A program made the position numbers and the translations under genes. A stretch of DNA of 64,000 nucleotides from an uncultured Veillonella sp. (GTDB lineage: Bacteria > Bacillota > Negativicutes > Veillonellales > Veillonellaceae). This document shows, in pieces, positions 1 to 64,000 of this stretch. The number at the start of each line of letters is the position of its first letter. Position 1 is the first letter of the stretch. The notes below the pieces were generated by a model, which saw only the letters and a list, made by a program, of their open reading frames with translations, made no database searches and was not told where the DNA came from. The stretch is taken from contig NZ_CAUQYW010000010.1 of the NCBI RefSeq assembly GCF_963522475.1, positions 471 to 64,470 of the forward strand. The letters are read 5' to 3'.

Positions 1-654
1 ACATGTGCCATCAGCTGTATCATAATCAGTACCAAATACTGTAATATGCTCTCTCTTACCACGAGCTGCATCAAGCACAAGAGGAATTAAATGAGTTTCT
101 GGATGATGATCTTCACCAATCGTACCAGATGGGTCTGCACCAGCCGCATTAAAGTAACGTAATGCAACGTATGTAGATCCATAAATGGAACTATAGTCAG
201 ACAGCATTTCTTCGATCATTAATTTAGTCCGCCCATATACATTGGTTGGATGTAATTGTGCCTCTTCACAAATTGGCACCACCTCTGGTTCCCCATATAC
301 AGCAGCAGTACTAGAAAATACAAAATATTTTACCCCTGCAGTACGAGCAGATTCAATAAGGTGATAGGAACCAACTACATTATTCTCGTAATAAATAGCT
401 GGGTTGACCATAGATTCACCGACCTGTGAATGAGCCGCAAAATGCATAACACCAATAATATTATGTTTCTTCATTACATCTACTAGTTTCGGATCTGCAA
501 TATCCATATTGTAGAACTGTATGCCTTCAGGAATAGATTCCACATGACCGCGAGATAAGTTATCTACAATGATAGGAGTATAACCAGCTTTTTTCAAAGC
601 ACGCACTGTATGACTCCCAATATAACCAGCACCACCTGTTACTAAAATATTCAT
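1..654 (-). CDS. galE: UDP-glucose 4-epimerase (5' part; runs off the left edge)
   Basis: Not in ORF track. ATG at 654 reads MNILVTGGAGYIGSHTV...HFAA...FSSTAAVYG...YGRTK...LRYFNAAG; GGGGGAA-type RBS upstream. Confidence 0.93.
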   Translation of the reverse strand, partial: MNILVTGGAGYIGSHTVRALKKAGYTPIIVDNLSRGHVESIPEGIQFYNMDIADPKLVDVMKKHNIIGVMHFAAHSQVGESMVNPAIYYENNVVGSYHLIESARTAGVKYFVFSSTAAVYGEPEVVPICEEAQLHPTNVYGRTKLMIEEMLSDYSSIYGSTYVALRYFNAAGADPSGTIGEDHHPETHLIPLVLDAARGKREHITVFGTDYDTADGTC

Positions 655-663
655 AGTTCCCCC

Positions 664-2100
664 TTATGAATGATGTCCATCCTTTGCACTAGCCAGTTTA
701 GGACCAATTAGACGTTTATACACCTCTACCCCAGGTTGGTCAAAAGCATCAACACCTGCAAAAATAGATTCAAAATAAACAGCCCAACAATGCATAAACA
801 TAATTTCCCCTAAATGGAATGCATTTAATGTCGGTACAGTTATTGTCATATTAAAACGATTATCACTAGATAAAGCCTCGCGATTAGCATCCAATGCAAT
901 ATTTAAAATATCGCAAATGCCTACGTTTGATAAAGAATGTAGACGCTCATATTGACTGTAAGAATCTGGTACAATCAGATTATTTTTCCAGTCCTTAACC
1001 TTAATAAATTGAACTACCTTATTAAGTCGACCTTCTTGATGTTCTTGAACTTGAGCATGCATGTCCATAGTTCCTACCGCAGCCACTGGTGTACGCCCAT
1101 ACGGTAAGCACGTATTACTCATCTTACCAAGAGATTCAGATAGAAGTTGTACATACCAATCAGATAACGAATGTAGTGCATCACTATATGGCATAAACAC
1201 TTCAATAATACGGCCATACCGCTCAGACGCAATATATTTCAACAACGCACTTAAAAGACCTGGATTTTTAAAAATATCCTCTTCTTGACATGCAGCATCC
1301 ATAGAGGCAGCACCAGCTAGGAAGCCTTCAATATCAAAACCTACTAAAGCAGCCGTAACAAAGCCTACCTCAGTAAATACAGAGAAACGGCCCCCAACGC
1401 CATAGGGAATGCTGTAAGTCTTCCAATTATTTTCTATTGCCATAGATCTAAGAACTGTAGGATGTGCATCATCAGACATATCTGTAACAGCTACTACTTC
1501 ATAATTTATATTACGATCTTGTAAGGCTTTTTCCAAAATCATAAAATTCGCCATTGGCTCAATGGTAGAACCAGACTTAGAGGTAATGATGAGCATCACC
1601 TTATAGTCTGAACCTTTTGTCTGAGCCTGGTACTCTAAAGTGCGAATGAGACCAGCTAAATAGTCACCATCCACGTTAAAGCCCGCAAAATACATCCGTG
1701 GATATCCATTGCGCTCTTCCGTACTAAGATTATTCCAAAATGCTCCACATTGAACATCAAAAATAACCTTACTTCCTAAATAAGAACCACCAATCCCTAC
1801 CGATACGACAGTATCTATATTATGGCGTACATAGTCACGCAATTCATAAAGGCGCTTCAACATGTTTGGTGTATTAATACCATCTTCTGAAATATATGGA
1901 AGTTGGTAAAATAATACCGGTTCAGGTAATCCATCCTTAGAAACATGGCCTTCTTCAAAGCCAGTAGAGCGTAAAATATTTGTGTGACGCCAAACATTTT
2001 GTATAGCACGCTCAAAGTTATTTACGTCTCGTTCTTGTATGCAACTTTCATTATATATGTTAGCGTAATCTAACTCGAACCCCGATTGTAATCGCAACAT
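664..2100 (-). CDS. pgi: Glucose-6-phosphate isomerase
   Basis: GIGGSYLG, SKSGST, GGRFSV, QLLSESLGK and FDQPGVE motifs; ATG at 2100 follows GAAGGAG. Confidence 0.92.
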   Translation of the reverse strand: MLRLQSGFELDYANIYNESCIQERDVNNFERAIQNVWRHTNILRSTGFEEGHVSKDGLPEPVLFYQLPYISEDGINTPNMLKRLYELRDYVRHNIDTVVSVGIGGSYLGSKVIFDVQCGAFWNNLSTEERNGYPRMYFAGFNVDGDYLAGLIRTLEYQAQTKGSDYKVMLIITSKSGSTIEPMANFMILEKALQDRNINYEVVAVTDMSDDAHPTVLRSMAIENNWKTYSIPYGVGGRFSVFTEVGFVTAALVGFDIEGFLAGAASMDAACQEEDIFKNPGLLSALLKYIASERYGRIIEVFMPYSDALHSLSDWYVQLLSESLGKMSNTCLPYGRTPVAAVGTMDMHAQVQEHQEGRLNKVVQFIKVKDWKNNLIVPDSYSQYERLHSLSNVGICDILNIALDANREALSSDNRFNMTITVPTLNAFHLGEIMFMHCWAVYFESIFAGVDAFDQPGVEVYKRLIGPKLASAKDGHHS

Positions 2101-2184
2101 CAAATATCTCCTTCACTGACATTTTATGTACAATATTTTACTCATTATACCATAAAACAATGAATAAAATATTAGTTTATGCAA

Positions 2185-2463
2185 TCATTTCACCCACAAA
2201 CCATAACCAAAACCCACTGCATACACAGACCATAATAATGCAATAGGGACAGATAGTTTAAACTTAAGCTTTAAAGTCTTATGTCGCCAAATAACCATGC
2301 CTAACAGCGCACCAAGACCACCAAAGGCAAATGCTAAAAATAGTAATGTGAACTCTGAAATCCGATTATCCCCCTTGATAGCACATAATTTATCATACCC
2401 ATACATGCTAAATACAATTAGATTCCATACCCCTACAGTAACCCAAAATTGTGTATCACTCAT
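2185..2463 (-). CDS. DUF1294 family small membrane protein
   Basis: YGYDK..A....RISE..L...GG.GA.LGM...RHKT.K pattern typical of DUF1294. Confidence 0.85.
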   Translation of the reverse strand: MSDTQFWVTVGVWNLIVFSMYGYDKLCAIKGDNRISEFTLLFLAFAFGGLGALLGMVIWRHKTLKLKFKLSVPIALLWSVYAVGFGYGLWVK

Positions 2464-2483
2464 GTCCCCAAACCTTATATTCC

Positions 2484-3407
2484 TTACTTATGATGAGACT
2501 TAAAATATTCTAAAGTTTTTTGTAAGCCCTCATCTAATGTTGTTAACGCTACAAAGCCAAAATCACGCTCTGCCTTTACATTACCTAAACGTGAATGCTT
2601 GATATCCCCTACTCGTTCATCTTCATAATGAACCATAAAATTAACACCACTAATAGATCTGAATCGTGTAATCAACTCATTTACAGATGTCCCTGTATTA
2701 GTTGAAACGTTATAAATGCCTGTACAAGTACTATTTCCCATGGCTTTAATATTGGCTTCTACCACATCATCTACGTAAATGAAGTCTCTCGTTTGTTCTC
2801 CATCACCATATACAGTTAACGGCTTCTCTTCAACAATTAAACGATTGAAAATACTAATAACGCCACCTTCCCCACCATCACCTTGACGTGGTCCATATAC
2901 ATTGGAATATCTAAAGCATACCGTATTCAAGCCAAAAGCTTCACGATAAATGCGCAAATAGCCTTCTGCTGTAAGCTTAGTCAAACCATAGAAGGATGAT
3001 GGCATGCCACTTAGCTCTTCTGTCAAAGGTAATACTGCCAAATCTCCATAAACAGCAGCCGAAGAAGGCATTAAGAATTGTTCAACATTTACCTGTCGAC
3101 ATGCTTCAAGTACATTGATAAGTCCTAGTAAATTAACATCACAGTCATAACCTGGATTCTCCATAGAGGACTGTACCATGGTTTGAGCAGCCTCATGGAA
3201 CACTATAGAAGGCTTAAACTCTTCAAATACAGATAGTAATTTTGGATCTCGTACATCCATCTCAATAAATTGAGCAGCCTCATGTACAAAATAACGCATA
3301 CCTGTAGATAGATTATCTATAACGAGCACATCGTGCCCCAATTCAATTAATCGATCAACGAGATGGGAACCAATAAAACCGGCCCCCCCTGTAACACATA
3401 TATTCAT
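2484..3407 (-). CDS. NAD-dependent epimerase/dehydratase (extended SDR)
   Basis: TGGAGFIGSH, SSAAVYG, YGLTK (YxxxK), NVYGPRQ and GDGEQTRDF motifs. Confidence 0.9.
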   Translation of the reverse strand: MNICVTGGAGFIGSHLVDRLIELGHDVLVIDNLSTGMRYFVHEAAQFIEMDVRDPKLLSVFEEFKPSIVFHEAAQTMVQSSMENPGYDCDVNLLGLINVLEACRQVNVEQFLMPSSAAVYGDLAVLPLTEELSGMPSSFYGLTKLTAEGYLRIYREAFGLNTVCFRYSNVYGPRQGDGGEGGVISIFNRLIVEEKPLTVYGDGEQTRDFIYVDDVVEANIKAMGNSTCTGIYNVSTNTGTSVNELITRFRSISGVNFMVHYEDERVGDIKHSRLGNVKAERDFGFVALTTLDEGLQKTLEYFKSHHK

Positions 3408-3429
3408 AACACCCTCCTTTCAGAGAAAA

Positions 3430-4149
3430 CTAAATTCCCGCTCCTTGTTTCGCTAGTACATCAGCCATTTCATTATATGTATCGCCCGTATGAGCAGCCA
3501 CCTTGTGAAAGTGTACACGCACGTGGTCTTTTATAGAATCATAAAATTCTGCATACTGCTGAGTAAGTGTATTATTGCGCTTCCACCGCTTAGTAGCCCA
3601 CATCTCAATACCCATATAGTCATAATATAAGGAACATTCAGGAGTACCATGATCAACGGCATATTTCATCACATACATAGCAGCTAATAGCTCGCCAGCT
3701 ACATTCCAAAATGCCGTATATCGTTCATCATTAGCTGGAAATGAAAAAGTCTCCTTAGTCCCATTCAAGAAGATAACACCACCAGCTCCAACGGTATTGG
3801 TACCTTTATTATAACTACCATCAATATAAGCAATGATATGGTTTGACTTAGTAAAGTCTGGTTTTACAACACTTGATGATACCTTATTTTTAACTCTAGA
3901 ACCTATAATTCTCGAATATATAGGTTTAGACTGAACCTCATTTCGTGATTTAGGTTCGCTTCGTTTAGCACTCATAAAGTCACTCAAGGATAATCCAGAA
4001 TCATCTACAAAAGCACGTGCTTCTGCTTCTGTAGGAAAAGACTTGTAGATAGCACCACCAAAGCCTTTAACCTGTTTTTCACAGTCAGCCCATGTAGTAT
4101 ATACTCCTGGTACACGGCCCTGACGAACTGCATAATACTTTTTTGCCAT
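3430..4149 (-). CDS. rnhA: Ribonuclease HI with N-terminal hybrid-binding (caulimovirus viroplasmin-like) domain
   Basis: N-terminal YYAVRQGRVPGVYTTWADC..QVKGF..A.YKSF; catalytic YIDGS, GELLA, YDY and AHTG..NEMAD. Confidence 0.88.
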   Translation of the reverse strand: MAKKYYAVRQGRVPGVYTTWADCEKQVKGFGGAIYKSFPTEAEARAFVDDSGLSLSDFMSAKRSEPKSRNEVQSKPIYSRIIGSRVKNKVSSSVVKPDFTKSNHIIAYIDGSYNKGTNTVGAGGVIFLNGTKETFSFPANDERYTAFWNVAGELLAAMYVMKYAVDHGTPECSLYYDYMGIEMWATKRWKRNNTLTQQYAEFYDSIKDHVRVHFHKVAAHTGDTYNEMADVLAKQGAGI

Positions 4150-4158
4150 ATGCACCTC

Positions 4159-4650
4159 TTAATGATCCATTGTAAGTGCCACAAATTCAGCATTTACGAC
4201 AGATGCCAAATCCTTTGGATTTACCTTCATCTGCATACCTCGTAGACCAGCACTTACATATACAAAGTCTTGCGGCTCCATAGTAACGTCAAAATAGGTA
4301 GGAAATGATTTTTTCATACCCACTGGAGAACATCCTCCCCGTAAATACCCTGTAATACCAAGCAAGTCCTTAACATGAACAAGTTCTACAGACTTATTAT
4401 GACTAACACGAGCCGCCTGTTTCATATCGAGCTCTTCAGCTACAGGAATACAGAATACTACAAATCCTGTTTTATCGCCTTTACCAACTAATGTTTTAAA
4501 AACTTGTTTTTCATCGAGTCCTAATGCTTCCACAACATGAAGTCCAGCGGAACGCTCCTCAGACCATTCATACTCGCTAATGCTATAAGGCACCTTATGG
4601 GTATCTAAAATACGTAATGCATTTGTTTTCTTATGTTTTTCTTTACTCAT
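4159..4650 (-). CDS. ybaK: Cys-tRNA(Pro) deacylase
   Basis: KTNALRILD, VFKTLV, TGYLRGGCSPVGMKK and VSAGLRG motifs. Confidence 0.92.
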   Translation of the reverse strand: MSKEKHKKTNALRILDTHKVPYSISEYEWSEERSAGLHVVEALGLDEKQVFKTLVGKGDKTGFVVFCIPVAEELDMKQAARVSHNKSVELVHVKDLLGITGYLRGGCSPVGMKKSFPTYFDVTMEPQDFVYVSAGLRGMQMKVNPKDLASVVNAEFVALTMDH

Positions 4651-4733
4651 TATATACCACCTTATATATTAGCGTAACAAATAAACCTTATCAATATATA
4701 ATATATATCTATAGATACGCATAAATTTTATTA

Positions 4734-5732
4734 CTATTTATTAATAATTTTACTTATATTCTTTAATTCAATGCGCAAGGTTCCATCATCATTCGTTTTA
4801 ATTTCGATAAAGTCACGATTTTTCATATACTCTACAGGAAATGAAATTTCAATACCGGTATCAGTTTTAATCTTATGGTGTTCCCCGACCTTTGTAGCAA
4901 ATTCACGGTTTACAGGTAAAGGCCGCATCATATCTGCCTCTTGCAGCTCTTTCTTAGCCGCCTCTTGTTGAATTGGATTAGATTTAAATACCTCTTCCAC
5001 AATACGAACAGGATCCACCGTATCAGATACTTCAGCATTCTTAGCAATCATTGACTTAGCTGTCGTCATTTCAACAACACCATCTGACTCGTGAGCTTGC
5101 GCCACTTTATCTACGATGGCTTTTACCTTTCTCACTGTATCTCTGGAAGATTGATTAGTGCCTAATTGTAATACCTTATCTGCTAAGATATAGGATACTT
5201 CACCATCAAATTCTCCTTTAGGTTCAAAAATTCGAACACTAAAATCATGCAAATTAATAGATGCAAAGGCTCTCAATTTCTGAGAAGGCATTGGCAATAC
5301 AGCCTTATGTGAAACAAGTTCTGTTGCTAAACTGCCATCATCTTCACTAAATAGCTGATGGGTAAAAGCATCATGAGCTTGGCACAAAAGAATACAGATA
5401 TAAGATGCATCTGTAACAGCTTCACTGATAATCGTATCAATAACAACAGAGTCCGTCGCTTGTTTCATATAGGTAAACAAACTTTCACCTAAATTCTTAG
5501 ATAAATCTATAAACTTGAGGTCTCCATTTTTATAATCAACTAGTTGTTTACCAAATGGACTTGCATCATGCAAGGTACCTGTTCTAGCACCGGGATCTTT
5601 GAACGCCTTAGCTACATGATTGGCAATATAATCTTGTATAGCTTGATCTCCAACCTTTAATTCATGTTCAGAGTATACGGCTAAAGAGGACGTAAAGTCG
5701 AAAATCTCTAGAGCCGCCTTGTTAATCTGCAT
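4734..5732 (-). CDS. Nucleoid-associated protein (YejK/NdpA-like 37-kDa family)
   Basis: MQINKAAL.IFD start and C-terminal KIKTDTGIEISFP...IE...NDDGT..IELKNI, typical of Firmicutes members. Confidence 0.78.
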   Translation of the reverse strand: MQINKAALEIFDFTSSLAVYSEHELKVGDQAIQDYIANHVAKAFKDPGARTGTLHDASPFGKQLVDYKNGDLKFIDLSKNLGESLFTYMKQATDSVVIDTIISEAVTDASYICILLCQAHDAFTHQLFSEDDGSLATELVSHKAVLPMPSQKLRAFASINLHDFSVRIFEPKGEFDGEVSYILADKVLQLGTNQSSRDTVRKVKAIVDKVAQAHESDGVVEMTTAKSMIAKNAEVSDTVDPVRIVEEVFKSNPIQQEAAKKELQEADMMRPLPVNREFATKVGEHHKIKTDTGIEISFPVEYMKNRDFIEIKTNDDGTLRIELKNISKIINK

Positions 5733-5759
5733 GATGCCTCCTTATAATAGCAAAAACGA

Positions 5760-7055
5760 TTACCCTTTATTATACCACTCTTTTAGTTTTCGTTTATCAA
5801 CTTTTGAGCATTCTGTAAGTGGTAACATAGGAATTTCTAGAACTGCTTTTGGCCATTCAACTGAAGGTCTTTCGTGATGAATAATTTCTATGATTTTACT
5901 TAATTCAGTATTATCCTCTAATACCATATAAGCAACAAAGTCTTCCCCACGTATATCATCATTAATCGTAATAACAGCCACTTCAGAAACGCCCTGTAAG
6001 GATTGTAAATACAATTCCATTTCGGGAATAGAAATTTTATATCCCCCTTTATTGATGACATCACCTTGTCGTCCGCTAAACATAAGGTATCCATCTTTAT
6101 CAATATAGCCACAATCATTTACAGTATAAGTATCAGAAATCCCTTCAATATGATATTTTGTCGTTACATAAATAACATCATCAGCCTCTGTGATTTTAAC
6201 AGATGGAAATGGTCTTCCCACAGTCCCTTCTCTATCTAACCACTCTTTACCTGTGCAATATGTTATATAGTTAAGCTCAGATGCACCATAGTACAGAATA
6301 AACTCCATATTAGGACATATCTGTTGTAACTGCTCCATTAAATGACGATCAAGTACTTGTGAGCCAGCAATAATATAGTTAATGAAAGGTAATTTACATT
6401 TACAATGCCTTACGAGCAGTCTAAGTTTTGTAGGAAGAGCATATATGTGATCTACTTTATATCTTTCTAGCAGTTCAATCCAGCGAGTTGGACGTAAGGA
6501 ACTCGTAGTAACAATAGTTCCTCCTGCCCATAAAACAGCGATAACCATATTACTAACACCAGTAAAACTAAAACTACCTTGTAAAAAGACTTTTGTATCT
6601 TCGTTGATACGAAAGATATTATTTTGAATATCAAAAAACTCTCGCCAAGATTCTTCTTTTCGCCACAAGGGTTTAGGTCGTCCTGTAGTACCTGATGTAA
6701 GCACACCAAAATCAGATAATGGTGGAACTCCTTCAGATGCTATAACGAGACTTAATTTCTCTATATAGTCTATATCCATCTCATTATGGCACACCATAGG
6801 AATGTAACCTCTATACAATGCACCTAACCAATATACAAGTTGTTCTAAAAAGGATTGACTCTGAATTAAAAGAACTTGATTTTTTACTGATTCTCTAGTT
6901 TTGGCAACATTTACTATACGACTAATATGATTTATATCTATCGATAGAACAGCATCATATAAATCATCATATGTATACTTTTTATCATCTACAATTAAAG
7001 CAACCTTATGGGGATCTAATTCTTTATATTGTTGTAATCGTTCAATAATTGTCAT
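5760..7055 (-). CDS. Acyl-CoA synthetase (AMP-binding), YhfT-like
   Basis: LTSGTTGRPK, YYGASE, VGRPFP, DCGYID..GY.MFSGR and C-terminal KVD motifs; in a bioY/thiolase cluster. Confidence 0.85.
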   Translation of the reverse strand: MTIIERLQQYKELDPHKVALIVDDKKYTYDDLYDAVLSIDINHISRIVNVAKTRESVKNQVLLIQSQSFLEQLVYWLGALYRGYIPMVCHNEMDIDYIEKLSLVIASEGVPPLSDFGVLTSGTTGRPKPLWRKEESWREFFDIQNNIFRINEDTKVFLQGSFSFTGVSNMVIAVLWAGGTIVTTSSLRPTRWIELLERYKVDHIYALPTKLRLLVRHCKCKLPFINYIIAGSQVLDRHLMEQLQQICPNMEFILYYGASELNYITYCTGKEWLDREGTVGRPFPSVKITEADDVIYVTTKYHIEGISDTYTVNDCGYIDKDGYLMFSGRQGDVINKGGYKISIPEMELYLQSLQGVSEVAVITINDDIRGEDFVAYMVLEDNTELSKIIEIIHHERPSVEWPKAVLEIPMLPLTECSKVDKRKLKEWYNKG

Positions 7056-7056
7056 T

Positions 7057-8163
7057 TTACATTCGTTCCATAATTAAAGCAGTCCCTGTACCGCCTGCAC
7101 CAGCAATGGCACACAATCCATATCTTCCGTTACAAGATTCTAAAGCAGCCATACAATGAAGTACTAATATAGCACCGGAACAACCATAAGGATGTCCATA
7201 TGCCAAGGCACCACCAAGCATATTATATTTTTCTATATCGTTAGGATATGCCTTCTTAAAGAGTACATCAATAACAGCAAAAGCTTCATTCCATTCCACC
7301 ACGTCAATGTCATCCATAGTTAAACTAGTACGTTGTAAAATAGCAGCTGTACTCTCTAAAGCGCCTTCTGGACTAAACTGAGGATTACCTGCCCAAGGCA
7401 TGACACTATGAATTTTAAAAGGTCCTATTTCATTAGATACATATACAAAAGCACCACCATCATGAGTTAAACAAGCATTACCTGCATTTGTAATAGAATC
7501 AGATCCTAGTAAAGGCTTCATTCTCGACAAAAGTTTCTCGTTCATTTTAGGTCGAATACATTCATCTACGCATTTTTTTCCATCTATAGTAAAAGACATT
7601 ATATAAGATTGTAAAATTTTATTATCTAAAGCTTTAGCAGCTCTTTGATGACTTCCAATAATATAGGGATATAACTCTTCCTTAGATACATTATGCTTAT
7701 GGATTGTTCGTTCTGCTCCTTCTAACATAGCTAAAGGAGACCGATCTTGAGGAGTAAATTGAGCTACCTTATATAAACCATCTCGATCATCTCCAGTTGC
7801 ATAGATTCGATCTGGTTGTAATGAAGAGCTTTCAATGCCACCAGCAATAGCTGAATTCATCACTCCTGACGCAATATGTGTATAGGCCATCTCAATACTC
7901 ATCAATGCTGATGCGCATTGCATATCAATTGTAATAGCAGGCGTTGATACTGATAAACTAGACATTAAGCACATCAAACGTCCAATATTTCCACCTGTAC
8001 CTACAGCATTACCGCAAAAGACACCATCTACAGATGCAATGTCATACCGTGCTATCAACTCATTAATCAATTGAGCCCCCAACATCTCAGGTCGAATATT
8101 TCTATATTGTCCATTTAATACGCCTATAGGGGTTCTAAGCCCACCATGAATATATACTGACAT
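7057..8163 (-). CDS. Thiolase-family protein, YhfS-like
   Basis: RTPIG, QCASA (nucleophile Cys), NEAFA and GHPYGCSG; start set at ATG 8163 after AGGAG. Confidence 0.87.
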   Translation of the reverse strand: MSVYIHGGLRTPIGVLNGQYRNIRPEMLGAQLINELIARYDIASVDGVFCGNAVGTGGNIGRLMCLMSSLSVSTPAITIDMQCASALMSIEMAYTHIASGVMNSAIAGGIESSSLQPDRIYATGDDRDGLYKVAQFTPQDRSPLAMLEGAERTIHKHNVSKEELYPYIIGSHQRAAKALDNKILQSYIMSFTIDGKKCVDECIRPKMNEKLLSRMKPLLGSDSITNAGNACLTHDGGAFVYVSNEIGPFKIHSVMPWAGNPQFSPEGALESTAAILQRTSLTMDDIDVVEWNEAFAVIDVLFKKAYPNDIEKYNMLGGALAYGHPYGCSGAILVLHCMAALESCNGRYGLCAIAGAGGTGTALIMERM

Positions 8164-8185
8164 ATTAACTCCTATACCCAAATGT

Positions 8186-8217
8186 AAAAAAGAGGCATCC
8201 CAAGGAATGCCTCTTTT
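8186..8217 (-). terminator. Intrinsic terminator-like hairpin between bioY and thiolase
   Basis: Minus strand AAAAGAGGCATTCC-TTG-GGATGCCTC-TTTTTT. Confidence 0.65.
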
Positions 8218-8229
8218 CATTATTCCATT

Positions 8230-8742
8230 CTAAATTTTAATTTTAGTTGCTAACCAAGAAGCAACGAGACATTTTACGATATCCCCAGGAATAAATGGGA
8301 ACATAACTACAGGCAACGCCGCCCAAAGTTCTGTTTTGGTAACAATCATAAAGCCTACCACACCAAATAGGTATACCACAGGAATTGTAATTACAAGAGA
8401 GCGCCATGCATAAGAAAAAAAGCTCTTTTTAGGCCCTTTAAATACACTTAGTAAAGTATATGCTATTGGCCAAGAGAAAATAAATCCCCCTGTAGGTCCC
8501 AATAATTTACCAAGACCAGCTGTACCCCCAACGAATACAGGTAGACCAACGGCTCCTAGCAGAACATACACGACAAATACTATAAAAGCATCCTTTGGTT
8601 GCAATAATAAGCCTGTTAATGTTGCCACCAAAGTCAATGCGGTTACCATTGCCGGACTAAATGGCAATGGGAAAGAAATATATGCTGAAATACATAATAA
8701 GGCTGTTAATAAAGCCATTTTTGTTAAACGTCTTGCTTCCAT
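8230..8742 (-). CDS. bioY: Biotin ECF S-component BioY
   Basis: LLGAVGLPVF.GG..G...LLGPTGGFI and PFIPGDIVK motifs. Confidence 0.93.
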   Translation of the reverse strand: MEARRLTKMALLTALLCISAYISFPLPFSPAMVTALTLVATLTGLLLQPKDAFIVFVVYVLLGAVGLPVFVGGTAGLGKLLGPTGGFIFSWPIAYTLLSVFKGPKKSFFSYAWRSLVITIPVVYLFGVVGFMIVTKTELWAALPVVMFPFIPGDIVKCLVASWLATKIKI

Positions 8743-8750
8743 AATTACCT

Positions 8751-9317
8751 CTAACTAATACATCTTTGTTTTAAAGACGACAAATCTTCATTCTCACCAA
8801 AAAAAGTAGCGGAAAATGCCAATGTATCACCTACATAACCATCTACTTGATTATCTTCAGAATTTTCCACCAAAGTTACTCTATCATCTGCAATAACAGG
8901 TGAATGAAAATAAATGGCCATCTGCTGCGCAGATTTACTAATGTTCCAATAATTCCATAAATTTTCTAAAATCATACAACCTGGTACTACATAAGGCGAC
9001 TCTCGATGAATTTCATTGGTATCATCTATATCGTTTACAAATCGTATGATATCATCCCGAGAGAAAGATATACTTCGATCATTTTCCTCTTCATGAATTG
9101 TAGAACGAATTTGAAATTTTCTCGGTACCGGTCGTAAATCAACTATTAAAAAACCTGATTTATCTAAGATACCAATTGTAGTTGTTTTAGCGATTTGATA
9201 CAGAATACCACTGATAGATTGATCACTACCCGAAGTATCATAATGCATATGCTTAATAACACTATGTCCTGGTAGACCAAAATCATTATTACATAATGTT
9301 TTAAAGAGCGATCTCAT
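8751..9317 (-). CDS. Hypothetical protein with C-terminal MaoC-like hotdog domain
   Basis: FSRDDIIRFV...DDTNEIH...VVPGCMI...F.SPV..DD resembles the hydratase-2 DxNxIH motif. Confidence 0.6.
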   Translation of the reverse strand: MRSLFKTLCNNDFGLPGHSVIKHMHYDTSGSDQSISGILYQIAKTTTIGILDKSGFLIVDLRPVPRKFQIRSTIHEEENDRSISFSRDDIIRFVNDIDDTNEIHRESPYVVPGCMILENLWNYWNISKSAQQMAIYFHSPVIADDRVTLVENSEDNQVDGYVGDTLAFSATFFGENEDLSSLKQRCIS

Positions 9318-9451
9318 ATAATCACAGTCCTTTATTTATTCAATAAATTGATTATAATCAACATCATCTCATTCGTCAACAAAAGTCATTATCCATTTGT
9401 TAACAAATATAAAATAATATATCTATATTAGCTAAATGTACTACCAAAAGA

Positions 9452-9482
9452 AAAGAACCCATGATATATCATAGGTTCTTTC
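9452..9482 (-). terminator. Terminator after galU
   Basis: AAAGAACCCATGAT-AT-ATCATAGGTTCTTT inverted repeat with a T-tract on the minus strand. Confidence 0.6.
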
Positions 9483-9506
9483 ATAAGGTTAAATCTTATA
9501 GATTTG

Positions 9507-10370
9507 TTATTTAAGATCTAGCTCTTTTAAGTATGCCTTGAAGCTTTCACCTAATTCTTCATTGCGCAATGCATACTCAACAGTAGCTTTTAAGTAACCT
9601 AGTTTATCACCTGTATCGTAACGAATGCCCTCATAGGCCAATGCATACGTGTCAGTTTTAGATGCTGCTAGAGCATCAGTCAATTGAACCTCATTACCTA
9701 CGCCTGGTTTTGTATTTTCCAAAATATTGAAAATATCTGGCGTTAAAATATAACGACCTAATACAGCAAGTCGAGATGGTGCATCTTCTTTTTTTGGTTT
9801 TTCCACCAAATTATGAACGCGATATAAATTATCCGCTAATGCTTCACCGGATACAATGCCATAAGAGCTAACTTTATCCTCTGGTACAAATTGAGCCCCT
9901 AAAATAATGCCATGATGTTTATCATAACACTCAATTAACTGCTTTAAGCATGGGTTTTCAGGATTATATACAATATCGTCACCAAGTAACACTGCAAATG
10001 GTTCATCACCAATAAAAGCTTTTGCGCATAGTACAGCATCACCAAGACCACGTGGAGCTTTTTGACGAATGAAGTGAACCTTAATGTCTGCTAAATCCTT
10101 AATCATAGCCAACTGTTTATTTTTACCTTGGCTTTGTAATAGTAATTCTAATTCAACACTACTATCAAAATGATCTTCAATAGCGCGTTTATTACGGCCT
10201 GTAATAATTAATATTTCTTCAATACCAGAATCTAATGCTTCTTTCACAATATATTGGATAGCTGGTGTATCAACAATAGGTAGCATTTCTTTAGGTTGAG
10301 CCTTCGTAGCTGGTAAAAAACGTGTACCAAAACCAGCTGCGGGAATTACGGCTTTTCTAATACGTTGCAT
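9507..10370 (-). CDS. galU: UTP--glucose-1-phosphate uridylyltransferase
   Basis: KAVIPAAGFGTRFLPATKAQPKEMLP, VEKP and RYDTGDK motifs. Confidence 0.96.
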   Translation of the reverse strand: MQRIRKAVIPAAGFGTRFLPATKAQPKEMLPIVDTPAIQYIVKEALDSGIEEILIITGRNKRAIEDHFDSSVELELLLQSQGKNKQLAMIKDLADIKVHFIRQKAPRGLGDAVLCAKAFIGDEPFAVLLGDDIVYNPENPCLKQLIECYDKHHGIILGAQFVPEDKVSSYGIVSGEALADNLYRVHNLVEKPKKEDAPSRLAVLGRYILTPDIFNILENTKPGVGNEVQLTDALAASKTDTYALAYEGIRYDTGDKLGYLKATVEYALRNEELGESFKAYLKELDLK

Positions 10371-10383
10371 TATAATCTCCTAA

Positions 10384-11937
10384 CTAAAAGTCTTTACCTA
10401 CAAATTTAACCTTCCATTGATTATCTTTGTTTTTATGACCATCCTTATAAGTTAAATATAAATCAAAAGAGTGTAAATCACGATGCCATGTATAATAAAT
10501 AGAATCAATATCGCCACTCATCATATTAGTTTTAACACTTACAGAAATATCATCAAGACGAGTTAATTTATAAGAACCACCATATATCAGTTCCTTAGGA
10601 AGCTCAGTTGTATCAAATCGATAAGGGGAATTATTATAAGAAATATTACGTTGATTATAAGAAACCCAAACATTAGCACGTTTGCCAGCTTTAGAACGGA
10701 AGCGAACACCCCAATATGGCATACTACGTATTGAATCATTATAGCCATAGTAGTCACGTTGGTAACCACCTAAGAAACGTAAGTCCGCATTTTTCCAAAG
10801 CTTAATTGGATCATGAGATACCTCAGTATAGTATTCCTCATGAGTACCTTTTACAGAGCCTTCTTTCCAATAGCCTGCATTTACACCGCCACGCACAGTA
10901 ACCGGAGATTTACCGACATGATAAGTATGCGTATCTAAACGAGCCTCACCAATTTTTTCAACCCATACAGTTTCATCATTATACTCATTAGACTCTTTAC
11001 TGTAACCAATAGAGGCAGTAGCCCAAGGTAAATAATGACGATAACCCATTTTCGGTTTAAAGCCAGATTTTATATACCAGCGATAGTCAATATATGCCTC
11101 GCCATGCTTGCCAATAGGATAATCTGTACTACCATGTAAGCCTAATCCATCATCACTGCTATAAGTTGGTTTCGGTACTAAAGAGAATATACTAAATTTC
11201 CCTTCTTTGTCATGACGCAAGGAAGATGTATAAGATGGTAAGGAGAAAAGCTTAAAGTTTTTAATATAGAAAGATGGTTTTTTTATAACCACCTTATCGC
11301 CAGGATACACAGTAATATCTTGACCTTCTACACGATAGTCTGGAGTATGTACAAAGGCCATCGCATGTTTTGTAGTAACCATACCCTTTTCTATATGACC
11401 AATTTGGCCATCAAAGGTTGCATTATTCCCCTTCACATAATAAGGATCGGTCCACCCCATCGCCTGATCAGCTGTAAAATGACGATCACTCGTGCGATAG
11501 GTCATATTTTCCCCTTTAATATCCTTGGTTTTACCACCATCTTCTAAATAATGATAGCCGCCAACCGTACGATATTCCGTAGTTTTTGTATTACCTTCAA
11601 TACGTGGAGCCTTTAATGTTTGGTTACCGTGTGTAACTACAACATCACCTTGTGCATATACATCACCAGTAGACCCAGTATATGACATTTTATCAGCATC
11701 TATACGAGTTGGTAACTGTTCTACAGGCTCACTGGATTTTGCCTTTTCACCACGACGTACAACACGGATATTACTATATTCAGGTGTAGATGCTTTAGAG
11801 ATTTCTCCAAGATAGGATTGACCAACGCTATCCAATTGGTCTTGATATACCGTGGTTGACTCTGTAGCAGCCCATACAGGTTGTGCCATACAGAACACAC
11901 AAGCTGCCGCTAGCCATTGTACTTTACGTTTCCTCAT
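10384..11937 (-). CDS. LptD-like LPS-assembly outer-membrane protein (OstA-like N-terminal domain plus beta-barrel)
   Basis: Signal peptide; RIDADKMSY...VYAQGDVVV beta-jellyroll; alternating aromatic beta-strands; C-terminal Phe. Confidence 0.68.
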   Translation of the reverse strand: MRKRKVQWLAAACVFCMAQPVWAATESTTVYQDQLDSVGQSYLGEISKASTPEYSNIRVVRRGEKAKSSEPVEQLPTRIDADKMSYTGSTGDVYAQGDVVVTHGNQTLKAPRIEGNTKTTEYRTVGGYHYLEDGGKTKDIKGENMTYRTSDRHFTADQAMGWTDPYYVKGNNATFDGQIGHIEKGMVTTKHAMAFVHTPDYRVEGQDITVYPGDKVVIKKPSFYIKNFKLFSLPSYTSSLRHDKEGKFSIFSLVPKPTYSSDDGLGLHGSTDYPIGKHGEAYIDYRWYIKSGFKPKMGYRHYLPWATASIGYSKESNEYNDETVWVEKIGEARLDTHTYHVGKSPVTVRGGVNAGYWKEGSVKGTHEEYYTEVSHDPIKLWKNADLRFLGGYQRDYYGYNDSIRSMPYWGVRFRSKAGKRANVWVSYNQRNISYNNSPYRFDTTELPKELIYGGSYKLTRLDDISVSVKTNMMSGDIDSIYYTWHRDLHSFDLYLTYKDGHKNKDNQWKVKFVGKDF

Positions 11938-11974
11938 GGTTACTAGAACTCCTCTTGCTATTAGAATTTGTTAA

Positions 11975-13093
11975 TTATTGATTACGTTTTACAACCACAA
12001 TAGGTTGAGATACATTTTCTACCGGTTCTTCTTGTTCTTCTACCGCTGCTGGTTCTTCTGCTGTTGTTTCATTTTCATCAACAGTTGTATCACTAGAATC
12101 AACAGTTTCTTCAGTTTCATCGGCTGGAGTTGGAACTGTTACTGCATCTGCCAATTCATCACTACTATGTGCTAAACCATCACCACCAATAACAAGACCT
12201 TGAATTGTTACAGAATCTTGAGGTTGTACATAAATTGTTGCACCAGCAGGGTACTCAATATTTTTCCCCTTAATAAAAGCACCGCCTACTAAGCCTACAG
12301 GACCAAGTAAAACTGCACCAGCTACAGAAGCGCCAGCAGCTTTAACTTCATTACGAGTTTTATCCTTAGCTTCTTTACCTTGTACCGCAGTAAACTGTGT
12401 GCCATCGATGGCAGGAATCGTATCAAATGTGATATCTAATGCACCATTACGACCAAAAGAACGTGCTTTTTTCAAAGATGTAATCGTACCAGATCCTACT
12501 GTACCTGCAGGAACTAACAACACATTGCCATCCATTACATTTTCTGCTACTGTGAAAGGAACTGTATCACCTTCATGGCTAGTTTTAGAAGAAACGGCTT
12601 CATTCAAGGTAACTTTGAAGACTTTGTTGCCAGCTAATGTACCAACTTGGTTAGTAAGTGTTACATTGCTACCATACACTTTTGTTTTCAAAGAAATAAT
12701 ACGTTTTTGTAAAGAGCCACTACCAATACGTCCATTAACACTACGCTCCATCTTTTCTACACGATCCACGAGAGAGCCTGCATTAATACTATTTTGATAT
12801 GTATATTCCAAGGCATCCATTTCTTCACGCAAAGAAATATTTGTGCCGCTACCTTCTACAGAGTCATAGAGAGAATCAACACGTTTACTCAATGTAGCGG
12901 AGTTACCATTAAAACCAGTACCATACACGGTTTCATCAAGTTGATTAATGCGGTCCACTACAGCACCATCTTGTACAGCGCCATATACAGTAGTTTCCAA
13001 AACATTTGTTTTCTCTGTAACTGTGCCAGGAGCAGCAAATGCAGTGCCTGAAATCAAGGATGCCATTAAAAGTGTAAGTACTTGCTTCTTCAT
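11975..13093 (-). CDS. Secreted hypothetical protein: N-terminal helical repeats, Gly-zipper domain, acidic tail
   Basis: Signal peptide ending AFA; repeats ETTVYG...VDRINQLDETVYG / LVDRVEKMERSVNG / QKRIISLKTKVYG; AAGASVAGAVLLGPVGLVGG; start ATG 13093 after GGAGG. Confidence 0.8.
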   Translation of the reverse strand: MKKQVLTLLMASLISGTAFAAPGTVTEKTNVLETTVYGAVQDGAVVDRINQLDETVYGTGFNGNSATLSKRVDSLYDSVEGSGTNISLREEMDALEYTYQNSINAGSLVDRVEKMERSVNGRIGSGSLQKRIISLKTKVYGSNVTLTNQVGTLAGNKVFKVTLNEAVSSKTSHEGDTVPFTVAENVMDGNVLLVPAGTVGSGTITSLKKARSFGRNGALDITFDTIPAIDGTQFTAVQGKEAKDKTRNEVKAAGASVAGAVLLGPVGLVGGAFIKGKNIEYPAGATIYVQPQDSVTIQGLVIGGDGLAHSSDELADAVTVPTPADETEETVDSSDTTVDENETTAEEPAAVEEQEEPVENVSQPIVVVKRNQ

Positions 13094-13201
13094 AAATTCC
13101 TCCACAACGTATCTAATGTATAACTGTTATACAACAGAATAAGCACGGGCCTAAGACCGTGCTTATTCCCTGAGTCTACTATTTTATATGCTCAGTGGCC
13201 A

Positions 13202-13648
13202 TTAAATTTTCAAATCGATAATCGCAGATACACCTACGCCTTGAACACGAGATGCACCAATTGGGTTTGTACTATCAACAGGTACCAAACCTTTAACACG
13301 AACCATACCGTTAAAGCTACCTTCTACTTGGGCAACAGCTTTAACCTGTTCAATACTAGATGCAGGACCAGTAACTTGAGCAGCACCGATATAACCTTTT
13401 GTACCAATACTAATGATAGGTACAACTTTAGTTGTATATTCTGTACTTAAATTGTTTTGTTTCAATAATTTATTTAAGAAAGAGTCAATTTGTGGACCGA
13501 ATTTATTAATAACAATACCGATACCACCAATTTTAACTGCACCGCCAAGAATACTGCTAAGGCCGCCAGCTTGAGTAGTCAAGATGCCACCAAATGCAGT
13601 TGTAGTTAAACAAATCCCTAGAACAGCTGTAATAATCTTCTTTTTCAT
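13202..13648 (-). CDS. Conserved-looking secreted hypothetical protein
   Basis: AGGAGG RBS, signal peptide, Gly-rich, beta-strand-rich C-terminus ending GVSAIIDLKI. Confidence 0.8.
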   Translation of the reverse strand: MKKKIITAVLGICLTTTAFGGILTTQAGGLSSILGGAVKIGGIGIVINKFGPQIDSFLNKLLKQNNLSTEYTTKVVPIISIGTKGYIGAAQVTGPASSIEQVKAVAQVEGSFNGMVRVKGLVPVDSTNPIGASRVQGVGVSAIIDLKI

Positions 13649-13788
13649 AATAAGCCTCCTATAGATACTTATATTTTAACAAATTCTATACATAGATTCT
13701 AGTGAAAGTATAAGAACTTACACATAAAGATACTAGTATTGTATAAAAGTCCAATGAACAATCAATGAATTTTACGCAACTTAATTTA

Positions 13789-13817
13789 ATGCTACCATCA
13801 CAAAGATTTGCTGTCAA
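13789..13817 (-). promoter_or_regulatory. sigma-A-type promoter upstream of the 148-aa gene
   Basis: Minus strand TTGACA-17 nt-TAGCAT with TG extension. Confidence 0.55.
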
Positions 13818-13902
13818 TATCAAGTCTAACTCATACTCTATAGGGACAAAATACTTCTTATTTTTATGGATCCTTAAGACTGAAACAATCTCAATTATAG
13901 GA

Positions 13903-14910
13903 TTAACAAATACGTGGGACTTGATCTTCGCCTAATAAATCTATTAATCGTACGCCACCAATAGCTGTTTGCAAACCAACCTTACCAATATTTTTATCTA
14001 ATGTTTTACCAATTAATACGGCTTCTTTTCCCTCTTCAAAGCTGTGAAGAATCTTTAGTACTTCCTCCGTTACAGAAGGATCGACAACCAATACAACTTT
14101 CCCTTCATTAGCTAAATATAAAGGATCATAGCCTAAAATATCACAAACAGATTGCACTTCAGCGTGAACTGGGATAGCACTTTCTTCAATCTTAATGCCT
14201 ACTTGGCTTTGATCTGCAATTTCTTTTAAAACAGTACCTAAACCACCTCGTGTAGGATCTCTCAGTAAAGCTATCTGAGGGCCCACTTTTTCGAGTACAG
14301 CATGTACCATATAATTTAATGGCGCACAGTCAGTTTTCAATGTATCAGATAATTCAAGGCCAAAACGTTGACCCATAACTGCAATAGAATGATCACCAAT
14401 AGCACCTGACAAGATAATATCCATCCCTGGCTTTACACGATGAGGACCAATATCTATATGTTCTGGAATCATACCAATTCCAGCTGTATTGATATAGATT
14501 TTATCAACTTCACCTTTTTTTACAACCTTGGTATCCCCTGTAACGATTTGAACATTAGCAGCTTTCGCCATATCCGCCATAGTATGGAGAATCTCATCTA
14601 ACTCATCAAAGGCTAGCCCTTCTTCTAAAATAAGGCCACAGCTTAAATACTGAGGTACAGCTCCATTCATCGCTAAATCATTAACTGTACCACATACAGC
14701 TAACTTGCCAATATTCCCGCCAGGGAAAAACGCTGGTTGCACTACATAGGAATCTGTAGAGAACGCCATCCGTCCTGTCATAACAGGAAATTGCGCACCA
14801 TCATGTAATGGAGCTAATAAATCATTTGTAAAGTATTTCAAAATAAAACGTTCGGTCAACTCATGACTAAATCGACCGCCATTTCCATGGACTAAGCGAA
14901 CTCGCTCCAT
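13903..14910 (-). CDS. hypE: Hydrogenase maturation carbamoyl dehydratase HypE
   Basis: HGNGG, FSTDSYVVQP.FFPGGNIGKLAVCGT, RDPTRGG and terminal PRIC; start ATG 14910. Confidence 0.96.
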   Translation of the reverse strand: MERVRLVHGNGGRFSHELTERFILKYFTNDLLAPLHDGAQFPVMTGRMAFSTDSYVVQPAFFPGGNIGKLAVCGTVNDLAMNGAVPQYLSCGLILEEGLAFDELDEILHTMADMAKAANVQIVTGDTKVVKKGEVDKIYINTAGIGMIPEHIDIGPHRVKPGMDIILSGAIGDHSIAVMGQRFGLELSDTLKTDCAPLNYMVHAVLEKVGPQIALLRDPTRGGLGTVLKEIADQSQVGIKIEESAIPVHAEVQSVCDILGYDPLYLANEGKVVLVVDPSVTEEVLKILHSFEEGKEAVLIGKTLDKNIGKVGLQTAIGGVRLIDLLGEDQVPRIC

Positions 14911-14911
14911 A

Positions 14912-16030
14912 TTAATCCTCCCACGTCGATCCACCACTGGAATACCCATATTTATACCATGCTGCACAACTACCTTCTACAGATACCATGCAAGCACCAA
15001 CTGGATGGTCAGCAGTACAACTTTTACCAAATAAGGGACATTCACTCGGCTTAATAAGACCTTGTAACACACGCCCACATTGACAACCTTTCGGATCAAT
15101 AGATGGTTTTTCTAATGTAATTGGTAAAGCCTTTTCTGCATCATATGCAGCATATTCATTCTTTAAGGCTAAACCAGAATTTGGGATAATACCAATTCCA
15201 CGCCATGCATCATCACATACGTCATACACTTCATTTATCATAGCTTGGGCTACAGGATTCCCCTGTTTCATAACTACAGAATGATAGGTATTACCTACAA
15301 ATATTTGGCCTGTCTTGCGCTGCTCTAAAATATTAGCTATAGCAGATAATATTTCTACCCCATCAAAGCCAGCAATACATGATGGAATATGATATTCTTC
15401 TGGCAAGAATCGATACGGTTCTTCACCGATGATAACGCTCACATGGCCAGGCAAGATAAAACCATCGATATGACCTTCTTGCTTATCTAGTAATGCCCGT
15501 AATGCAGGAGGCACTAATTTATGAGATACGAGGAAAAATACATTCTTAAGACCTGCAGCATGAACAGCTTTCACAGTCGCACAAATAACAGCAATAGTCG
15601 TTTCAAAACCTATGGCTAAGAATACAATTTTTTTATCTGGATGTTTTTTACTAAGCTCTATTACTTCTAATGGTGTATAGATAACATGGATATGAGCCCC
15701 TTTTGTTTGGGCCTCACTAAGACTACTATAACTGCCAGGAACCTTTAACATATCCCCGAAAGTAGCGATGATAACATCATCGCATTCAGCATAGGCTAAC
15801 GCCTTATCCATATACGTTTGATCTGTTACACATACAGGACATCCTGGTCCACTAACAAGTTCAATGCCACTTGGCAATAATTGACGAAGACCTTCTCGGA
15901 AAATCGATACAGTATGTGTACCACAAACCTCCATAAGTCTTATAGTTTCCCCAGGCTCATGAAGGGTATTAATACGTTTTAACAACGCATCAGCACTATT
16001 CTGCTTTTCCTGCAAAGTAAGCTTCTTCAA
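14912..16030 (-). CDS. hypD: Hydrogenase maturation protein HypD
   Basis: MEVCGTHT, GPGCPVCV, GFETT, PGHVS and C-terminal Cys cluster motifs; TTG start overlaps hypC. Confidence 0.96.
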   Translation of the reverse strand: MKKLTLQEKQNSADALLKRINTLHEPGETIRLMEVCGTHTVSIFREGLRQLLPSGIELVSGPGCPVCVTDQTYMDKALAYAECDDVIIATFGDMLKVPGSYSSLSEAQTKGAHIHVIYTPLEVIELSKKHPDKKIVFLAIGFETTIAVICATVKAVHAAGLKNVFFLVSHKLVPPALRALLDKQEGHIDGFILPGHVSVIIGEEPYRFLPEEYHIPSCIAGFDGVEILSAIANILEQRKTGQIFVGNTYHSVVMKQGNPVAQAMINEVYDVCDDAWRGIGIIPNSGLALKNEYAAYDAEKALPITLEKPSIDPKGCQCGRVLQGLIKPSECPLFGKSCTADHPVGACMVSVEGSCAAWYKYGYSSGGSTWED

Positions 16031-16241
16031 GTTCTTCTAGCTCCTTAAAGGCATCTAATGTTTTTTGTGCCTCTTCTTCATCAACAATTTGTACAGCAAA
16101 ACCTGCATGGACTAACAACCAGTCTCCTACCTTTGCTTCTGGTACGAGGAGTAAGCTACAATCACGAGTAGCACCTGTCAATTCGACAGTACCAATCGCA
16201 TCATTTACAGCAACCAATTGTGCTGGTACAGCTAAGCACAT
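15996..16241 (-). CDS. hypC: Hydrogenase assembly chaperone HypC
   Basis: MCLAVP N-terminus and GDWLLVHAGFA. Confidence 0.96.
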   Translation of the reverse strand: MCLAVPAQLVAVNDAIGTVELTGATRDCSLLLVPEAKVGDWLLVHAGFAVQIVDEEEAQKTLDAFKELEELEEAYFAGKAE

Positions 16242-16384
16242 ATTATCTCCTTTATCTATTAAATTAATAAGACTTATTTTATATAAAAGTGCTTTTCACA
16301 AAAGCATTATCAGAATATATAAATTATTCTAATATCATTGTATCACATTTAAAAATATTATTTAGTGATAGTAGCTACAAATTA

Positions 16385-18670
16385 TTATTTTGATATATGG
16401 CTACCAATCCATAGTTGACCTAGTGCCAATCCACCATCATTGGAAGGAACTGCTTCATTCATGTATAAATCACCTACATGCCAAGCTTTATACATTAGTT
16501 CTACTAATTTACGATTTTGAAATACACCACCAGATATAGCTACATTTCTAATGTTATATCGCTCCATTAAATCAGCAGCCGTTTCACATAATGCAATGGC
16601 AACGGTTTTATGGAATGATACTGCAAGATGAGATCTAGATTCACCTTTAACGACACCATCCATAATAGATTGAACAGTTGGAGTAAAATCAAGAATTCGC
16701 CCATCATAGTTATAATCAAGCAATGTGCCTTTTTCATCACCACATAAAGATTCTAATGCAATAGCAATTTGCGCATCATAGGTATGAATCATACCTAGTC
16801 CTAAAAGAGAACCTACTGCATCAAATAAACGTCCACAGCTCGTTGCTTGAATCATAGGCATTGTAGATTGTAATGCTTTATCTAATATTTCCCAACCTTT
16901 AGGTAGCCTGTTCATCCAATCTTGGTAAATAGGTGGAATATCATTACCATAATAATTTCTCATATACCATAAGGCTTGACGCCATGGCTCAGAAACCGCT
17001 TTTTCTCCACCTGGTAACGGCGCTTCATGGATATGGGCTAATCGTTGATATTGGTTGCCTTTACAAAGGAGAAATTCACCACCCCATACGCTTCCATCTG
17101 GACCATATCCAGTACCATCCATGGCAATACCTAGTACAGGGCCTTCAAGATTATGCTCTGCCATAACTGATGCAATGTGAGCATGATGATGTTGGACAGG
17201 TATAACAGAAATCTGTGAACTTTTACCAATACTTTCCCCTAAGTGAGAAGAGAAAAATTGAGGATGACTATCTACAATGATTTTCTCTGGTTGTATAGAA
17301 AATAATTTCTCATATCGGTCAATAGTCCACTCCAAAGTTGCATGAGTGGATGCATTCTGTAGATCACCAATATGTGGTCCCACAAGAACTTCAGAACCTT
17401 TATTCATAGCGAAAGCATTTTTTAAATCACTCCCCATGGCTAATATCGAAGTTTGCCCTGAAATTTCACAATGAATAGGTTCTGGTACATAGCCACGACT
17501 ACGACGAATAAATCGAGGTTTCTTATGAATAACAGTTACAACAGAATCATCGAGAGGTGCATAAATTTTCCGATTGTGGACCAAAAAATAATCAGCCACT
17601 GCCCCTAACTCTTCAAATGCTTGATTATCATCATATAAAACGGGATCACCACTGCGATTACCACTCGTCATGACCCACGCCGCATCTGATGGTAATAGTA
17701 CCTCATGCATTGGTGAATACGGTAACATTACGCCCAGCATATGATTATCTGGTGCCACATGGGGACTCAACCGTACCAAACTATCATGATTTCTTTGTAA
17801 TAGTACGATAGGACGCTCCATTCCGGTCAATGTATCTAATTCTACATCACTAATATGAACTAATTCTATGGCTGTATCTAGAGACCCTACCATAATTGCT
17901 AGTGGTTTATGTGGTCTATTTTTACGCTTACGTAAGCGTTGTACCGCTACATCATTTCGAGCATCACAAACTAAATGATAGCCGCCAATTCCCTTTATAG
18001 CGATAATACTACCTTCGTTAATTAATTCACGGGTTGTATTCCATACATTTACTGTATCTACAACCGTACGATTAGGTTTATATAAAGTATAATGAGGGCC
18101 ACATTCAATACATGCATTTGGTTCAGCACGATAACGGCGCCCCTCTATATCCTCATATTCAGCCTTACAAGCTTCACACATAGGAAACGCATCCATCGTC
18201 GTTCGCTCACGATCATAAGGTAGCGATTTAATAATCGTATACCGGGGGCCACAATTTGTGCAATTAATAAAAGGATATTCTTTCCTACGCTTGTCCTGCT
18301 CCAATTCTTTAAGACAGTCATCACATGGCGCTGTATCAGCACTAATAAACGTACTAACCTCTTCACCTAATGGAGAGGGCTTCACAGAGAACTCAACTTC
18401 ATTGTTTTGTATAGTAAGATGTTGTACCCGTTGACTTGTAATGCGGCACAATCGAGGTTGGTCATCTTGAATCGCATCTAAAAACAACTGCAAATCACTA
18501 GTACAACCTTGTATCTCAACGTAAACACCTTGGCTATCATTATATACAAAACCTGTTAACCCTAGGGAATGTGCCCACATAGAAACAAGGGGCCGGAATC
18601 CGACCCCTTGAACTATACCGGTATAACGAATTCCCCAGCGTTCTATAGTTTGATTACTATTTTGTTTCAT
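16385..18670 (-). CDS. hypF: Carbamoyltransferase HypF
   Basis: GIVQGVGFRP acylphosphatase domain, two CxxC..CxxC zinc fingers, KGIGGYHL, QHHHAH, DGTGYG and NDGG.ALGQ. Confidence 0.96.
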   Translation of the reverse strand: MKQNSNQTIERWGIRYTGIVQGVGFRPLVSMWAHSLGLTGFVYNDSQGVYVEIQGCTSDLQLFLDAIQDDQPRLCRITSQRVQHLTIQNNEVEFSVKPSPLGEEVSTFISADTAPCDDCLKELEQDKRRKEYPFINCTNCGPRYTIIKSLPYDRERTTMDAFPMCEACKAEYEDIEGRRYRAEPNACIECGPHYTLYKPNRTVVDTVNVWNTTRELINEGSIIAIKGIGGYHLVCDARNDVAVQRLRKRKNRPHKPLAIMVGSLDTAIELVHISDVELDTLTGMERPIVLLQRNHDSLVRLSPHVAPDNHMLGVMLPYSPMHEVLLPSDAAWVMTSGNRSGDPVLYDDNQAFEELGAVADYFLVHNRKIYAPLDDSVVTVIHKKPRFIRRSRGYVPEPIHCEISGQTSILAMGSDLKNAFAMNKGSEVLVGPHIGDLQNASTHATLEWTIDRYEKLFSIQPEKIIVDSHPQFFSSHLGESIGKSSQISVIPVQHHHAHIASVMAEHNLEGPVLGIAMDGTGYGPDGSVWGGEFLLCKGNQYQRLAHIHEAPLPGGEKAVSEPWRQALWYMRNYYGNDIPPIYQDWMNRLPKGWEILDKALQSTMPMIQATSCGRLFDAVGSLLGLGMIHTYDAQIAIALESLCGDEKGTLLDYNYDGRILDFTPTVQSIMDGVVKGESRSHLAVSFHKTVAIALCETAADLMERYNIRNVAISGGVFQNRKLVELMYKAWHVGDLYMNEAVPSNDGGLALGQLWIGSHISK

Positions 18671-18704
18671 ATAAACTCCTACTATAGACGGAGAATTAAA
18701 TCTA

Positions 18705-20114
18705 TTAACCTAATGCTACAGGAATACTGCCATCAATGCCAGCTTGTTCCAACTCAGCTTGAATCATAATAGCACATTCGATACGTTTCTTTTGTAAACG
18801 GCAGCCAAATTCATAAGGTGTTTCTAAATCGCCACCTAATGTAATGTTGTTAGCATGACAACCACCAGAACAGAAGAATTTCGCCCAACATTCAGCACAA
18901 GTTGGTTTAGAGAATACATGTGTATTACGGAAATCTTTAGGAATTTCTGTATTTTGTAAACCATCATACACATTGCCAAGCACATATCCATCTTTACCTA
19001 CGAATTGATGACAAGGGTAAATATCGCCATTTGGTACGACTGCCATATATTCATGACCTGCCCCACAACCACGAAGGCGTTTAGCCATACATGGACCGCG
19101 ATACAAATCCATACGGAAGTGGAAGAAGTTAAACTTCTCGCCCCAACCATCTAATTGACGTTGTAAATAAATATCTGCTAATTTTTCATATTCTTTTTCC
19201 AATACAGGCCAATCCTCTTCGCGAAGAACATAGTCCCCCTCTTCACCTACTACAGGCTCCATGGATAAATGTTCAAAGCCAAGATCAGACATAGCCATAA
19301 CGTCTTTTGTAAAGTCTAAGTTTTTATGTGTATACGTACCACGTACGTAGTATTCAAGGCCATGGCGTTGTTTTACAGCATTGATAAGATTTTTAGCAAT
19401 ATATTTGTAAGATTCAGCACCACTACCAGCTACAGGACGCATCGCATTATGTACAGATTCACGACCATCCAAAGATAATACAAGGCTCATCTTATGTTCG
19501 TTTACATAGTCGATTTTATCTTGTGTTAAGAGCATGCCGTTTGTAGTCAATGTAAGCTTGAAAATCTTATTGTGCTTTTCTTGAATGGATTCAATATATT
19601 CAACTGTTTGTTTAACAACATCCCAGTTCAATAAAGGTTCTCCACCAAAGAAGTCTATTTCACAATGTTGACGAGGGCCGCTCATTTTAATGAGGAAGTC
19701 CACTGCACGCTTCGCCACATCAAAACTCATTAATTCACGTTTTACACCGCCGTAATCACCTTGGCTAGCAAAACAGTATTTACATGCTAAATTACAATCA
19801 TGAGCAATATTTAAGCATAATGCCTTAACAATAGGTTTTTCACCTACTACAAGTTTAAACTCTGTACTCATGGGAGCAAACAATTGCTCTGCTTTAATGA
19901 GCTCATCTAACTCATCCATAATCTCATCAAGTTCTACGGCATCTTCTTTAGCATCTAATGCAGCATGTACTGCATCGCGATTAGTGCCATCATATATGTC
20001 AAGAACTCTATCAATGAGTTCGTCGATAACGTGAATAATACCACTATTAACATCTAAGCAGTAATAGTTATCCTTCATCCGAAACTTATGGATCATTGGT
20101 TTTAATTCTAACAT
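18705..20114 (-). CDS. scfB: SCIFF/ranthipeptide radical SAM maturase
   Basis: RRE-like N-terminus (LDVNSG.IH), CNLACKYC, FFGGEP and SPASM Cys motifs; adjacent precursor; start ATG 20114 after GGAGG. Confidence 0.94.
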   Translation of the reverse strand: MLELKPMIHKFRMKDNYYCLDVNSGIIHVIDELIDRVLDIYDGTNRDAVHAALDAKEDAVELDEIMDELDELIKAEQLFAPMSTEFKLVVGEKPIVKALCLNIAHDCNLACKYCFASQGDYGGVKRELMSFDVAKRAVDFLIKMSGPRQHCEIDFFGGEPLLNWDVVKQTVEYIESIQEKHNKIFKLTLTTNGMLLTQDKIDYVNEHKMSLVLSLDGRESVHNAMRPVAGSGAESYKYIAKNLINAVKQRHGLEYYVRGTYTHKNLDFTKDVMAMSDLGFEHLSMEPVVGEEGDYVLREEDWPVLEKEYEKLADIYLQRQLDGWGEKFNFFHFRMDLYRGPCMAKRLRGCGAGHEYMAVVPNGDIYPCHQFVGKDGYVLGNVYDGLQNTEIPKDFRNTHVFSKPTCAECWAKFFCSGGCHANNITLGGDLETPYEFGCRLQKKRIECAIMIQAELEQAGIDGSIPVALG

Positions 20115-20251
20115 GGTACCTCCAATTAATATGTATGGTAAAAGTTCTACTATATAGAACTTTCTAGATAATTGTACCACATTTCCACGCTAAACGTTAT
20201 GAAAAGAGTCATAAAGATATACCATACAAAGTATGTATTATACACATAAAT

Positions 20252-20279
20252 AAAAAAGGCCCGCTAAGCGAGCCTCTTT
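20252..20279 (-). terminator. Terminator after scfA
   Basis: Minus strand AGGCTCGC-TTA-GCGGGCCT-TTTTT. Confidence 0.75.
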
Positions 20280-20280
20280 A

Positions 20281-20424
20281 TTATTTTTGTTTGCAAACTT
20301 GGTTACCAACTGTGCAGCTTGTTTTGCAAGCAGATTGGCAAGATGTTTGACATTCCCCACAACCGCCAGTTTTAGCAGTTTTTTGCAAGGATTCAGTGTT
20401 GATAGTACGAATACGTTTAGCCAT
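20281..20424 (-). CDS. scfA: Six-cysteine ranthipeptide (SCIFF) precursor, 47 aa
   Basis: Translated by hand: MAKRIRTINTESLQKTAKTGGCGECQTSCQSACKTSCTVGNQVCKQK*; GAGGAGG RBS; not in ORF track. Confidence 0.96.
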   Translation of the reverse strand: MAKRIRTINTESLQKTAKTGGCGECQTSCQSACKTSCTVGNQVCKQK

Positions 20425-20491
20425 GGTTATCCTCCTCAATACTTATCGAATGATATTTATTTTATCATATTTATGAAAAGCCTGTAAAATA

Positions 20492-21283
20492 CTATTTAGT
20501 TATGTTTTCTTCTACAGATTGTATTTTATTAACTTCTGTAGTTTTATTTATATCCGCTCCTACTGTTGTTGTAGTGCTTGTAACAACATCAGTTTTTTCT
20601 TTCTTAGGAGTATCCTTACGCAATACCTTACGTAATGCCAATGCAACTGGAGTAACGATAACAGCTGCAAAAACAGCTTCTGGAATACCATGCGTAACAG
20701 ATAAGAATACGATAGAGCCTAATACTTGATCTGGGCTTAGGTTCATTTTAATAGCAAACATATCTGCGTAAAGCAAGAAGATAAGTCCCATAACCATAAT
20801 TGTATGGAATACAGTACCCATAAATGCAGATACAAGAATGCGTGGACCTTGAGGTGCTTTCCACAATAATAAGTATACTAAATATGCTAATACAGGGAAA
20901 AGTATACGTGGTAACACAGAAATGATTGGATTAATAAATAGTGGGGATAAAATATTTGGAGCTGTAATATTTTGCCACAAGCTATAGCAACCAAAGATAA
21001 ACCCTACAAAAGCACCAACTTTAGGACCCTCTACTATTGCACCAATAAGTGTCGGTACATGCAAGGTAGTTACATTAAGAGGACCCAATGGAATAATGCC
21101 ATATCCAGATACACCTAATGCGATTGTAATCCCTGCCAACAAACCAATAATGGTAAGCTCACGGATGGTAATCCCACTCTTTTTCTCTTTTTTAGACTTT
21201 TTACGTTCAACTTGCTTCAGTTTTTCATTGTCTTGGATTGATACAGTTGAGTTATCATCCACTAGACGTTCATTGTTGTTCAT
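20492..21283 (-). CDS. ECF transporter S component, PanT (pantothenate)-like
   Basis: GIIPLGPLNVTTLHVPTLIGAIVEGPKVG...SVLPRI...HT..VMG...HGIPEA. Confidence 0.78.
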   Translation of the reverse strand: MNNNERLVDDNSTVSIQDNEKLKQVERKKSKKEKKSGITIRELTIIGLLAGITIALGVSGYGIIPLGPLNVTTLHVPTLIGAIVEGPKVGAFVGFIFGCYSLWQNITAPNILSPLFINPIISVLPRILFPVLAYLVYLLLWKAPQGPRILVSAFMGTVFHTIMVMGLIFLLYADMFAIKMNLSPDQVLGSIVFLSVTHGIPEAVFAAVIVTPVALALRKVLRKDTPKKEKTDVVTSTTTTVGADINKTTEVNKIQSVEENITK

Positions 21284-21332
21284 AGATCCTCCTTCGCTCT
21301 CATTCCTTACGGATATAAGTCGAAACTAGAAA

Positions 21333-22175
21333 TTAAATACGTTCACGGCGTCGTGAAATAATACCACGCTCTACCAATGCACCTATAATCACTGCTACGC
21401 CTGTCATACCAGCTTCTAACAAAGTTGGAGTAACAAACACTAGTGGATTACCTTGATACGTTGGAAAAACGGTGGGAACTAAAGATAAAATAAACTCTGG
21501 AATATAACCACCATATAAAATATGGGCATTCATAGCGAGCCATAAACCAGCAGTTAAAACAATACGAAATAATCGTATACCTTTATAGGCTATTTCTCTT
21601 GGGTATAAATAGAATACAAATACCAATAAGGATATAAGTAATGATACTAATTCTGCAAAGAGTATATTTACATTCATAGATGACGCATACATGAAATAAA
21701 CCATTGGATCTTGTAGATCAATATATAGAAGTGAACCAATAAATAAGAATGGAATTGGAATAGTATATCCAATTATATCGAGCGCTTCATCTACCATTCC
21801 CCATCGATGATTTCGATTGAAAAACTTAGTAGCTAGCAATCCACAAAGTTCAATAAGTACTTGAACTATAAAATATACCACGAAGAGAAGCAACGCTGTT
21901 ACAATTCCATTATCTGTAGTAAAGCTAAATGGCGTATGAAGAAAAGAAAATACAGTCCACCAAGCCCAACTATATGCATGATATCCCATACTCAATGGTA
22001 GATCGTCATTAAATTTAGCATTCTTAAGTCTTCGTACCATAAGAGGTATTACGAGGGACAACACGGGGAATACTAAGATTGGTAAAGCTATCGCTCCACT
22101 CAAAGAAAGAACTGTCGTTACAGCACTTACAAATAATGCACAGACAACGGTAAATAACCAGAAATTCTTATTCAT
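21333..22175 (-). CDS. Hypothetical polytopic membrane protein
   Basis: About 8 hydrophobic segments; GGAGG RBS; overlaps the upstream gene by 8 nt. Confidence 0.75.
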   Translation of the reverse strand: MNKNFWLFTVVCALFVSAVTTVLSLSGAIALPILVFPVLSLVIPLMVRRLKNAKFNDDLPLSMGYHAYSWAWWTVFSFLHTPFSFTTDNGIVTALLLFVVYFIVQVLIELCGLLATKFFNRNHRWGMVDEALDIIGYTIPIPFLFIGSLLYIDLQDPMVYFMYASSMNVNILFAELVSLLISLLVFVFYLYPREIAYKGIRLFRIVLTAGLWLAMNAHILYGGYIPEFILSLVPTVFPTYQGNPLVFVTPTLLEAGMTGVAVIIGALVERGIISRRRERI

Positions 22176-22572
22176 TACGGCCTCCTACTAAACGAGTAAG
22201 ACCATATGCCAAAACCAAGCTAATAGTAACGCCAATATACATAGCTACTAAAAAAGCTACATCTCGACCAACTGTTGGCCAGCTCCATAACATGGATAAA
22301 TCTATACCGAGAAAAATACCTTTATAGCTAATACCGTGGATTATAATCCAACTTATAACATAGGCAATACGGCTAATCGATTTACCATCGTCAAAAGTAC
22401 TACTTTTAAACGATAAATATGCCCAAGGCATTATTAACGATAAGAGCAAATACCATACAAGTGCGACTGTCGCACTCGATCCATTATGAATCATATACGC
22501 AATAATAGGAATTACTACGATAAATATATTCAAGTAAATGGATTTTTTACAAATATCTATTAATGTGTTCAT
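22168..22572 (-). CDS. Hypothetical membrane protein (about 4 TM)
   Basis: Hydrophobic ORF with AGGAG RBS. Confidence 0.72.
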   Translation of the reverse strand: MNTLIDICKKSIYLNIFIVVIPIIAYMIHNGSSATVALVWYLLLSLIMPWAYLSFKSSTFDDGKSISRIAYVISWIIIHGISYKGIFLGIDLSMLWSWPTVGRDVAFLVAMYIGVTISLVLAYGLTRLVGGRNE

Positions 22573-22640
22573 AAAGATCTCCTATGATATGTAATCTCTT
22601 TGTATTTTACAATAATCATAGATAAATGTCATCAAAAAAG

Positions 22641-22685
22641 AAAAACCTCCATATAGGTAAATAAATACCTTATATGGAGGTTTTT
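22641..22685 (-). terminator. Terminator after the P1B-ATPase
   Basis: AAAAACCTCCATATA...TATATGGAGGTTTTT inverted repeat. Confidence 0.8.
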
Positions 22686-22687
22686 AA

Positions 22688-24826
22688 TTAAGCTACTACA
22701 GAGTCAGCTGTTACATCAATTGTAGGAACAGTTTCCTTTTGTTCTTCTTTCTTCAACAATGGAGTCATGCTTTCTAAGCCGATCCCCAATGTGAATAGAT
22801 TATGCAACCATGCTGTTTGGCTCGGCGGCATAATACCGAGTACGCCACCACCTACAAGAGCACCGTTGAAACCAACGATACCATTGTAATTTGCTTTGAT
22901 GCGTTTCATCAATGCCATAGAAATGCGGCGTAAATCTACAAGAGCTTGTAGATGGTCGGAAGAAATAGTAACATTTGCAATTTTTTGAGCAATCGGAGCG
23001 CCTTCATTCATAGCGATACCAACATGTGCTTCGGAAATTGCTGGGGAGTCATTAATACCATCCCCTACCATCATTACTGTATAGCCTTCTGCTTTTGCTT
23101 GTTTTACATAAGCGGCTTTATCTTCTGGCAATACTTCAGCATGTAATTCATCAATACCAAGTTCGTCAGCTACACGTTGTGCATTACGTTTGGAGTCACC
23201 AGTCATCATGACAACCTTTTTAATACCCAAAGTGTGTAAATCAGCTATAACTTGTTTTGCTTCCTCTCGAACAGGGTCTTTAATACAAATAACCGCTGCT
23301 AATGTACCTCCAATAGCGAGGTAAATATGTGAGGATGTATTTGGTAAATTGTTGAATTTTTCTTGTTCATCTGCAGGAATTTTTGTCTTTTCATCATCAA
23401 AGATGTAGTGAGCACTACCAATGCGTACACGATAGCGACCAACTTTAGATGCAATACCATGAGCTACAACGTATTCTACATCGGAGTGCATTTCCTTGTG
23501 AGGCAATGCATGATCCTTAGCAGCGCGTACAATTGCTTTTGCCATGGAGTGAGGGAAATGTTCCTCAATACATGCAGCTAATTTTAACATTTCATCTGCA
23601 TCATGACCGTTGAACGGGATGATTTGTTCAAACTCAGGTTCTGCTTTTGTAAGAGTACCAGTTTTATCGAACACAATCATATCTGCTTGAGCTATTTGTT
23701 CTAAGAACTTACCACCTTTAACAGTGATACCGCGTTTAGATGCTTCTTGCATAGCGGAAAGTACTGCCAATGGAATGGATAATTTTAGAGCACAAGAGAA
23801 GTCAACCATAACGAAAGACAATGCTTTCATCACATTTCGAGTCAACAAATATGTTAAACCAGCACCAATAAAGCTAATTGGAACTAATTTATCTGCCATG
23901 CGGTATGCTTGTTGTTCCATACCAGATTTCATTTGTTCAGACTCTTCAATAAGGTTAACAATTTTTTCGTAACGAGATGTTTTAGATGTACTGCGAACTT
24001 CTACAATAGCTTTACCGTCTTCTACAACAGTACCAGCATATACAGAAGTATCTTTATCGCGGCGAACCGCTTCAGGTTCACCAGTCATGGAGCTTTCATT
24101 AACAAGAACAACTCCATCGATAACGATGCCATCCAATGGAATCACTTCACCTTGACGAATAATGATTTTATCGCCTGCTACAACTTCGTTAACTGGCTTG
24201 CTCACTTCGATATCGTCAACTAATACCCATACTTTATCTACATTCAAAGACATGCTTTGAGCAAGATTCAATACGGATTTACGGTGAGTCCATTCTTCTA
24301 AGATATCGCCAATCCCTAATAGATACATAACAGCACCAGCTGTAGGGTAGTCTTTTTGAAGTAAAGCAGCACCAATAGCTACACCATCAAGTACTTCAAC
24401 AGTTAACTTACGTTGCCACAATGTTTTAATCGCTTTACCGATAAATTTAATACCGTCAAACCAAGCCCATGCAGCCGCAATCGGTGCAGGAAGCACTGCT
24501 TTTTTACCTAGGTAAAGTGCAGTACGGTTGATCATCATTTCACGGTATTTTTTATTTACCAAGCGAGGAGAATATTCGTTTAAAGCAGGAGCTTCGGACA
24601 AATCTAAATCGCGTAGAGCTAACACTGCATCACGCACAGCATCAGAATCGCCATTATGTTTAATGGCGATTTGACTGCTACGAGTGTAGAAGGTTACATC
24701 TACAATTGCATCATTAAGTAGTAATGTATCCTCTACATAAGCTGCTTCAGCCTCTGTAAAGCGATGACCAGTTACCTTAACATGCAAGCGATTTCTGAGT
24801 TTTCGTACAACAGAAAATTGTAACAT
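22688..24826 (-). CDS. Heavy-metal P1B-6-type ATPase (FezB-like)
   Basis: TGE, DKTGT and GDGIND; membrane DFSCA in place of CPC and HNLFT (HNxxT); N-terminal HMA-like domain without CxxC. Confidence 0.9.
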   Translation of the reverse strand: MLQFSVVRKLRNRLHVKVTGHRFTEAEAAYVEDTLLLNDAIVDVTFYTRSSQIAIKHNGDSDAVRDAVLALRDLDLSEAPALNEYSPRLVNKKYREMMINRTALYLGKKAVLPAPIAAAWAWFDGIKFIGKAIKTLWQRKLTVEVLDGVAIGAALLQKDYPTAGAVMYLLGIGDILEEWTHRKSVLNLAQSMSLNVDKVWVLVDDIEVSKPVNEVVAGDKIIIRQGEVIPLDGIVIDGVVLVNESSMTGEPEAVRRDKDTSVYAGTVVEDGKAIVEVRSTSKTSRYEKIVNLIEESEQMKSGMEQQAYRMADKLVPISFIGAGLTYLLTRNVMKALSFVMVDFSCALKLSIPLAVLSAMQEASKRGITVKGGKFLEQIAQADMIVFDKTGTLTKAEPEFEQIIPFNGHDADEMLKLAACIEEHFPHSMAKAIVRAAKDHALPHKEMHSDVEYVVAHGIASKVGRYRVRIGSAHYIFDDEKTKIPADEQEKFNNLPNTSSHIYLAIGGTLAAVICIKDPVREEAKQVIADLHTLGIKKVVMMTGDSKRNAQRVADELGIDELHAEVLPEDKAAYVKQAKAEGYTVMMVGDGINDSPAISEAHVGIAMNEGAPIAQKIANVTISSDHLQALVDLRRISMALMKRIKANYNGIVGFNGALVGGGVLGIMPPSQTAWLHNLFTLGIGLESMTPLLKKEEQKETVPTIDVTADSVVA

Positions 24827-24841
24827 AATTAAATCCTTCTA

Positions 24842-25102
24842 TTATTTGTTTTCTTCAAAGATTTCTTCGTTGCGTGCTTCGTTGATTTCTTGAGCTTCTG
24901 CCAATACATCAGATGCGGATGCTTGTACTTTTTCAGCTGTTTCTAATACAGTTTCTTTAGCGCGAAGACCAGCTGCTACGATACCAGCATATACTTTTTT
25001 TGCGTCTTTGGAAGTTAACACTTTAAGACCTACAGTACCCAATGCAAGACCTGCTGCGAATAAGTTAGCGTTTTTAAGATTGTTTTGGTTGAAATTGAAC
25101 AT
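24842..25102 (-). CDS. Small membrane protein, DUF6110/FezA-like
   Basis: LFAAGLALGTVGLKVLTSKDAKKVY..IVAAGLRAKE...DVLAEA; GXXXG helix plus acidic coiled tail; 15 nt upstream of the ATPase. Confidence 0.82.
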   Translation of the reverse strand: MFNFNQNNLKNANLFAAGLALGTVGLKVLTSKDAKKVYAGIVAAGLRAKETVLETAEKVQASASDVLAEAQEINEARNEEIFEENK

Positions 25103-25208
25103 GATAATATCCCTTTCTACTAAATATAATAAAAAATGTAATTACAATATATGAAAAGAGGAGCTCATTATAGAGACTCCTCTTTCATTACTAGTAACTC
25201 GTATCAGC

Positions 25209-25415
25209 TTAATGATCAGTACGTTTAATACCTAGCGCCTTGTTCGAACCATCACAGCTGCAGTTACCACCACAACCAGAAGATTTTTTGGAATTAGATG
25301 CAGAGCCACCACCGCCACAACCGCAGCCACCCTTACCAGACACTTGTTTATAAATTTTTGTACCAAGATAAGCCAATGCTAATATCACTATAAGTCCTAT
25401 AATTAAGGTATCCAT
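25209..25415 (-). CDS. FeoB-associated Cys-rich membrane protein
   Basis: Single TM, then KGGCGCGGGG...GCGGNCSC; start ATG 25415 after AGAAGG. Confidence 0.8.
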   Translation of the reverse strand: MDTLIIGLIVILALAYLGTKIYKQVSGKGGCGCGGGGSASNSKKSSGCGGNCSCDGSNKALGIKRTDH

Positions 25416-25463
25416 TATAATTCCTTCTTTCTCAATATCCACCAAATTTCCATAAATTGATAT

Positions 25464-25539
25464 ATGATAAATGAGTTAAAAGCAATATATTTGGACATTT
25501 CCCTTTTCTCATTATCATTTAACCACAAACAATGATAAT
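25464..25539. promoter_or_regulatory. Fur-like operator elements
   Basis: ATTATCATT-N11-AATGATAAT perfect inverted repeat at 25511-25539; ATGATAAATGAG at 25464-25475. Confidence 0.5.
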
Positions 25540-25646
25540 TGGCAAGAATTATTTTAAATTTTTCTATAATTTAATTACATTATGTCAATACAATTTAGTT
25601 CTAGGTATCTAAGGAATGTAAATCTTAGTGATTAGCTACGCTTTAA

Positions 25647-28016
25647 TTAGAATCCTAGTGCCAAACCGATATTGTAGAAAATAAAGCATGCAATCCATGC
25701 AAAAGCATTTTCATAACAGAACATGAATAGCATCCATTTCCAAGATCCAGTTTCACGTTTAATAACAGCAAGTGCTGCTACACATGGTGGATAACACAAG
25801 ATGAATAACATTAATGTTAATGCAATCAATGGTGTATAGTGTGGATCATTTTGTAAATATGCAGCCAATGCTTGAGGATGAACAGAATCACCACCTACTG
25901 CATAAATTGTACCCAATGTAGATACAACAACTTCTTTAGCTGCTAACCCGGCTACTAATGCTACACCCATTTTCCAATCAAAGCCCAATGGTTGAAGAAT
26001 TGGATTAATTGCTTTACCAAACATAGCTGCATAAGATTGTTCGATTTTTTCAGATGCTTGTTCTTGATCAAGTTTTTGATTTTCATCAGCTAAGTTAGCT
26101 TGGTTTTTATACATAGACCAAGCTACTGGGAACAATTGTTCATTTTGTTCTTTAATATCATTGAATAATTCAGGAGCTTCAGAATCATCTTCCGTTTCAA
26201 TTACGGGATCATCTTCACCATTAGCTTCTGCTGCTGAAGTAGCATCATCTACAGTAGATTTCATATTATCAACGATTTCATTAACTTGATCTTTTTGTTC
26301 ATCTGTAGTAATACCAAATTGTTCTAATGTTTGAGCATCTTTTACTTCATAGGTAGCGGCTACTTGATCATGTAATTCATCATAATCTTGAGAGTATTGT
26401 ACATCATTAGGATACGATGTAATAAACCAAATAAGGATAGTAGCAGCCAAAATAAATGTAGACGCTTTTTTGAAGTACATAATAGTACGTTCATACATAT
26501 GTGTTGCAGTTGCTTTCAAGGTAGGCATATGATATGGAGGTAATTCCATAACAAACGGTTCTGCTTCGCCAGAGAACAAGAATTTGCGGAATATTTTAGC
26601 AAATATAATGCCCAAAATAATTCCTGCGAAGTAAATACAAAATAAAACAATACCAGCCATTTCCGGATTAAAGAATGCAGCAGCAAACAAAGTATATACA
26701 GGTAAGCGTGCTGAGCAACTCATAAATGGAGTAATTAAAATCGTTACCATACGATCTTTATAGTTATCCAGAATACGAGCACCCATAACAGATGGCACAG
26801 AACAGCCAAATCCTAGTAATAAAGGGATAAACGATTTACCATGCAAACCAAACGCGCGCATAACACGGTCAATAACAAAAGCGGCACGAGCCATATAACC
26901 AGTATCTTCCAAGAAGGATATCCCTAGAAATAGTAGTAAAATTAGTGGAATAAAAGACATAACAGCCCCTACACCAGCTATAATACCATCAGATACCAAA
27001 GATTGAAGTTGACCCTCAGGAATATATGTAGTCGCTAATCCTTGGAACCATGTAAATAAGTCTACTAGCCAACCTTGCGGAACCGCTCCTACTATATTAA
27101 CAACATAAAATAATATAAACATAACCAACAAGAATATTGGCAAGCCCCAGATAGGATGTGTTAGCACTTTATCTAATCGATCAGAACGAGTTTCAGTAGA
27201 TGCTGGATATTCTACAGTAATGGCATTAAATACTTCTACTGCAAAACGGTGACGATATTCTTGGAATACTAGATCAAGATCAACTTGATCTTTAACTTCT
27301 TCACGAATGGCTTTTGCCTTTTCCAAAGCAGCCTCTGTATTTTCAAGACGCATAATCTTGCCGACCACATCAGCATCTTTTTCCAATAATTTAACAGCAA
27401 CCCAACGAATTGGATATGCTATGGATCCTGCTTTTACTAATTCTGCTTCTAATTCAGCAATTTTAGGTTCCAAAATGTCACCATAAGGAATAATAACACC
27501 CGGTTTTTTATTTTCCTTAGCACATTGAACAGTAGCTGCTAATAGCTCTTTTGTACCTATATTATTACGACCAACTGTGCGAACAACGGTAGCACCAGTC
27601 ATTTTTTCCATCAACGGAATATCGTATTTAAAGCCCATATCATCAGCAACATCAGCCATATTTAGAGCAATAACCATTGGCACTTCGAGTTCAATCAATT
27701 GTGCAGCCAAGTATAAGTTACGTTCTAGATTAGATGCATCGAGCACGTTCACGATAAGATCTGGTTTATCATTAATGATAACATTACGTGCTACTAATTC
27801 ATCCAAAGAACGTGCAGTTAAGCTATATGTACCTGGTAAATCTATAAACAATAATTCTTGGCCGTCAAATTTTGTATGGCCTTCTTTTTTTTCTACAGTA
27901 ACACCTGAATAGTTACCGACATGTTGCTTAGCCCCTGTGATATTGTTAAACATTGTAGTTTTACCACAGTTAGGGTTACCTGCTAGGGCTATGCGAATTT
28001 GCTCATTATCTGCCAT
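25647..28016 (-). CDS. feoB: Ferrous iron transporter B
   Basis: GNPNCGKT, NYSGVTVE, DLPGTYSL, NMAD, EDTGYMAR, GFGCSVP, PFMSCSARLPVY and FVMELPPY. Confidence 0.97.
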   Translation of the reverse strand: MADNEQIRIALAGNPNCGKTTMFNNITGAKQHVGNYSGVTVEKKEGHTKFDGQELLFIDLPGTYSLTARSLDELVARNVIINDKPDLIVNVLDASNLERNLYLAAQLIELEVPMVIALNMADVADDMGFKYDIPLMEKMTGATVVRTVGRNNIGTKELLAATVQCAKENKKPGVIIPYGDILEPKIAELEAELVKAGSIAYPIRWVAVKLLEKDADVVGKIMRLENTEAALEKAKAIREEVKDQVDLDLVFQEYRHRFAVEVFNAITVEYPASTETRSDRLDKVLTHPIWGLPIFLLVMFILFYVVNIVGAVPQGWLVDLFTWFQGLATTYIPEGQLQSLVSDGIIAGVGAVMSFIPLILLLFLGISFLEDTGYMARAAFVIDRVMRAFGLHGKSFIPLLLGFGCSVPSVMGARILDNYKDRMVTILITPFMSCSARLPVYTLFAAAFFNPEMAGIVLFCIYFAGIILGIIFAKIFRKFLFSGEAEPFVMELPPYHMPTLKATATHMYERTIMYFKKASTFILAATILIWFITSYPNDVQYSQDYDELHDQVAATYEVKDAQTLEQFGITTDEQKDQVNEIVDNMKSTVDDATSAAEANGEDDPVIETEDDSEAPELFNDIKEQNEQLFPVAWSMYKNQANLADENQKLDQEQASEKIEQSYAAMFGKAINPILQPLGFDWKMGVALVAGLAAKEVVVSTLGTIYAVGGDSVHPQALAAYLQNDPHYTPLIALTLMLFILCYPPCVAALAVIKRETGSWKWMLFMFCYENAFAWIACFIFYNIGLALGF

Positions 28017-28025
28017 GAGGACCTC

Positions 28026-28259
28026 CTATTCAACTTCTACATCAATCATATCCGCTTCACTTGTACGAAGCGCTAATTCAAAGTTTTTTACCTTGATTTC
28101 CACAGGATCACCTAATGGAGCAAACTTCATGACATGAACCTTAGTACCATGTACCAGTCCCATATCAACTAAGCGATGTTTTATATTACCGCTACCATGA
28201 AGGGTTGCAATAATGCCGGACTCGCCTTGTTTCATGTCTTTTAACTTTTTAATAGCCAT
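28026..28259 (-). CDS. feoA: Ferrous iron transport protein A
   Basis: RLVDMGLV.GT.V.V...APLGDPVEI.V....LALR.SEA; start ATG 28259 after AGGAGG. Confidence 0.94.
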   Translation of the reverse strand: MAIKKLKDMKQGESGIIATLHGSGNIKHRLVDMGLVHGTKVHVMKFAPLGDPVEIKVKNFELALRTSEADMIDVEVE

Positions 28260-28337
28260 ACGACACCTCCTAATTATTGTACCTAACAACCTCATATTAA
28301 CCACACCAAATAATAATGCGTATTAATATCTTAAGTT

Positions 28338-28377
28338 ATTATATCAAAACAATCATTAATTTCAACAATTATTATCA
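28338..28377 (-). promoter_or_regulatory. feoAB promoter with overlapping Fur box
   Basis: Minus strand TTGAAA-16-TATAAT (TG-extended); TGATAAT-A-ATTGTTG at 28363-28377 overlaps the -35. Confidence 0.6.
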
Positions 28378-28532
28378 TTTTTATGGTAAATTTCTACCAC
28401 ATATTTATATTTTTTTCTCATAATAAAAATGAAAATTGTTACTTTATCTCTCTACATAAACCTTATAGGGTATAGTATTTTTTATTCACACCACTACATA
28501 AAAAATTCCATCCAAAATAAGAACTACTACTA

Positions 28533-28573
28533 AGATAATCATTATTGATAATTTAATCATTCTCATTTATCAT
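28533..28573. promoter_or_regulatory. Further Fur-like boxes
   Basis: AGATAAT-C-ATTATTG (7-1-7) at 28533-28547; CTCATTTATCAT at 28562-28573. Confidence 0.5.
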
Positions 28574-28743
28574 TTTAAATTTTGTTTAAATACAAATATT
28601 TTAATGCTTTTCATTCTCATATACTTTTGTTTATTTCGTTATTTTCCAATATATTATCATTTAAATATACAAATATACCCTTTCTTTATTACAACTTAAT
28701 TCATCATTTAATAATCATCACTGTAAATAACATTTCATTTTAT

Positions 28744-28772
28744 TTGCCCCTACTATATGCATAAGGTATAAT
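28744..28772 (+). promoter_or_regulatory. sigma-A promoter of the DEAD-box helicase gene
   Basis: TTGCCC-17-TATAAT. Confidence 0.55.
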
Positions 28773-28804
28773 TAATATAATATATATTAAAGAAAGGACG
28801 ATCC

Positions 28805-30103
28805 ATGAAATCTTTTAAATCTTTAGGCGTTTGTGATGAACTTATCCAAGCCCTTCACAAACAAGGTATCAAGGAGCCGACGCCAATTCAAGAACAAGCC
28901 ATTCCTGTAGTTTTCAAAGGGAATGATGTCATAGCAAAAGCTCAAACAGGCACAGGCAAAACATTAGCCTTCTTATTACCTATTCTTCAACGGGTGCACA
29001 CAGATGTTCATCAAGAGCAAGTACTTATCATTGCACCTACGCGTGAACTCATAAAACAAATTTCTGAAGAAGCTAAGGAAATAGGTACCATTTTAAATGT
29101 GGATATCCTCCCTCTTATCGGCGGTAAAACAATTGAATCACAGTTACAACAATTAGGACGTCGTCCTCAAGTTATTTTAGGTACACCTGGCCGTCTATTA
29201 GATCATGCGAAACGCGGCTCACTCCACTTAAATTGTATCCGTCGTGTCGTACTCGATGAAGCGGATCAAATGCTTCATATGGGTTTCTTACCGGATATTG
29301 AAAACCTCATCAGCCAAACAGATGCAAATAGACAGCTTTTACTATTTTCAGCCACAATTCCTGATAAAATTAGAAATCTTGCAAAAGCATATATGTCTAA
29401 GCCAGCTTCTGTAACTGCTGAAGGTAAACATATTACACTTGAATCTATTGACCAACGTGTATATATGATGAATCCAGAGGAAAAAACACAACGTCTCATT
29501 AAAATGATTGAAGAAGACAATCCATTCTTGGCGATTGTTTTCTGTAATAAACGTGAAGGTGCAGTTCGCTTATCCTATGAGTTAACTGCTGCAGGCCTCA
29601 ACATTGCTGAAATGCATGGCGATTTGACACAAGGTCGACGCACGCAAATATTGCGCGATTTTGCAAAAGCTAAGACTCAAATCTTAGTGGCAACAGATAT
29701 TGCAGCCCGCGGTATCGATATTGAAGGTATTACACATGTTTATAACTACGACGTACCACGCGATGTAGATTACTATATCCATCGTATTGGCCGCACTGGT
29801 CGTGCAGGTAATTCCGGTGTAGCTGTTACATTTGCCACACCACAGGATGAATCTTGGCTACGACGTATTGAGCGCGCCATCCAGGCAACACTTACTAAAT
29901 ACACTAAAGATGGACAAATTAAAACTAAAGGTAATGCAAGTGCTGCGCCAAAACGTGCAAAATCTTCTGACAAACCTAAGATTACAAGTTCCTATCAATC
30001 TACAAAGGCTAAAGCTCATAAAGCTCGTGGCCACAAAGGTGCTAATACACGCCAACGCCGTACTTCTACATCTCAAACTGGACGTCGTGGTAAACGCAGA
30101 TAA
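28805..30103 (+). CDS. DEAD-box RNA helicase
   Basis: Q motif, AQTGTGKT, PTREL, TPGR, DEAD, SAT, ARGID and HRIGRTGR; basic C-terminal tail. Confidence 0.96.
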   Translation: MKSFKSLGVCDELIQALHKQGIKEPTPIQEQAIPVVFKGNDVIAKAQTGTGKTLAFLLPILQRVHTDVHQEQVLIIAPTRELIKQISEEAKEIGTILNVDILPLIGGKTIESQLQQLGRRPQVILGTPGRLLDHAKRGSLHLNCIRRVVLDEADQMLHMGFLPDIENLISQTDANRQLLLFSATIPDKIRNLAKAYMSKPASVTAEGKHITLESIDQRVYMMNPEEKTQRLIKMIEEDNPFLAIVFCNKREGAVRLSYELTAAGLNIAEMHGDLTQGRRTQILRDFAKAKTQILVATDIAARGIDIEGITHVYNYDVPRDVDYYIHRIGRTGRAGNSGVAVTFATPQDESWLRRIERAIQATLTKYTKDGQIKTKGNASAAPKRAKSSDKPKITSSYQSTKAKAHKARGHKGANTRQRRTSTSQTGRRGKRR

Positions 30104-30107
30104 AAAT

Positions 30108-30144
30108 AAAGACGCATACAGATTAATCTGTACGCGTCTTTTTT
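30108..30144. terminator. Bidirectional terminator between the helicase gene and topB
   Basis: AAAGACGCATACAGA-TTAA-TCTGTACGCGTCTTTTTT. Confidence 0.8.
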
Positions 30145-32452
30145 ATTTATTCGCATAAATGCTAGGCATACCATTTACATCAGAGCATTGAGTCTTACAT
30201 TGAGACCTGTTACTACAAACCCAGTTAATTCGGCCCCTCGCCTCTTGTTTAACAAAATAACCTTCTTTACATCGTGGGCATTTATATTGTTTATCTTCTT
30301 CAGCCACAGTGATATTACTTTCACTATTTGAAGAATTTCCATCGACTGGTTGAGTATGTTTACATTCTGGGTAATTAGTACAGCCTAAAAAAGCACCATA
30401 TTTACCATTACGCTGTTGCATACGTCCCTTATTACATTTCGGACATATAGACAAAGTAGATAGGTCTACATTTTCATTATCCATAGGTCGTTTACGATTT
30501 TGATTCGTTATTGTGCGAACTACATTGGGCATCATTTGACCAGAGTTTCCTTGTTTATCAAAGCCAAGCTTATCAATCAACAACTGTAAAAACTTAATTT
30601 GATCAGACAAGAAGGAATCCAATGTATCCTCCCCTTCACTCATGAGGGACAAACGTTCTTCCCAAACAGCCGTTTCATCAGGATATAACAATTCATCAGG
30701 CAAAGCATCTACTAAAAGATAGCCGGTTTCCGTAGGTGATAGAACTTGCTTCTTCCCCGAAGTTTTCATAAAACCACGACTGATGAGTTCGTCAATAATA
30801 TTAGCACGCGTCGCCTCTGTGCCTATACCAGATACAGCCTTTAACTGTTTTTTCAAATCTTCGTTTTTTACAAATTTATGAATTTCCTTCATCGCTTGCA
30901 ATAATGTAGATGGTGTAAAACGAGATGGTGGCTTTGTTTGTTTTGCCTCTACAGAGGAATCTGTATAAAGAACGGAATCATTTTTCTTAACAGCTGGCAA
31001 ATGATCCGTTTCTTCAATAACCTCTTTTTTAGAGTCAGATTCTGCGCCACGTTCATCAGTTAAATCAGGTTCATCATTATCTGTCACCGATTTAGACTTT
31101 TGTCGTTTATAAAGTAACTTCCATCCTTCGTCTATAACTACACGACCATTAGCAACAAACTCTTCCTTACATTGTTCCACTACAATTTTTGTTTGTTCAT
31201 ACACGTGCTCACCATAGAATTGAGCAATATAAGCCTGACTAACGAGGAAGTAAATATTGCGCTCCTCACGAGACAAACTATTCATATTACAAGCTACCGT
31301 AGTAGGAATAATTGCGTGATGGGCGGTAATTTTCTTTTCATTCCATGCACGGCTCTTAATAGAACGATCTGCATCTGTAGACCACTGTGCTAACCTCTCA
31401 TCTCCTGCATTCTGTAAATTATTTAGAATAGCATTACGATCGCCATATTGATTTGGAGGTAAATATTCACAATCAGAACGAGGATACGTAGTCAACTTTT
31501 TCTCATATAATTTCTGTGCTGTATCAAGTACAGTTTGGGGATCATAGGAGAATGCTTTACCAGCTAACACCTGTAAAGATGACAAGGATAATGGTAGGCG
31601 TTGTACATCTTTCTTTTTAGATTTTGTAACCGCCTTAATGATTCCATCTGAACCGGCTTGCAAGCGCTCAACCAATTCATCTGCAATAGCCTTATTTATG
31701 AGACGACCATCTGGATCAAGCCCCTTTTGTTCATCTGTAGGTTGCCACGTAGCCCAGAATACACCATTTGGATGGTTATATAAAACCTTTAATGTGAAAT
31801 AATCGACCGGTTTAAATGCGGCTAATTCACGTTCCCTACGAACTACTAAGGCTAACGTTGGAGTCTTAACACGACCTATAGGTAATGTTACCTTATTACC
31901 TTTATATCGTTCAGATAAGGTATATGCACGAGATAGGTTCATTCCAATAAGCCAGTCTGCCCGCGCTCTGGCCAATGCAGATTGATATAAATTATGAAAG
32001 TCTTTATTATCACGCAAATCATTAAGAGCTGCACGAACAGATTTTTCGTCCAATGCATTTAATAAAATACGCTGTACAGGTTTTGTATTCCCTACATAAT
32101 ATAAAACCTCATCAACTAACAATTGTCCTTCCCTATCCGGGTCACCAGCATTAACGATAGTATCAGCTTTACCGATAAGGTCTTTCACCGTTTCAAACTG
32201 TTGACGACTACTATCCGTAACCAATAATTTCCACTCATCAGGCACAATAGGTAAATCTTGAGGGCGCCAGCGAACATATTTATCATCGTAATCACCAGGT
32301 TCTGCTTGATGTAATACGTGACCTACAACCCATGTCACCACATCATCACCTTGAATAAAGTAGCCATTCCGTTTTTGGATATTCTTATTTTCCGGCAAGC
32401 ATTTACTAATTTCGCGAGCCATGGATGGCTTTTCCGCAATAAATAACCGCAT
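30143..32452 (-). CDS. topB: DNA topoisomerase III
   Basis: IAEKPS, AGDPDREGQ, GRVKTPTL, TYPRSD, GIGTEATR and C-terminal zinc ribbons. Confidence 0.93.
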   Translation of the reverse strand: MRLFIAEKPSMAREISKCLPENKNIQKRNGYFIQGDDVVTWVVGHVLHQAEPGDYDDKYVRWRPQDLPIVPDEWKLLVTDSSRQQFETVKDLIGKADTIVNAGDPDREGQLLVDEVLYYVGNTKPVQRILLNALDEKSVRAALNDLRDNKDFHNLYQSALARARADWLIGMNLSRAYTLSERYKGNKVTLPIGRVKTPTLALVVRRERELAAFKPVDYFTLKVLYNHPNGVFWATWQPTDEQKGLDPDGRLINKAIADELVERLQAGSDGIIKAVTKSKKKDVQRLPLSLSSLQVLAGKAFSYDPQTVLDTAQKLYEKKLTTYPRSDCEYLPPNQYGDRNAILNNLQNAGDERLAQWSTDADRSIKSRAWNEKKITAHHAIIPTTVACNMNSLSREERNIYFLVSQAYIAQFYGEHVYEQTKIVVEQCKEEFVANGRVVIDEGWKLLYKRQKSKSVTDNDEPDLTDERGAESDSKKEVIEETDHLPAVKKNDSVLYTDSSVEAKQTKPPSRFTPSTLLQAMKEIHKFVKNEDLKKQLKAVSGIGTEATRANIIDELISRGFMKTSGKKQVLSPTETGYLLVDALPDELLYPDETAVWEERLSLMSEGEDTLDSFLSDQIKFLQLLIDKLGFDKQGNSGQMMPNVVRTITNQNRKRPMDNENVDLSTLSICPKCNKGRMQQRNGKYGAFLGCTNYPECKHTQPVDGNSSNSESNITVAEEDKQYKCPRCKEGYFVKQEARGRINWVCSNRSQCKTQCSDVNGMPSIYANK

Positions 32453-32628
32453 GGTCCCCTCCTTAACATAAAATAACGGCTATTCCCCTAAGCCGCTCTT
32501 TGAAATCTCATTATACTACAATTTAGTGGTCATAACTACCAAAATCATGTATAATTTTAAAGATATGAATGATGTGAAAGTTATATAATAAGACAAGGCT
32601 TTTACAAACGAAACAATAGAGGTGAACT

Positions 32629-34224
32629 ATGACATTTTTAGAAGAAGTGCAACGTCGTCGTACGTTTGCTATCATATCTCACCCGGATGCGGGTAAAACA
32701 ACATTAACAGAAAAATTACTTTTATACGGTGGTGCTATCCACTTGGCAGGCTCCGTTAAGTCTCGTAAAACAGCAAAACACGCTGTCTCTGACTGGATGG
32801 AAATTGAAAAACAACGTGGTATCTCTGTAACTAGCTCCGTATTGCAATTTGACTATGATGGCTGTCGTGTCAATATCCTCGATACACCTGGTCACCAAGA
32901 CTTCTCCGAAGATACATATCGTACCTTAATGGCTGCAGATAGTGCTGTCATGTTGATTGACGTAGCAAAAGGCGTAGAAGCACAAACAAAAAAACTATTT
33001 GCTGTATCTAAAGAACGCGGTATTCCTATCTTTACATTTGTAAACAAAATTGACCATTTTGGTCGTAGCCCCTTTGACTTAATGGAAGAAATCGAAAATG
33101 TTCTCGGCATTCGCACATGCCCTATGAACTGGCCTATCGGTATTAACGGCGAGTATAAAGGTGTATATGATAGAGAACATGAAACTATTGAGCTTTTCGC
33201 AAAAGATGAAACACATGGTCAAGAAAAATTAGCCTCTGAAAAAGGTGCTTTGACTGACCCTCGTATGAAAGAATTATTGGGCGACGATGTATACCAAGCA
33301 TTGCTTGATGATATTGAATTACTTGATGTTGCGGGCGATCCATTCGATTTCGATAAAGTTCGCGCTGGTGAATTAACTCCAATGTTCTTCGGCTCTGCAA
33401 TGACTAACTTTGGGGTAAAACCATTTCTGGAAAAATTCCTGGAACTCGCTCCATCCCCTGCTCCACGTCAAGCTGTAGAAGAAATAGTACAACCTACTAG
33501 CGAAGACTTTTCCGCTTTAGTATTTAAAATCCAAGCAAATATGGATCCTAATCACCATGACCGTATCGTATTTATGCGTATCTGCTCTGGTAAATTTGAA
33601 AAAGGTATGTCCGTATTGCATCGTCAATCTAATAAAACGATTCGTCTATCTCAACCACAACAATTCTTGGCTACAGAACGTACTATCGTAGAGGATGCGT
33701 ACCCAGGCGACATTATTGGTGTCTTCGATGCTGGTACAATGGGCGTAGGTGATACACTGTGTGCACAAAAACACAAGGTAACATTTGGCGACTTCCCTGT
33801 ATTCCCGCCAGAATTCTTTGCCCGCGTATCTCCAAAAGATACGATGAAGCGCAAACAATTCCAAAAAGGTATGACTCAATTAGCGCAAGAAGGTGCAGTT
33901 CAAATCTTTGAACAACCAGGTGCCCTTGACTCCTTCGTAGTTGGTGCCGTAGGTATGCTTCAATTTGAAGTACTCGAATACCGTTTAAAAAATGAATATG
34001 GTGTTGATTTACTAAATAATACATTACCATATAGTGTTGCTCGTTGGATTGATGGGGAAGTAGATATTGCTTCTTTAAAAGGTGTAGATAATGCGATGAT
34101 TGTAAAAGATAATCGCGATCGCACGGTAGTCCTTATCTCCAACGAATGGCAAATGGGCTGGGTACAAGAGCGTAATCCAGATGTTACATTCCTAACAACA
34201 CCTAAACTTCATCACGAGTTATAA
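32629..34224 (+). CDS. prfC: Peptide chain release factor 3
   Basis: RRTFAIISHPDAGKTT, SDWMEIEKQRGISV, DTPGHQDF and GAVGMLQFEV. Confidence 0.97.
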   Translation: MTFLEEVQRRRTFAIISHPDAGKTTLTEKLLLYGGAIHLAGSVKSRKTAKHAVSDWMEIEKQRGISVTSSVLQFDYDGCRVNILDTPGHQDFSEDTYRTLMAADSAVMLIDVAKGVEAQTKKLFAVSKERGIPIFTFVNKIDHFGRSPFDLMEEIENVLGIRTCPMNWPIGINGEYKGVYDREHETIELFAKDETHGQEKLASEKGALTDPRMKELLGDDVYQALLDDIELLDVAGDPFDFDKVRAGELTPMFFGSAMTNFGVKPFLEKFLELAPSPAPRQAVEEIVQPTSEDFSALVFKIQANMDPNHHDRIVFMRICSGKFEKGMSVLHRQSNKTIRLSQPQQFLATERTIVEDAYPGDIIGVFDAGTMGVGDTLCAQKHKVTFGDFPVFPPEFFARVSPKDTMKRKQFQKGMTQLAQEGAVQIFEQPGALDSFVVGAVGMLQFEVLEYRLKNEYGVDLLNNTLPYSVARWIDGEVDIASLKGVDNAMIVKDNRDRTVVLISNEWQMGWVQERNPDVTFLTTPKLHHEL

Positions 34225-34238
34225 TTACGTATCTTCAA

Positions 34239-34283
34239 TAACTGGAATACATCTATATAGATATATTCCAGTTTATTTTTTTT
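34239..34283 (+). terminator. Terminator after prfC
   Basis: AACTGGAATA...TATTCCAGTT followed by a T-run. Confidence 0.75.
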
Positions 34284-34550
34284 ATAGGCAGGAAAATCAT
34301 AGTATTAAAACGAATACATATAGTATAGTTATGTAATTAAGTAATTATTACTATTACTTTCCTTAATTTATGTATATAATATAAATATATACTATATATA
34401 ATCTTATAATTAGTATAGGTTTTAATGTTGTTGTGAGTATTGAAAACAAATAATATAAAATGATTATCCTTATATATTCTATAGTTTTTTTCAATCATTC
34501 ATGATACCATAAAATATAAGTTTTATTTTTTATTTTAAAGGAGTGATTTT

Positions 34551-35798
34551 ATGCCACTTATTGACTTAGCATTAGTCAACGATGTATGGACGTTAAAACT
34601 GTCCATGATCCAAACTGTAGGCCTCGCTGTAATCACATTGTTCATAGGTACTTGGATTAACAAACATTCCAAATTCTTACAACGTATGTGTATGCCTGCA
34701 CCAGCTGTAGGGGCTTTACCATTTGCATTTTTAACTGCTATTCTTTCTTACTACAAAATTTTAAATATTACCTTTGAAAGTTCCCTACAAACATTTTTAA
34801 TGCTTGCTTTCTTTACTACAATTGGTTTGATGGCATCCTTAAAAGTCCTAAAAAAGGGCGGTATCTTTATCATTTTCTTCTTCCTCGCTTGTGCTGTATG
34901 GATTGTTGTACAAAATACCGCAGGTATTATGATTGCTAAAGCTTTAGGCATTGAACCAATCATCGGTATTATGGCTGGCTCCGTATCTATGATTGGTGGT
35001 CTTGGTACGGCTGGTGCCTTTGGTCCATATTACGAACAACTACTTGGTATCCCTGGTACAGCTTCTGCTGCAGTTGCAGCCGCAACATTTGGTATGGTTG
35101 CTGGTACAATTCTTGGTGCTCCTGTAGGTGAACGCATTATTAAAATGCACAAAGTAAAAACGCCTTATGAACACCCTGAGTTACTACAAGATGACGGCAT
35201 CGACATGATCGAAGATCGTGTTGAAAGCGGCGGTAAGCAATTCAACTCTCAAGATCTTTTAACGATTTGTATGTGGATTGGTTTGGCCTTAGGCATTGGT
35301 ACTATTATAAGTGCTGGCCTGTCCATTCTTACACCACTACCTGCATATATTGGTGCCATGATTTGTGCAGCTGTAATTCGTAACTTCGGTGACTTCACTA
35401 AGTCTTACAAAATCAATGATGCAGCACTCGATGCAGTATCTAACGTAGCATTATCCTTATTCGTTACAATGGCGATTAATAGCTTGAAACTAGTTCAATT
35501 AATCGATCTTGCATTACCATTGATTACTATTTTAGTAGCGCAAATGGCACTTATCTGTGTATTTGCATACCTTATCTACTTCATCTTTGGTCGCAACTAC
35601 GATGCTGTTATGCTAGGCGCTGGTGCCATCGGCTTCGGTTTAGGTGCTACACCAAATGCATTGGTTAACATGTTATCTTTGGCGGGCAAACACGGTCCAT
35701 CTCCTCGTGCATGGCTCGTAGTTTCCTTGGTAGGTGCATTCTTAATCGACTTTGCGAATGCTTTCCTAATCACAACAATGGCAGGTATTCTTTACTAA
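34551..35798 (+). CDS. gltS: Sodium/glutamate symporter (GltS/ESS family)
   Basis: MLAFFTTIG, GSVSMIGG.GT, AAATFG, LSLF and GFGLGATPNA..NM motifs. Confidence 0.88.
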   Translation: MPLIDLALVNDVWTLKLSMIQTVGLAVITLFIGTWINKHSKFLQRMCMPAPAVGALPFAFLTAILSYYKILNITFESSLQTFLMLAFFTTIGLMASLKVLKKGGIFIIFFFLACAVWIVVQNTAGIMIAKALGIEPIIGIMAGSVSMIGGLGTAGAFGPYYEQLLGIPGTASAAVAAATFGMVAGTILGAPVGERIIKMHKVKTPYEHPELLQDDGIDMIEDRVESGGKQFNSQDLLTICMWIGLALGIGTIISAGLSILTPLPAYIGAMICAAVIRNFGDFTKSYKINDAALDAVSNVALSLFVTMAINSLKLVQLIDLALPLITILVAQMALICVFAYLIYFIFGRNYDAVMLGAGAIGFGLGATPNALVNMLSLAGKHGPSPRAWLVVSLVGAFLIDFANAFLITTMAGILY

Positions 35799-35800
35799 AC

Positions 35801-35878
35801 AAAAAGGGCCCATTAGGGTCCTTTTTCATGTAAAAGAGCTTATTAGAATGGTATAGTATCAATCTAATAAGCTCTTTT
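35801..35878. terminator. Two adjacent hairpins terminating the convergent gltS and rsmA
   Basis: AAAAAGGGCCC-ATTA-GGGTCCTTTTT and AAAAGAGCTTATTAGA...TCTAATAAGCTCTTTT. Confidence 0.7.
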
Positions 35879-35886
35879 ATATTATA

Positions 35887-36741
35887 CTATTTAAGTAAAG
35901 TCGCCCACGCATTGGCTACATCGGCAAATTCTTGAAGAGTAAATGTTTCACCTCTTCGTTGACCATCAATATTTGCTTTTGCTAAAAGCTCTTCAATTCT
36001 ATCTTTTGATAAGCCCGTTGTCTTCATCGTGTTAGAGAAGGTTTTACGTCGTTGTGCAAAACCAGCTTTCACCACGCGGAAGAATAGTTTCTCGTCAATC
36101 ACATCTACCGGTGGTTTATCTCGCAACACACAGCGAATAACAGAACTTGTTACCGCTGGAGCTGGTAAGAAAGAATTAGGCGGCACATCAAGAACGATAT
36201 CAGGCTCAGTATAATACTGTACAGCTACAGATAATGCACCATAATCCTTTGTGCCTGGTTTGGCTACCATTCGCAAGGCTACCTCTTTTTGAACCATTAC
36301 AACAAGGCGTTCGATTGGCAATTTGCTTTCTAACAAAGACATAATGATAGGTGTTGTAATATAGTACGGTAAATTAGCAACTACCTTAAAAGGCTTATGA
36401 TTCATAATGGTTGGCACATCAAGTTTCAATACATCACCATGAACAATACGTACATTATCGTAGGATGCTAATGTGGTATCTAAAACATCTAACAAACGAC
36501 GATCTAGCTCAATGGCAGTGACATCTGCCCCACTTTGTGCCAATCCCTGTGTCAATGTACCAATGCCAGGACCTACCTCTAATACAGGCTCACCAGGCAT
36601 TAATTCCGCAGCATATACAATTTCATCAACAATACCGCGTTTAATAAGAAAGTTCTGTCCTAACTTCTTACTCATTTTAATGTCAAAGCGTTTACATATA
36701 TAATGTACAACCTCTGGGCTTGCAATTACTGATTCTAACAT
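35887..36741 (-). CDS. rsmA: 16S rRNA m6,2A1518/1519 dimethyltransferase
   Basis: KKLGQNFL, EVGPGIG, ANLPYYITTP, MVQKEVA and FAQRRKT; start ATG 36741. Confidence 0.96.
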   Translation of the reverse strand: MLESVIASPEVVHYICKRFDIKMSKKLGQNFLIKRGIVDEIVYAAELMPGEPVLEVGPGIGTLTQGLAQSGADVTAIELDRRLLDVLDTTLASYDNVRIVHGDVLKLDVPTIMNHKPFKVVANLPYYITTPIIMSLLESKLPIERLVVMVQKEVALRMVAKPGTKDYGALSVAVQYYTEPDIVLDVPPNSFLPAPAVTSSVIRCVLRDKPPVDVIDEKLFFRVVKAGFAQRRKTFSNTMKTTGLSKDRIEELLAKANIDGQRRGETFTLQEFADVANAWATLLK

Positions 36742-36754
36742 CTTAACTCCTATT

Positions 36755-37282
36755 TTAACAATTCGCAGCCTCATCAAAAGCATCTCGAGTTATACCATAG
36801 TGATTTAAACGATATACAAACTGTTTTCCATTGCCATATCCAATACCTAACTTAGCGCCAACAACAGCACGACGAGCAGCACTATCTGACATACCTGACA
36901 GCCCATGTCGAACTAGGTCTACCATGGAAAATTCATTAGATGATTCCAAAGACTCTACATGTAATGTAGATAGTGCCTTTCTAATGGATTCAGACGATGC
37001 TTGTTCTATGCCAATATCATCATTTGCAAAAGCTTCGTCACGAGGGACAAAAGCATGCTGAGCATTAGGGAATTTTTTTGTTAATACACGACGAATTCTT
37101 TCCCCTGCTGTATCAGGATCTGTTAATATGATAATGCCTCGTTTTTCATAGGCTACACGAATCATATCAATAACACCTTTACGGAGTGTAAAACCTTCTG
37201 TCGCAATGCAGTCTGCTTCCACAGCTTGTGCAATGCGTTGTATATCAGATTTTCCTTCTACCACGATGACTTGTTTAAGCAT
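36755..37282 (-). CDS. rnmV: Ribonuclease M5
   Basis: VIVVEGKSD, IILTDPD.AGERIR and LGIGYGNGKQ; adjacent to rsmA. Confidence 0.94.
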   Translation of the reverse strand: MLKQVIVVEGKSDIQRIAQAVEADCIATEGFTLRKGVIDMIRVAYEKRGIIILTDPDTAGERIRRVLTKKFPNAQHAFVPRDEAFANDDIGIEQASSESIRKALSTLHVESLESSNEFSMVDLVRHGLSGMSDSAARRAVVGAKLGIGYGNGKQFVYRLNHYGITRDAFDEAANC

Positions 37283-37386
37283 AGCTCCTCCTTTATTCTA
37301 TTAGTACATTGTAACATATATATAACATTGCTTAAATACTTATAATCGAGTAGTATAGGTAGTGTAATATATAAAAGGAGGCCATT

Positions 37387-38331
37387 ATGACCTTACAACA
37401 ACTAAAGTATGTCACAACAATTGCAAATATAGGCAGTATTAGTGAAGCTGCTAAGAGACTCTTCGTTTCTCAACCTAGTCTAACAAAGGCGATTAAAGAA
37501 TTAGAAAAGGAAATGGGCATTACCATTTTCGATCGCACCAATAAAGGTATTACGGTTTCAAAAGAAGGGGAACGCTTTCTCGGCTATGCGCGCCAAGTTC
37601 TAGAACAAGCAGCTTTATTAGAAGAGCAATACAAAAGCCAAAGTGGTGGTAAAAAGCAATTTTCTGTATCTACACAACATTACTCCTTTGCTGTGAATGC
37701 CTTTGTAGAGCTTTTAAAGGGAGCCGGAATCGATCAATATGATGTATCCTTACGAGAAACGCAAACCTATGAGATCATTGATGACGTAGCACATATGAAG
37801 AGTGAAATCGGTCTACTCTTCTACAATGATTTTAATCGCCCTGTATTAGAAAAATTAATTCACACCAATGAATTAACCTTTACAGAACTTTTTACAGCTC
37901 ATCCTCATATCTTTATCGGTAAAAATCATCCCTTAGCCAATAAAAAGGTTGTATCTATGGACGAATTAGAGGAGTATCCATACATCTCCTTTGAACAAGG
38001 CGATCACAACTCCTTCTATTTTTCTGAAGAAATTTTTAGTACTCTAGTACGACCAAAGCATATTCGTGTACGCGATAGAGCTTCTCTCTTTAGTTTATTA
38101 CTTGGTCTCGATGGATATACCGTATCTAGTGGTGTAATTGATGAAGAAGTAAACGGTGAAAATATCATTTCTGTTCCTCTTGCAGAACAAGGATTAATGC
38201 ATATTGGTTACATTACTAATAATAAAATGCAGCGTAGCCGTCTAGGTCAAGAATATATCCAAGCACTAGAACAATATGTAGGTAATTATGGTAGACATAT
38301 TCAGTTATCAGAAACAAAAAAAATAACATAA
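37387..38331 (+). CDS. LysR-family regulator, streptococcal MtaR/MetR-like
   Basis: HTH AAKRLFVSQPSLT; FSVSTQHYSFAVNAFV...LRETQTYEIIDDV...SEIG typical of MtaR/MetR. Confidence 0.85.
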   Translation: MTLQQLKYVTTIANIGSISEAAKRLFVSQPSLTKAIKELEKEMGITIFDRTNKGITVSKEGERFLGYARQVLEQAALLEEQYKSQSGGKKQFSVSTQHYSFAVNAFVELLKGAGIDQYDVSLRETQTYEIIDDVAHMKSEIGLLFYNDFNRPVLEKLIHTNELTFTELFTAHPHIFIGKNHPLANKKVVSMDELEEYPYISFEQGDHNSFYFSEEIFSTLVRPKHIRVRDRASLFSLLLGLDGYTVSSGVIDEEVNGENIISVPLAEQGLMHIGYITNNKMQRSRLGQEYIQALEQYVGNYGRHIQLSETKKIT

Positions 38332-38384
38332 TATTTTATAGATAATATTGATTAAAAATATTCTACATATAATATAACTTTAGC

Positions 38385-38415
38385 AAAGGCATCCTCTTTA
38401 ATGAGGGTGCTTTTT
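38385..38415 (+). terminator. Terminator after the LysR gene
   Basis: AAAGGCATCCTC-TTTAAT-GAGGGTGCTTTTT. Confidence 0.75.
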
Positions 38416-38507
38416 AATATATATACATATTTAATACCCTATGAAATGGATTAATTCCGAAATAAATCGAATTCTATATAAATGTATATATTAATACTCA
38501 ATTTAGA

Positions 38508-38555
38508 TATAACTTACAACTAAAAATTAATTTATGAATATAGATAAAAGTTATA
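38508..38555. promoter_or_regulatory. Tandem MET-box-like LysR sites
   Basis: TATAACTTACAACTAAA (38508-38524) and TATAGATAAAAGTTATA (38539-38555) resemble TATAGTTtnaAACTATA. Confidence 0.5.
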
Positions 38556-38654
38556 TTCAACATCATTATATTGATATTTTTATATATGCTCATCCTTAGT
38601 TATAATAAATCTATGAATTTATCGGTTATACCGTTTACATAAGGAGGATTACAT

Positions 38655-39776
38655 ATGTCCAAACAATTAGCACCATTTCATTTTGATATCGTAGGTTCCT
38701 TCCTACGCCCAGCAGAATTAAAAGAAGCTCGTGAAGCTTTTACAAAAGGAAATATTACTAGAGAAGAACTAACAGCTGTGGAAGATCGTCTTATTACAGA
38801 TCTCATTCAAAAACAAAAAGCTGCAGGACTTCCTGTTATTACTGACGGTGAATTCCGCCGTGCATACTGGCACTTAGATTTCATGTGGGGATTCAATGGT
38901 GTAAAAGAAATTGAACTTGAACACGGTTACAAATTCGTTGGTCAAGAAACAGCGCCTGGTTCTCTCGTTCTTACTGGTAAAATCACAGGCACTAACCATC
39001 CATTTGTAGAGCATTTCAAATTTGTAAAACAGTTTGAAGATGAACATACTACAGCTCGTCAAACCATTCCTGCTCCATCTCAATTCTTAGCTGAATTATT
39101 CCGCGAAGATAATGGCATTACAACACGCTCCTTCTATCCTGACTTAGAAGAGTTAATTCAAGATATTGCTGCTGCATATCGTCAAGTTATTAAAGACCTC
39201 TACGAGGCAGGTTGCCGCAACATTCAATTTGACGATTGTACTTGGGGTATGTGTTGTGACCACGGTTATTGGACTGGTCGTCAAAAGGATAAAAGTGTCA
39301 CTATCGAAGGTGAAACAGCAAAATACCTACGCTTAAATAACTTGGCACTCGAAGGTCGCCCTCATGACTTAGCATTCACTACACATGTATGTCGTGGTAA
39401 TTACAATTCTACTTGGGCTGCTAGTGGTGGCTATGAACCAGTTGCACCAATTCTATTCGCCAAAGAAAATGTAGATGCGTACTACTTAGAATTTGACGAT
39501 GACCGCTCTGGTGGTTTTGAGCCATTGCGTGAAGTGTCCCCTAATAAAAAGGTTGTATTAGGCTTGATTACGTCTAAACGTCCTGAATTAGAAGATAAAG
39601 AAGTTATTAAAGAACGGATTAAAGAAGCTACAAAATATATTCCTCTCGAAAGACTTTGCCTATCCCCTCAATGTGGCTTTGCATCTTGTGAAATCGGTAA
39701 CCAATTGACTGAAGAAGAACAATGGGCTAAACTTGCATTAGTTAAAGAAATAGCACATGAAGTTTGGGGTGATTAA
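38655..39776 (+). CDS. Cobalamin-independent methionine synthase catalytic-domain protein (YxjG/YxjH-like)
   Basis: VGSFLRP, TDGEFRR, zinc ligands HVCRGN / LEFD / SPQCGF; lacks the N-terminal MetE half. Confidence 0.88.
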   Translation: MSKQLAPFHFDIVGSFLRPAELKEAREAFTKGNITREELTAVEDRLITDLIQKQKAAGLPVITDGEFRRAYWHLDFMWGFNGVKEIELEHGYKFVGQETAPGSLVLTGKITGTNHPFVEHFKFVKQFEDEHTTARQTIPAPSQFLAELFREDNGITTRSFYPDLEELIQDIAAAYRQVIKDLYEAGCRNIQFDDCTWGMCCDHGYWTGRQKDKSVTIEGETAKYLRLNNLALEGRPHDLAFTTHVCRGNYNSTWAASGGYEPVAPILFAKENVDAYYLEFDDDRSGGFEPLREVSPNKKVVLGLITSKRPELEDKEVIKERIKEATKYIPLERLCLSPQCGFASCEIGNQLTEEEQWAKLALVKEIAHEVWGD

Positions 39777-40715
39777 ATGAATGAACACACTATATATTTA
39801 GGAGGCGGTTGTTTCTGGGGCCTTCAAGGGTATATCAGAAAAATCTCCGGCATCATTTCCACCGAAGTAGGCTATGCCAATGGTCCTACCGAAAATCCAA
39901 GTTATGAAGATGTCTGTCATGATAGTGGTCATGTGGAAGCACTAAAGGTTACATACGATGCAGATAAACTCTCCTTAGATCACTTAATTCAATACTTTTT
40001 ACGCGCCATCGATCCATTCAGTGTTAATAAACAAGGTGGTGACGTAGGCATTCAGTATCGAACAGGTATTTACTATATAGATGACGCTGACAAGGCTATT
40101 ATTGAAAACACCTTAGCTCGTGCACAATCCTTTGAAGGAAAACCATTTGCTATTGAAGTATTGCCGCTATCTAACTACTACTCTGCAGAGGAGTATCACC
40201 AAGATTACTTAGATAAAAATCCAACTGGCTATTGCCATATTCCACTAGGCTTATCTGATGAACCACTTATTGATGACAATGCCTATAACAAACCATCCGA
40301 AAAGGATCTCAAGGCTTTATCTCCACAAGAGTTTGAAGTTACACAAAACTCAGCTACAGATGCTCCGTTCAGTCATGAATTAACGGATGAGTTTAAATCA
40401 GGACTTTACGTAGATATCACTACAGGAGAACCCCTCTTTGTTTCAGCCCATAAATTTGAGTCTCACTGTGGTTGGCCTAGCTTCACAAAACCAATCGCGA
40501 AAGATGTTATCAAATACTACCAAGACGACTCTCATGGTATGAAACGTATTGAAGTACGTAGCCGTATCGGAAATGCTCATTTAGGACATGTATTTGAGGA
40601 TGGTCCTAATGGCTCACTTCGCTACTGCATTAATGGATCTGCTTTACGATTTATCTCTAAAGATGAATTAAAAGGCACAAAATACGAATATCTAATTCCG
40701 TATATTGAAGATTAA
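39777..40715 (+). CDS. msrAB: Peptide methionine sulfoxide reductase MsrA/MsrB fusion
   Basis: GGCFWG, QYRTGIY and AEEYHQDYL (MsrA); GWPSF, HLGHVF and RYCING (MsrB). Confidence 0.95.
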   Translation: MNEHTIYLGGGCFWGLQGYIRKISGIISTEVGYANGPTENPSYEDVCHDSGHVEALKVTYDADKLSLDHLIQYFLRAIDPFSVNKQGGDVGIQYRTGIYYIDDADKAIIENTLARAQSFEGKPFAIEVLPLSNYYSAEEYHQDYLDKNPTGYCHIPLGLSDEPLIDDNAYNKPSEKDLKALSPQEFEVTQNSATDAPFSHELTDEFKSGLYVDITTGEPLFVSAHKFESHCGWPSFTKPIAKDVIKYYQDDSHGMKRIEVRSRIGNAHLGHVFEDGPNGSLRYCINGSALRFISKDELKGTKYEYLIPYIED

Positions 40716-40719
40716 ATAG

Positions 40720-40754
40720 TAAAAGACGACTTATAAATATAAGTCGTCTTTTTT
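40720..40754 (+). terminator. Terminator after msrAB
   Basis: AAAAGACGACTTATA-AA-TATAAGTCGTCTTTTTT. Confidence 0.8.
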
Positions 40755-40918
40755 AGTAAATAAAATTTAAAACGAAAAAGTATAGATAGTAAAATATGGA
40801 TATATTCATTTACAAAATAAATCTAGTAATGCATACTATATTATTCTTTAAACAGTAAAAATCTAATAAATATCAAAAAAAGGATATATCTAATAGATAT
40901 ATCCTCTAAATCATCATA

Positions 40919-41896
40919 TTAGTCCAATACGTACACGGTAACGTCTTGACGACCAAAGTCCATAGCCTCACCATAAGAGTCCATTACAAGGTCAATTTTA
41001 TTGCCCACAATAGCACCACCCGTATCGGCAGCAATAGCCTCGCCGTAACCAGGAATAAATAAGCGTGTCCCCAAAGGAATAACGTCTGGGTCAACCGCCG
41101 CAATGCCACGTACTGCAGGTACACCTGTAGCCGTAATACCGGCACCATCACCATCGCCCGCAAGGTAAGCAGAAGCTTCCATTACAATAGCACGAGATGA
41201 GCGACCAGCAATATTACGAGATGTGGTTACTTCACGTGTACCTTCTTTTATAATAGTAGGTACCATTTCACGTTGTGTTACTTTAGATACGTCATTAGTT
41301 TTAATAACAGTACCATTACTATATAATGTTTCACGTTGTACTCGTTCTATACCAGGTTGACCAACTTGTACAACCTCTTCTTCACCTTGTGCCATCGTAT
41401 CATCTTTTTGTCGAATTACTTGAATAGCAATTTCTTGATCCACTGTGGACAAGGAGCGGCTTGTTACTTGCGCAATTGTGATATGTGTGCCACTTAATAC
41501 AGAACCATTTGCATCGCCTACTACAGCATAATTTGGCATTTTAAAGCCCAATTCGTTAGCAACGCCTTGCGCAGTAGTTTCTGTAGTGAATATAGCTCTA
41601 GTTTTACCATTAACAGTTACATAAACTGGAATAGCACGTACAACAGTCAATGTTGTGCCATTTTGAACAGATGTAGAGCTGGAAATAACTTTATCGTTTG
41701 GATTTAATTTAACCCCAGCATCGCGTACGATACCTTCGTTAGAATTTAAATGTGTTCTAACAGTGTGTGCTGCACCATCTACCATAACGGTAACGGTTTT
41801 ATCATTATAAGAAAAACCTGTCATAGTTACAGCTGTTACAATTAATCCTGCAACAACAGACGAAATATATCGTTTGTGTGTCTTATGAATTCTCAT
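40919..41896 (-). CDS. YabE-like cell-wall protein (DUF348 repeats, G5, 3D domain)
   Basis: N-terminal anchor, G5 (EEVVQVGQPG) and 3D domain (AVDPDVIPLGT...AADTGGAI.GNKIDL); yabE syntenic position. Confidence 0.87.
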   Translation of the reverse strand: MRIHKTHKRYISSVVAGLIVTAVTMTGFSYNDKTVTVMVDGAAHTVRTHLNSNEGIVRDAGVKLNPNDKVISSSTSVQNGTTLTVVRAIPVYVTVNGKTRAIFTTETTAQGVANELGFKMPNYAVVGDANGSVLSGTHITIAQVTSRSLSTVDQEIAIQVIRQKDDTMAQGEEEVVQVGQPGIERVQRETLYSNGTVIKTNDVSKVTQREMVPTIIKEGTREVTTSRNIAGRSSRAIVMEASAYLAGDGDGAGITATGVPAVRGIAAVDPDVIPLGTRLFIPGYGEAIAADTGGAIVGNKIDLVMDSYGEAMDFGRQDVTVYVLD

Positions 41897-42241
41897 ATTG
41901 TAATCCCTCCTGTAATGTCATTATTCTACTACAGATAGATATAACCTGTCAAACAACAATGGTTAACAATAAGAGATGAACACTTATAAACACTGTATTT
42001 TCTATAATTATATTTTCTATATTATTTCTGAAAGTCCACTGTACGTGTACATATCTATATTTTTTAATACTATACAATATATTCCGAATTGTGCACATAT
42101 ATACGATACTACTACTATATATAGTATGTAGTTTTTTTTTATAACTTAAATTGTATTTTTATGTGTTTTTGAATTGTTACCAAAATTTTCTACACATCCC
42201 AAAACTTCATTTTTATCTCATTTTCAAATATATATGTACAC

Positions 42242-42268
42242 AAAAAAGCCTGTAAAAACAGGCTTTTT
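42242..42268 (-). terminator. Terminator after ppk1
   Basis: AAAAAAGCCTGT-AAAA-ACAGGCTTTTT. Confidence 0.75.
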
Positions 42269-42322
42269 CACTATTGTATAACTGTATTAAAATTCATTAA
42301 TCAACATATCGTGAGAATTTCA

Positions 42323-44440
42323 TTATTTGCTCATCTTAAACATTGGTTGCAAACGCTCAATTACGGTCATTGATTCTTTATGTTCTTGTGCAATAGCGGC
42401 TTTCATAAATTCCTCTTGAGCAGAAATTGGATGTTCTCTATCATTAATTTTACGGTATGAACCATCTACTCTCATAATATGAGCCTTTAGGGTATCCTCT
42501 AAATACAAATCTAAAATCCCCTTAATTCTCTCCTTATGTCGTTTATCTTCAATAGGAATCATAAGTTCTACACGTTCATTTAAATTTCGTGGCATCCAGT
42601 CTGCACTAGATAAAAATAAACTTTCATTTCCTCCATTACGGAAATAGAATAACCGATGATGTTCTAGAAATCGCCCTACTACAGAGCGAACTGTTATATT
42701 GTCGCTGATACCTTCAATTCCAGGCCGTAGTGTACAAATACCACGAACGATAAGATCAATACGAACGCCTGCAGCAGAGGCTTCATAGAGTTTAGCAATA
42801 ACCTCTTTATCGAGTAATGAATTCATTTTACCAATGATATATGCCTCTTCTCCCTGTTTAGCAAATTCTATTTCACGGTTAATTAATTCCATTATTTTTT
42901 CCCGCAAATTTAAAGGAGCTACAATAAATTTATTCCAAATCGGAGGATCGGAATAGCCAGAGATTAAATTAAAGAAACGAGATGCATCATCACCATATTC
43001 ATCATTACACGTAAAAATACCACAATCAGTATACATTCGAGCCGTCTTACCATTATAGTTACCTGTAGCTAAATGAACATAGCGTCTAATACCTGCATCT
43101 TCCCTACGAACAACCATAGTAATTTTAGAATGAGTTTTAAGCCCTTTTAATCCATAAATTACATGACAACCAGCCTTTTCTAGACGACGAGCCATATGAA
43201 TATTATTTTCTTCATCAAAGCGAGCTTTAACCTCCATAAGTACGGTTACTTGCTTACCATTATCGGCCGCTTTTATAAGAGATGCAATAATAGGTGAATC
43301 ACCACTAACTCGATACAATGTTTGTTTAATAGCTAATACATCTGGGTCTGTAGCGGCTTGTGCTATAAATTGTTCTACTACTGTAAAAGACTCAAAAGGA
43401 TGATGAACAAATAAATCTTGCTTTCCAATAACAGAGAATAAACTCTCCCCTTCATGATCTACTAATTCACTAGGAAGTTTAGGTTCAAATAAGACATAAC
43501 GAAGATGATCAAGGCCTGGATAATTACAAAAATCAAAATACATACGACAATCAAGATGACCATCTATACGGTATACATCCTTTGACTCTAATTCAACACT
43601 AGTAAGTATAAAGTCTAATAAATTGTCCTTTATATCACCGCACACTTCTAATCGTACTGCATCACCACGACGTCGACGACGTAAAGATGCTTCTACCTCA
43701 GAAAGCAAATCTGTTGCTTCTTCTTCATCAATTTCTAGATCTGCATCACGAGTGATACGGAACACCATAAAATCTTCAATACCATAACCTTGGAAAAATT
43801 GAGTAGCATAATATGTAATCACGTCTTCTAAATATACAAAACGATGTTCTTTATTGCTATGACTCGGTATTTCGATTATACGATTTAATACAGAAGGAAT
43901 TGGTAAAATTGCGATTTTATAATCTTTTGTACCATCTGGTAATACTTGAAAAATGCGTACAATTGCATTGATAGTATGATTTGTTAAAAAAGGGAATGGA
44001 TGACCAGAGTCAACAGCTAAAGGTGTTACAACTGGATAAATGTGTTCTTCAAAATAGTGCCGTAACCAAGCCTTTGATTTTACATCTAACTGATCGGGAT
44101 ATGTAAAATAAAATCCATACGACTCGAGCTCAGACAATACATTTTTAAGATACATACTTTGCATCGATACAAGGCGCTGTACAGACTCATCAATAGCCTT
44201 TAACTGTGCTTTAGCATCCATATGAGCTGCATCATACTTTACAATACCATTGACAACTTGATGACGTAAGCCAGCTACACGAATCATAAAAAACTCATCT
44301 AAATTTGAGCTAGCAATAGCTATAAATCGAAGGCGTTCTAATAAAGGAGTGTTTGTATCAATAGACTCTAATAGAACGCGCTGATTAAATTTTAACCAAG
44401 ACAATTCTCGGTTAAAATAATACTTTGCATTATTAAACAC
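42323..44440 (-). CDS. ppk1: Polyphosphate kinase 1
   Basis: NRELSWL.FN.RV, NLDEFFMIRVAG, HHPFES, ARFDEENN, KTHSK and SSADWMPRN. Confidence 0.96.
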   Translation of the reverse strand: MFNNAKYYFNRELSWLKFNQRVLLESIDTNTPLLERLRFIAIASSNLDEFFMIRVAGLRHQVVNGIVKYDAAHMDAKAQLKAIDESVQRLVSMQSMYLKNVLSELESYGFYFTYPDQLDVKSKAWLRHYFEEHIYPVVTPLAVDSGHPFPFLTNHTINAIVRIFQVLPDGTKDYKIAILPIPSVLNRIIEIPSHSNKEHRFVYLEDVITYYATQFFQGYGIEDFMVFRITRDADLEIDEEEATDLLSEVEASLRRRRRGDAVRLEVCGDIKDNLLDFILTSVELESKDVYRIDGHLDCRMYFDFCNYPGLDHLRYVLFEPKLPSELVDHEGESLFSVIGKQDLFVHHPFESFTVVEQFIAQAATDPDVLAIKQTLYRVSGDSPIIASLIKAADNGKQVTVLMEVKARFDEENNIHMARRLEKAGCHVIYGLKGLKTHSKITMVVRREDAGIRRYVHLATGNYNGKTARMYTDCGIFTCNDEYGDDASRFFNLISGYSDPPIWNKFIVAPLNLREKIMELINREIEFAKQGEEAYIIGKMNSLLDKEVIAKLYEASAAGVRIDLIVRGICTLRPGIEGISDNITVRSVVGRFLEHHRLFYFRNGGNESLFLSSADWMPRNLNERVELMIPIEDKRHKERIKGILDLYLEDTLKAHIMRVDGSYRKINDREHPISAQEEFMKAAIAQEHKESMTVIERLQPMFKMSK

Positions 44441-45995
44441 GACGATTCCCTCCCCTTACTAGTACGATTTCCATACCAAACACTTCTGTAAAGTATTCTG
44501 AATCACGGTCAAAAGTCCACCATTCTAACGAAATATCTTCATTAGTTCGACAGAATACATATAGTACATTATCTCGCTCTTCAAATGTAACTTCAGAAAT
44601 TTTTTGATTACTACCCGCATCAAGTGCACAAGCAACACGAATGATAGCTACTAGCTTGGTAACTTGAATTTTTTGTAATTCAGTTAATCCATTAAAATAG
44701 GCATCATCATCATTTGGTGTTCCCTTGTAATGGTAATAAACAACATTGGCAACCACTTGTTTTTCTTCTTCTGTAAGGCCCAATATATCGGTCCCCATTA
44801 CAATATGATACGCATGCTCTCCATGATTTCGTAAATTAACGAACTTACCGACAGAGCATAGAATAGCTGCTATACGACATAAATATCCCCACCGTTCTGG
44901 TAAGCCTTTATGTCGTAATACTTTACAGAATAAAGAGCTAAATCGTTCTACCTCCGCATCATGAATTCTATCTGTATGATATCTGGCTGCAATAGCACGT
45001 GCTAACTGTGCATTCTGTTCTCGCAATTGATACATAAATGGATTATTTTCAGCTTCTACACCATAGAACCAACTAATACCTTGAGAGAATGAAAAGCTAC
45101 TAAAAATTAATGCTTTAGGCTCTATAGCAGTAATAATTTCATTAAACAAAATCATGGTAGGCATTAAAATATTTGCCTTATATTCAGGTAATTTATAACG
45201 ATTCATCAGCTTTGTAGCTGTTACTCCATCAAAGGAATTGATAAGACTTTTAAATCGTGTAGGCTCAATAGTAATAATGTCTTCTTTATTATTCTCTTGC
45301 CCCATTAAATGAGCCATATATCGTGCCTCATCACCAGATAATACAATACTATCAATATTAAAAGTTTGTAATTCTTCACGGAGCGGTCCAATCATACGAT
45401 GTAAGTACTCCGTAATAGCCCTAGGGAATGATATAGAGGACCGTTGATTTCGATTAAATGACTCCATAACACGTAAAGAACCACTATGCATATTGCGTTG
45501 AAACAACAAGTTTTCACCACGCCAAACTGTTAATCCTACCCCTCCAGATGTTATATCTAAGAATAATGTTGCCTTTGTAGGATCCGTTAGTTGATATTGA
45601 TGAGTCATCTTGTAGTATAGCAAAGCATATTTATAATATACCTCTTTCGGCATATCGATAACCTCAACGCGCATTCCCGTTTGAATATAAATTTGATCTA
45701 AAATGCTACGACGATTAACGGCTTCGCGTATTACTGTTGTGCCATATAGCCTAGAACGGCTCACACCATAGTCTGCCATTAATTGTTTGTATCCTTTTAA
45801 AATATGGCAGATTTCTTCAATTGTTTTAAAACTCAACCTAGAGGTTTGAAATAATTCCTCTCCAAAAGTTACTTCTCTTGCTGCATAATCGATAACACGC
45901 ACATCGTCTATGCCTTTATACTCTAAAATAGTAATGCTCATGCTACTAGAGCCCACGTGTAGCACTGCATATCGTAATGTTTTTGGTAATGTCAT
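44433..45995 (-). CDS. Ppx/GppA-family protein with degenerate motifs
   Basis: Ppx-length ASKHA plus HD-like architecture, but HVGSSS, DITSGGVG and LCSVGK replace DLGSNS, DLGGASTE and LHDIGK. Confidence 0.78.
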   Translation of the reverse strand: MTLPKTLRYAVLHVGSSSMSITILEYKGIDDVRVIDYAAREVTFGEELFQTSRLSFKTIEEICHILKGYKQLMADYGVSRSRLYGTTVIREAVNRRSILDQIYIQTGMRVEVIDMPKEVYYKYALLYYKMTHQYQLTDPTKATLFLDITSGGVGLTVWRGENLLFQRNMHSGSLRVMESFNRNQRSSISFPRAITEYLHRMIGPLREELQTFNIDSIVLSGDEARYMAHLMGQENNKEDIITIEPTRFKSLINSFDGVTATKLMNRYKLPEYKANILMPTMILFNEIITAIEPKALIFSSFSFSQGISWFYGVEAENNPFMYQLREQNAQLARAIAARYHTDRIHDAEVERFSSLFCKVLRHKGLPERWGYLCRIAAILCSVGKFVNLRNHGEHAYHIVMGTDILGLTEEEKQVVANVVYYHYKGTPNDDDAYFNGLTELQKIQVTKLVAIIRVACALDAGSNQKISEVTFEERDNVLYVFCRTNEDISLEWWTFDRDSEYFTEVFGMEIVLVRGGNRRV

Positions 45996-47542
45996 TATGC
46001 CTCCTGACGAGATTCATGCCATTCTATTTCTAAGGATTTCTTAAATTCTTTTTTGAACGATTTTGAAAGTTTATCCACAGCCGCCTTAGTAACACTTACA
46101 TCGCGACCTTCTATGTAAAATACCTTTATCGAAACACTTGTGTATTTAATATTAACATCTAGATGCTTGATAAATTGTTCATGGCTTTCATCTAAAGCTT
46201 CTGCTATGGCTAAAATAATAGATAGCTTTTGACCTAACAAACGTTGTTCTTGATCCAACAATTTACCATACAAAAAATTCTTATATTCTTTTGGCGTCAA
46301 TCCATGAGAATTCATTACAAGAAAAGCACTAAATGCCTGCTCAATATGAGACATACCATATAAATTACTATTGACGAGCATATAACAACCATGCCGCGCA
46401 TGACTATAATAGTTTACGCGTTTACCAATATCATGCAACAAGCCAGCTGCAATTAAGCATCGTCTAAAATTTGTATCAGCCTTATGAAGCGGTTCTAAGG
46501 CATCATATAAAGTGGTGGCTAATTTTGTAATATACTTGGCATGGACCAGCTCATGCTTTGTCATACCTAATAGTACATTCTCTGCGGAATGAACTAAAAT
46601 ATCATCGATAATGGGATTTCCACCTAAATAGTACTCACCATAATAATCAAAAAATAAACCTTCACGCAAACCACAACCGCCAACAACAAGAGTCTTTGTA
46701 TTTACATAGTTAAATAACTCGTCCACTATAGTAAGACCTGCAATAATAATATCGGCACGCTCTGAAGATAATCCACTAATTTTTTTACGGGCCTCTAAAG
46801 GTTTACCTTTTACATCTTCTAAGATTTCATGGAATCTATGATAAGATATCTCATAGTTGTGTAGTTTTGTAATAGGATATGACAGCTTACGTTGATCCAT
46901 TTTAGCAATATTACGAGCCGTACCACCAATGCCGAGCAGCGGAAGTTTTACATTTTGAAGCCACGTATGTTCCTTAATGGTTTTCTTTACAGCTTTCATC
47001 ATTTTTTCTAATTCTTTAGGAGTATACTCATCACCTTTTTGATAGGTTCCCGTTAAGGTTAGTGCTCCAATAGGTAAGCTTACAGCTTTCATAATATGTC
47101 TATTTTTTACGAGTGTAACCTCTGTACTAGCGCCGCCTAAATCAAAAATAATAAAATCTTTGAGCCCAATCGTATTAATTACCCCGAGGAATCCAAGACG
47201 AGCCTCTTCTTCACCAGCAATACATTCTAAATCAAGTCCGGTTCGATCTTTTACAGTTTTTATAAAAGTATCCCCATTTTTAGCTAAACGTACTGCAGCC
47301 GTAGCAACAGCTTTTATAGTATCTACTTCCATAGCCTCTGCCATGTGAACAAAGGCTTTTAAAGAGCGTAAAGAACGCTCCATTGCTTCATTGGTTAGTT
47401 CGTGAGTGCCCCACATATTTTCACTAAGGCGCACACTATTTTTTTCTTGGTATATCAATCTATAGCTACCTGTTTTAGAAATCTCATAAATGACAAATCT
47501 AACGGAGTTAGAACCTAAATCTATAAATGCAATACGTTTCAT
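45995..47542 (-). CDS. ppx: Exopolyphosphatase (Ppx/GppA)
   Basis: IDLGSNS, ATAAVR, GEEEAR, DLGGASTE, GIGGT, GLREG and LLHDIG. Confidence 0.92.
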   Translation of the reverse strand: MKRIAFIDLGSNSVRFVIYEISKTGSYRLIYQEKNSVRLSENMWGTHELTNEAMERSLRSLKAFVHMAEAMEVDTIKAVATAAVRLAKNGDTFIKTVKDRTGLDLECIAGEEEARLGFLGVINTIGLKDFIIFDLGGASTEVTLVKNRHIMKAVSLPIGALTLTGTYQKGDEYTPKELEKMMKAVKKTIKEHTWLQNVKLPLLGIGGTARNIAKMDQRKLSYPITKLHNYEISYHRFHEILEDVKGKPLEARKKISGLSSERADIIIAGLTIVDELFNYVNTKTLVVGGCGLREGLFFDYYGEYYLGGNPIIDDILVHSAENVLLGMTKHELVHAKYITKLATTLYDALEPLHKADTNFRRCLIAAGLLHDIGKRVNYYSHARHGCYMLVNSNLYGMSHIEQAFSAFLVMNSHGLTPKEYKNFLYGKLLDQEQRLLGQKLSIILAIAEALDESHEQFIKHLDVNIKYTSVSIKVFYIEGRDVSVTKAAVDKLSKSFKKEFKKSLEIEWHESRQEA

Positions 47543-47598
47543 GCTACCACCCTCATCTTACTTTGTGTTCAGTATGAATATACTTTAGTATACCATAG

Positions 47599-47638
47599 AA
47601 AAACGCGATTCTCATCGATATGGGAGAATCGCTTTTTT
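47599..47638. terminator. Hairpin terminator after tatD
   Basis: GCGATTCTC...GAGAATCGC flanked by A- and T-tracts. Confidence 0.65.
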
Positions 47639-47728
47639 AATTTATCATTTTAATTAGTTGTAAGAATTTTTCTAACATCCAGACTAAGGGTATTATAAAT
47701 TTACTTATATGATTTGCGGGCATCAAAA

Positions 47729-48499
47729 TTAATCAATACCAAATACACGTTTACCATTATTATAGGCAATCTCACAGAACTCATCTACATCTATGCCTTT
47801 AAGACCAGCAATTTCCTCTGCTACAAATTGTGTCTTACTAGGATCATTGCGTCTACCTCTAAATGGAGGTGGTGTTAAGTATGGTGAATCAGTTTCGATA
47901 AGAATTCGATCTAATGGTACTTGGCGAGCTACGTCCTTAAGATTAGTAGACTTAGGGAATACTACAGGTCCTGCAAAAGAAATATAGAATCCTAATTTAA
48001 TAGCTTCTTTTGCCATTTCCCAACTGCCAGAATAGCAGTGAAAAATCCCCCAGTTATCCTTACCTTCATTGCGTAAGATATTCATAATATCGCCATGTGC
48101 ATCACGATCATGAATGATGATTGGTAACTCTACTTCACGAGCGAGTTCTAATTGACGAATGAATACGCGCTTCTGTGTTTCACGGTCAGAAAAATCATAA
48201 TAATAATCTAATCCGATTTCACCGATAGCGCGGACCTTATCGTTGTTAAGGGCTTGCTCCTTATAGAACTCATAGTCTTCTTCTGTAAAATCTTTTGACT
48301 CATGAGGATGTGTACCTACAGCAGCATATAAACGATCATACTGTTTTGCTAAAGCTAGTCCTGATTCAACAGTACCTCTATCTACCCCTGGAATCATAAT
48401 ATATTCTACGCCAGCATCAAAGCAGGCTTGTAACATCTCATCACGGTCATTATCAAAACGACCGTCATTCACATGAGCATGTGTATCAAAAAGTTTCAT
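47729..48499 (-). CDS. tatD: TatD-family DNase
   Basis: DTHAH, GTHP, GEIGLDYY, IHDRDA, FHCY and ETDSPYL. Confidence 0.94.
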   Translation of the reverse strand: MKLFDTHAHVNDGRFDNDRDEMLQACFDAGVEYIMIPGVDRGTVESGLALAKQYDRLYAAVGTHPHESKDFTEEDYEFYKEQALNNDKVRAIGEIGLDYYYDFSDRETQKRVFIRQLELAREVELPIIIHDRDAHGDIMNILRNEGKDNWGIFHCYSGSWEMAKEAIKLGFYISFAGPVVFPKSTNLKDVARQVPLDRILIETDSPYLTPPPFRGRRNDPSKTQFVAEEIAGLKGIDVDEFCEIAYNNGKRVFGID

Positions 48500-50445
48500 T
48501 ATTTAACCACACTTCCTGCTGGTAATGATTCGATATTTGTTACTTCTAAATGTTCTTCCCAATCAGATGCAGACAAAATCATGCCATAAGACTCGATGCC
48601 CATCATCTTCTTAGGAGCCAAGTTAGACAAATAAATTACCTTTTTACCAACCATAGCTTCTGGTTCGTAATATTGAGAGATACCACTTAATACTGTGCGC
48701 TCTTCAATGCCGATATCCAATACAAACTTCAATAATTTCTTGGACTTAGGAACCTTTTCACAGCTTACAACTTTTGCAACTCTAAGATCCAGTTTTTCGA
48801 AGTCATCGTACGTAATATTTTCTTTTAATGGTGGAATATTAGATGTATCTACAGATTCTTCAATTTTTTCTTCAACAACAACTTCTACCATTTCCGGAAT
48901 GTCAAAACGTGGATAAATAGGATCACCTTTTACTACTTTTGTACCTGTTGGCAATAAGCCCCAAGTTTTAACATCTTCTAATGTAGTATCGCCAAATCCT
49001 GTTAGACCTAATTGGTCCCAGATTTTTGGAGCACCTACAGGAATAACAGGGCTTACTAAAATAGCAATGATACGCAATGCTTCTGCCAAGTGGTACATAG
49101 CAGATTGTAAGCGAGCTTTATCGTTAGCATCTTCAGATTTAGCCAATACCCAAGGCATTGTTTCATCGATGTATTTATTCATGCGACCAATAAATGTCCA
49201 TACAGTTTTAATCGCTTTATTAAGCTCCATATTTTCCATAGCCGCTTCAAAGTCTTTTGTAGTTTGAACAGCCAATGTAGATACATCGCGGTCTAAATCG
49301 TCCATATCATCGCATTTTGTAATCACACCACCATGGTATTTTTCAATCATGGCAATGGTACGATTCAACAAATTACCTAAGTCATTAGACAAATCCGCAT
49401 TAATTTTTGTAACGAAGTTAGGCAATGTAAAGTTACCATCATTGCCAAGCGTAATTTCACTTAATAAGTAATAACGCAAGGAATCTGCACCATAAGTATC
49501 AATCAATGGAATTGGGTCAATAACATTCCCCAAAGATTTACTCATCTTTGTACCATCAACAATCATCCAGCCATGACCAAATACCTTTTTAGGTAATGGT
49601 AACTCAAGACTCATGAGCATCATAGGCCAAATAATTGTATGGAAACGTACGATTTCCTTACCTACTAAATGAAGATCTGCTGGCCAATATTTTTTATATA
49701 ATTCACCATCACCATCAAATGGAGATAGTGCACTAATATAGTTTACTAATGCATCGAACCAAACATACACAACATGTTTAGGATCAAATGGTACCTTGAT
49801 ACCCCAGTCAAAGGATGTACGAGAAACAGCCAAGTCTTCAAGACCTTGTTTTACGAATTGAATCATTTCATTGCGACGAGATTCAGGTTGAATAAAATCA
49901 GGGTTTTCTTCGATGAATTTCAACCATTGATCTGTATATTTAGCGAGTTTAAAGAAGTAGCTTTCCTCTTTAACCTTCTCTACAGGGCGGCCACAATCTG
50001 GGCATGTATGATTTTCACCAAGCTTTTGTTCAGTCCAGAATGTTTCACAAGGTGTGCAATACCAACCTTCATATTCAGCCTTGTAAATATCACCTTTTTC
50101 GTAAGCTTTTGTGAAGAGTTCTTGCACTACCTTTTCATGACGTTCATCAGTAGTACGGAGGAAGTCATCGTTAGAAATATGCATCTTTTCCCATAATGCT
50201 TTAAAGCCATTTACGATATTTGTAGTATATTCAAGAGGTGTAATACCTTGCGCTTCTGCAGCACGTTGAATTTTTTGACCATGTTCGTCAGAACCAGTCA
50301 AGAAACGTACATCATAACCAGCCAAACGCTTGAATCGAGCGATTGTATCAGCTACAGATGTACAATACGTATGACCAATGTGCAACTTAGCACTTGGATA
50401 ATAAATTGGTGTCGTAATATAATACGTTTTTTTTGTGTCTCCCAT
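48499..50445 (-). CDS. metG: Methionyl-tRNA synthetase
   Basis: YITTPIYYP, HIGH, YVWFDAL, KMSKS and C-terminal tRNA-binding domain. Confidence 0.97.
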   Translation of the reverse strand: MGDTKKTYYITTPIYYPSAKLHIGHTYCTSVADTIARFKRLAGYDVRFLTGSDEHGQKIQRAAEAQGITPLEYTTNIVNGFKALWEKMHISNDDFLRTTDERHEKVVQELFTKAYEKGDIYKAEYEGWYCTPCETFWTEQKLGENHTCPDCGRPVEKVKEESYFFKLAKYTDQWLKFIEENPDFIQPESRRNEMIQFVKQGLEDLAVSRTSFDWGIKVPFDPKHVVYVWFDALVNYISALSPFDGDGELYKKYWPADLHLVGKEIVRFHTIIWPMMLMSLELPLPKKVFGHGWMIVDGTKMSKSLGNVIDPIPLIDTYGADSLRYYLLSEITLGNDGNFTLPNFVTKINADLSNDLGNLLNRTIAMIEKYHGGVITKCDDMDDLDRDVSTLAVQTTKDFEAAMENMELNKAIKTVWTFIGRMNKYIDETMPWVLAKSEDANDKARLQSAMYHLAEALRIIAILVSPVIPVGAPKIWDQLGLTGFGDTTLEDVKTWGLLPTGTKVVKGDPIYPRFDIPEMVEVVVEEKIEESVDTSNIPPLKENITYDDFEKLDLRVAKVVSCEKVPKSKKLLKFVLDIGIEERTVLSGISQYYEPEAMVGKKVIYLSNLAPKKMMGIESYGMILSASDWEEHLEVTNIESLPAGSVVK

Positions 50446-50479
50446 GATGAGCCTCCTTCTAACCTTCGAATGGGAAGGT

Positions 50480-51328
50480 TTAACGTTCTACAATATTATA
50501 TACATCCCGGCGGGAAACGTTAAAACGCTTTGCCACCTGGCGAATTGCTTCTTTTTTAGGTACCCCTGTTTCTACAAGGGCTTGTACAGCATCTACATAT
50601 GATACTGGTTCATTCGAAACTCCACTAGTATCAGAATCTACTGTATCAGCACCACCTACAATGAGGACAAATTCCCCTTTATACGTGAGCTGTTCCAAAT
50701 CATTTACAAGGCTCTCTAAATCGGTGCGTACAAAGGTTTCAAACTTCTTTGTCAATTCCCTTGCCACCGTGATAGATCGATTTCCAAAGGCTTTATACAT
50801 ATCTTGTAAGACCTCTTGCAAACGATGAGGTGCTTCATAAAACATCAAGGTTCCCGTTACTTGTGAAAGTCGCTGTAGTTCTTCAATACGATGTTTGTCT
50901 CGTTTAGGCAAGAATCCGACAAAGGTAAAAGATTTAGTATCTAATCCCGATGCAATGAGTGCGGTTAATGCTGCATTAGCACCTGGCAGTGGTACCACCG
51001 TTATACCTGCTTCAATAGCTTTTGTTACTAGGTCCGCCCCTGGATCAGATATAGCCGGCATGCCTGCATCACTAACGCAAGCAATAGACTGCCCTTCTAA
51101 CAAAAGCTCTATAATATAAGCACCTTTTTCTTCCTTGTTATGTTCATGATAAGAAATTAAAGGCTTCTTAATGTCAAAATGTTTTAATAATATACCCGTA
51201 TGGCGCGTATCTTCGGCAGCGATAGCATCGACTTCACCTAAGATACGAACTGCGCGATAGGTCATATCTTCTAAATTACCTATCGGTGTAGGCACTAAAT
51301 ATAAGATGCCCCATTCGTTATCGTTCAT
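50480..51328 (-). CDS. rsmI: 16S rRNA C1402 2'-O-methyltransferase
   Basis: LYLVPTPIGNLEDMT, AEDTR, VSDAGMP.ISDPG, ARELTKKFE and KGEF; start ATG 51328. Confidence 0.95.
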   Translation of the reverse strand: MNDNEWGILYLVPTPIGNLEDMTYRAVRILGEVDAIAAEDTRHTGILLKHFDIKKPLISYHEHNKEEKGAYIIELLLEGQSIACVSDAGMPAISDPGADLVTKAIEAGITVVPLPGANAALTALIASGLDTKSFTFVGFLPKRDKHRIEELQRLSQVTGTLMFYEAPHRLQEVLQDMYKAFGNRSITVARELTKKFETFVRTDLESLVNDLEQLTYKGEFVLIVGGADTVDSDTSGVSNEPVSYVDAVQALVETGVPKKEAIRQVAKRFNVSRRDVYNIVER

Positions 51329-52043
51329 ACCAAGAGGACACCTCCTTCGTGTACACATTAGGATTCTCGTAAACGATAAGTGGCGGCTCTAACACAAGTC
51401 CAGCCTGACCTTGATAGATAGCTTCTATTAGCACAAGTTTCGCTGGTTTATCTATCATACCGTGAATAAATCGAATTCGCTTAGCTTGAAAGTTGGCTAC
51501 TTCTAACTCATGTAGCACATATTGTAAGCGACTAGCACTATAAATCATCCACAAGCGCCCTTTATACTTAATAAAGAACTGTACAGCTTTCAAAACCTCA
51601 TCCAATGTTGTATGTCCATCATGAAGTGCCAAAGCCCGCTCTCCAGACGTAGGTTTTGCACCACTTTCAGAATCATAAAAAGGGGGATTTACAATAACAC
51701 CATCAAAGGGTTTATCTTGTATATCTCGGTAAGACATATGGCGATAATCACCACATAACATCGTTACCTTATATTGTTTATGATTGTATTCAACACTACG
51801 TTGAGCCAACTCAATGATAGTCTTATTAATATCTATACCCGTTATATGGCCTGCCCCTAATGACGTTCCAATGAGTGGCATAACCCCCGTTCCCGTGCCT
51901 AGATCAACATAGGCATGTCGACCATTAAAACGACAAAAGTGAATTAATGCTATGGCATCAAAGGAAAAGCGAAACATATCAGTACGCTGATAGATCTGTA
52001 GGCCATCTATAATTAAATCATCAAGTCTTTCTTGATCATTCAT
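51318..52043 (-). CDS. tRNA1(Val) A37 N6-methyltransferase (YabB/TrmN6-like)
   Basis: ERLDDL, FSFDA, DLGTGTG and NPPFY; yabB position. Confidence 0.85.
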   Translation of the reverse strand: MNDQERLDDLIIDGLQIYQRTDMFRFSFDAIALIHFCRFNGRHAYVDLGTGTGVMPLIGTSLGAGHITGIDINKTIIELAQRSVEYNHKQYKVTMLCGDYRHMSYRDIQDKPFDGVIVNPPFYDSESGAKPTSGERALALHDGHTTLDEVLKAVQFFIKYKGRLWMIYSASRLQYVLHELEVANFQAKRIRFIHGMIDKPAKLVLIEAIYQGQAGLVLEPPLIVYENPNVYTKEVSSWYER

Positions 52044-52881
52044 CAGGCAATGCCACCTCAGACCATTTCAAATCAATGGTGCGACCTGCTTCGAGCTGTA
52101 CCTTTACAGTGTGTTTATGATGATTTACCTTCAAGACCTTACCAATGCCTTCATCGGTAACAACCTCCTTACCAATACCTGGAGGTGCTACATCTTGAGG
52201 GGCTTGAGGGCGTTCCTTCTTCACATATAGGTCGCCACCCTTTTTATACAAATCATCTTCGTAATTGAGGCAGCACATCAAACGACCACAAACACCAGAA
52301 ATCTTCGTAGGGTTTAGGCTCAAGTTTTGATCCTTAGCCATACGAATCGAAACAGGTGTAAAATCACCTAAAAAATTAGAACAGCATAAAGGTCGACCAC
52401 AAGCACCAATGCCATTTAGCACCTTAGCCTCATCGCGGACGCCTACTTGACGCAACTCGATACGTGTTCTAAATACAGTTGCTAAATCCTTAACAAGCTC
52501 ACGGAAGTCGATACGACCATCCGCAGTAAAGAAGAATATAATCTTATTCATATCAAATGTGTATTCCACATTGATAAGTTTCATAGGCAACTTACGTTTT
52601 TCTATTTTTTCGAGACAAATATCAAAGGCTTTTTCTTCGCGCTCTTTATTCTTCTCAATTTGTTTTAAGTCCTTTGGTGTCGCCTTTCTAATAACTGGCT
52701 TAACAGGAGTTACAACCGTATCTTCAAAGACATCTTTTGGTCCGATCACAACTGTACCGTATTCAACGCCACGTGCCGTTTCAACGATAACCCCATCACC
52801 AACGGATAGTTCTAATTGTTCAGGCAGAAAATAATAAATCTTTCCAGCCTTTTTAAAGCGTACTCCAACTATGGTTAGCAT
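52036..52881 (-). CDS. ricT: PSP1-domain protein RicT/YaaT
   Basis: GVRFKKAGKIYYF, RIDFRELVKDLA, G.CGRPLCC and KISGVCGRLMCCL. Confidence 0.92.
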   Translation of the reverse strand: MLTIVGVRFKKAGKIYYFLPEQLELSVGDGVIVETARGVEYGTVVIGPKDVFEDTVVTPVKPVIRKATPKDLKQIEKNKEREEKAFDICLEKIEKRKLPMKLINVEYTFDMNKIIFFFTADGRIDFRELVKDLATVFRTRIELRQVGVRDEAKVLNGIGACGRPLCCSNFLGDFTPVSIRMAKDQNLSLNPTKISGVCGRLMCCLNYEDDLYKKGGDLYVKKERPQAPQDVAPPGIGKEVVTDEGIGKVLKVNHHKHTVKVQLEAGRTIDLKWSEVALPDE

Positions 52882-53922
52882 TTAATCCTCCTCCCGAGCA
52901 TCATGAAGGGCGATACTAAGACCGTCCACCACGAGAGCGGTTTTTATATGTAAACGCAAAGCCCGTTCCGCTTGCAATGTTTCAGTAATGACCTGAGACA
53001 ATGCTTGCATAGACCAGCGCGGTAATAATCGTAATAATTGAGTTTTGTACATAGGTACTTGTAATTGTCCGTCTTGAGCCCCCATTTTAAGAGCCATCAC
53101 ATCTCTACTTACAAGACGTAACCAATGCATCAATTCTGTTAGACTTTCACGAGGTAAGCTTTCACAAGCTAGAGAAATCATAGAAAACCATCTTGTTTCA
53201 AAGGCGATCATGTCCATTACCTTAACAGCTAACTCTAGCATTTCAATACAATCTTGAGTAGCCAATTTTTCCACTAACTGTGGATTGCCATGACCGGCTA
53301 ACAAAGCCTGCTCAATATTACCAGTGATGCCACGTGCCACAAGTGCCGTGCGAATCGTATCTACATCGACACTATTAAAACCAACGCCCATACATCTTGA
53401 AACGATGGTCGGCAATACGGTGTTAATTTTATTCGTAATAATGATAAAATACACCTGTTCTGGCGGTTCTTCAATGGTTTTTAACATAGCATTTGCCATA
53501 ACTGCGTTAGCCGTATGAAAGTCCTCCACAATAACTACGCGGTTACCATTCCCGGCCACAGACAGATGGTCTTGTAATAAGGAATACCACTGCTCCACCT
53601 TTAAGGTCGTCTTCATAGGTCGAATCCAAAAAGCATCACCCTTATCCATATAGATAGGTAAACCTTCTGATTCAATGCGTTTTTCAGTCTCACCATTGGC
53701 AAGGCGTGCTTCTTTTACATCTTCTAAATACGATTCACCCTTAGATTGTGAAAACACTTGGCGTCCCAGTAATAAGGATGCAAGACCTATGGCCATATCT
53801 AGCTTACCAAGACCGGCTTCACCATAAAACAAAAGGCTATGTGGCAATGCATTGCGACTTACAAGTTCCGATAGGTGTGCCTTGATCGAATCTTGACCAA
53901 TTATAGAATCAAAATATGTCAT
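52882..53922 (-). CDS. holB: DNA polymerase III delta' subunit
   Basis: HSLLFYGEAGLGK, ANAMLKTIEEPP and LPTIVSRC; lies between tmk and ricT. Confidence 0.88.
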   Translation of the reverse strand: MTYFDSIIGQDSIKAHLSELVSRNALPHSLLFYGEAGLGKLDMAIGLASLLLGRQVFSQSKGESYLEDVKEARLANGETEKRIESEGLPIYMDKGDAFWIRPMKTTLKVEQWYSLLQDHLSVAGNGNRVVIVEDFHTANAVMANAMLKTIEEPPEQVYFIIITNKINTVLPTIVSRCMGVGFNSVDVDTIRTALVARGITGNIEQALLAGHGNPQLVEKLATQDCIEMLELAVKVMDMIAFETRWFSMISLACESLPRESLTELMHWLRLVSRDVMALKMGAQDGQLQVPMYKTQLLRLLPRWSMQALSQVITETLQAERALRLHIKTALVVDGLSIALHDAREED

Positions 53923-53997
53923 AGCCCCTCCTATCAATACATGCTCAATATTAATATTATATAAGAAAAAGGCGACTTTTAAAAGAGTCGCCCTATC

Positions 53998-54684
53998 CTA
54001 AGGTAGTAGATTTACTACTGCTTGATATACATCATTATGAATTTCTTCAATGGTGCGCAATGCATATTGACTGGAATCATCTTTTGTGGCACAAGGAATT
54101 CGGTGCCATTGATAGCGTTCTACTAGCTCTTCATAGGCATCGTGAACAGCTACTAGATATTGATGATTCCCTTCGTGAATATCCCCTGTATTACCGCCCG
54201 TTTTACCAGTGCGCTCAGCCATTAAGGCTTCACTCACTTCGAGAGGCATATCTAAGAGACATACCGCATCAGGTGTAGGCAAAGCAAATTTGTTAAACTC
54301 AAAGTCTTCAAGCCAATCTAAAAACGCAGTACGTTCCTTCGGATCATTGTATTTAACCATTTGGTGCACCATATTAGACGTCGTATAGCGATCTGCAATG
54401 ATGATGCCCCCATTTTTATAGAACGCTTCCCAATCAGTTCTAAAAGATGCAAAGCGATCGATGGCATACATGGAGCTTGCTACATAAGGATTTACATCAT
54501 GTACATCTTTGCCAAACTCACCAGCTAAATACATTTTGATAGGCATAGCAGCACCACTATCATAGTTTGGAAAGCTCACAGATTTAACAGCATGCCCCTC
54601 TTTAGTCAAGCGTTCTACTAAAAGTTTAGTTTGTGTAGCCTTACCACTACCATCTCCGCCTTCTAAGATAATTAAAGTCCCCAT
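53998..54684 (-). CDS. tmk: Thymidylate kinase
   Basis: ILEGGDGSGKATQ, SFPNY and ADRYTTSN. Confidence 0.92.
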   Translation of the reverse strand: MGTLIILEGGDGSGKATQTKLLVERLTKEGHAVKSVSFPNYDSGAAMPIKMYLAGEFGKDVHDVNPYVASSMYAIDRFASFRTDWEAFYKNGGIIIADRYTTSNMVHQMVKYNDPKERTAFLDWLEDFEFNKFALPTPDAVCLLDMPLEVSEALMAERTGKTGGNTGDIHEGNHQYLVAVHDAYEELVERYQWHRIPCATKDDSSQYALRTIEEIHNDVYQAVVNLLP

Positions 54685-54686
54685 AA

Positions 54687-56168
54687 TTACTCCTGTAACA
54701 CCCAGATTGTTTCCAATGATATATCATCGGCTCCATTCGGCACATACCCTAGAGCCTTTCGATTCTCTATATATTGTAACACAGAGGAGCTAATCTCTTC
54801 ACCTACCGCTACACAAGGAATCCCTGGTGGATAATAAGCAATGGTCTCTCCTGCTATACGATGAAGTGCGTCTTGTAACCATACTTGCTCCCGATTGGCA
54901 TACATAGCATTACGAGGCGTTACCCTTACAATAGGCTCAGGCAATACTGCTGAATCTTTGCTACGATTTTGAAAATTATCGTTCCCTTTATTACTTGATT
55001 CTGGGGATTTACTTAACACCGTATCGCTGATAGCTTGTACTGCTTGAATAAGAGCCGTTACAGACTCTTTTGTATCGCCAATAGTAATGAGTACTAGCAC
55101 ATGATGAGCTTGTACTAACTCTACCTCAATACGATATTTTCGTAACATTTGTTCAAACTCAATACCGGTTAACCCTAATTCTTTAGCATCGATTAGTACC
55201 TTTGTACAATCATAATTTACAACTTGGTCTCTAATATCCGTGTACTCCATAGTTTTAATACCAGAAATCTTATGGAGCTCATTACGTAAATAGAGGCTCA
55301 AGTCTACGGTACGACTTATGAGTACCTTACCTTCTGTTGCTAATTGATGACGCGCCATATCTAAAGATGCAAGGAATATATAATTTGGACTCGTGCTTTG
55401 TAGCATTTGATGCATTTGCGTAATGCGACGCTGATTGATTTTATCTCCTTGGCCTAATAACCAAGAGGTTTGCGTCAAAGAGCCTACCGATTTATGAGTG
55501 CTTTGTGCTACTAAATCTGCACCTGCTGCAACTGCTTCGATAGGTAAATTTTCTGAAAATGGTAAATGAGGTCCGTGAGCTTCATCAACAAGAACAATCA
55601 GTCCTCGTTTATGTGCTTCTTTTACAATATTTACAATATCTACACCTACGCCATAATAGTTTGGATATACCAAGAGAATCGCTTTTGCCTCTGGATGCGC
55701 ATCCATGGTTTTAACGGCATCGTCCAATGATACTCCTAAAGGAATCCCCCAACGTTCATCAAATTGGCACCCCATATAGATAGGCTTAGCACCAGATAAC
55801 ACTAATCCACTAATAACGGAACGATGTGCTTCCCTAGGAATAATAATCGTTTCATCAGGACCTACAGTTCCCATAATCATCGCTTCAATTAAAGCGGTTG
55901 TGCCATTAATAGAGAACCAGCAATAATTAGCTCCATATAATTCAGCTGTTAGATTTTGAGCCGCTTTTAATTCTCTCTCAGGTTCATGTAAATCATCTAA
56001 GGCATACATAACCCCTAAATCATATGGCAGTGCTGCTCCCATCCAGTCTTTTAGTAACTGAGGCGCTTCAACACCAATCTTATGACCAGGTGTATGAAAA
56101 GGCACAAAATGTTGTTCCTTATATGATTCTAAAGCCTCTACAAAAGGCATTTTCTCTTGATTGCTCAT
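54687..56168 (-). CDS. PLP-dependent Orn/Lys/Arg decarboxylase (YaaO-like)
   Basis: FHTPGHK, INGTT, VDEAHG, QSTHK, STSPNY and YPPGIP. Confidence 0.9.
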   Translation of the reverse strand: MSNQEKMPFVEALESYKEQHFVPFHTPGHKIGVEAPQLLKDWMGAALPYDLGVMYALDDLHEPERELKAAQNLTAELYGANYCWFSINGTTALIEAMIMGTVGPDETIIIPREAHRSVISGLVLSGAKPIYMGCQFDERWGIPLGVSLDDAVKTMDAHPEAKAILLVYPNYYGVGVDIVNIVKEAHKRGLIVLVDEAHGPHLPFSENLPIEAVAAGADLVAQSTHKSVGSLTQTSWLLGQGDKINQRRITQMHQMLQSTSPNYIFLASLDMARHQLATEGKVLISRTVDLSLYLRNELHKISGIKTMEYTDIRDQVVNYDCTKVLIDAKELGLTGIEFEQMLRKYRIEVELVQAHHVLVLITIGDTKESVTALIQAVQAISDTVLSKSPESSNKGNDNFQNRSKDSAVLPEPIVRVTPRNAMYANREQVWLQDALHRIAGETIAYYPPGIPCVAVGEEISSSVLQYIENRKALGYVPNGADDISLETIWVLQE

Positions 56169-56179
56169 ATATACCTCGT

Positions 56180-56217
56180 AAAAAGGGCATGAATCTCAAT
56201 GAGACTCATGCCCTTTT
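56180..56217 (-). terminator. Terminator after pth
   Basis: AAAAGGGCATGA...TCATGCCCTTTT. Confidence 0.7.
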
Positions 56218-56226
56218 GCATGTTAT

Positions 56227-56805
56227 TTATCGCTGTGGACGACGCTTAGGATTAAACTGATTCATCCCTTTGTCTATGCCCACCTCTAAAGTACCTAATA
56301 CAGCTTTTACTGTATCTTTAATACCTTTTTGTACTTTCTCTTGTGATTCTTCACTAAATGGTGCTAACACGTGGTCAATAACAGTCCATTGTGGTAATGG
56401 ACGACCAATACCTACGCGAAAACGTGGAAAATTTTCTGTTCCTATATGGGAGATTAAAGATTTAATCCCATTATGCCCACCAGAACTACCATTTGGTCGA
56501 ATACGTAATTTGCCTACCGGTAAATCCATATCATCATAGATACAATACACATCAGATGAATCAATCTTGTAGTATCGCATTAATGGACCTACAGATTCCC
56601 CACTTGCATTCATAAATGTTTGAGGCTTTACAAGCAATACCTTTTCACCAGATACATTAATACTGCACACCTCTGCCTTTTGTTCCTCTCTCCATGGAGT
56701 GTGAGAAACGCTGTCTGCAATGGCATCGATGACCATAAATCCAATATTATGTTTTGTCGCTTCATATTGCTTGCCTGGATTACCAAGGCCTACTACTAAT
56801 TTCAA
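56227..56805 (-). CDS. pth: Peptidyl-tRNA hydrolase
   Basis: VGLGNPG, HNIGF, KPQTFMN.SG, DDMDL and GGHNG; TTG start. Confidence 0.96.
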   Translation of the reverse strand: MKLVVGLGNPGKQYEATKHNIGFMVIDAIADSVSHTPWREEQKAEVCSINVSGEKVLLVKPQTFMNASGESVGPLMRYYKIDSSDVYCIYDDMDLPVGKLRIRPNGSSGGHNGIKSLISHIGTENFPRFRVGIGRPLPQWTVIDHVLAPFSEESQEKVQKGIKDTVKAVLGTLEVGIDKGMNQFNPKRRPQR

Positions 56806-56815
56806 GAATCACCTA

Positions 56816-57769
56816 TTATTTATCAAATAAATTACTTACTGAAACTTCATGAAAGATACGCATAATCGCTTCCCCCAATAATGGAGCTACAGATAATTGC
56901 GTTACATTATCTAATTTGCAATTTTCTGGTAATGGCATTGTGTTTGTTACGATAAGCTCTTTAATATTAGAGTTTGCAATGCGTTCGCTTGCTGGATCTG
57001 TTAATACAGCATGGGTAACAGCAGCCATAACAGATTTTGCACCAAATTCCTCTAATGCTTTAGCGCCTTCTACAAGGGAGCCCGCTGTATCTACAATATC
57101 ATCAACAATAATGCAGTTTTTACCTTTTACATCACCAATAAGGTTCATAACTTTAGCTACGCCTGGTTCAGGACGTTTTTTCTCAATGATTGCAATTGGC
57201 GCACCAATGCGGTCAGCCAAATCACGAGCACGAGTTACCCCGCCAAGATCTGGAGATACAACGATAACATCTTCAAGATTTTTTTCGTTAATATATTTCG
57301 CTAAAATGGATGCACCATACAAATGGTCTACTGGCACATCAAAGAAACCTTGAATTTGACCTGCATGCAAGTCAATTGTTACAAGACGTGTAATACCAGA
57401 AGTTTGCATTAAATTAGCTACTAATTTTGCAGTAATTGGTTCACGACCACGAGTTTTGCGATCTTGACGAGCATAGCCATAGTAAGGAACTACAGCTGTG
57501 ATATGGCGTGCAGAAGCGCGTTTCAACGCATCAGCCATAACCATTAATTCCATTAAATTATCATTTACAGGATAGCTAGTTGGTTGAATGATAAATACAT
57601 CTTTGCCACGTACGCTTTCATCAATCATAATTTGTACTTCGCCATTATTAAAACGACCTACAAATGCTTCACCTAAAGGCAACCCTAAATAATCACAAAT
57701 TTCCTTTGCCAATGCAGGATTCGCATTACCTGTGAAAATTTTAAGTTTTTTGCCGTCTTCAAATGCCAT
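56816..57769 (-). CDS. prs: Ribose-phosphate pyrophosphokinase
   Basis: [29 protein letters not shown] and [10 protein letters not shown]. Confidence 0.97.
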
Positions 57770-57895
57770 TTTGTTACCCTTTCATCTGTTCCTATACTGG
57801 TTACTTATCCATAATCATCCATTACAGATACACACTATTGCCTTTTTATTGTATACTATTTTGCTCAAAATGTGTTAAAAATTTGTAATATTTTT

Positions 57896-59269
57896 TTATT
57901 TCTTTTTGAAAGTATCGTCTGTTACCCAATTTTCTTTCACAATTTGTTTACTACGGCCTACCGCTAATGCCTTATCTGGTACATTTTTAGTAATTGTAGA
58001 GCCTGCACCTACATAGCTATAATTACCTATCGTTACAGGAGCTACCAAATTACTATTACAGCCAACGAAAGCACCATCGCCGATTGTCGTACGATGTTTA
58101 ATCTTTCCGTCATAGTTTACAGTAATCGTACCACAACCAATATTAACACCAGATCCTACATCACTATCGCCGATATAAGATAGATGTGGGAACTTAGTGC
58201 CTTCACCGACGTTGGAATTTTTAACCTCTACGAAGTTACCTACATGAACCTTGTTGCCTAGTACAGTATTTGGACGTAAATGAACATATGGACCAACATC
58301 TACACCATCTTTTACTTCGCAGTCATGACCATAAGTGAAGTGGATAATCGTATCGTTACCAACTTTCACATTTGTTAAACGAGTGTGTGGACCAATTTCA
58401 CAACGCTCACCTATTACAGTATCGCCTTCAAGGATTGTACCAGGATGCAAAATTGTATCGGCCCCTACTGTTACCTCAGGAGCTACATAAGTATTTGCAG
58501 GATCAATAATAGTTACGCCAGCAGTCATTAGCTCAACATTTTTACGATGTTTCAGAATAGATTCCGCTTCTGCTAATTGCAAACGAGAGTTTACACCTAA
58601 GGACTCTTCAAAGTCTTTAGTCATATACGCACTTACCTTGTCACCACCATTTACAAGAATACCAACTACATCAGTAATATACAATTCACCTTGCGCATTG
58701 TCATCAGATAGTTGATCTAAACAAGGCCATAACTTTTTACTATCAAAAGCATACATACCAGTATTTACTTCTTGAACAGCTAATTCCTCTGGTTTACCAT
58801 CTTTTTGCTCTACGATACGAACTACAGAGCCTTCTTCATTGCGAATAATACGGCCATAACCGGTTGGATCAGGCATATGCGCTGTCAAAATTGTTGCAGC
58901 TGCCCCAGAGTTTCTGTGTTCTTCTAAAAGTGCTTCTAAACTTTCTTTTGTAACAAGAGGCGTATCCCCACAAAGTAATAAGATAGTACCATCATAATCA
59001 CCAAGTACTGGTTGAGCCATTTTTACTGCATGACCAGTACCATTTTGTTCTTCTTGGCGAACAAATTCAGCACGATTACCCAAGTAATTTTGCACCGCAT
59101 CACCGCCAAAACCTACGATAACCACATCACGGTTTGTTCCGATAGACTGAACCGTTTCAAGAACGCGTTCTACCATAGCTTTGCCGCCAACCTTGTGCAG
59201 TACCTTTGGCAATTTAGACTTCATACGCGTACCTTTACCAGCCGCTAAAATAAGGCTTGCAATATTCAT
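57896..59269 (-). CDS. glmU: Bifunctional UDP-GlcNAc pyrophosphorylase/GlcN-1-P acetyltransferase
   Basis: LAAGKGTRMKS, hexapeptide repeats, GNFVEVK, HLSYIGD and NYDG. Confidence 0.97.
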   Translation of the reverse strand: MNIASLILAAGKGTRMKSKLPKVLHKVGGKAMVERVLETVQSIGTNRDVVIVGFGGDAVQNYLGNRAEFVRQEEQNGTGHAVKMAQPVLGDYDGTILLLCGDTPLVTKESLEALLEEHRNSGAAATILTAHMPDPTGYGRIIRNEEGSVVRIVEQKDGKPEELAVQEVNTGMYAFDSKKLWPCLDQLSDDNAQGELYITDVVGILVNGGDKVSAYMTKDFEESLGVNSRLQLAEAESILKHRKNVELMTAGVTIIDPANTYVAPEVTVGADTILHPGTILEGDTVIGERCEIGPHTRLTNVKVGNDTIIHFTYGHDCEVKDGVDVGPYVHLRPNTVLGNKVHVGNFVEVKNSNVGEGTKFPHLSYIGDSDVGSGVNIGCGTITVNYDGKIKHRTTIGDGAFVGCNSNLVAPVTIGNYSYVGAGSTITKNVPDKALAVGRSKQIVKENWVTDDTFKKK

Positions 59270-59403
59270 AGTAATCTCCTATCTCCTATCTGTTATCATA
59301 TATATCTGAACCATTTAAATCATCAATTTCATCATATTAGCCTATAGGCCAAAACTTAGTATAATACATTATATCTAGCTATAATGTATATAATATTAAT
59401 CAT

Positions 59404-60222
59404 TTATTCTTTATCAAATACTGGTTCTATATTAATTTTCTTTGTATTTTCATCAATACCATAAAACGTAAATAATGATTCATAATCATCAATTAGTTTG
59501 GGATTTGGCTCTGCCGTTGCTACAAGAACACCAGTACCAACAACGACACCACTCATCTCTAAAACAAGTTCCTTAAGCCCTTTCGCAGTCCCCCCTGCTT
59601 TCATAAAGTCATCGATAATTAAAACTCTAGCGTTAGGAGGAATAGCCCTCTTTGTAAGCGTCATAGTCTGAATACGACCAGAAGAACCCGTTACATAGTT
59701 AATACTAATAGCAGATCCTTCTGTCACCTTACTGTCACGACGAGCAATAACAAGAGGCTTATTAAAAGCTCGCGCCACCATAACAGCTAATGGAATCCCC
59801 TTCGTTTCAACCGTCAAAATATAATCGGGATCTCGATCCATAAAGCGAGTCATAATAATTTCACCAAGGCGTGTCATTACATGCCAGTCATAAAGAATAT
59901 CTGACATATAAATAAAACCTCCCGGAATGATACGATCTGACTCCATCAATCGAGTTTGCACATCTCGTAAAACATCATTGGCTTGAGCACCTTTCCGATG
60001 AGGAATAAAACGTACTCCACCAGCTACACCCGCCACAGTTTCTAATGTGCCAAGCTGAAAATGTTCCATAGACTGTCTCACACAAGTTAAGTCTTCACTA
60101 ACTGTGGATTTAGCCATGCCAAAGAAATCACAAAAATAATTTAAAGGAATCAATTTTTGCGGTGAATCAACTAACAATTTTGTCATTGCCACCATGCGTT
60201 CTACACGCCGTACTTTATCCAT
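59404..60222 (-). CDS. purR: pur operon repressor (Bacillus-type PurR)
   Basis: AKSTVSED wHTH, IIPGGFIY, TVETKGIP and IIDDFMKAGGT; start ATG 60222. Confidence 0.94.
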   Translation of the reverse strand: MDKVRRVERMVAMTKLLVDSPQKLIPLNYFCDFFGMAKSTVSEDLTCVRQSMEHFQLGTLETVAGVAGGVRFIPHRKGAQANDVLRDVQTRLMESDRIIPGGFIYMSDILYDWHVMTRLGEIIMTRFMDRDPDYILTVETKGIPLAVMVARAFNKPLVIARRDSKVTEGSAISINYVTGSSGRIQTMTLTKRAIPPNARVLIIDDFMKAGGTAKGLKELVLEMSGVVVGTGVLVATAEPNPKLIDDYESLFTFYGIDENTKKINIEPVFDKE

Positions 60223-60319
60223 AGAATTTCCTTTACCATTCATCATATAACAATTGATTGTACTCATCTAATAAAAATCATGAGTTATCTCAAATATATC
60301 TTTTATTTATTATACCATA

Positions 60320-60364
60320 ATTTCCGAATATTCGAGGTTATAAAAGCACTATAATTCGGTAAAA
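60320..60364. promoter_or_regulatory. Inverted PurBox pair upstream of purR
   Basis: ATTTCCGAATATT and ATAATTCGGTAAAA; CGAA(60325-28)-N26-TTCG(60355-58). Confidence 0.68.
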
Positions 60365-60449
60365 TAAAAACTCTCTAGACCTTATATAATATTGTAAATT
60401 TAGACCATATAGTCTATTACAATACTATATATTTTCTAGAGAGTTTATA

Positions 60450-61064
60450 TTATAAAACGTAAACTTTTACAGTTTGACGACCAAACTGTAATGCTTCAGA
60501 ACGTGAATCGTAAGCTAAATCGATTCTATGACCTTTTATAGCACCACCAACATCATCTGCTACAGCATAACCATAACCTTCGACGTATAATCTCGTACCT
60601 AATGGAATTAATTTAGGATCTACAGATACAATGCCCTTCTTTAAACGACTACCAGTAGCTGTATAATTGCCATTTCCAGGGTCTTGAGCAGAATAAGCAC
60701 TAGCTTGCATAGTTAAAACTCGAGAGTATTTATTCGGCACACCGTTATGACTTAATTCTGTACCATGTCCACCATAACGAGTCTCCATCTTTTCTAAAGC
60801 ATTCATTGTAGTAGGGCCAACACGACCATCTACAGCAAGCCCTTTAGACTTTTGAAATTTTCGTACCGCCTGCTCTGTATTATTACCATAGATACCATCT
60901 ACAGAATCATGTAAAAAACCTTGATGCTTTAACATGGTTTGCACCTTGCTAACATGGTGTCCCCGTTGTCCCCGATCAATCGTTTTTGCCAATGATACAG
61001 AAGATATCATTGTAGTCATACAAACAAGCGTACATGCGATAATTATTTTTTTAACCATATACAC
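60450..61064 (-). CDS. Secreted protein with peptidoglycan-binding and 3D domains
   Basis: Signal peptide, VDGIYG..TEQAVRKFQ...GLAVDG.VGP.T, and VDP.LIPLGT...ADDVGGAIKG.RIDL; start may be ATG 61058. Confidence 0.88.
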   Translation of the reverse strand: MYMVKKIIIACTLVCMTTMISSVSLAKTIDRGQRGHHVSKVQTMLKHQGFLHDSVDGIYGNNTEQAVRKFQKSKGLAVDGRVGPTTMNALEKMETRYGGHGTELSHNGVPNKYSRVLTMQASAYSAQDPGNGNYTATGSRLKKGIVSVDPKLIPLGTRLYVEGYGYAVADDVGGAIKGHRIDLAYDSRSEALQFGRQTVKVYVL

Positions 61065-61313
61065 TTCACCTTACATCAGTAGTATACTATACAGTTTTAA
61101 ATAATCTATAAACCATATTAAGATTAAAATATAGAAAATGCATATATAAAACACTTTATTAACTATATCTCAAATCTAGTACTACATATATATCATAGAA
61201 ATTTAAGATACCAATGAAATAAAATCTCCACTATCAACTCTAAGAAAACATATATATTTAAACTTCAGATTTATTAGAGTTAATAATGGAGACTTTAATA
61301 AAAGTATTTAATT

Positions 61314-62486
61314 TTAACAGTTATGATATACACCAATATGGCATTCTTTACGCTTAGCACCAACTATGTATAAATACGTGTAACCAATGATTGCAGAAAT
61401 AATAGAGCCTATTAATACACCACCCTTAGCCATCTCTTGAGCATGACCGGGATCAAATGCTAGAACAGAAACAAAGATACTCATGGTAAAACCAATACCA
61501 CATACAATCGAAGTACCATAAATGAATTTCCAATTAGATTCTGCTGGCATAGGTACAATCCCTAATTTAATCATACCAAACATAGCACCAAAGATACCGA
61601 TTTGTTTCCCTAAAATAAGACCTAGTGCAACACCTAAAACAACTGGATGCGTTAAATCGGCTAGACCAAATCCACCAAGATTTACACCTGCATTAAAAAA
61701 TGCAAAGATAGGAACAATAACAAAACTTACCCAATTAGATAGATAATGTTCCCAATGTTGCATTGGTCTAACATATTTACGACCAATTTTACCACGTTCA
61801 GGAATCGTCATTGCCAAAATTACACCTGCCATAGTAGCATGTAATCCAGAGCGAAGAATACAATACCATAAAATAATACCAAGGATGATATACGATAAAG
61901 ATCTAACATAACCAGAACGGTTACAATAAATCAATAAACCCGTTACAATAACGGCTGCAACTAAATAGAAAAGATTAAGATTTGATGCATAAAATATAGC
62001 AATAACAATAATAGCAATCAAATCATCAATAACAGCTAAGGCTGTCAAAAATACCTTCATAGAATTAGGCACTCTAGAGCCCAATGCCGTTATAACACCT
62101 ATAGCAAAAGCAATATCCGTAGCTGTTGGAATAGCCCAACCATGAACATAAACTTCACTAGAACCAGCTATAAGATAGTAAATAATGGCAGGTACTAAAA
62201 CACCAAATAGTGCAGCAATGCCAGGCATAATACGCTTAGCATTCGTATTGAGTTCGCCACTCACTAATTCACGCTTTACTTCTAACCCTACAAAGAGGAA
62301 AAAAATAGCCATTAAGGCATCATTAACCCACTCCATAGTTGTTAATGGACCTAATTTTAAAGTAACCAGTGACATATACTGTGTCACTAATGGAGAGTTT
62401 GCTACGATTAAGGCAATAAGTGTAGATCCTAGTAAAACAGCTGTAGCCGAACCAGGAGAACGTAAAAATACAAATATTCGTTCCAT
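61314..62486 (-). CDS. nhaA: Na+/H+ antiporter NhaA (copy 2)
   Basis: WVNDALM, GLEVKRE, ATDIAF, VIDDL, LGKQ and CGIGFTMS. Confidence 0.95.
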   Translation of the reverse strand: MERIFVFLRSPGSATAVLLGSTLIALIVANSPLVTQYMSLVTLKLGPLTTMEWVNDALMAIFFLFVGLEVKRELVSGELNTNAKRIMPGIAALFGVLVPAIIYYLIAGSSEVYVHGWAIPTATDIAFAIGVITALGSRVPNSMKVFLTALAVIDDLIAIIVIAIFYASNLNLFYLVAAVIVTGLLIYCNRSGYVRSLSYIILGIILWYCILRSGLHATMAGVILAMTIPERGKIGRKYVRPMQHWEHYLSNWVSFVIVPIFAFFNAGVNLGGFGLADLTHPVVLGVALGLILGKQIGIFGAMFGMIKLGIVPMPAESNWKFIYGTSIVCGIGFTMSIFVSVLAFDPGHAQEMAKGGVLIGSIISAIIGYTYLYIVGAKRKECHIGVYHNC

Positions 62487-62514
62487 ATGATTCCTTCCTA
62501 ATATAATAAGTTCA

Positions 62515-63669
62515 TTATTTATGCTTAAGAGTTCTTATTTTATATGCCACAATTAAGACTATAGCACCTAATAAACCAGAAATAATAGAGCCTATAAAGA
62601 TACCTATTTTTGACATTTCTTGAGTTACACCTGGTGGAAATGCCAATGTAGCCACAAATAAACTCATAGTAAAACCAATACCACAAACAATGGCTGTACC
62701 ATAAACCTCTGGCCATGTTGTATTAGTAGGCATCTTAATAATCTTAGATTTAACTAAAACAAAAACGGCAGAGAAAATACCAAACTGTTTACCTAAAATA
62801 AGCCCCAGAGAAACACCTAGTACAACAGGATGGAATAAATGATCTGCTGAAACATCAGCAAAAGATACACCTGCATTTAAAAAACTAAACAAAGGAATAA
62901 TCAAAAAATTAACCCAATGTTTTAATTTATCTGCCCATTTATGCATAGGATATACTGTTTCACCATAAAGTTTGCCTGTTGCAGGAATAGTCATAGCTAA
63001 AACAACACCTGCAATGGTTGCATGAACACCAGACTTTAATACAAAGTACCAGAGAGCTGCACCTAATACACCATATAATACTGGTCTAACATATCCCTGT
63101 TTATTAGTATACCACAATGCACCTGTAACGACAGCAGCACCAATCAAGTATGGGAAATCAACACCAGCACCATAAAAGATAGCTATAACAATAATAGCAA
63201 TTAAATCATCTATAACCGCCAATGCAGAAAGAAATGCTTTCATAGCTTGTGATACACGCTTACCGAGCATCATAATTACACCTATAGCAAATGCAATATC
63301 AGTAGCCGTCGGAATCCCCCAACCATGAGTATACTCAGGCACAGATCCAGCAATTAAGAAATATACTAAAGCTGGTGTCACAACGCCTGCAAAAGCAGCT
63401 AATACTGGTAGTAGTCGTTTTGAATTTGTATTCAGCTCACCAGAAATCATTTCGGATTTAATTGCTAGCCCTACATATAGGAAGAAAAGAGCCATTAATC
63501 CATCATTTACCCACTCCAGTATATCCATAGGTCCCCAAAAGACATGCATTAAGGAGAAATACTGTTCTGCTAGCGGAGAATTTGCTGTAATAACACCAAG
63601 AATAGCGGCAAGTAAGAGCATAATACCGCCAGATGACTCAGACTGAATAAATGCTTTTATATAATTCAT
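62515..63669 (-). CDS. nhaA: Na+/H+ antiporter NhaA (copy 1)
   Basis: SESSGG, WVNDGLM, ATDIAF, VIDDL and CGIGFTMS; start ATG 63669. Confidence 0.94.
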   Translation of the reverse strand: MNYIKAFIQSESSGGIMLLLAAILGVITANSPLAEQYFSLMHVFWGPMDILEWVNDGLMALFFLYVGLAIKSEMISGELNTNSKRLLPVLAAFAGVVTPALVYFLIAGSVPEYTHGWGIPTATDIAFAIGVIMMLGKRVSQAMKAFLSALAVIDDLIAIIVIAIFYGAGVDFPYLIGAAVVTGALWYTNKQGYVRPVLYGVLGAALWYFVLKSGVHATIAGVVLAMTIPATGKLYGETVYPMHKWADKLKHWVNFLIIPLFSFLNAGVSFADVSADHLFHPVVLGVSLGLILGKQFGIFSAVFVLVKSKIIKMPTNTTWPEVYGTAIVCGIGFTMSLFVATLAFPPGVTQEMSKIGIFIGSIISGLLGAIVLIVAYKIRTLKHK

Positions 63670-63819
63670 AGTAACTACCACTTTCTAAATTATAAATATA
63701 AATACGGAATGTCATAAATAAAAACTATTTAATTAAATCAATTATATCATTTCATTTCGAAAATAATCAATAAACTAATGATGAAGCACGCTGATTAGAT
63801 ACATAAAGATTATAATAAC

Positions 63820-63999
63820 TTAATGATTAAATCCTCTAATTAAAGAAACAAAAAATACACCTAGGGGAATAGTTAAACAAATACCTGCTATAGTATTTGT
63901 AACTGGATTGGACCAAAGTGGCATAATAAATCCAAGTAATACTAAGGTACCACAACAGATTGGTGTACGCCAAACATGTTTTATCTCAGCCGATACTTT
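63820..63999 (-). CDS. 3' end of a hypothetical membrane protein (enters from the right edge)
   Basis: Open frame ...KVSAEIKHVWRTPICCGTLVLLGFIMPLWSNPVTNTIAGICLTIPLGVFFVSLIRGFNH* with two hydrophobic helices. Confidence 0.6.
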   Translation of the reverse strand, partial: KVSAEIKHVWRTPICCGTLVLLGFIMPLWSNPVTNTIAGICLTIPLGVFFVSLIRGFNH

Positions 64000-64000
64000 A

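Follow-up and report, generated by a model that had tools for sequence, protein, structure and literature searches.

The closest characterised system to the locus analysed here is the FezA/FezB ferrosome system of Clostridioides difficile, reportedly described by Pi et al. in 2023. Recent reviews place FezA in the membrane and class FezB as a P1B6-ATPase (PMC13463818, PMC12574912); ferrosomes need both proteins, and both are Fur-repressed (PMC12574912). The system is also treated in PMC13463818 and 10.64898/2026.06.16.732667. Ferrosomes were first shown in proteobacteria, and the main text of that work gives D[Y/F]SCA, HNxxT and an N-terminal RxR as the signature of FezB, finds GxxxG proteins in nearly all fez clusters and already describes feoA, feoB and Fur near them (10.1101/2020.01.10.902569). 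This main text names no Veillonella, Negativicutes or Firmicutes, and its list of 304 homologues may include Veillonella. The combination of a DUF6110 protein and a 1B6 pump has also been catalogued: Supplementary Data 1 of PMC9374683 tabulates it in C. difficile 630, in two Acidaminococcus and in four Veillonella, namely V. montpellierensis, V. criceti, V. sp. oral taxon 780 and V. sp. AS16. By eye, the DUF6110 protein tabulated for V. sp. AS16 is nearly identical to the one studied here. Ferrosomes are unmentioned in the main text of PMC9374683 (0 matches), and none of the listed Veillonella or Acidaminococcus pairs was tested there.

The locus lies on the minus strand of the window, the whole stretch of 64,000 nucleotides that was analysed from an uncultured Veillonella sp. 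Judged from its sequence and gene order, it is a conserved C. difficile-type fezAB pair, fixed behind feoAB across the Veillonellaceae. Profile matches confirm feoAB upstream of the pair, with feoA at 28026-28259 (77 aa; Pfam PF04023, 73 bits) and feoB, single copy in the assembly, at 25647-28016 (789 aa; TIGR00437, 601.7 bits). A peptide gene (25209-25415) follows, then a terminator-like hairpin with a short U-run (25153-25186; −20.5 kcal/mol, z −5.36), which was absent from the earlier account and stands about 50 nt 5′ of the start of the fezA-like gene. The latter encodes a DUF6110 membrane protein of 86 aa (24842-25102), and 15 nt separate its ORF from that of the fezB-like P1B-6 ATPase (22688-24826, 712 aa). 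A strong terminator-like hairpin with a U-run ends the unit 3′ of the ATPase gene (22634-22685; −25.8 kcal/mol, z −5.73). The Cys-rich membrane peptide that the earlier note had reported upstream of the pair is present (68 aa, 5 Cys), but because it matches the FeoB_associated family (PF12669; 27.8 bits, cut-off 27) it groups with Feo and not with Fez. Two further membrane genes downstream (22168-22572 and 21333-22175) do not qualify as additional members of the fez cluster: they lack a Pfam or NCBIfam match, the strong terminator intervenes, and no match to the downstream membrane genes occurred in 80 Clostridia loci. The 280-aa downstream membrane protein belongs to no named Atlas family.

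The pump is a P1B ATPase (TIGR01525, 477.7 bits), and the motifs that had been read in it are all in place: DFSCA at 23789-23803 (residues 342-346), DKTGT at 23654-23668, HNLFT in the last helix at 22790-22804 (residues 675-679), and an N-terminal RxR formed by R11-N-R13 (24788-24796) within R11-N-R13-L-H15. Its only cysteines are residues 345, 419 and 514, so that the N-terminal domain is Cys-free, with none before residue 345, and a reading of the sequence finds no N-terminal CxxC metal-binding domain. The description of this domain as HMA-like has indirect support. The model of a homologue (L064) predicts a beta-beta-alpha-beta-beta-alpha fold for it (mean pLDDT 72), and the C. difficile-type orthologue matches HMA_2 at E 5e-6, below the cut-off, but residues 1-100 of the pump itself match no HMA model. 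With D[Y/F]SCA, HNxxT and the N-terminal RxR all present, the assignment to the P1B-6 subclass stands; the pump has no CPC and groups apart from CopA/SilP and from CadA, unlike a Cu+ (P1B-1) or Zn/Cd (P1B-2) exporter. Named homologues with 73-93% identity are from Veillonella. Names such as 'Cd-exporting' and 'copper-transporting' on homologues are explained by TIGR01512, a broad model whose cut-off the pump passes (355.6 bits, cut-off 313.5). A structure search by sequence found no solved P1B-6 pump, the best matches being CopA, a Cd-type pump and ZntA (E 1e-62 to 1e-65).

Orthology to the C. difficile-type pair was examined through locus L163, which encodes a 131-aa protein followed by a 699-aa pump; by eye, no difference was seen between the 131-aa protein and C. 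difficile 630 Q189E0 as given in the supplement of PMC9374683. From the review descriptions of FezA and FezB we infer that Q189E0/Q189D2 is the FezA/FezB pair. The window pump is 46.9% identical to the L163 pump over 695 aligned residues, and the DUF6110 proteins are 42.9% identical over 70 residues. The best match of the L163 pump in the genome of the window is the window pump (618 bits vs 213 for the next), and the two are reciprocal best hits. A short motif search returned three metagenome-collection loci. In a tree of 43 hand-picked rows, among them nine of the 80 loci from named relatives and six Veillonellaceae loci from the 20 described below (quick IQ-TREE search with SH-aLRT support only), all 33 SCA-type rows fall together on one side (SH-aLRT 99), and the window and L163 pumps share one Firmicute subclade of 24 rows (SH-aLRT 99); the FezB sequences of Desulfovibrio magneticus, Shewanella putrefaciens and Rhodopseudomonas palustris, CtpC and FezH were not among the rows. 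The two CPC pumps of the genome group with SilP (81) and with CadA (97), and thus separate Cu-type and Zn/Cd-type exporters are present. The family proposed in the earlier note, a P1B-6 pump with a DUF6110/GxxxG protein, is thereby borne out as orthologous to the C. difficile-type pair.

Of 81 Veillonellaceae genomes, 78 have the pump, among them all 69 that are at least 90% complete. In a sample of the class, matches at E 1e-95 or better occurred in 21 of 151 genomes: 14 Veillonellaceae, 4 of 24 in family f17 (one of them named Acidaminococcus) and 3 of 26 in family f12. A search of the phylum gave at least 15 of 401 genomes, a figure that is a floor because two candidates per genome were scored. 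Twenty of the 78 Veillonellaceae loci, picked to span genera, were read, and every one has the order feoA-feoB-DUF6110-pump; the FeoB-associated peptide was detected in 19 and, at a looser threshold, in the last. The best 80 named relatives come mostly from gut Clostridia (47-55% identity). Among these 80, DUF6110 lies directly upstream of the pump in 72 of the 73 loci whose flanks are long enough to tell, and feoB is near the pair in 10 of the 40 full-flank Clostridia loci and missing in 30. These counts make the pair common in gut Firmicutes, with a feo link that is recurrent but, among the loci read, fixed only in the Veillonellaceae. Such a fixed place at the end of the feo unit could point to an accessory of Feo, the pair helping to deliver iron to periplasmic or membrane enzymes without storing it. 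We regard this as very improbable, considering that the pair stands without feo in the four f17 loci read (two of which run into the end of a contig), in L163 and in those 30 full-flank Clostridia loci, and that no characterised P1B-6 pump with such a role was found.

The 86-aa protein matches the DUF6110 profile (PF19605) with 87.8 bits (E 5e-25, cut-off 26), and its gene is the only one of the family in the assembly. The GXXXG helix motif, GLALG, was correctly read and lies at 25037-25051; the acidic tail was also correctly read, in which the last 38 residues hold 11 D/E vs 4 K/R; G18, G22 and G25 are invariant in 11/11 aligned rows. The expectation that standard annotation would offer only a hypothetical protein was overstated, since the DUF6110 name is already used by RefSeq-style annotation elsewhere. 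Ala and Glu make up 42% of the tail, which resembles that of PacL proteins, and there is a weak DUF1490 (PacL) match (E 0.0015; 19 bits vs a cut-off of 28.4). The protein might therefore serve as a PacL-type platform that keeps the pump stable and clustered within the cytoplasmic membrane; the pump would export excess Fe(II) or some other divalent metal, and no organelle would form. Such platforms have been proposed for DUF6110 and P1B6 pairs (PMC9374683 and PMC13043812). We consider this reading unlikely. The pump has SCA where CtpC has CPC, the sole DUF6110 protein contains neither His nor Cys and so no His/Cys metal motif, let alone a His-rich one, the partner is by profile score a DUF6110 and not a DUF1490 protein, and the genome possesses its own CPC exporters. 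In addition, the closest characterised system, that of C. difficile, makes ferrosomes and is Fur-repressed (PMC12574912), and we infer that an exporter behind a starvation-induced importer would be hard to rationalise. When the pump and the DUF6110 protein were predicted as a complex, the score was 0.24 against a mark of 0.32, which speaks neither for nor against an association.

The Fur-like sites reported upstream were scored against a 19-bp sequence that we take to be the Fur consensus, and they stand above chance before feoA but neither between feoB and the peptide gene nor before fezA. The 545-nt region before feoA contains four 14/19 sites (28312-28330, 28364-28382, 28528-28546 and 28600-28618) against a shuffled mean of 0.21, and 0 of 200 shuffles were as high; single 14/19 sites are not rare, as 72 occur among 403,303 non-coding positions. 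With the same consensus, the best scores were 12/19 in the gap between feoB and the peptide gene and 11/19 before fezA, with no site of at least 13/19 in either region. Across the 20 Veillonellaceae loci, which are kin and hence non-independent, the best score before feoA exceeded the shuffled mean in 19 (13.8 vs 12.2), and the regions before the peptide gene (11.95 vs 11.82) and before fezA (11.30 vs 11.22) remained at chance level. The second site overlaps the −35 element of the best promoter-like site (28365-28338), and the same region also serves a divergent DEAD-box helicase gene. With a 15-bp Fur consensus, individual loci could not be told apart from their shuffled versions, a simple promoter scan performed at chance (30 vs 30.0), and the terminator rule of the simple scan missed both hairpins. 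The genome encodes a Fur-like regulator (183 bits to the Bacillota Fur model, below the cut-off of 220) and also a PerR-like one; a PerR site resembles a Fur site.

A strong hairpin occupies the position before fezA in 18 of the 20 Veillonellaceae loci (−15.9 to −29.4 kcal/mol; shuffled means −7.3 to −12.9 kcal/mol, 12 shuffles per locus), being absent from L035 and weak in L048, and the hairpins of different genera are built from unrelated sequences. A search of Rfam returned neither riboswitches nor other families, and no match to this hairpin; RNA runs cover little of the stretch (a share of 0.13 for those recorded as RNA). Because the U-run in the window is short and no conserved promoter was seen by eye after the hairpin, we suggest that the hairpin is likely a leaky terminator allowing read-through into fezAB. 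Since the Fur-like sites precede feoA and a conserved hairpin separates feo from fezAB, direct Fur control of fezAB does not follow from these data. The hairpin could also uncouple fezAB from the feoA promoter, which would suit a PacL-type export platform.

The Veillonellaceae pumps depart in some respects from their relatives. The last-helix motif is HNx[F/Y]T, with an aromatic residue at the fourth position, in 20/20 Veillonellaceae loci, compared with HNxST in 79 of the 80 Clostridia loci among the best named relatives (the remaining one is unreadable). In the N-terminal motif, usually HExRGRxR, the Veillonellaceae have another residue in place of the His, and RxR is absent from some pump relatives. 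Either the aromatic residue or the loss of the His could alter the metal or the activity. Together with the long stem branch of the Veillonellaceae pumps (0.65 changes per column), this family-wide variation raises the alternative of a diverged variant, whose vesicle-forming machinery would be unchanged but would act on a different or a further metal (Mn, Co or Ni), or would produce small membrane invaginations that store no mineral. The hydrogenase maturation genes hypF/C/D/E, located 4-9 kb downstream of the pair, with hypF close to the locus in 13 of 20 Veillonellaceae loci, would fit this alternative. However, a terminator and unrelated genes separate them from the pair, and D342, S344, C345, A346, K348, N654, H675, N676 and T679 (alignment numbering) are invariant in 11 rows that include the C. 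difficile type. The feo link is moreover stricter in the Veillonellaceae (20/20) than in the full-flank Clostridia loci (10/40 within the best 80). A diverged variant thus appears improbable to us.

We then considered the other iron stores of the genome. It has one gene of the ferritin family, whose best NCBIfam matches are Dps models below the cut-off, and one rubrerythrin; a search for encapsulin gave no match in the genome. Among 40 relatives searched, a high-scoring ferritin class (at least 114 bits) is present in only 1 of 15 same-genus genomes, compared with 11/11 in g2, 13/13 in g4 and 0/1 in g3; the best match of the two members checked is non-heme ferritin, below the cut-off. Such scarcity is circumstantial, because fezAB is kept with and without ferritin. 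A more far-reaching reading, in which the ferrosome is the main iron store of Veillonella, fezAB is core, ferritin has mostly been lost, one Fur-controlled promoter and a leaky terminator set the ratio of import to storage, and the metal site is a family-specific variant, is doubtful as a whole.

From the motifs, families, orthology and gene order observed here, together with the enrichment of Fur-like sites upstream of feoA and the hairpin preceding fezA, we suggest that the fezAB-type locus of Veillonella probably builds ferrosomes. The iron substrate, the vesicles and the storage role would carry over by analogy with C. difficile, D. magneticus, S. putrefaciens and R. palustris. When iron is scarce, Fur would leave the feoA promoter and Feo would bring in Fe(II). 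The P1B-6 pump would be concentrated by its DUF6110 partner in membrane vesicles, which would likely fill with iron phosphate. Judged from the arrangement of the locus, fezAB may be reached by read-through of the leaky terminator and its products would therefore be less abundant than Feo.

Veillonella are common mouth and gut bacteria, in which iron would be stored in ferrosomes if this reading is true. Whether commensals make ferrosomes is a question raised by a 2025 review (PMC12574912), and the formation of the vesicles and the release of their iron are described as open in PMC13463818. The earlier note had offered ferrosomes as unreported in this lineage, and searches of titles and abstracts for Veillonella together with ferrosomes, iron granules, Fur or feoB indeed found no paper on the subject, the subscription literature lying mostly outside the search. 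The novelty is nevertheless partial, as the gene pair was already catalogued, the feo linkage was described and diderm ferrosomes were known. The proteobacteria in which ferrosomes were first shown are diderm. V. parvula is genetically tractable, and since fezAB is a core, single-copy, two-gene system with little ferritin back-up in the genus, its deletion should show a clean phenotype. If the ferrosome were the main store, an abundant human commensal would provide the simplest model, a two-gene organelle coupled to an importer.

Compared with known systems, the Veillonella locus most resembles FezA/FezB of C. difficile, sharing a DUF6110 gene directly before a DFSCA/HNxxT pump of the same subclade. 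In the C. difficile type (L163), however, the pair stands alone without feo, and a Fur-like site scoring 15/19 lies some 600 nt upstream of it, whereas in Veillonella it lies behind feoAB and the FeoB-associated peptide gene with a hairpin between; the small protein has 86 instead of 131 aa, and the last-helix motif is HNLFT instead of HNAST. With D. magneticus fezABC and the six-gene operons of S. putrefaciens and R. palustris, as far as the published main text describes them, it shares the P1B-6 signature, RxR, a GxxxG partner and nearby feoA, feoB or Fur, but it lacks FezC, FezD-H and DUF2202. No FezC-type R-rich/HMA accessory protein, such as the D. magneticus and Shewanella types have, was found in the locus, and an HMA_2 search of the genome gave no match, nor did its controls. 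The pumps of the multi-gene clusters of Azospirillum, Arcobacter and Vibrio are 37-38% identical to the window pump and branch apart. The mycobacterial PacL1-CtpC system likewise has a small single-helix Ala/Glu-rich protein, distantly related as a family, whose gene directly precedes that of a P1B pump carrying an HN motif (PMC9374683 and PMC13043812), but Veillonella differs from it in having SCA and not CPC, DUF6110 and not DUF1490, no His-rich motif and an iron-uptake context. The Veillonella locus adds no new kind of system; its value is that of a test case, in which the pair could decide whether the DUF6110 protein is an organelle builder or a PacL-like efflux scaffold.

The pump gene of the window is followed on the minus strand by two genes for membrane proteins of 134 and 280 aa (window 21333-22572), neither of which gave a family match. 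The 280-aa gene follows the pump in all 20 Veillonellaceae loci compared and the 134-aa gene in 19 of them, and neither gene was found in the 80 Clostridia loci.

Between feoB and the Cys-rich peptide gene lies a motif-rich stretch with repeated GATAATGAGAA-like half-sites (window 25416-25646), which is kept in close relatives. When this stretch was scored as a Fur box, the result was no higher than chance. The stretch may serve as a binding region for Fur or a different regulator. The top Fur-like cluster of the whole genome, with up to 16 of 19 matches to the Fur consensus, is located elsewhere (G000:C3:51030-51086), and the 218-aa ABC-type ATPase-like gene downstream of it is a candidate member of the Fur regulon.

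The minus strand of the window also carries polyphosphate kinase 1 and two exopolyphosphatase-like genes (42323-47542). Polyphosphate granules could be mistaken for ferrosomes in TEM, and EDS is therefore required to tell them apart. Nothing unusual was seen in the genes at 13903-20427 (minus strand), where those for a SCIFF ranthipeptide and the radical SAM enzyme that matures it precede the hydrogenase maturation genes hypF, hypC, hypD, and hypE. Two NhaA-family antiporter genes lie in tandem at 61314-63681 (minus strand).

Fez-type clusters were also seen on plasmids: DUF6110 and pump genes adjoin an IS4 transposase on a Deinococcus plasmid (L074, NC_019790.1), and an Arcobacter plasmid (L076, CP134847.1) carries a multi-gene cluster that includes DUF2202. 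At L162:5355-7455 the C. difficile-type pump gene is present as two ORFs, through either a true frameshift or a mistake in the assembly; in locus L163 it is unbroken.

In the Negativicutes family f12, the pumps of three loci (L055-L057, from genomes G197, G211, and G181) carry the motifs DFSCG/HNTAT, share 35-36% identity with the window pump, and separate from the Veillonella type in the tree. Upstream of each are genes for a small protein with a GxxxG motif and for an R-rich protein resembling FezC, and feoAB lies downstream of the cluster in L056 and L057. These loci represent a second, distant fez type within Negativicutes.
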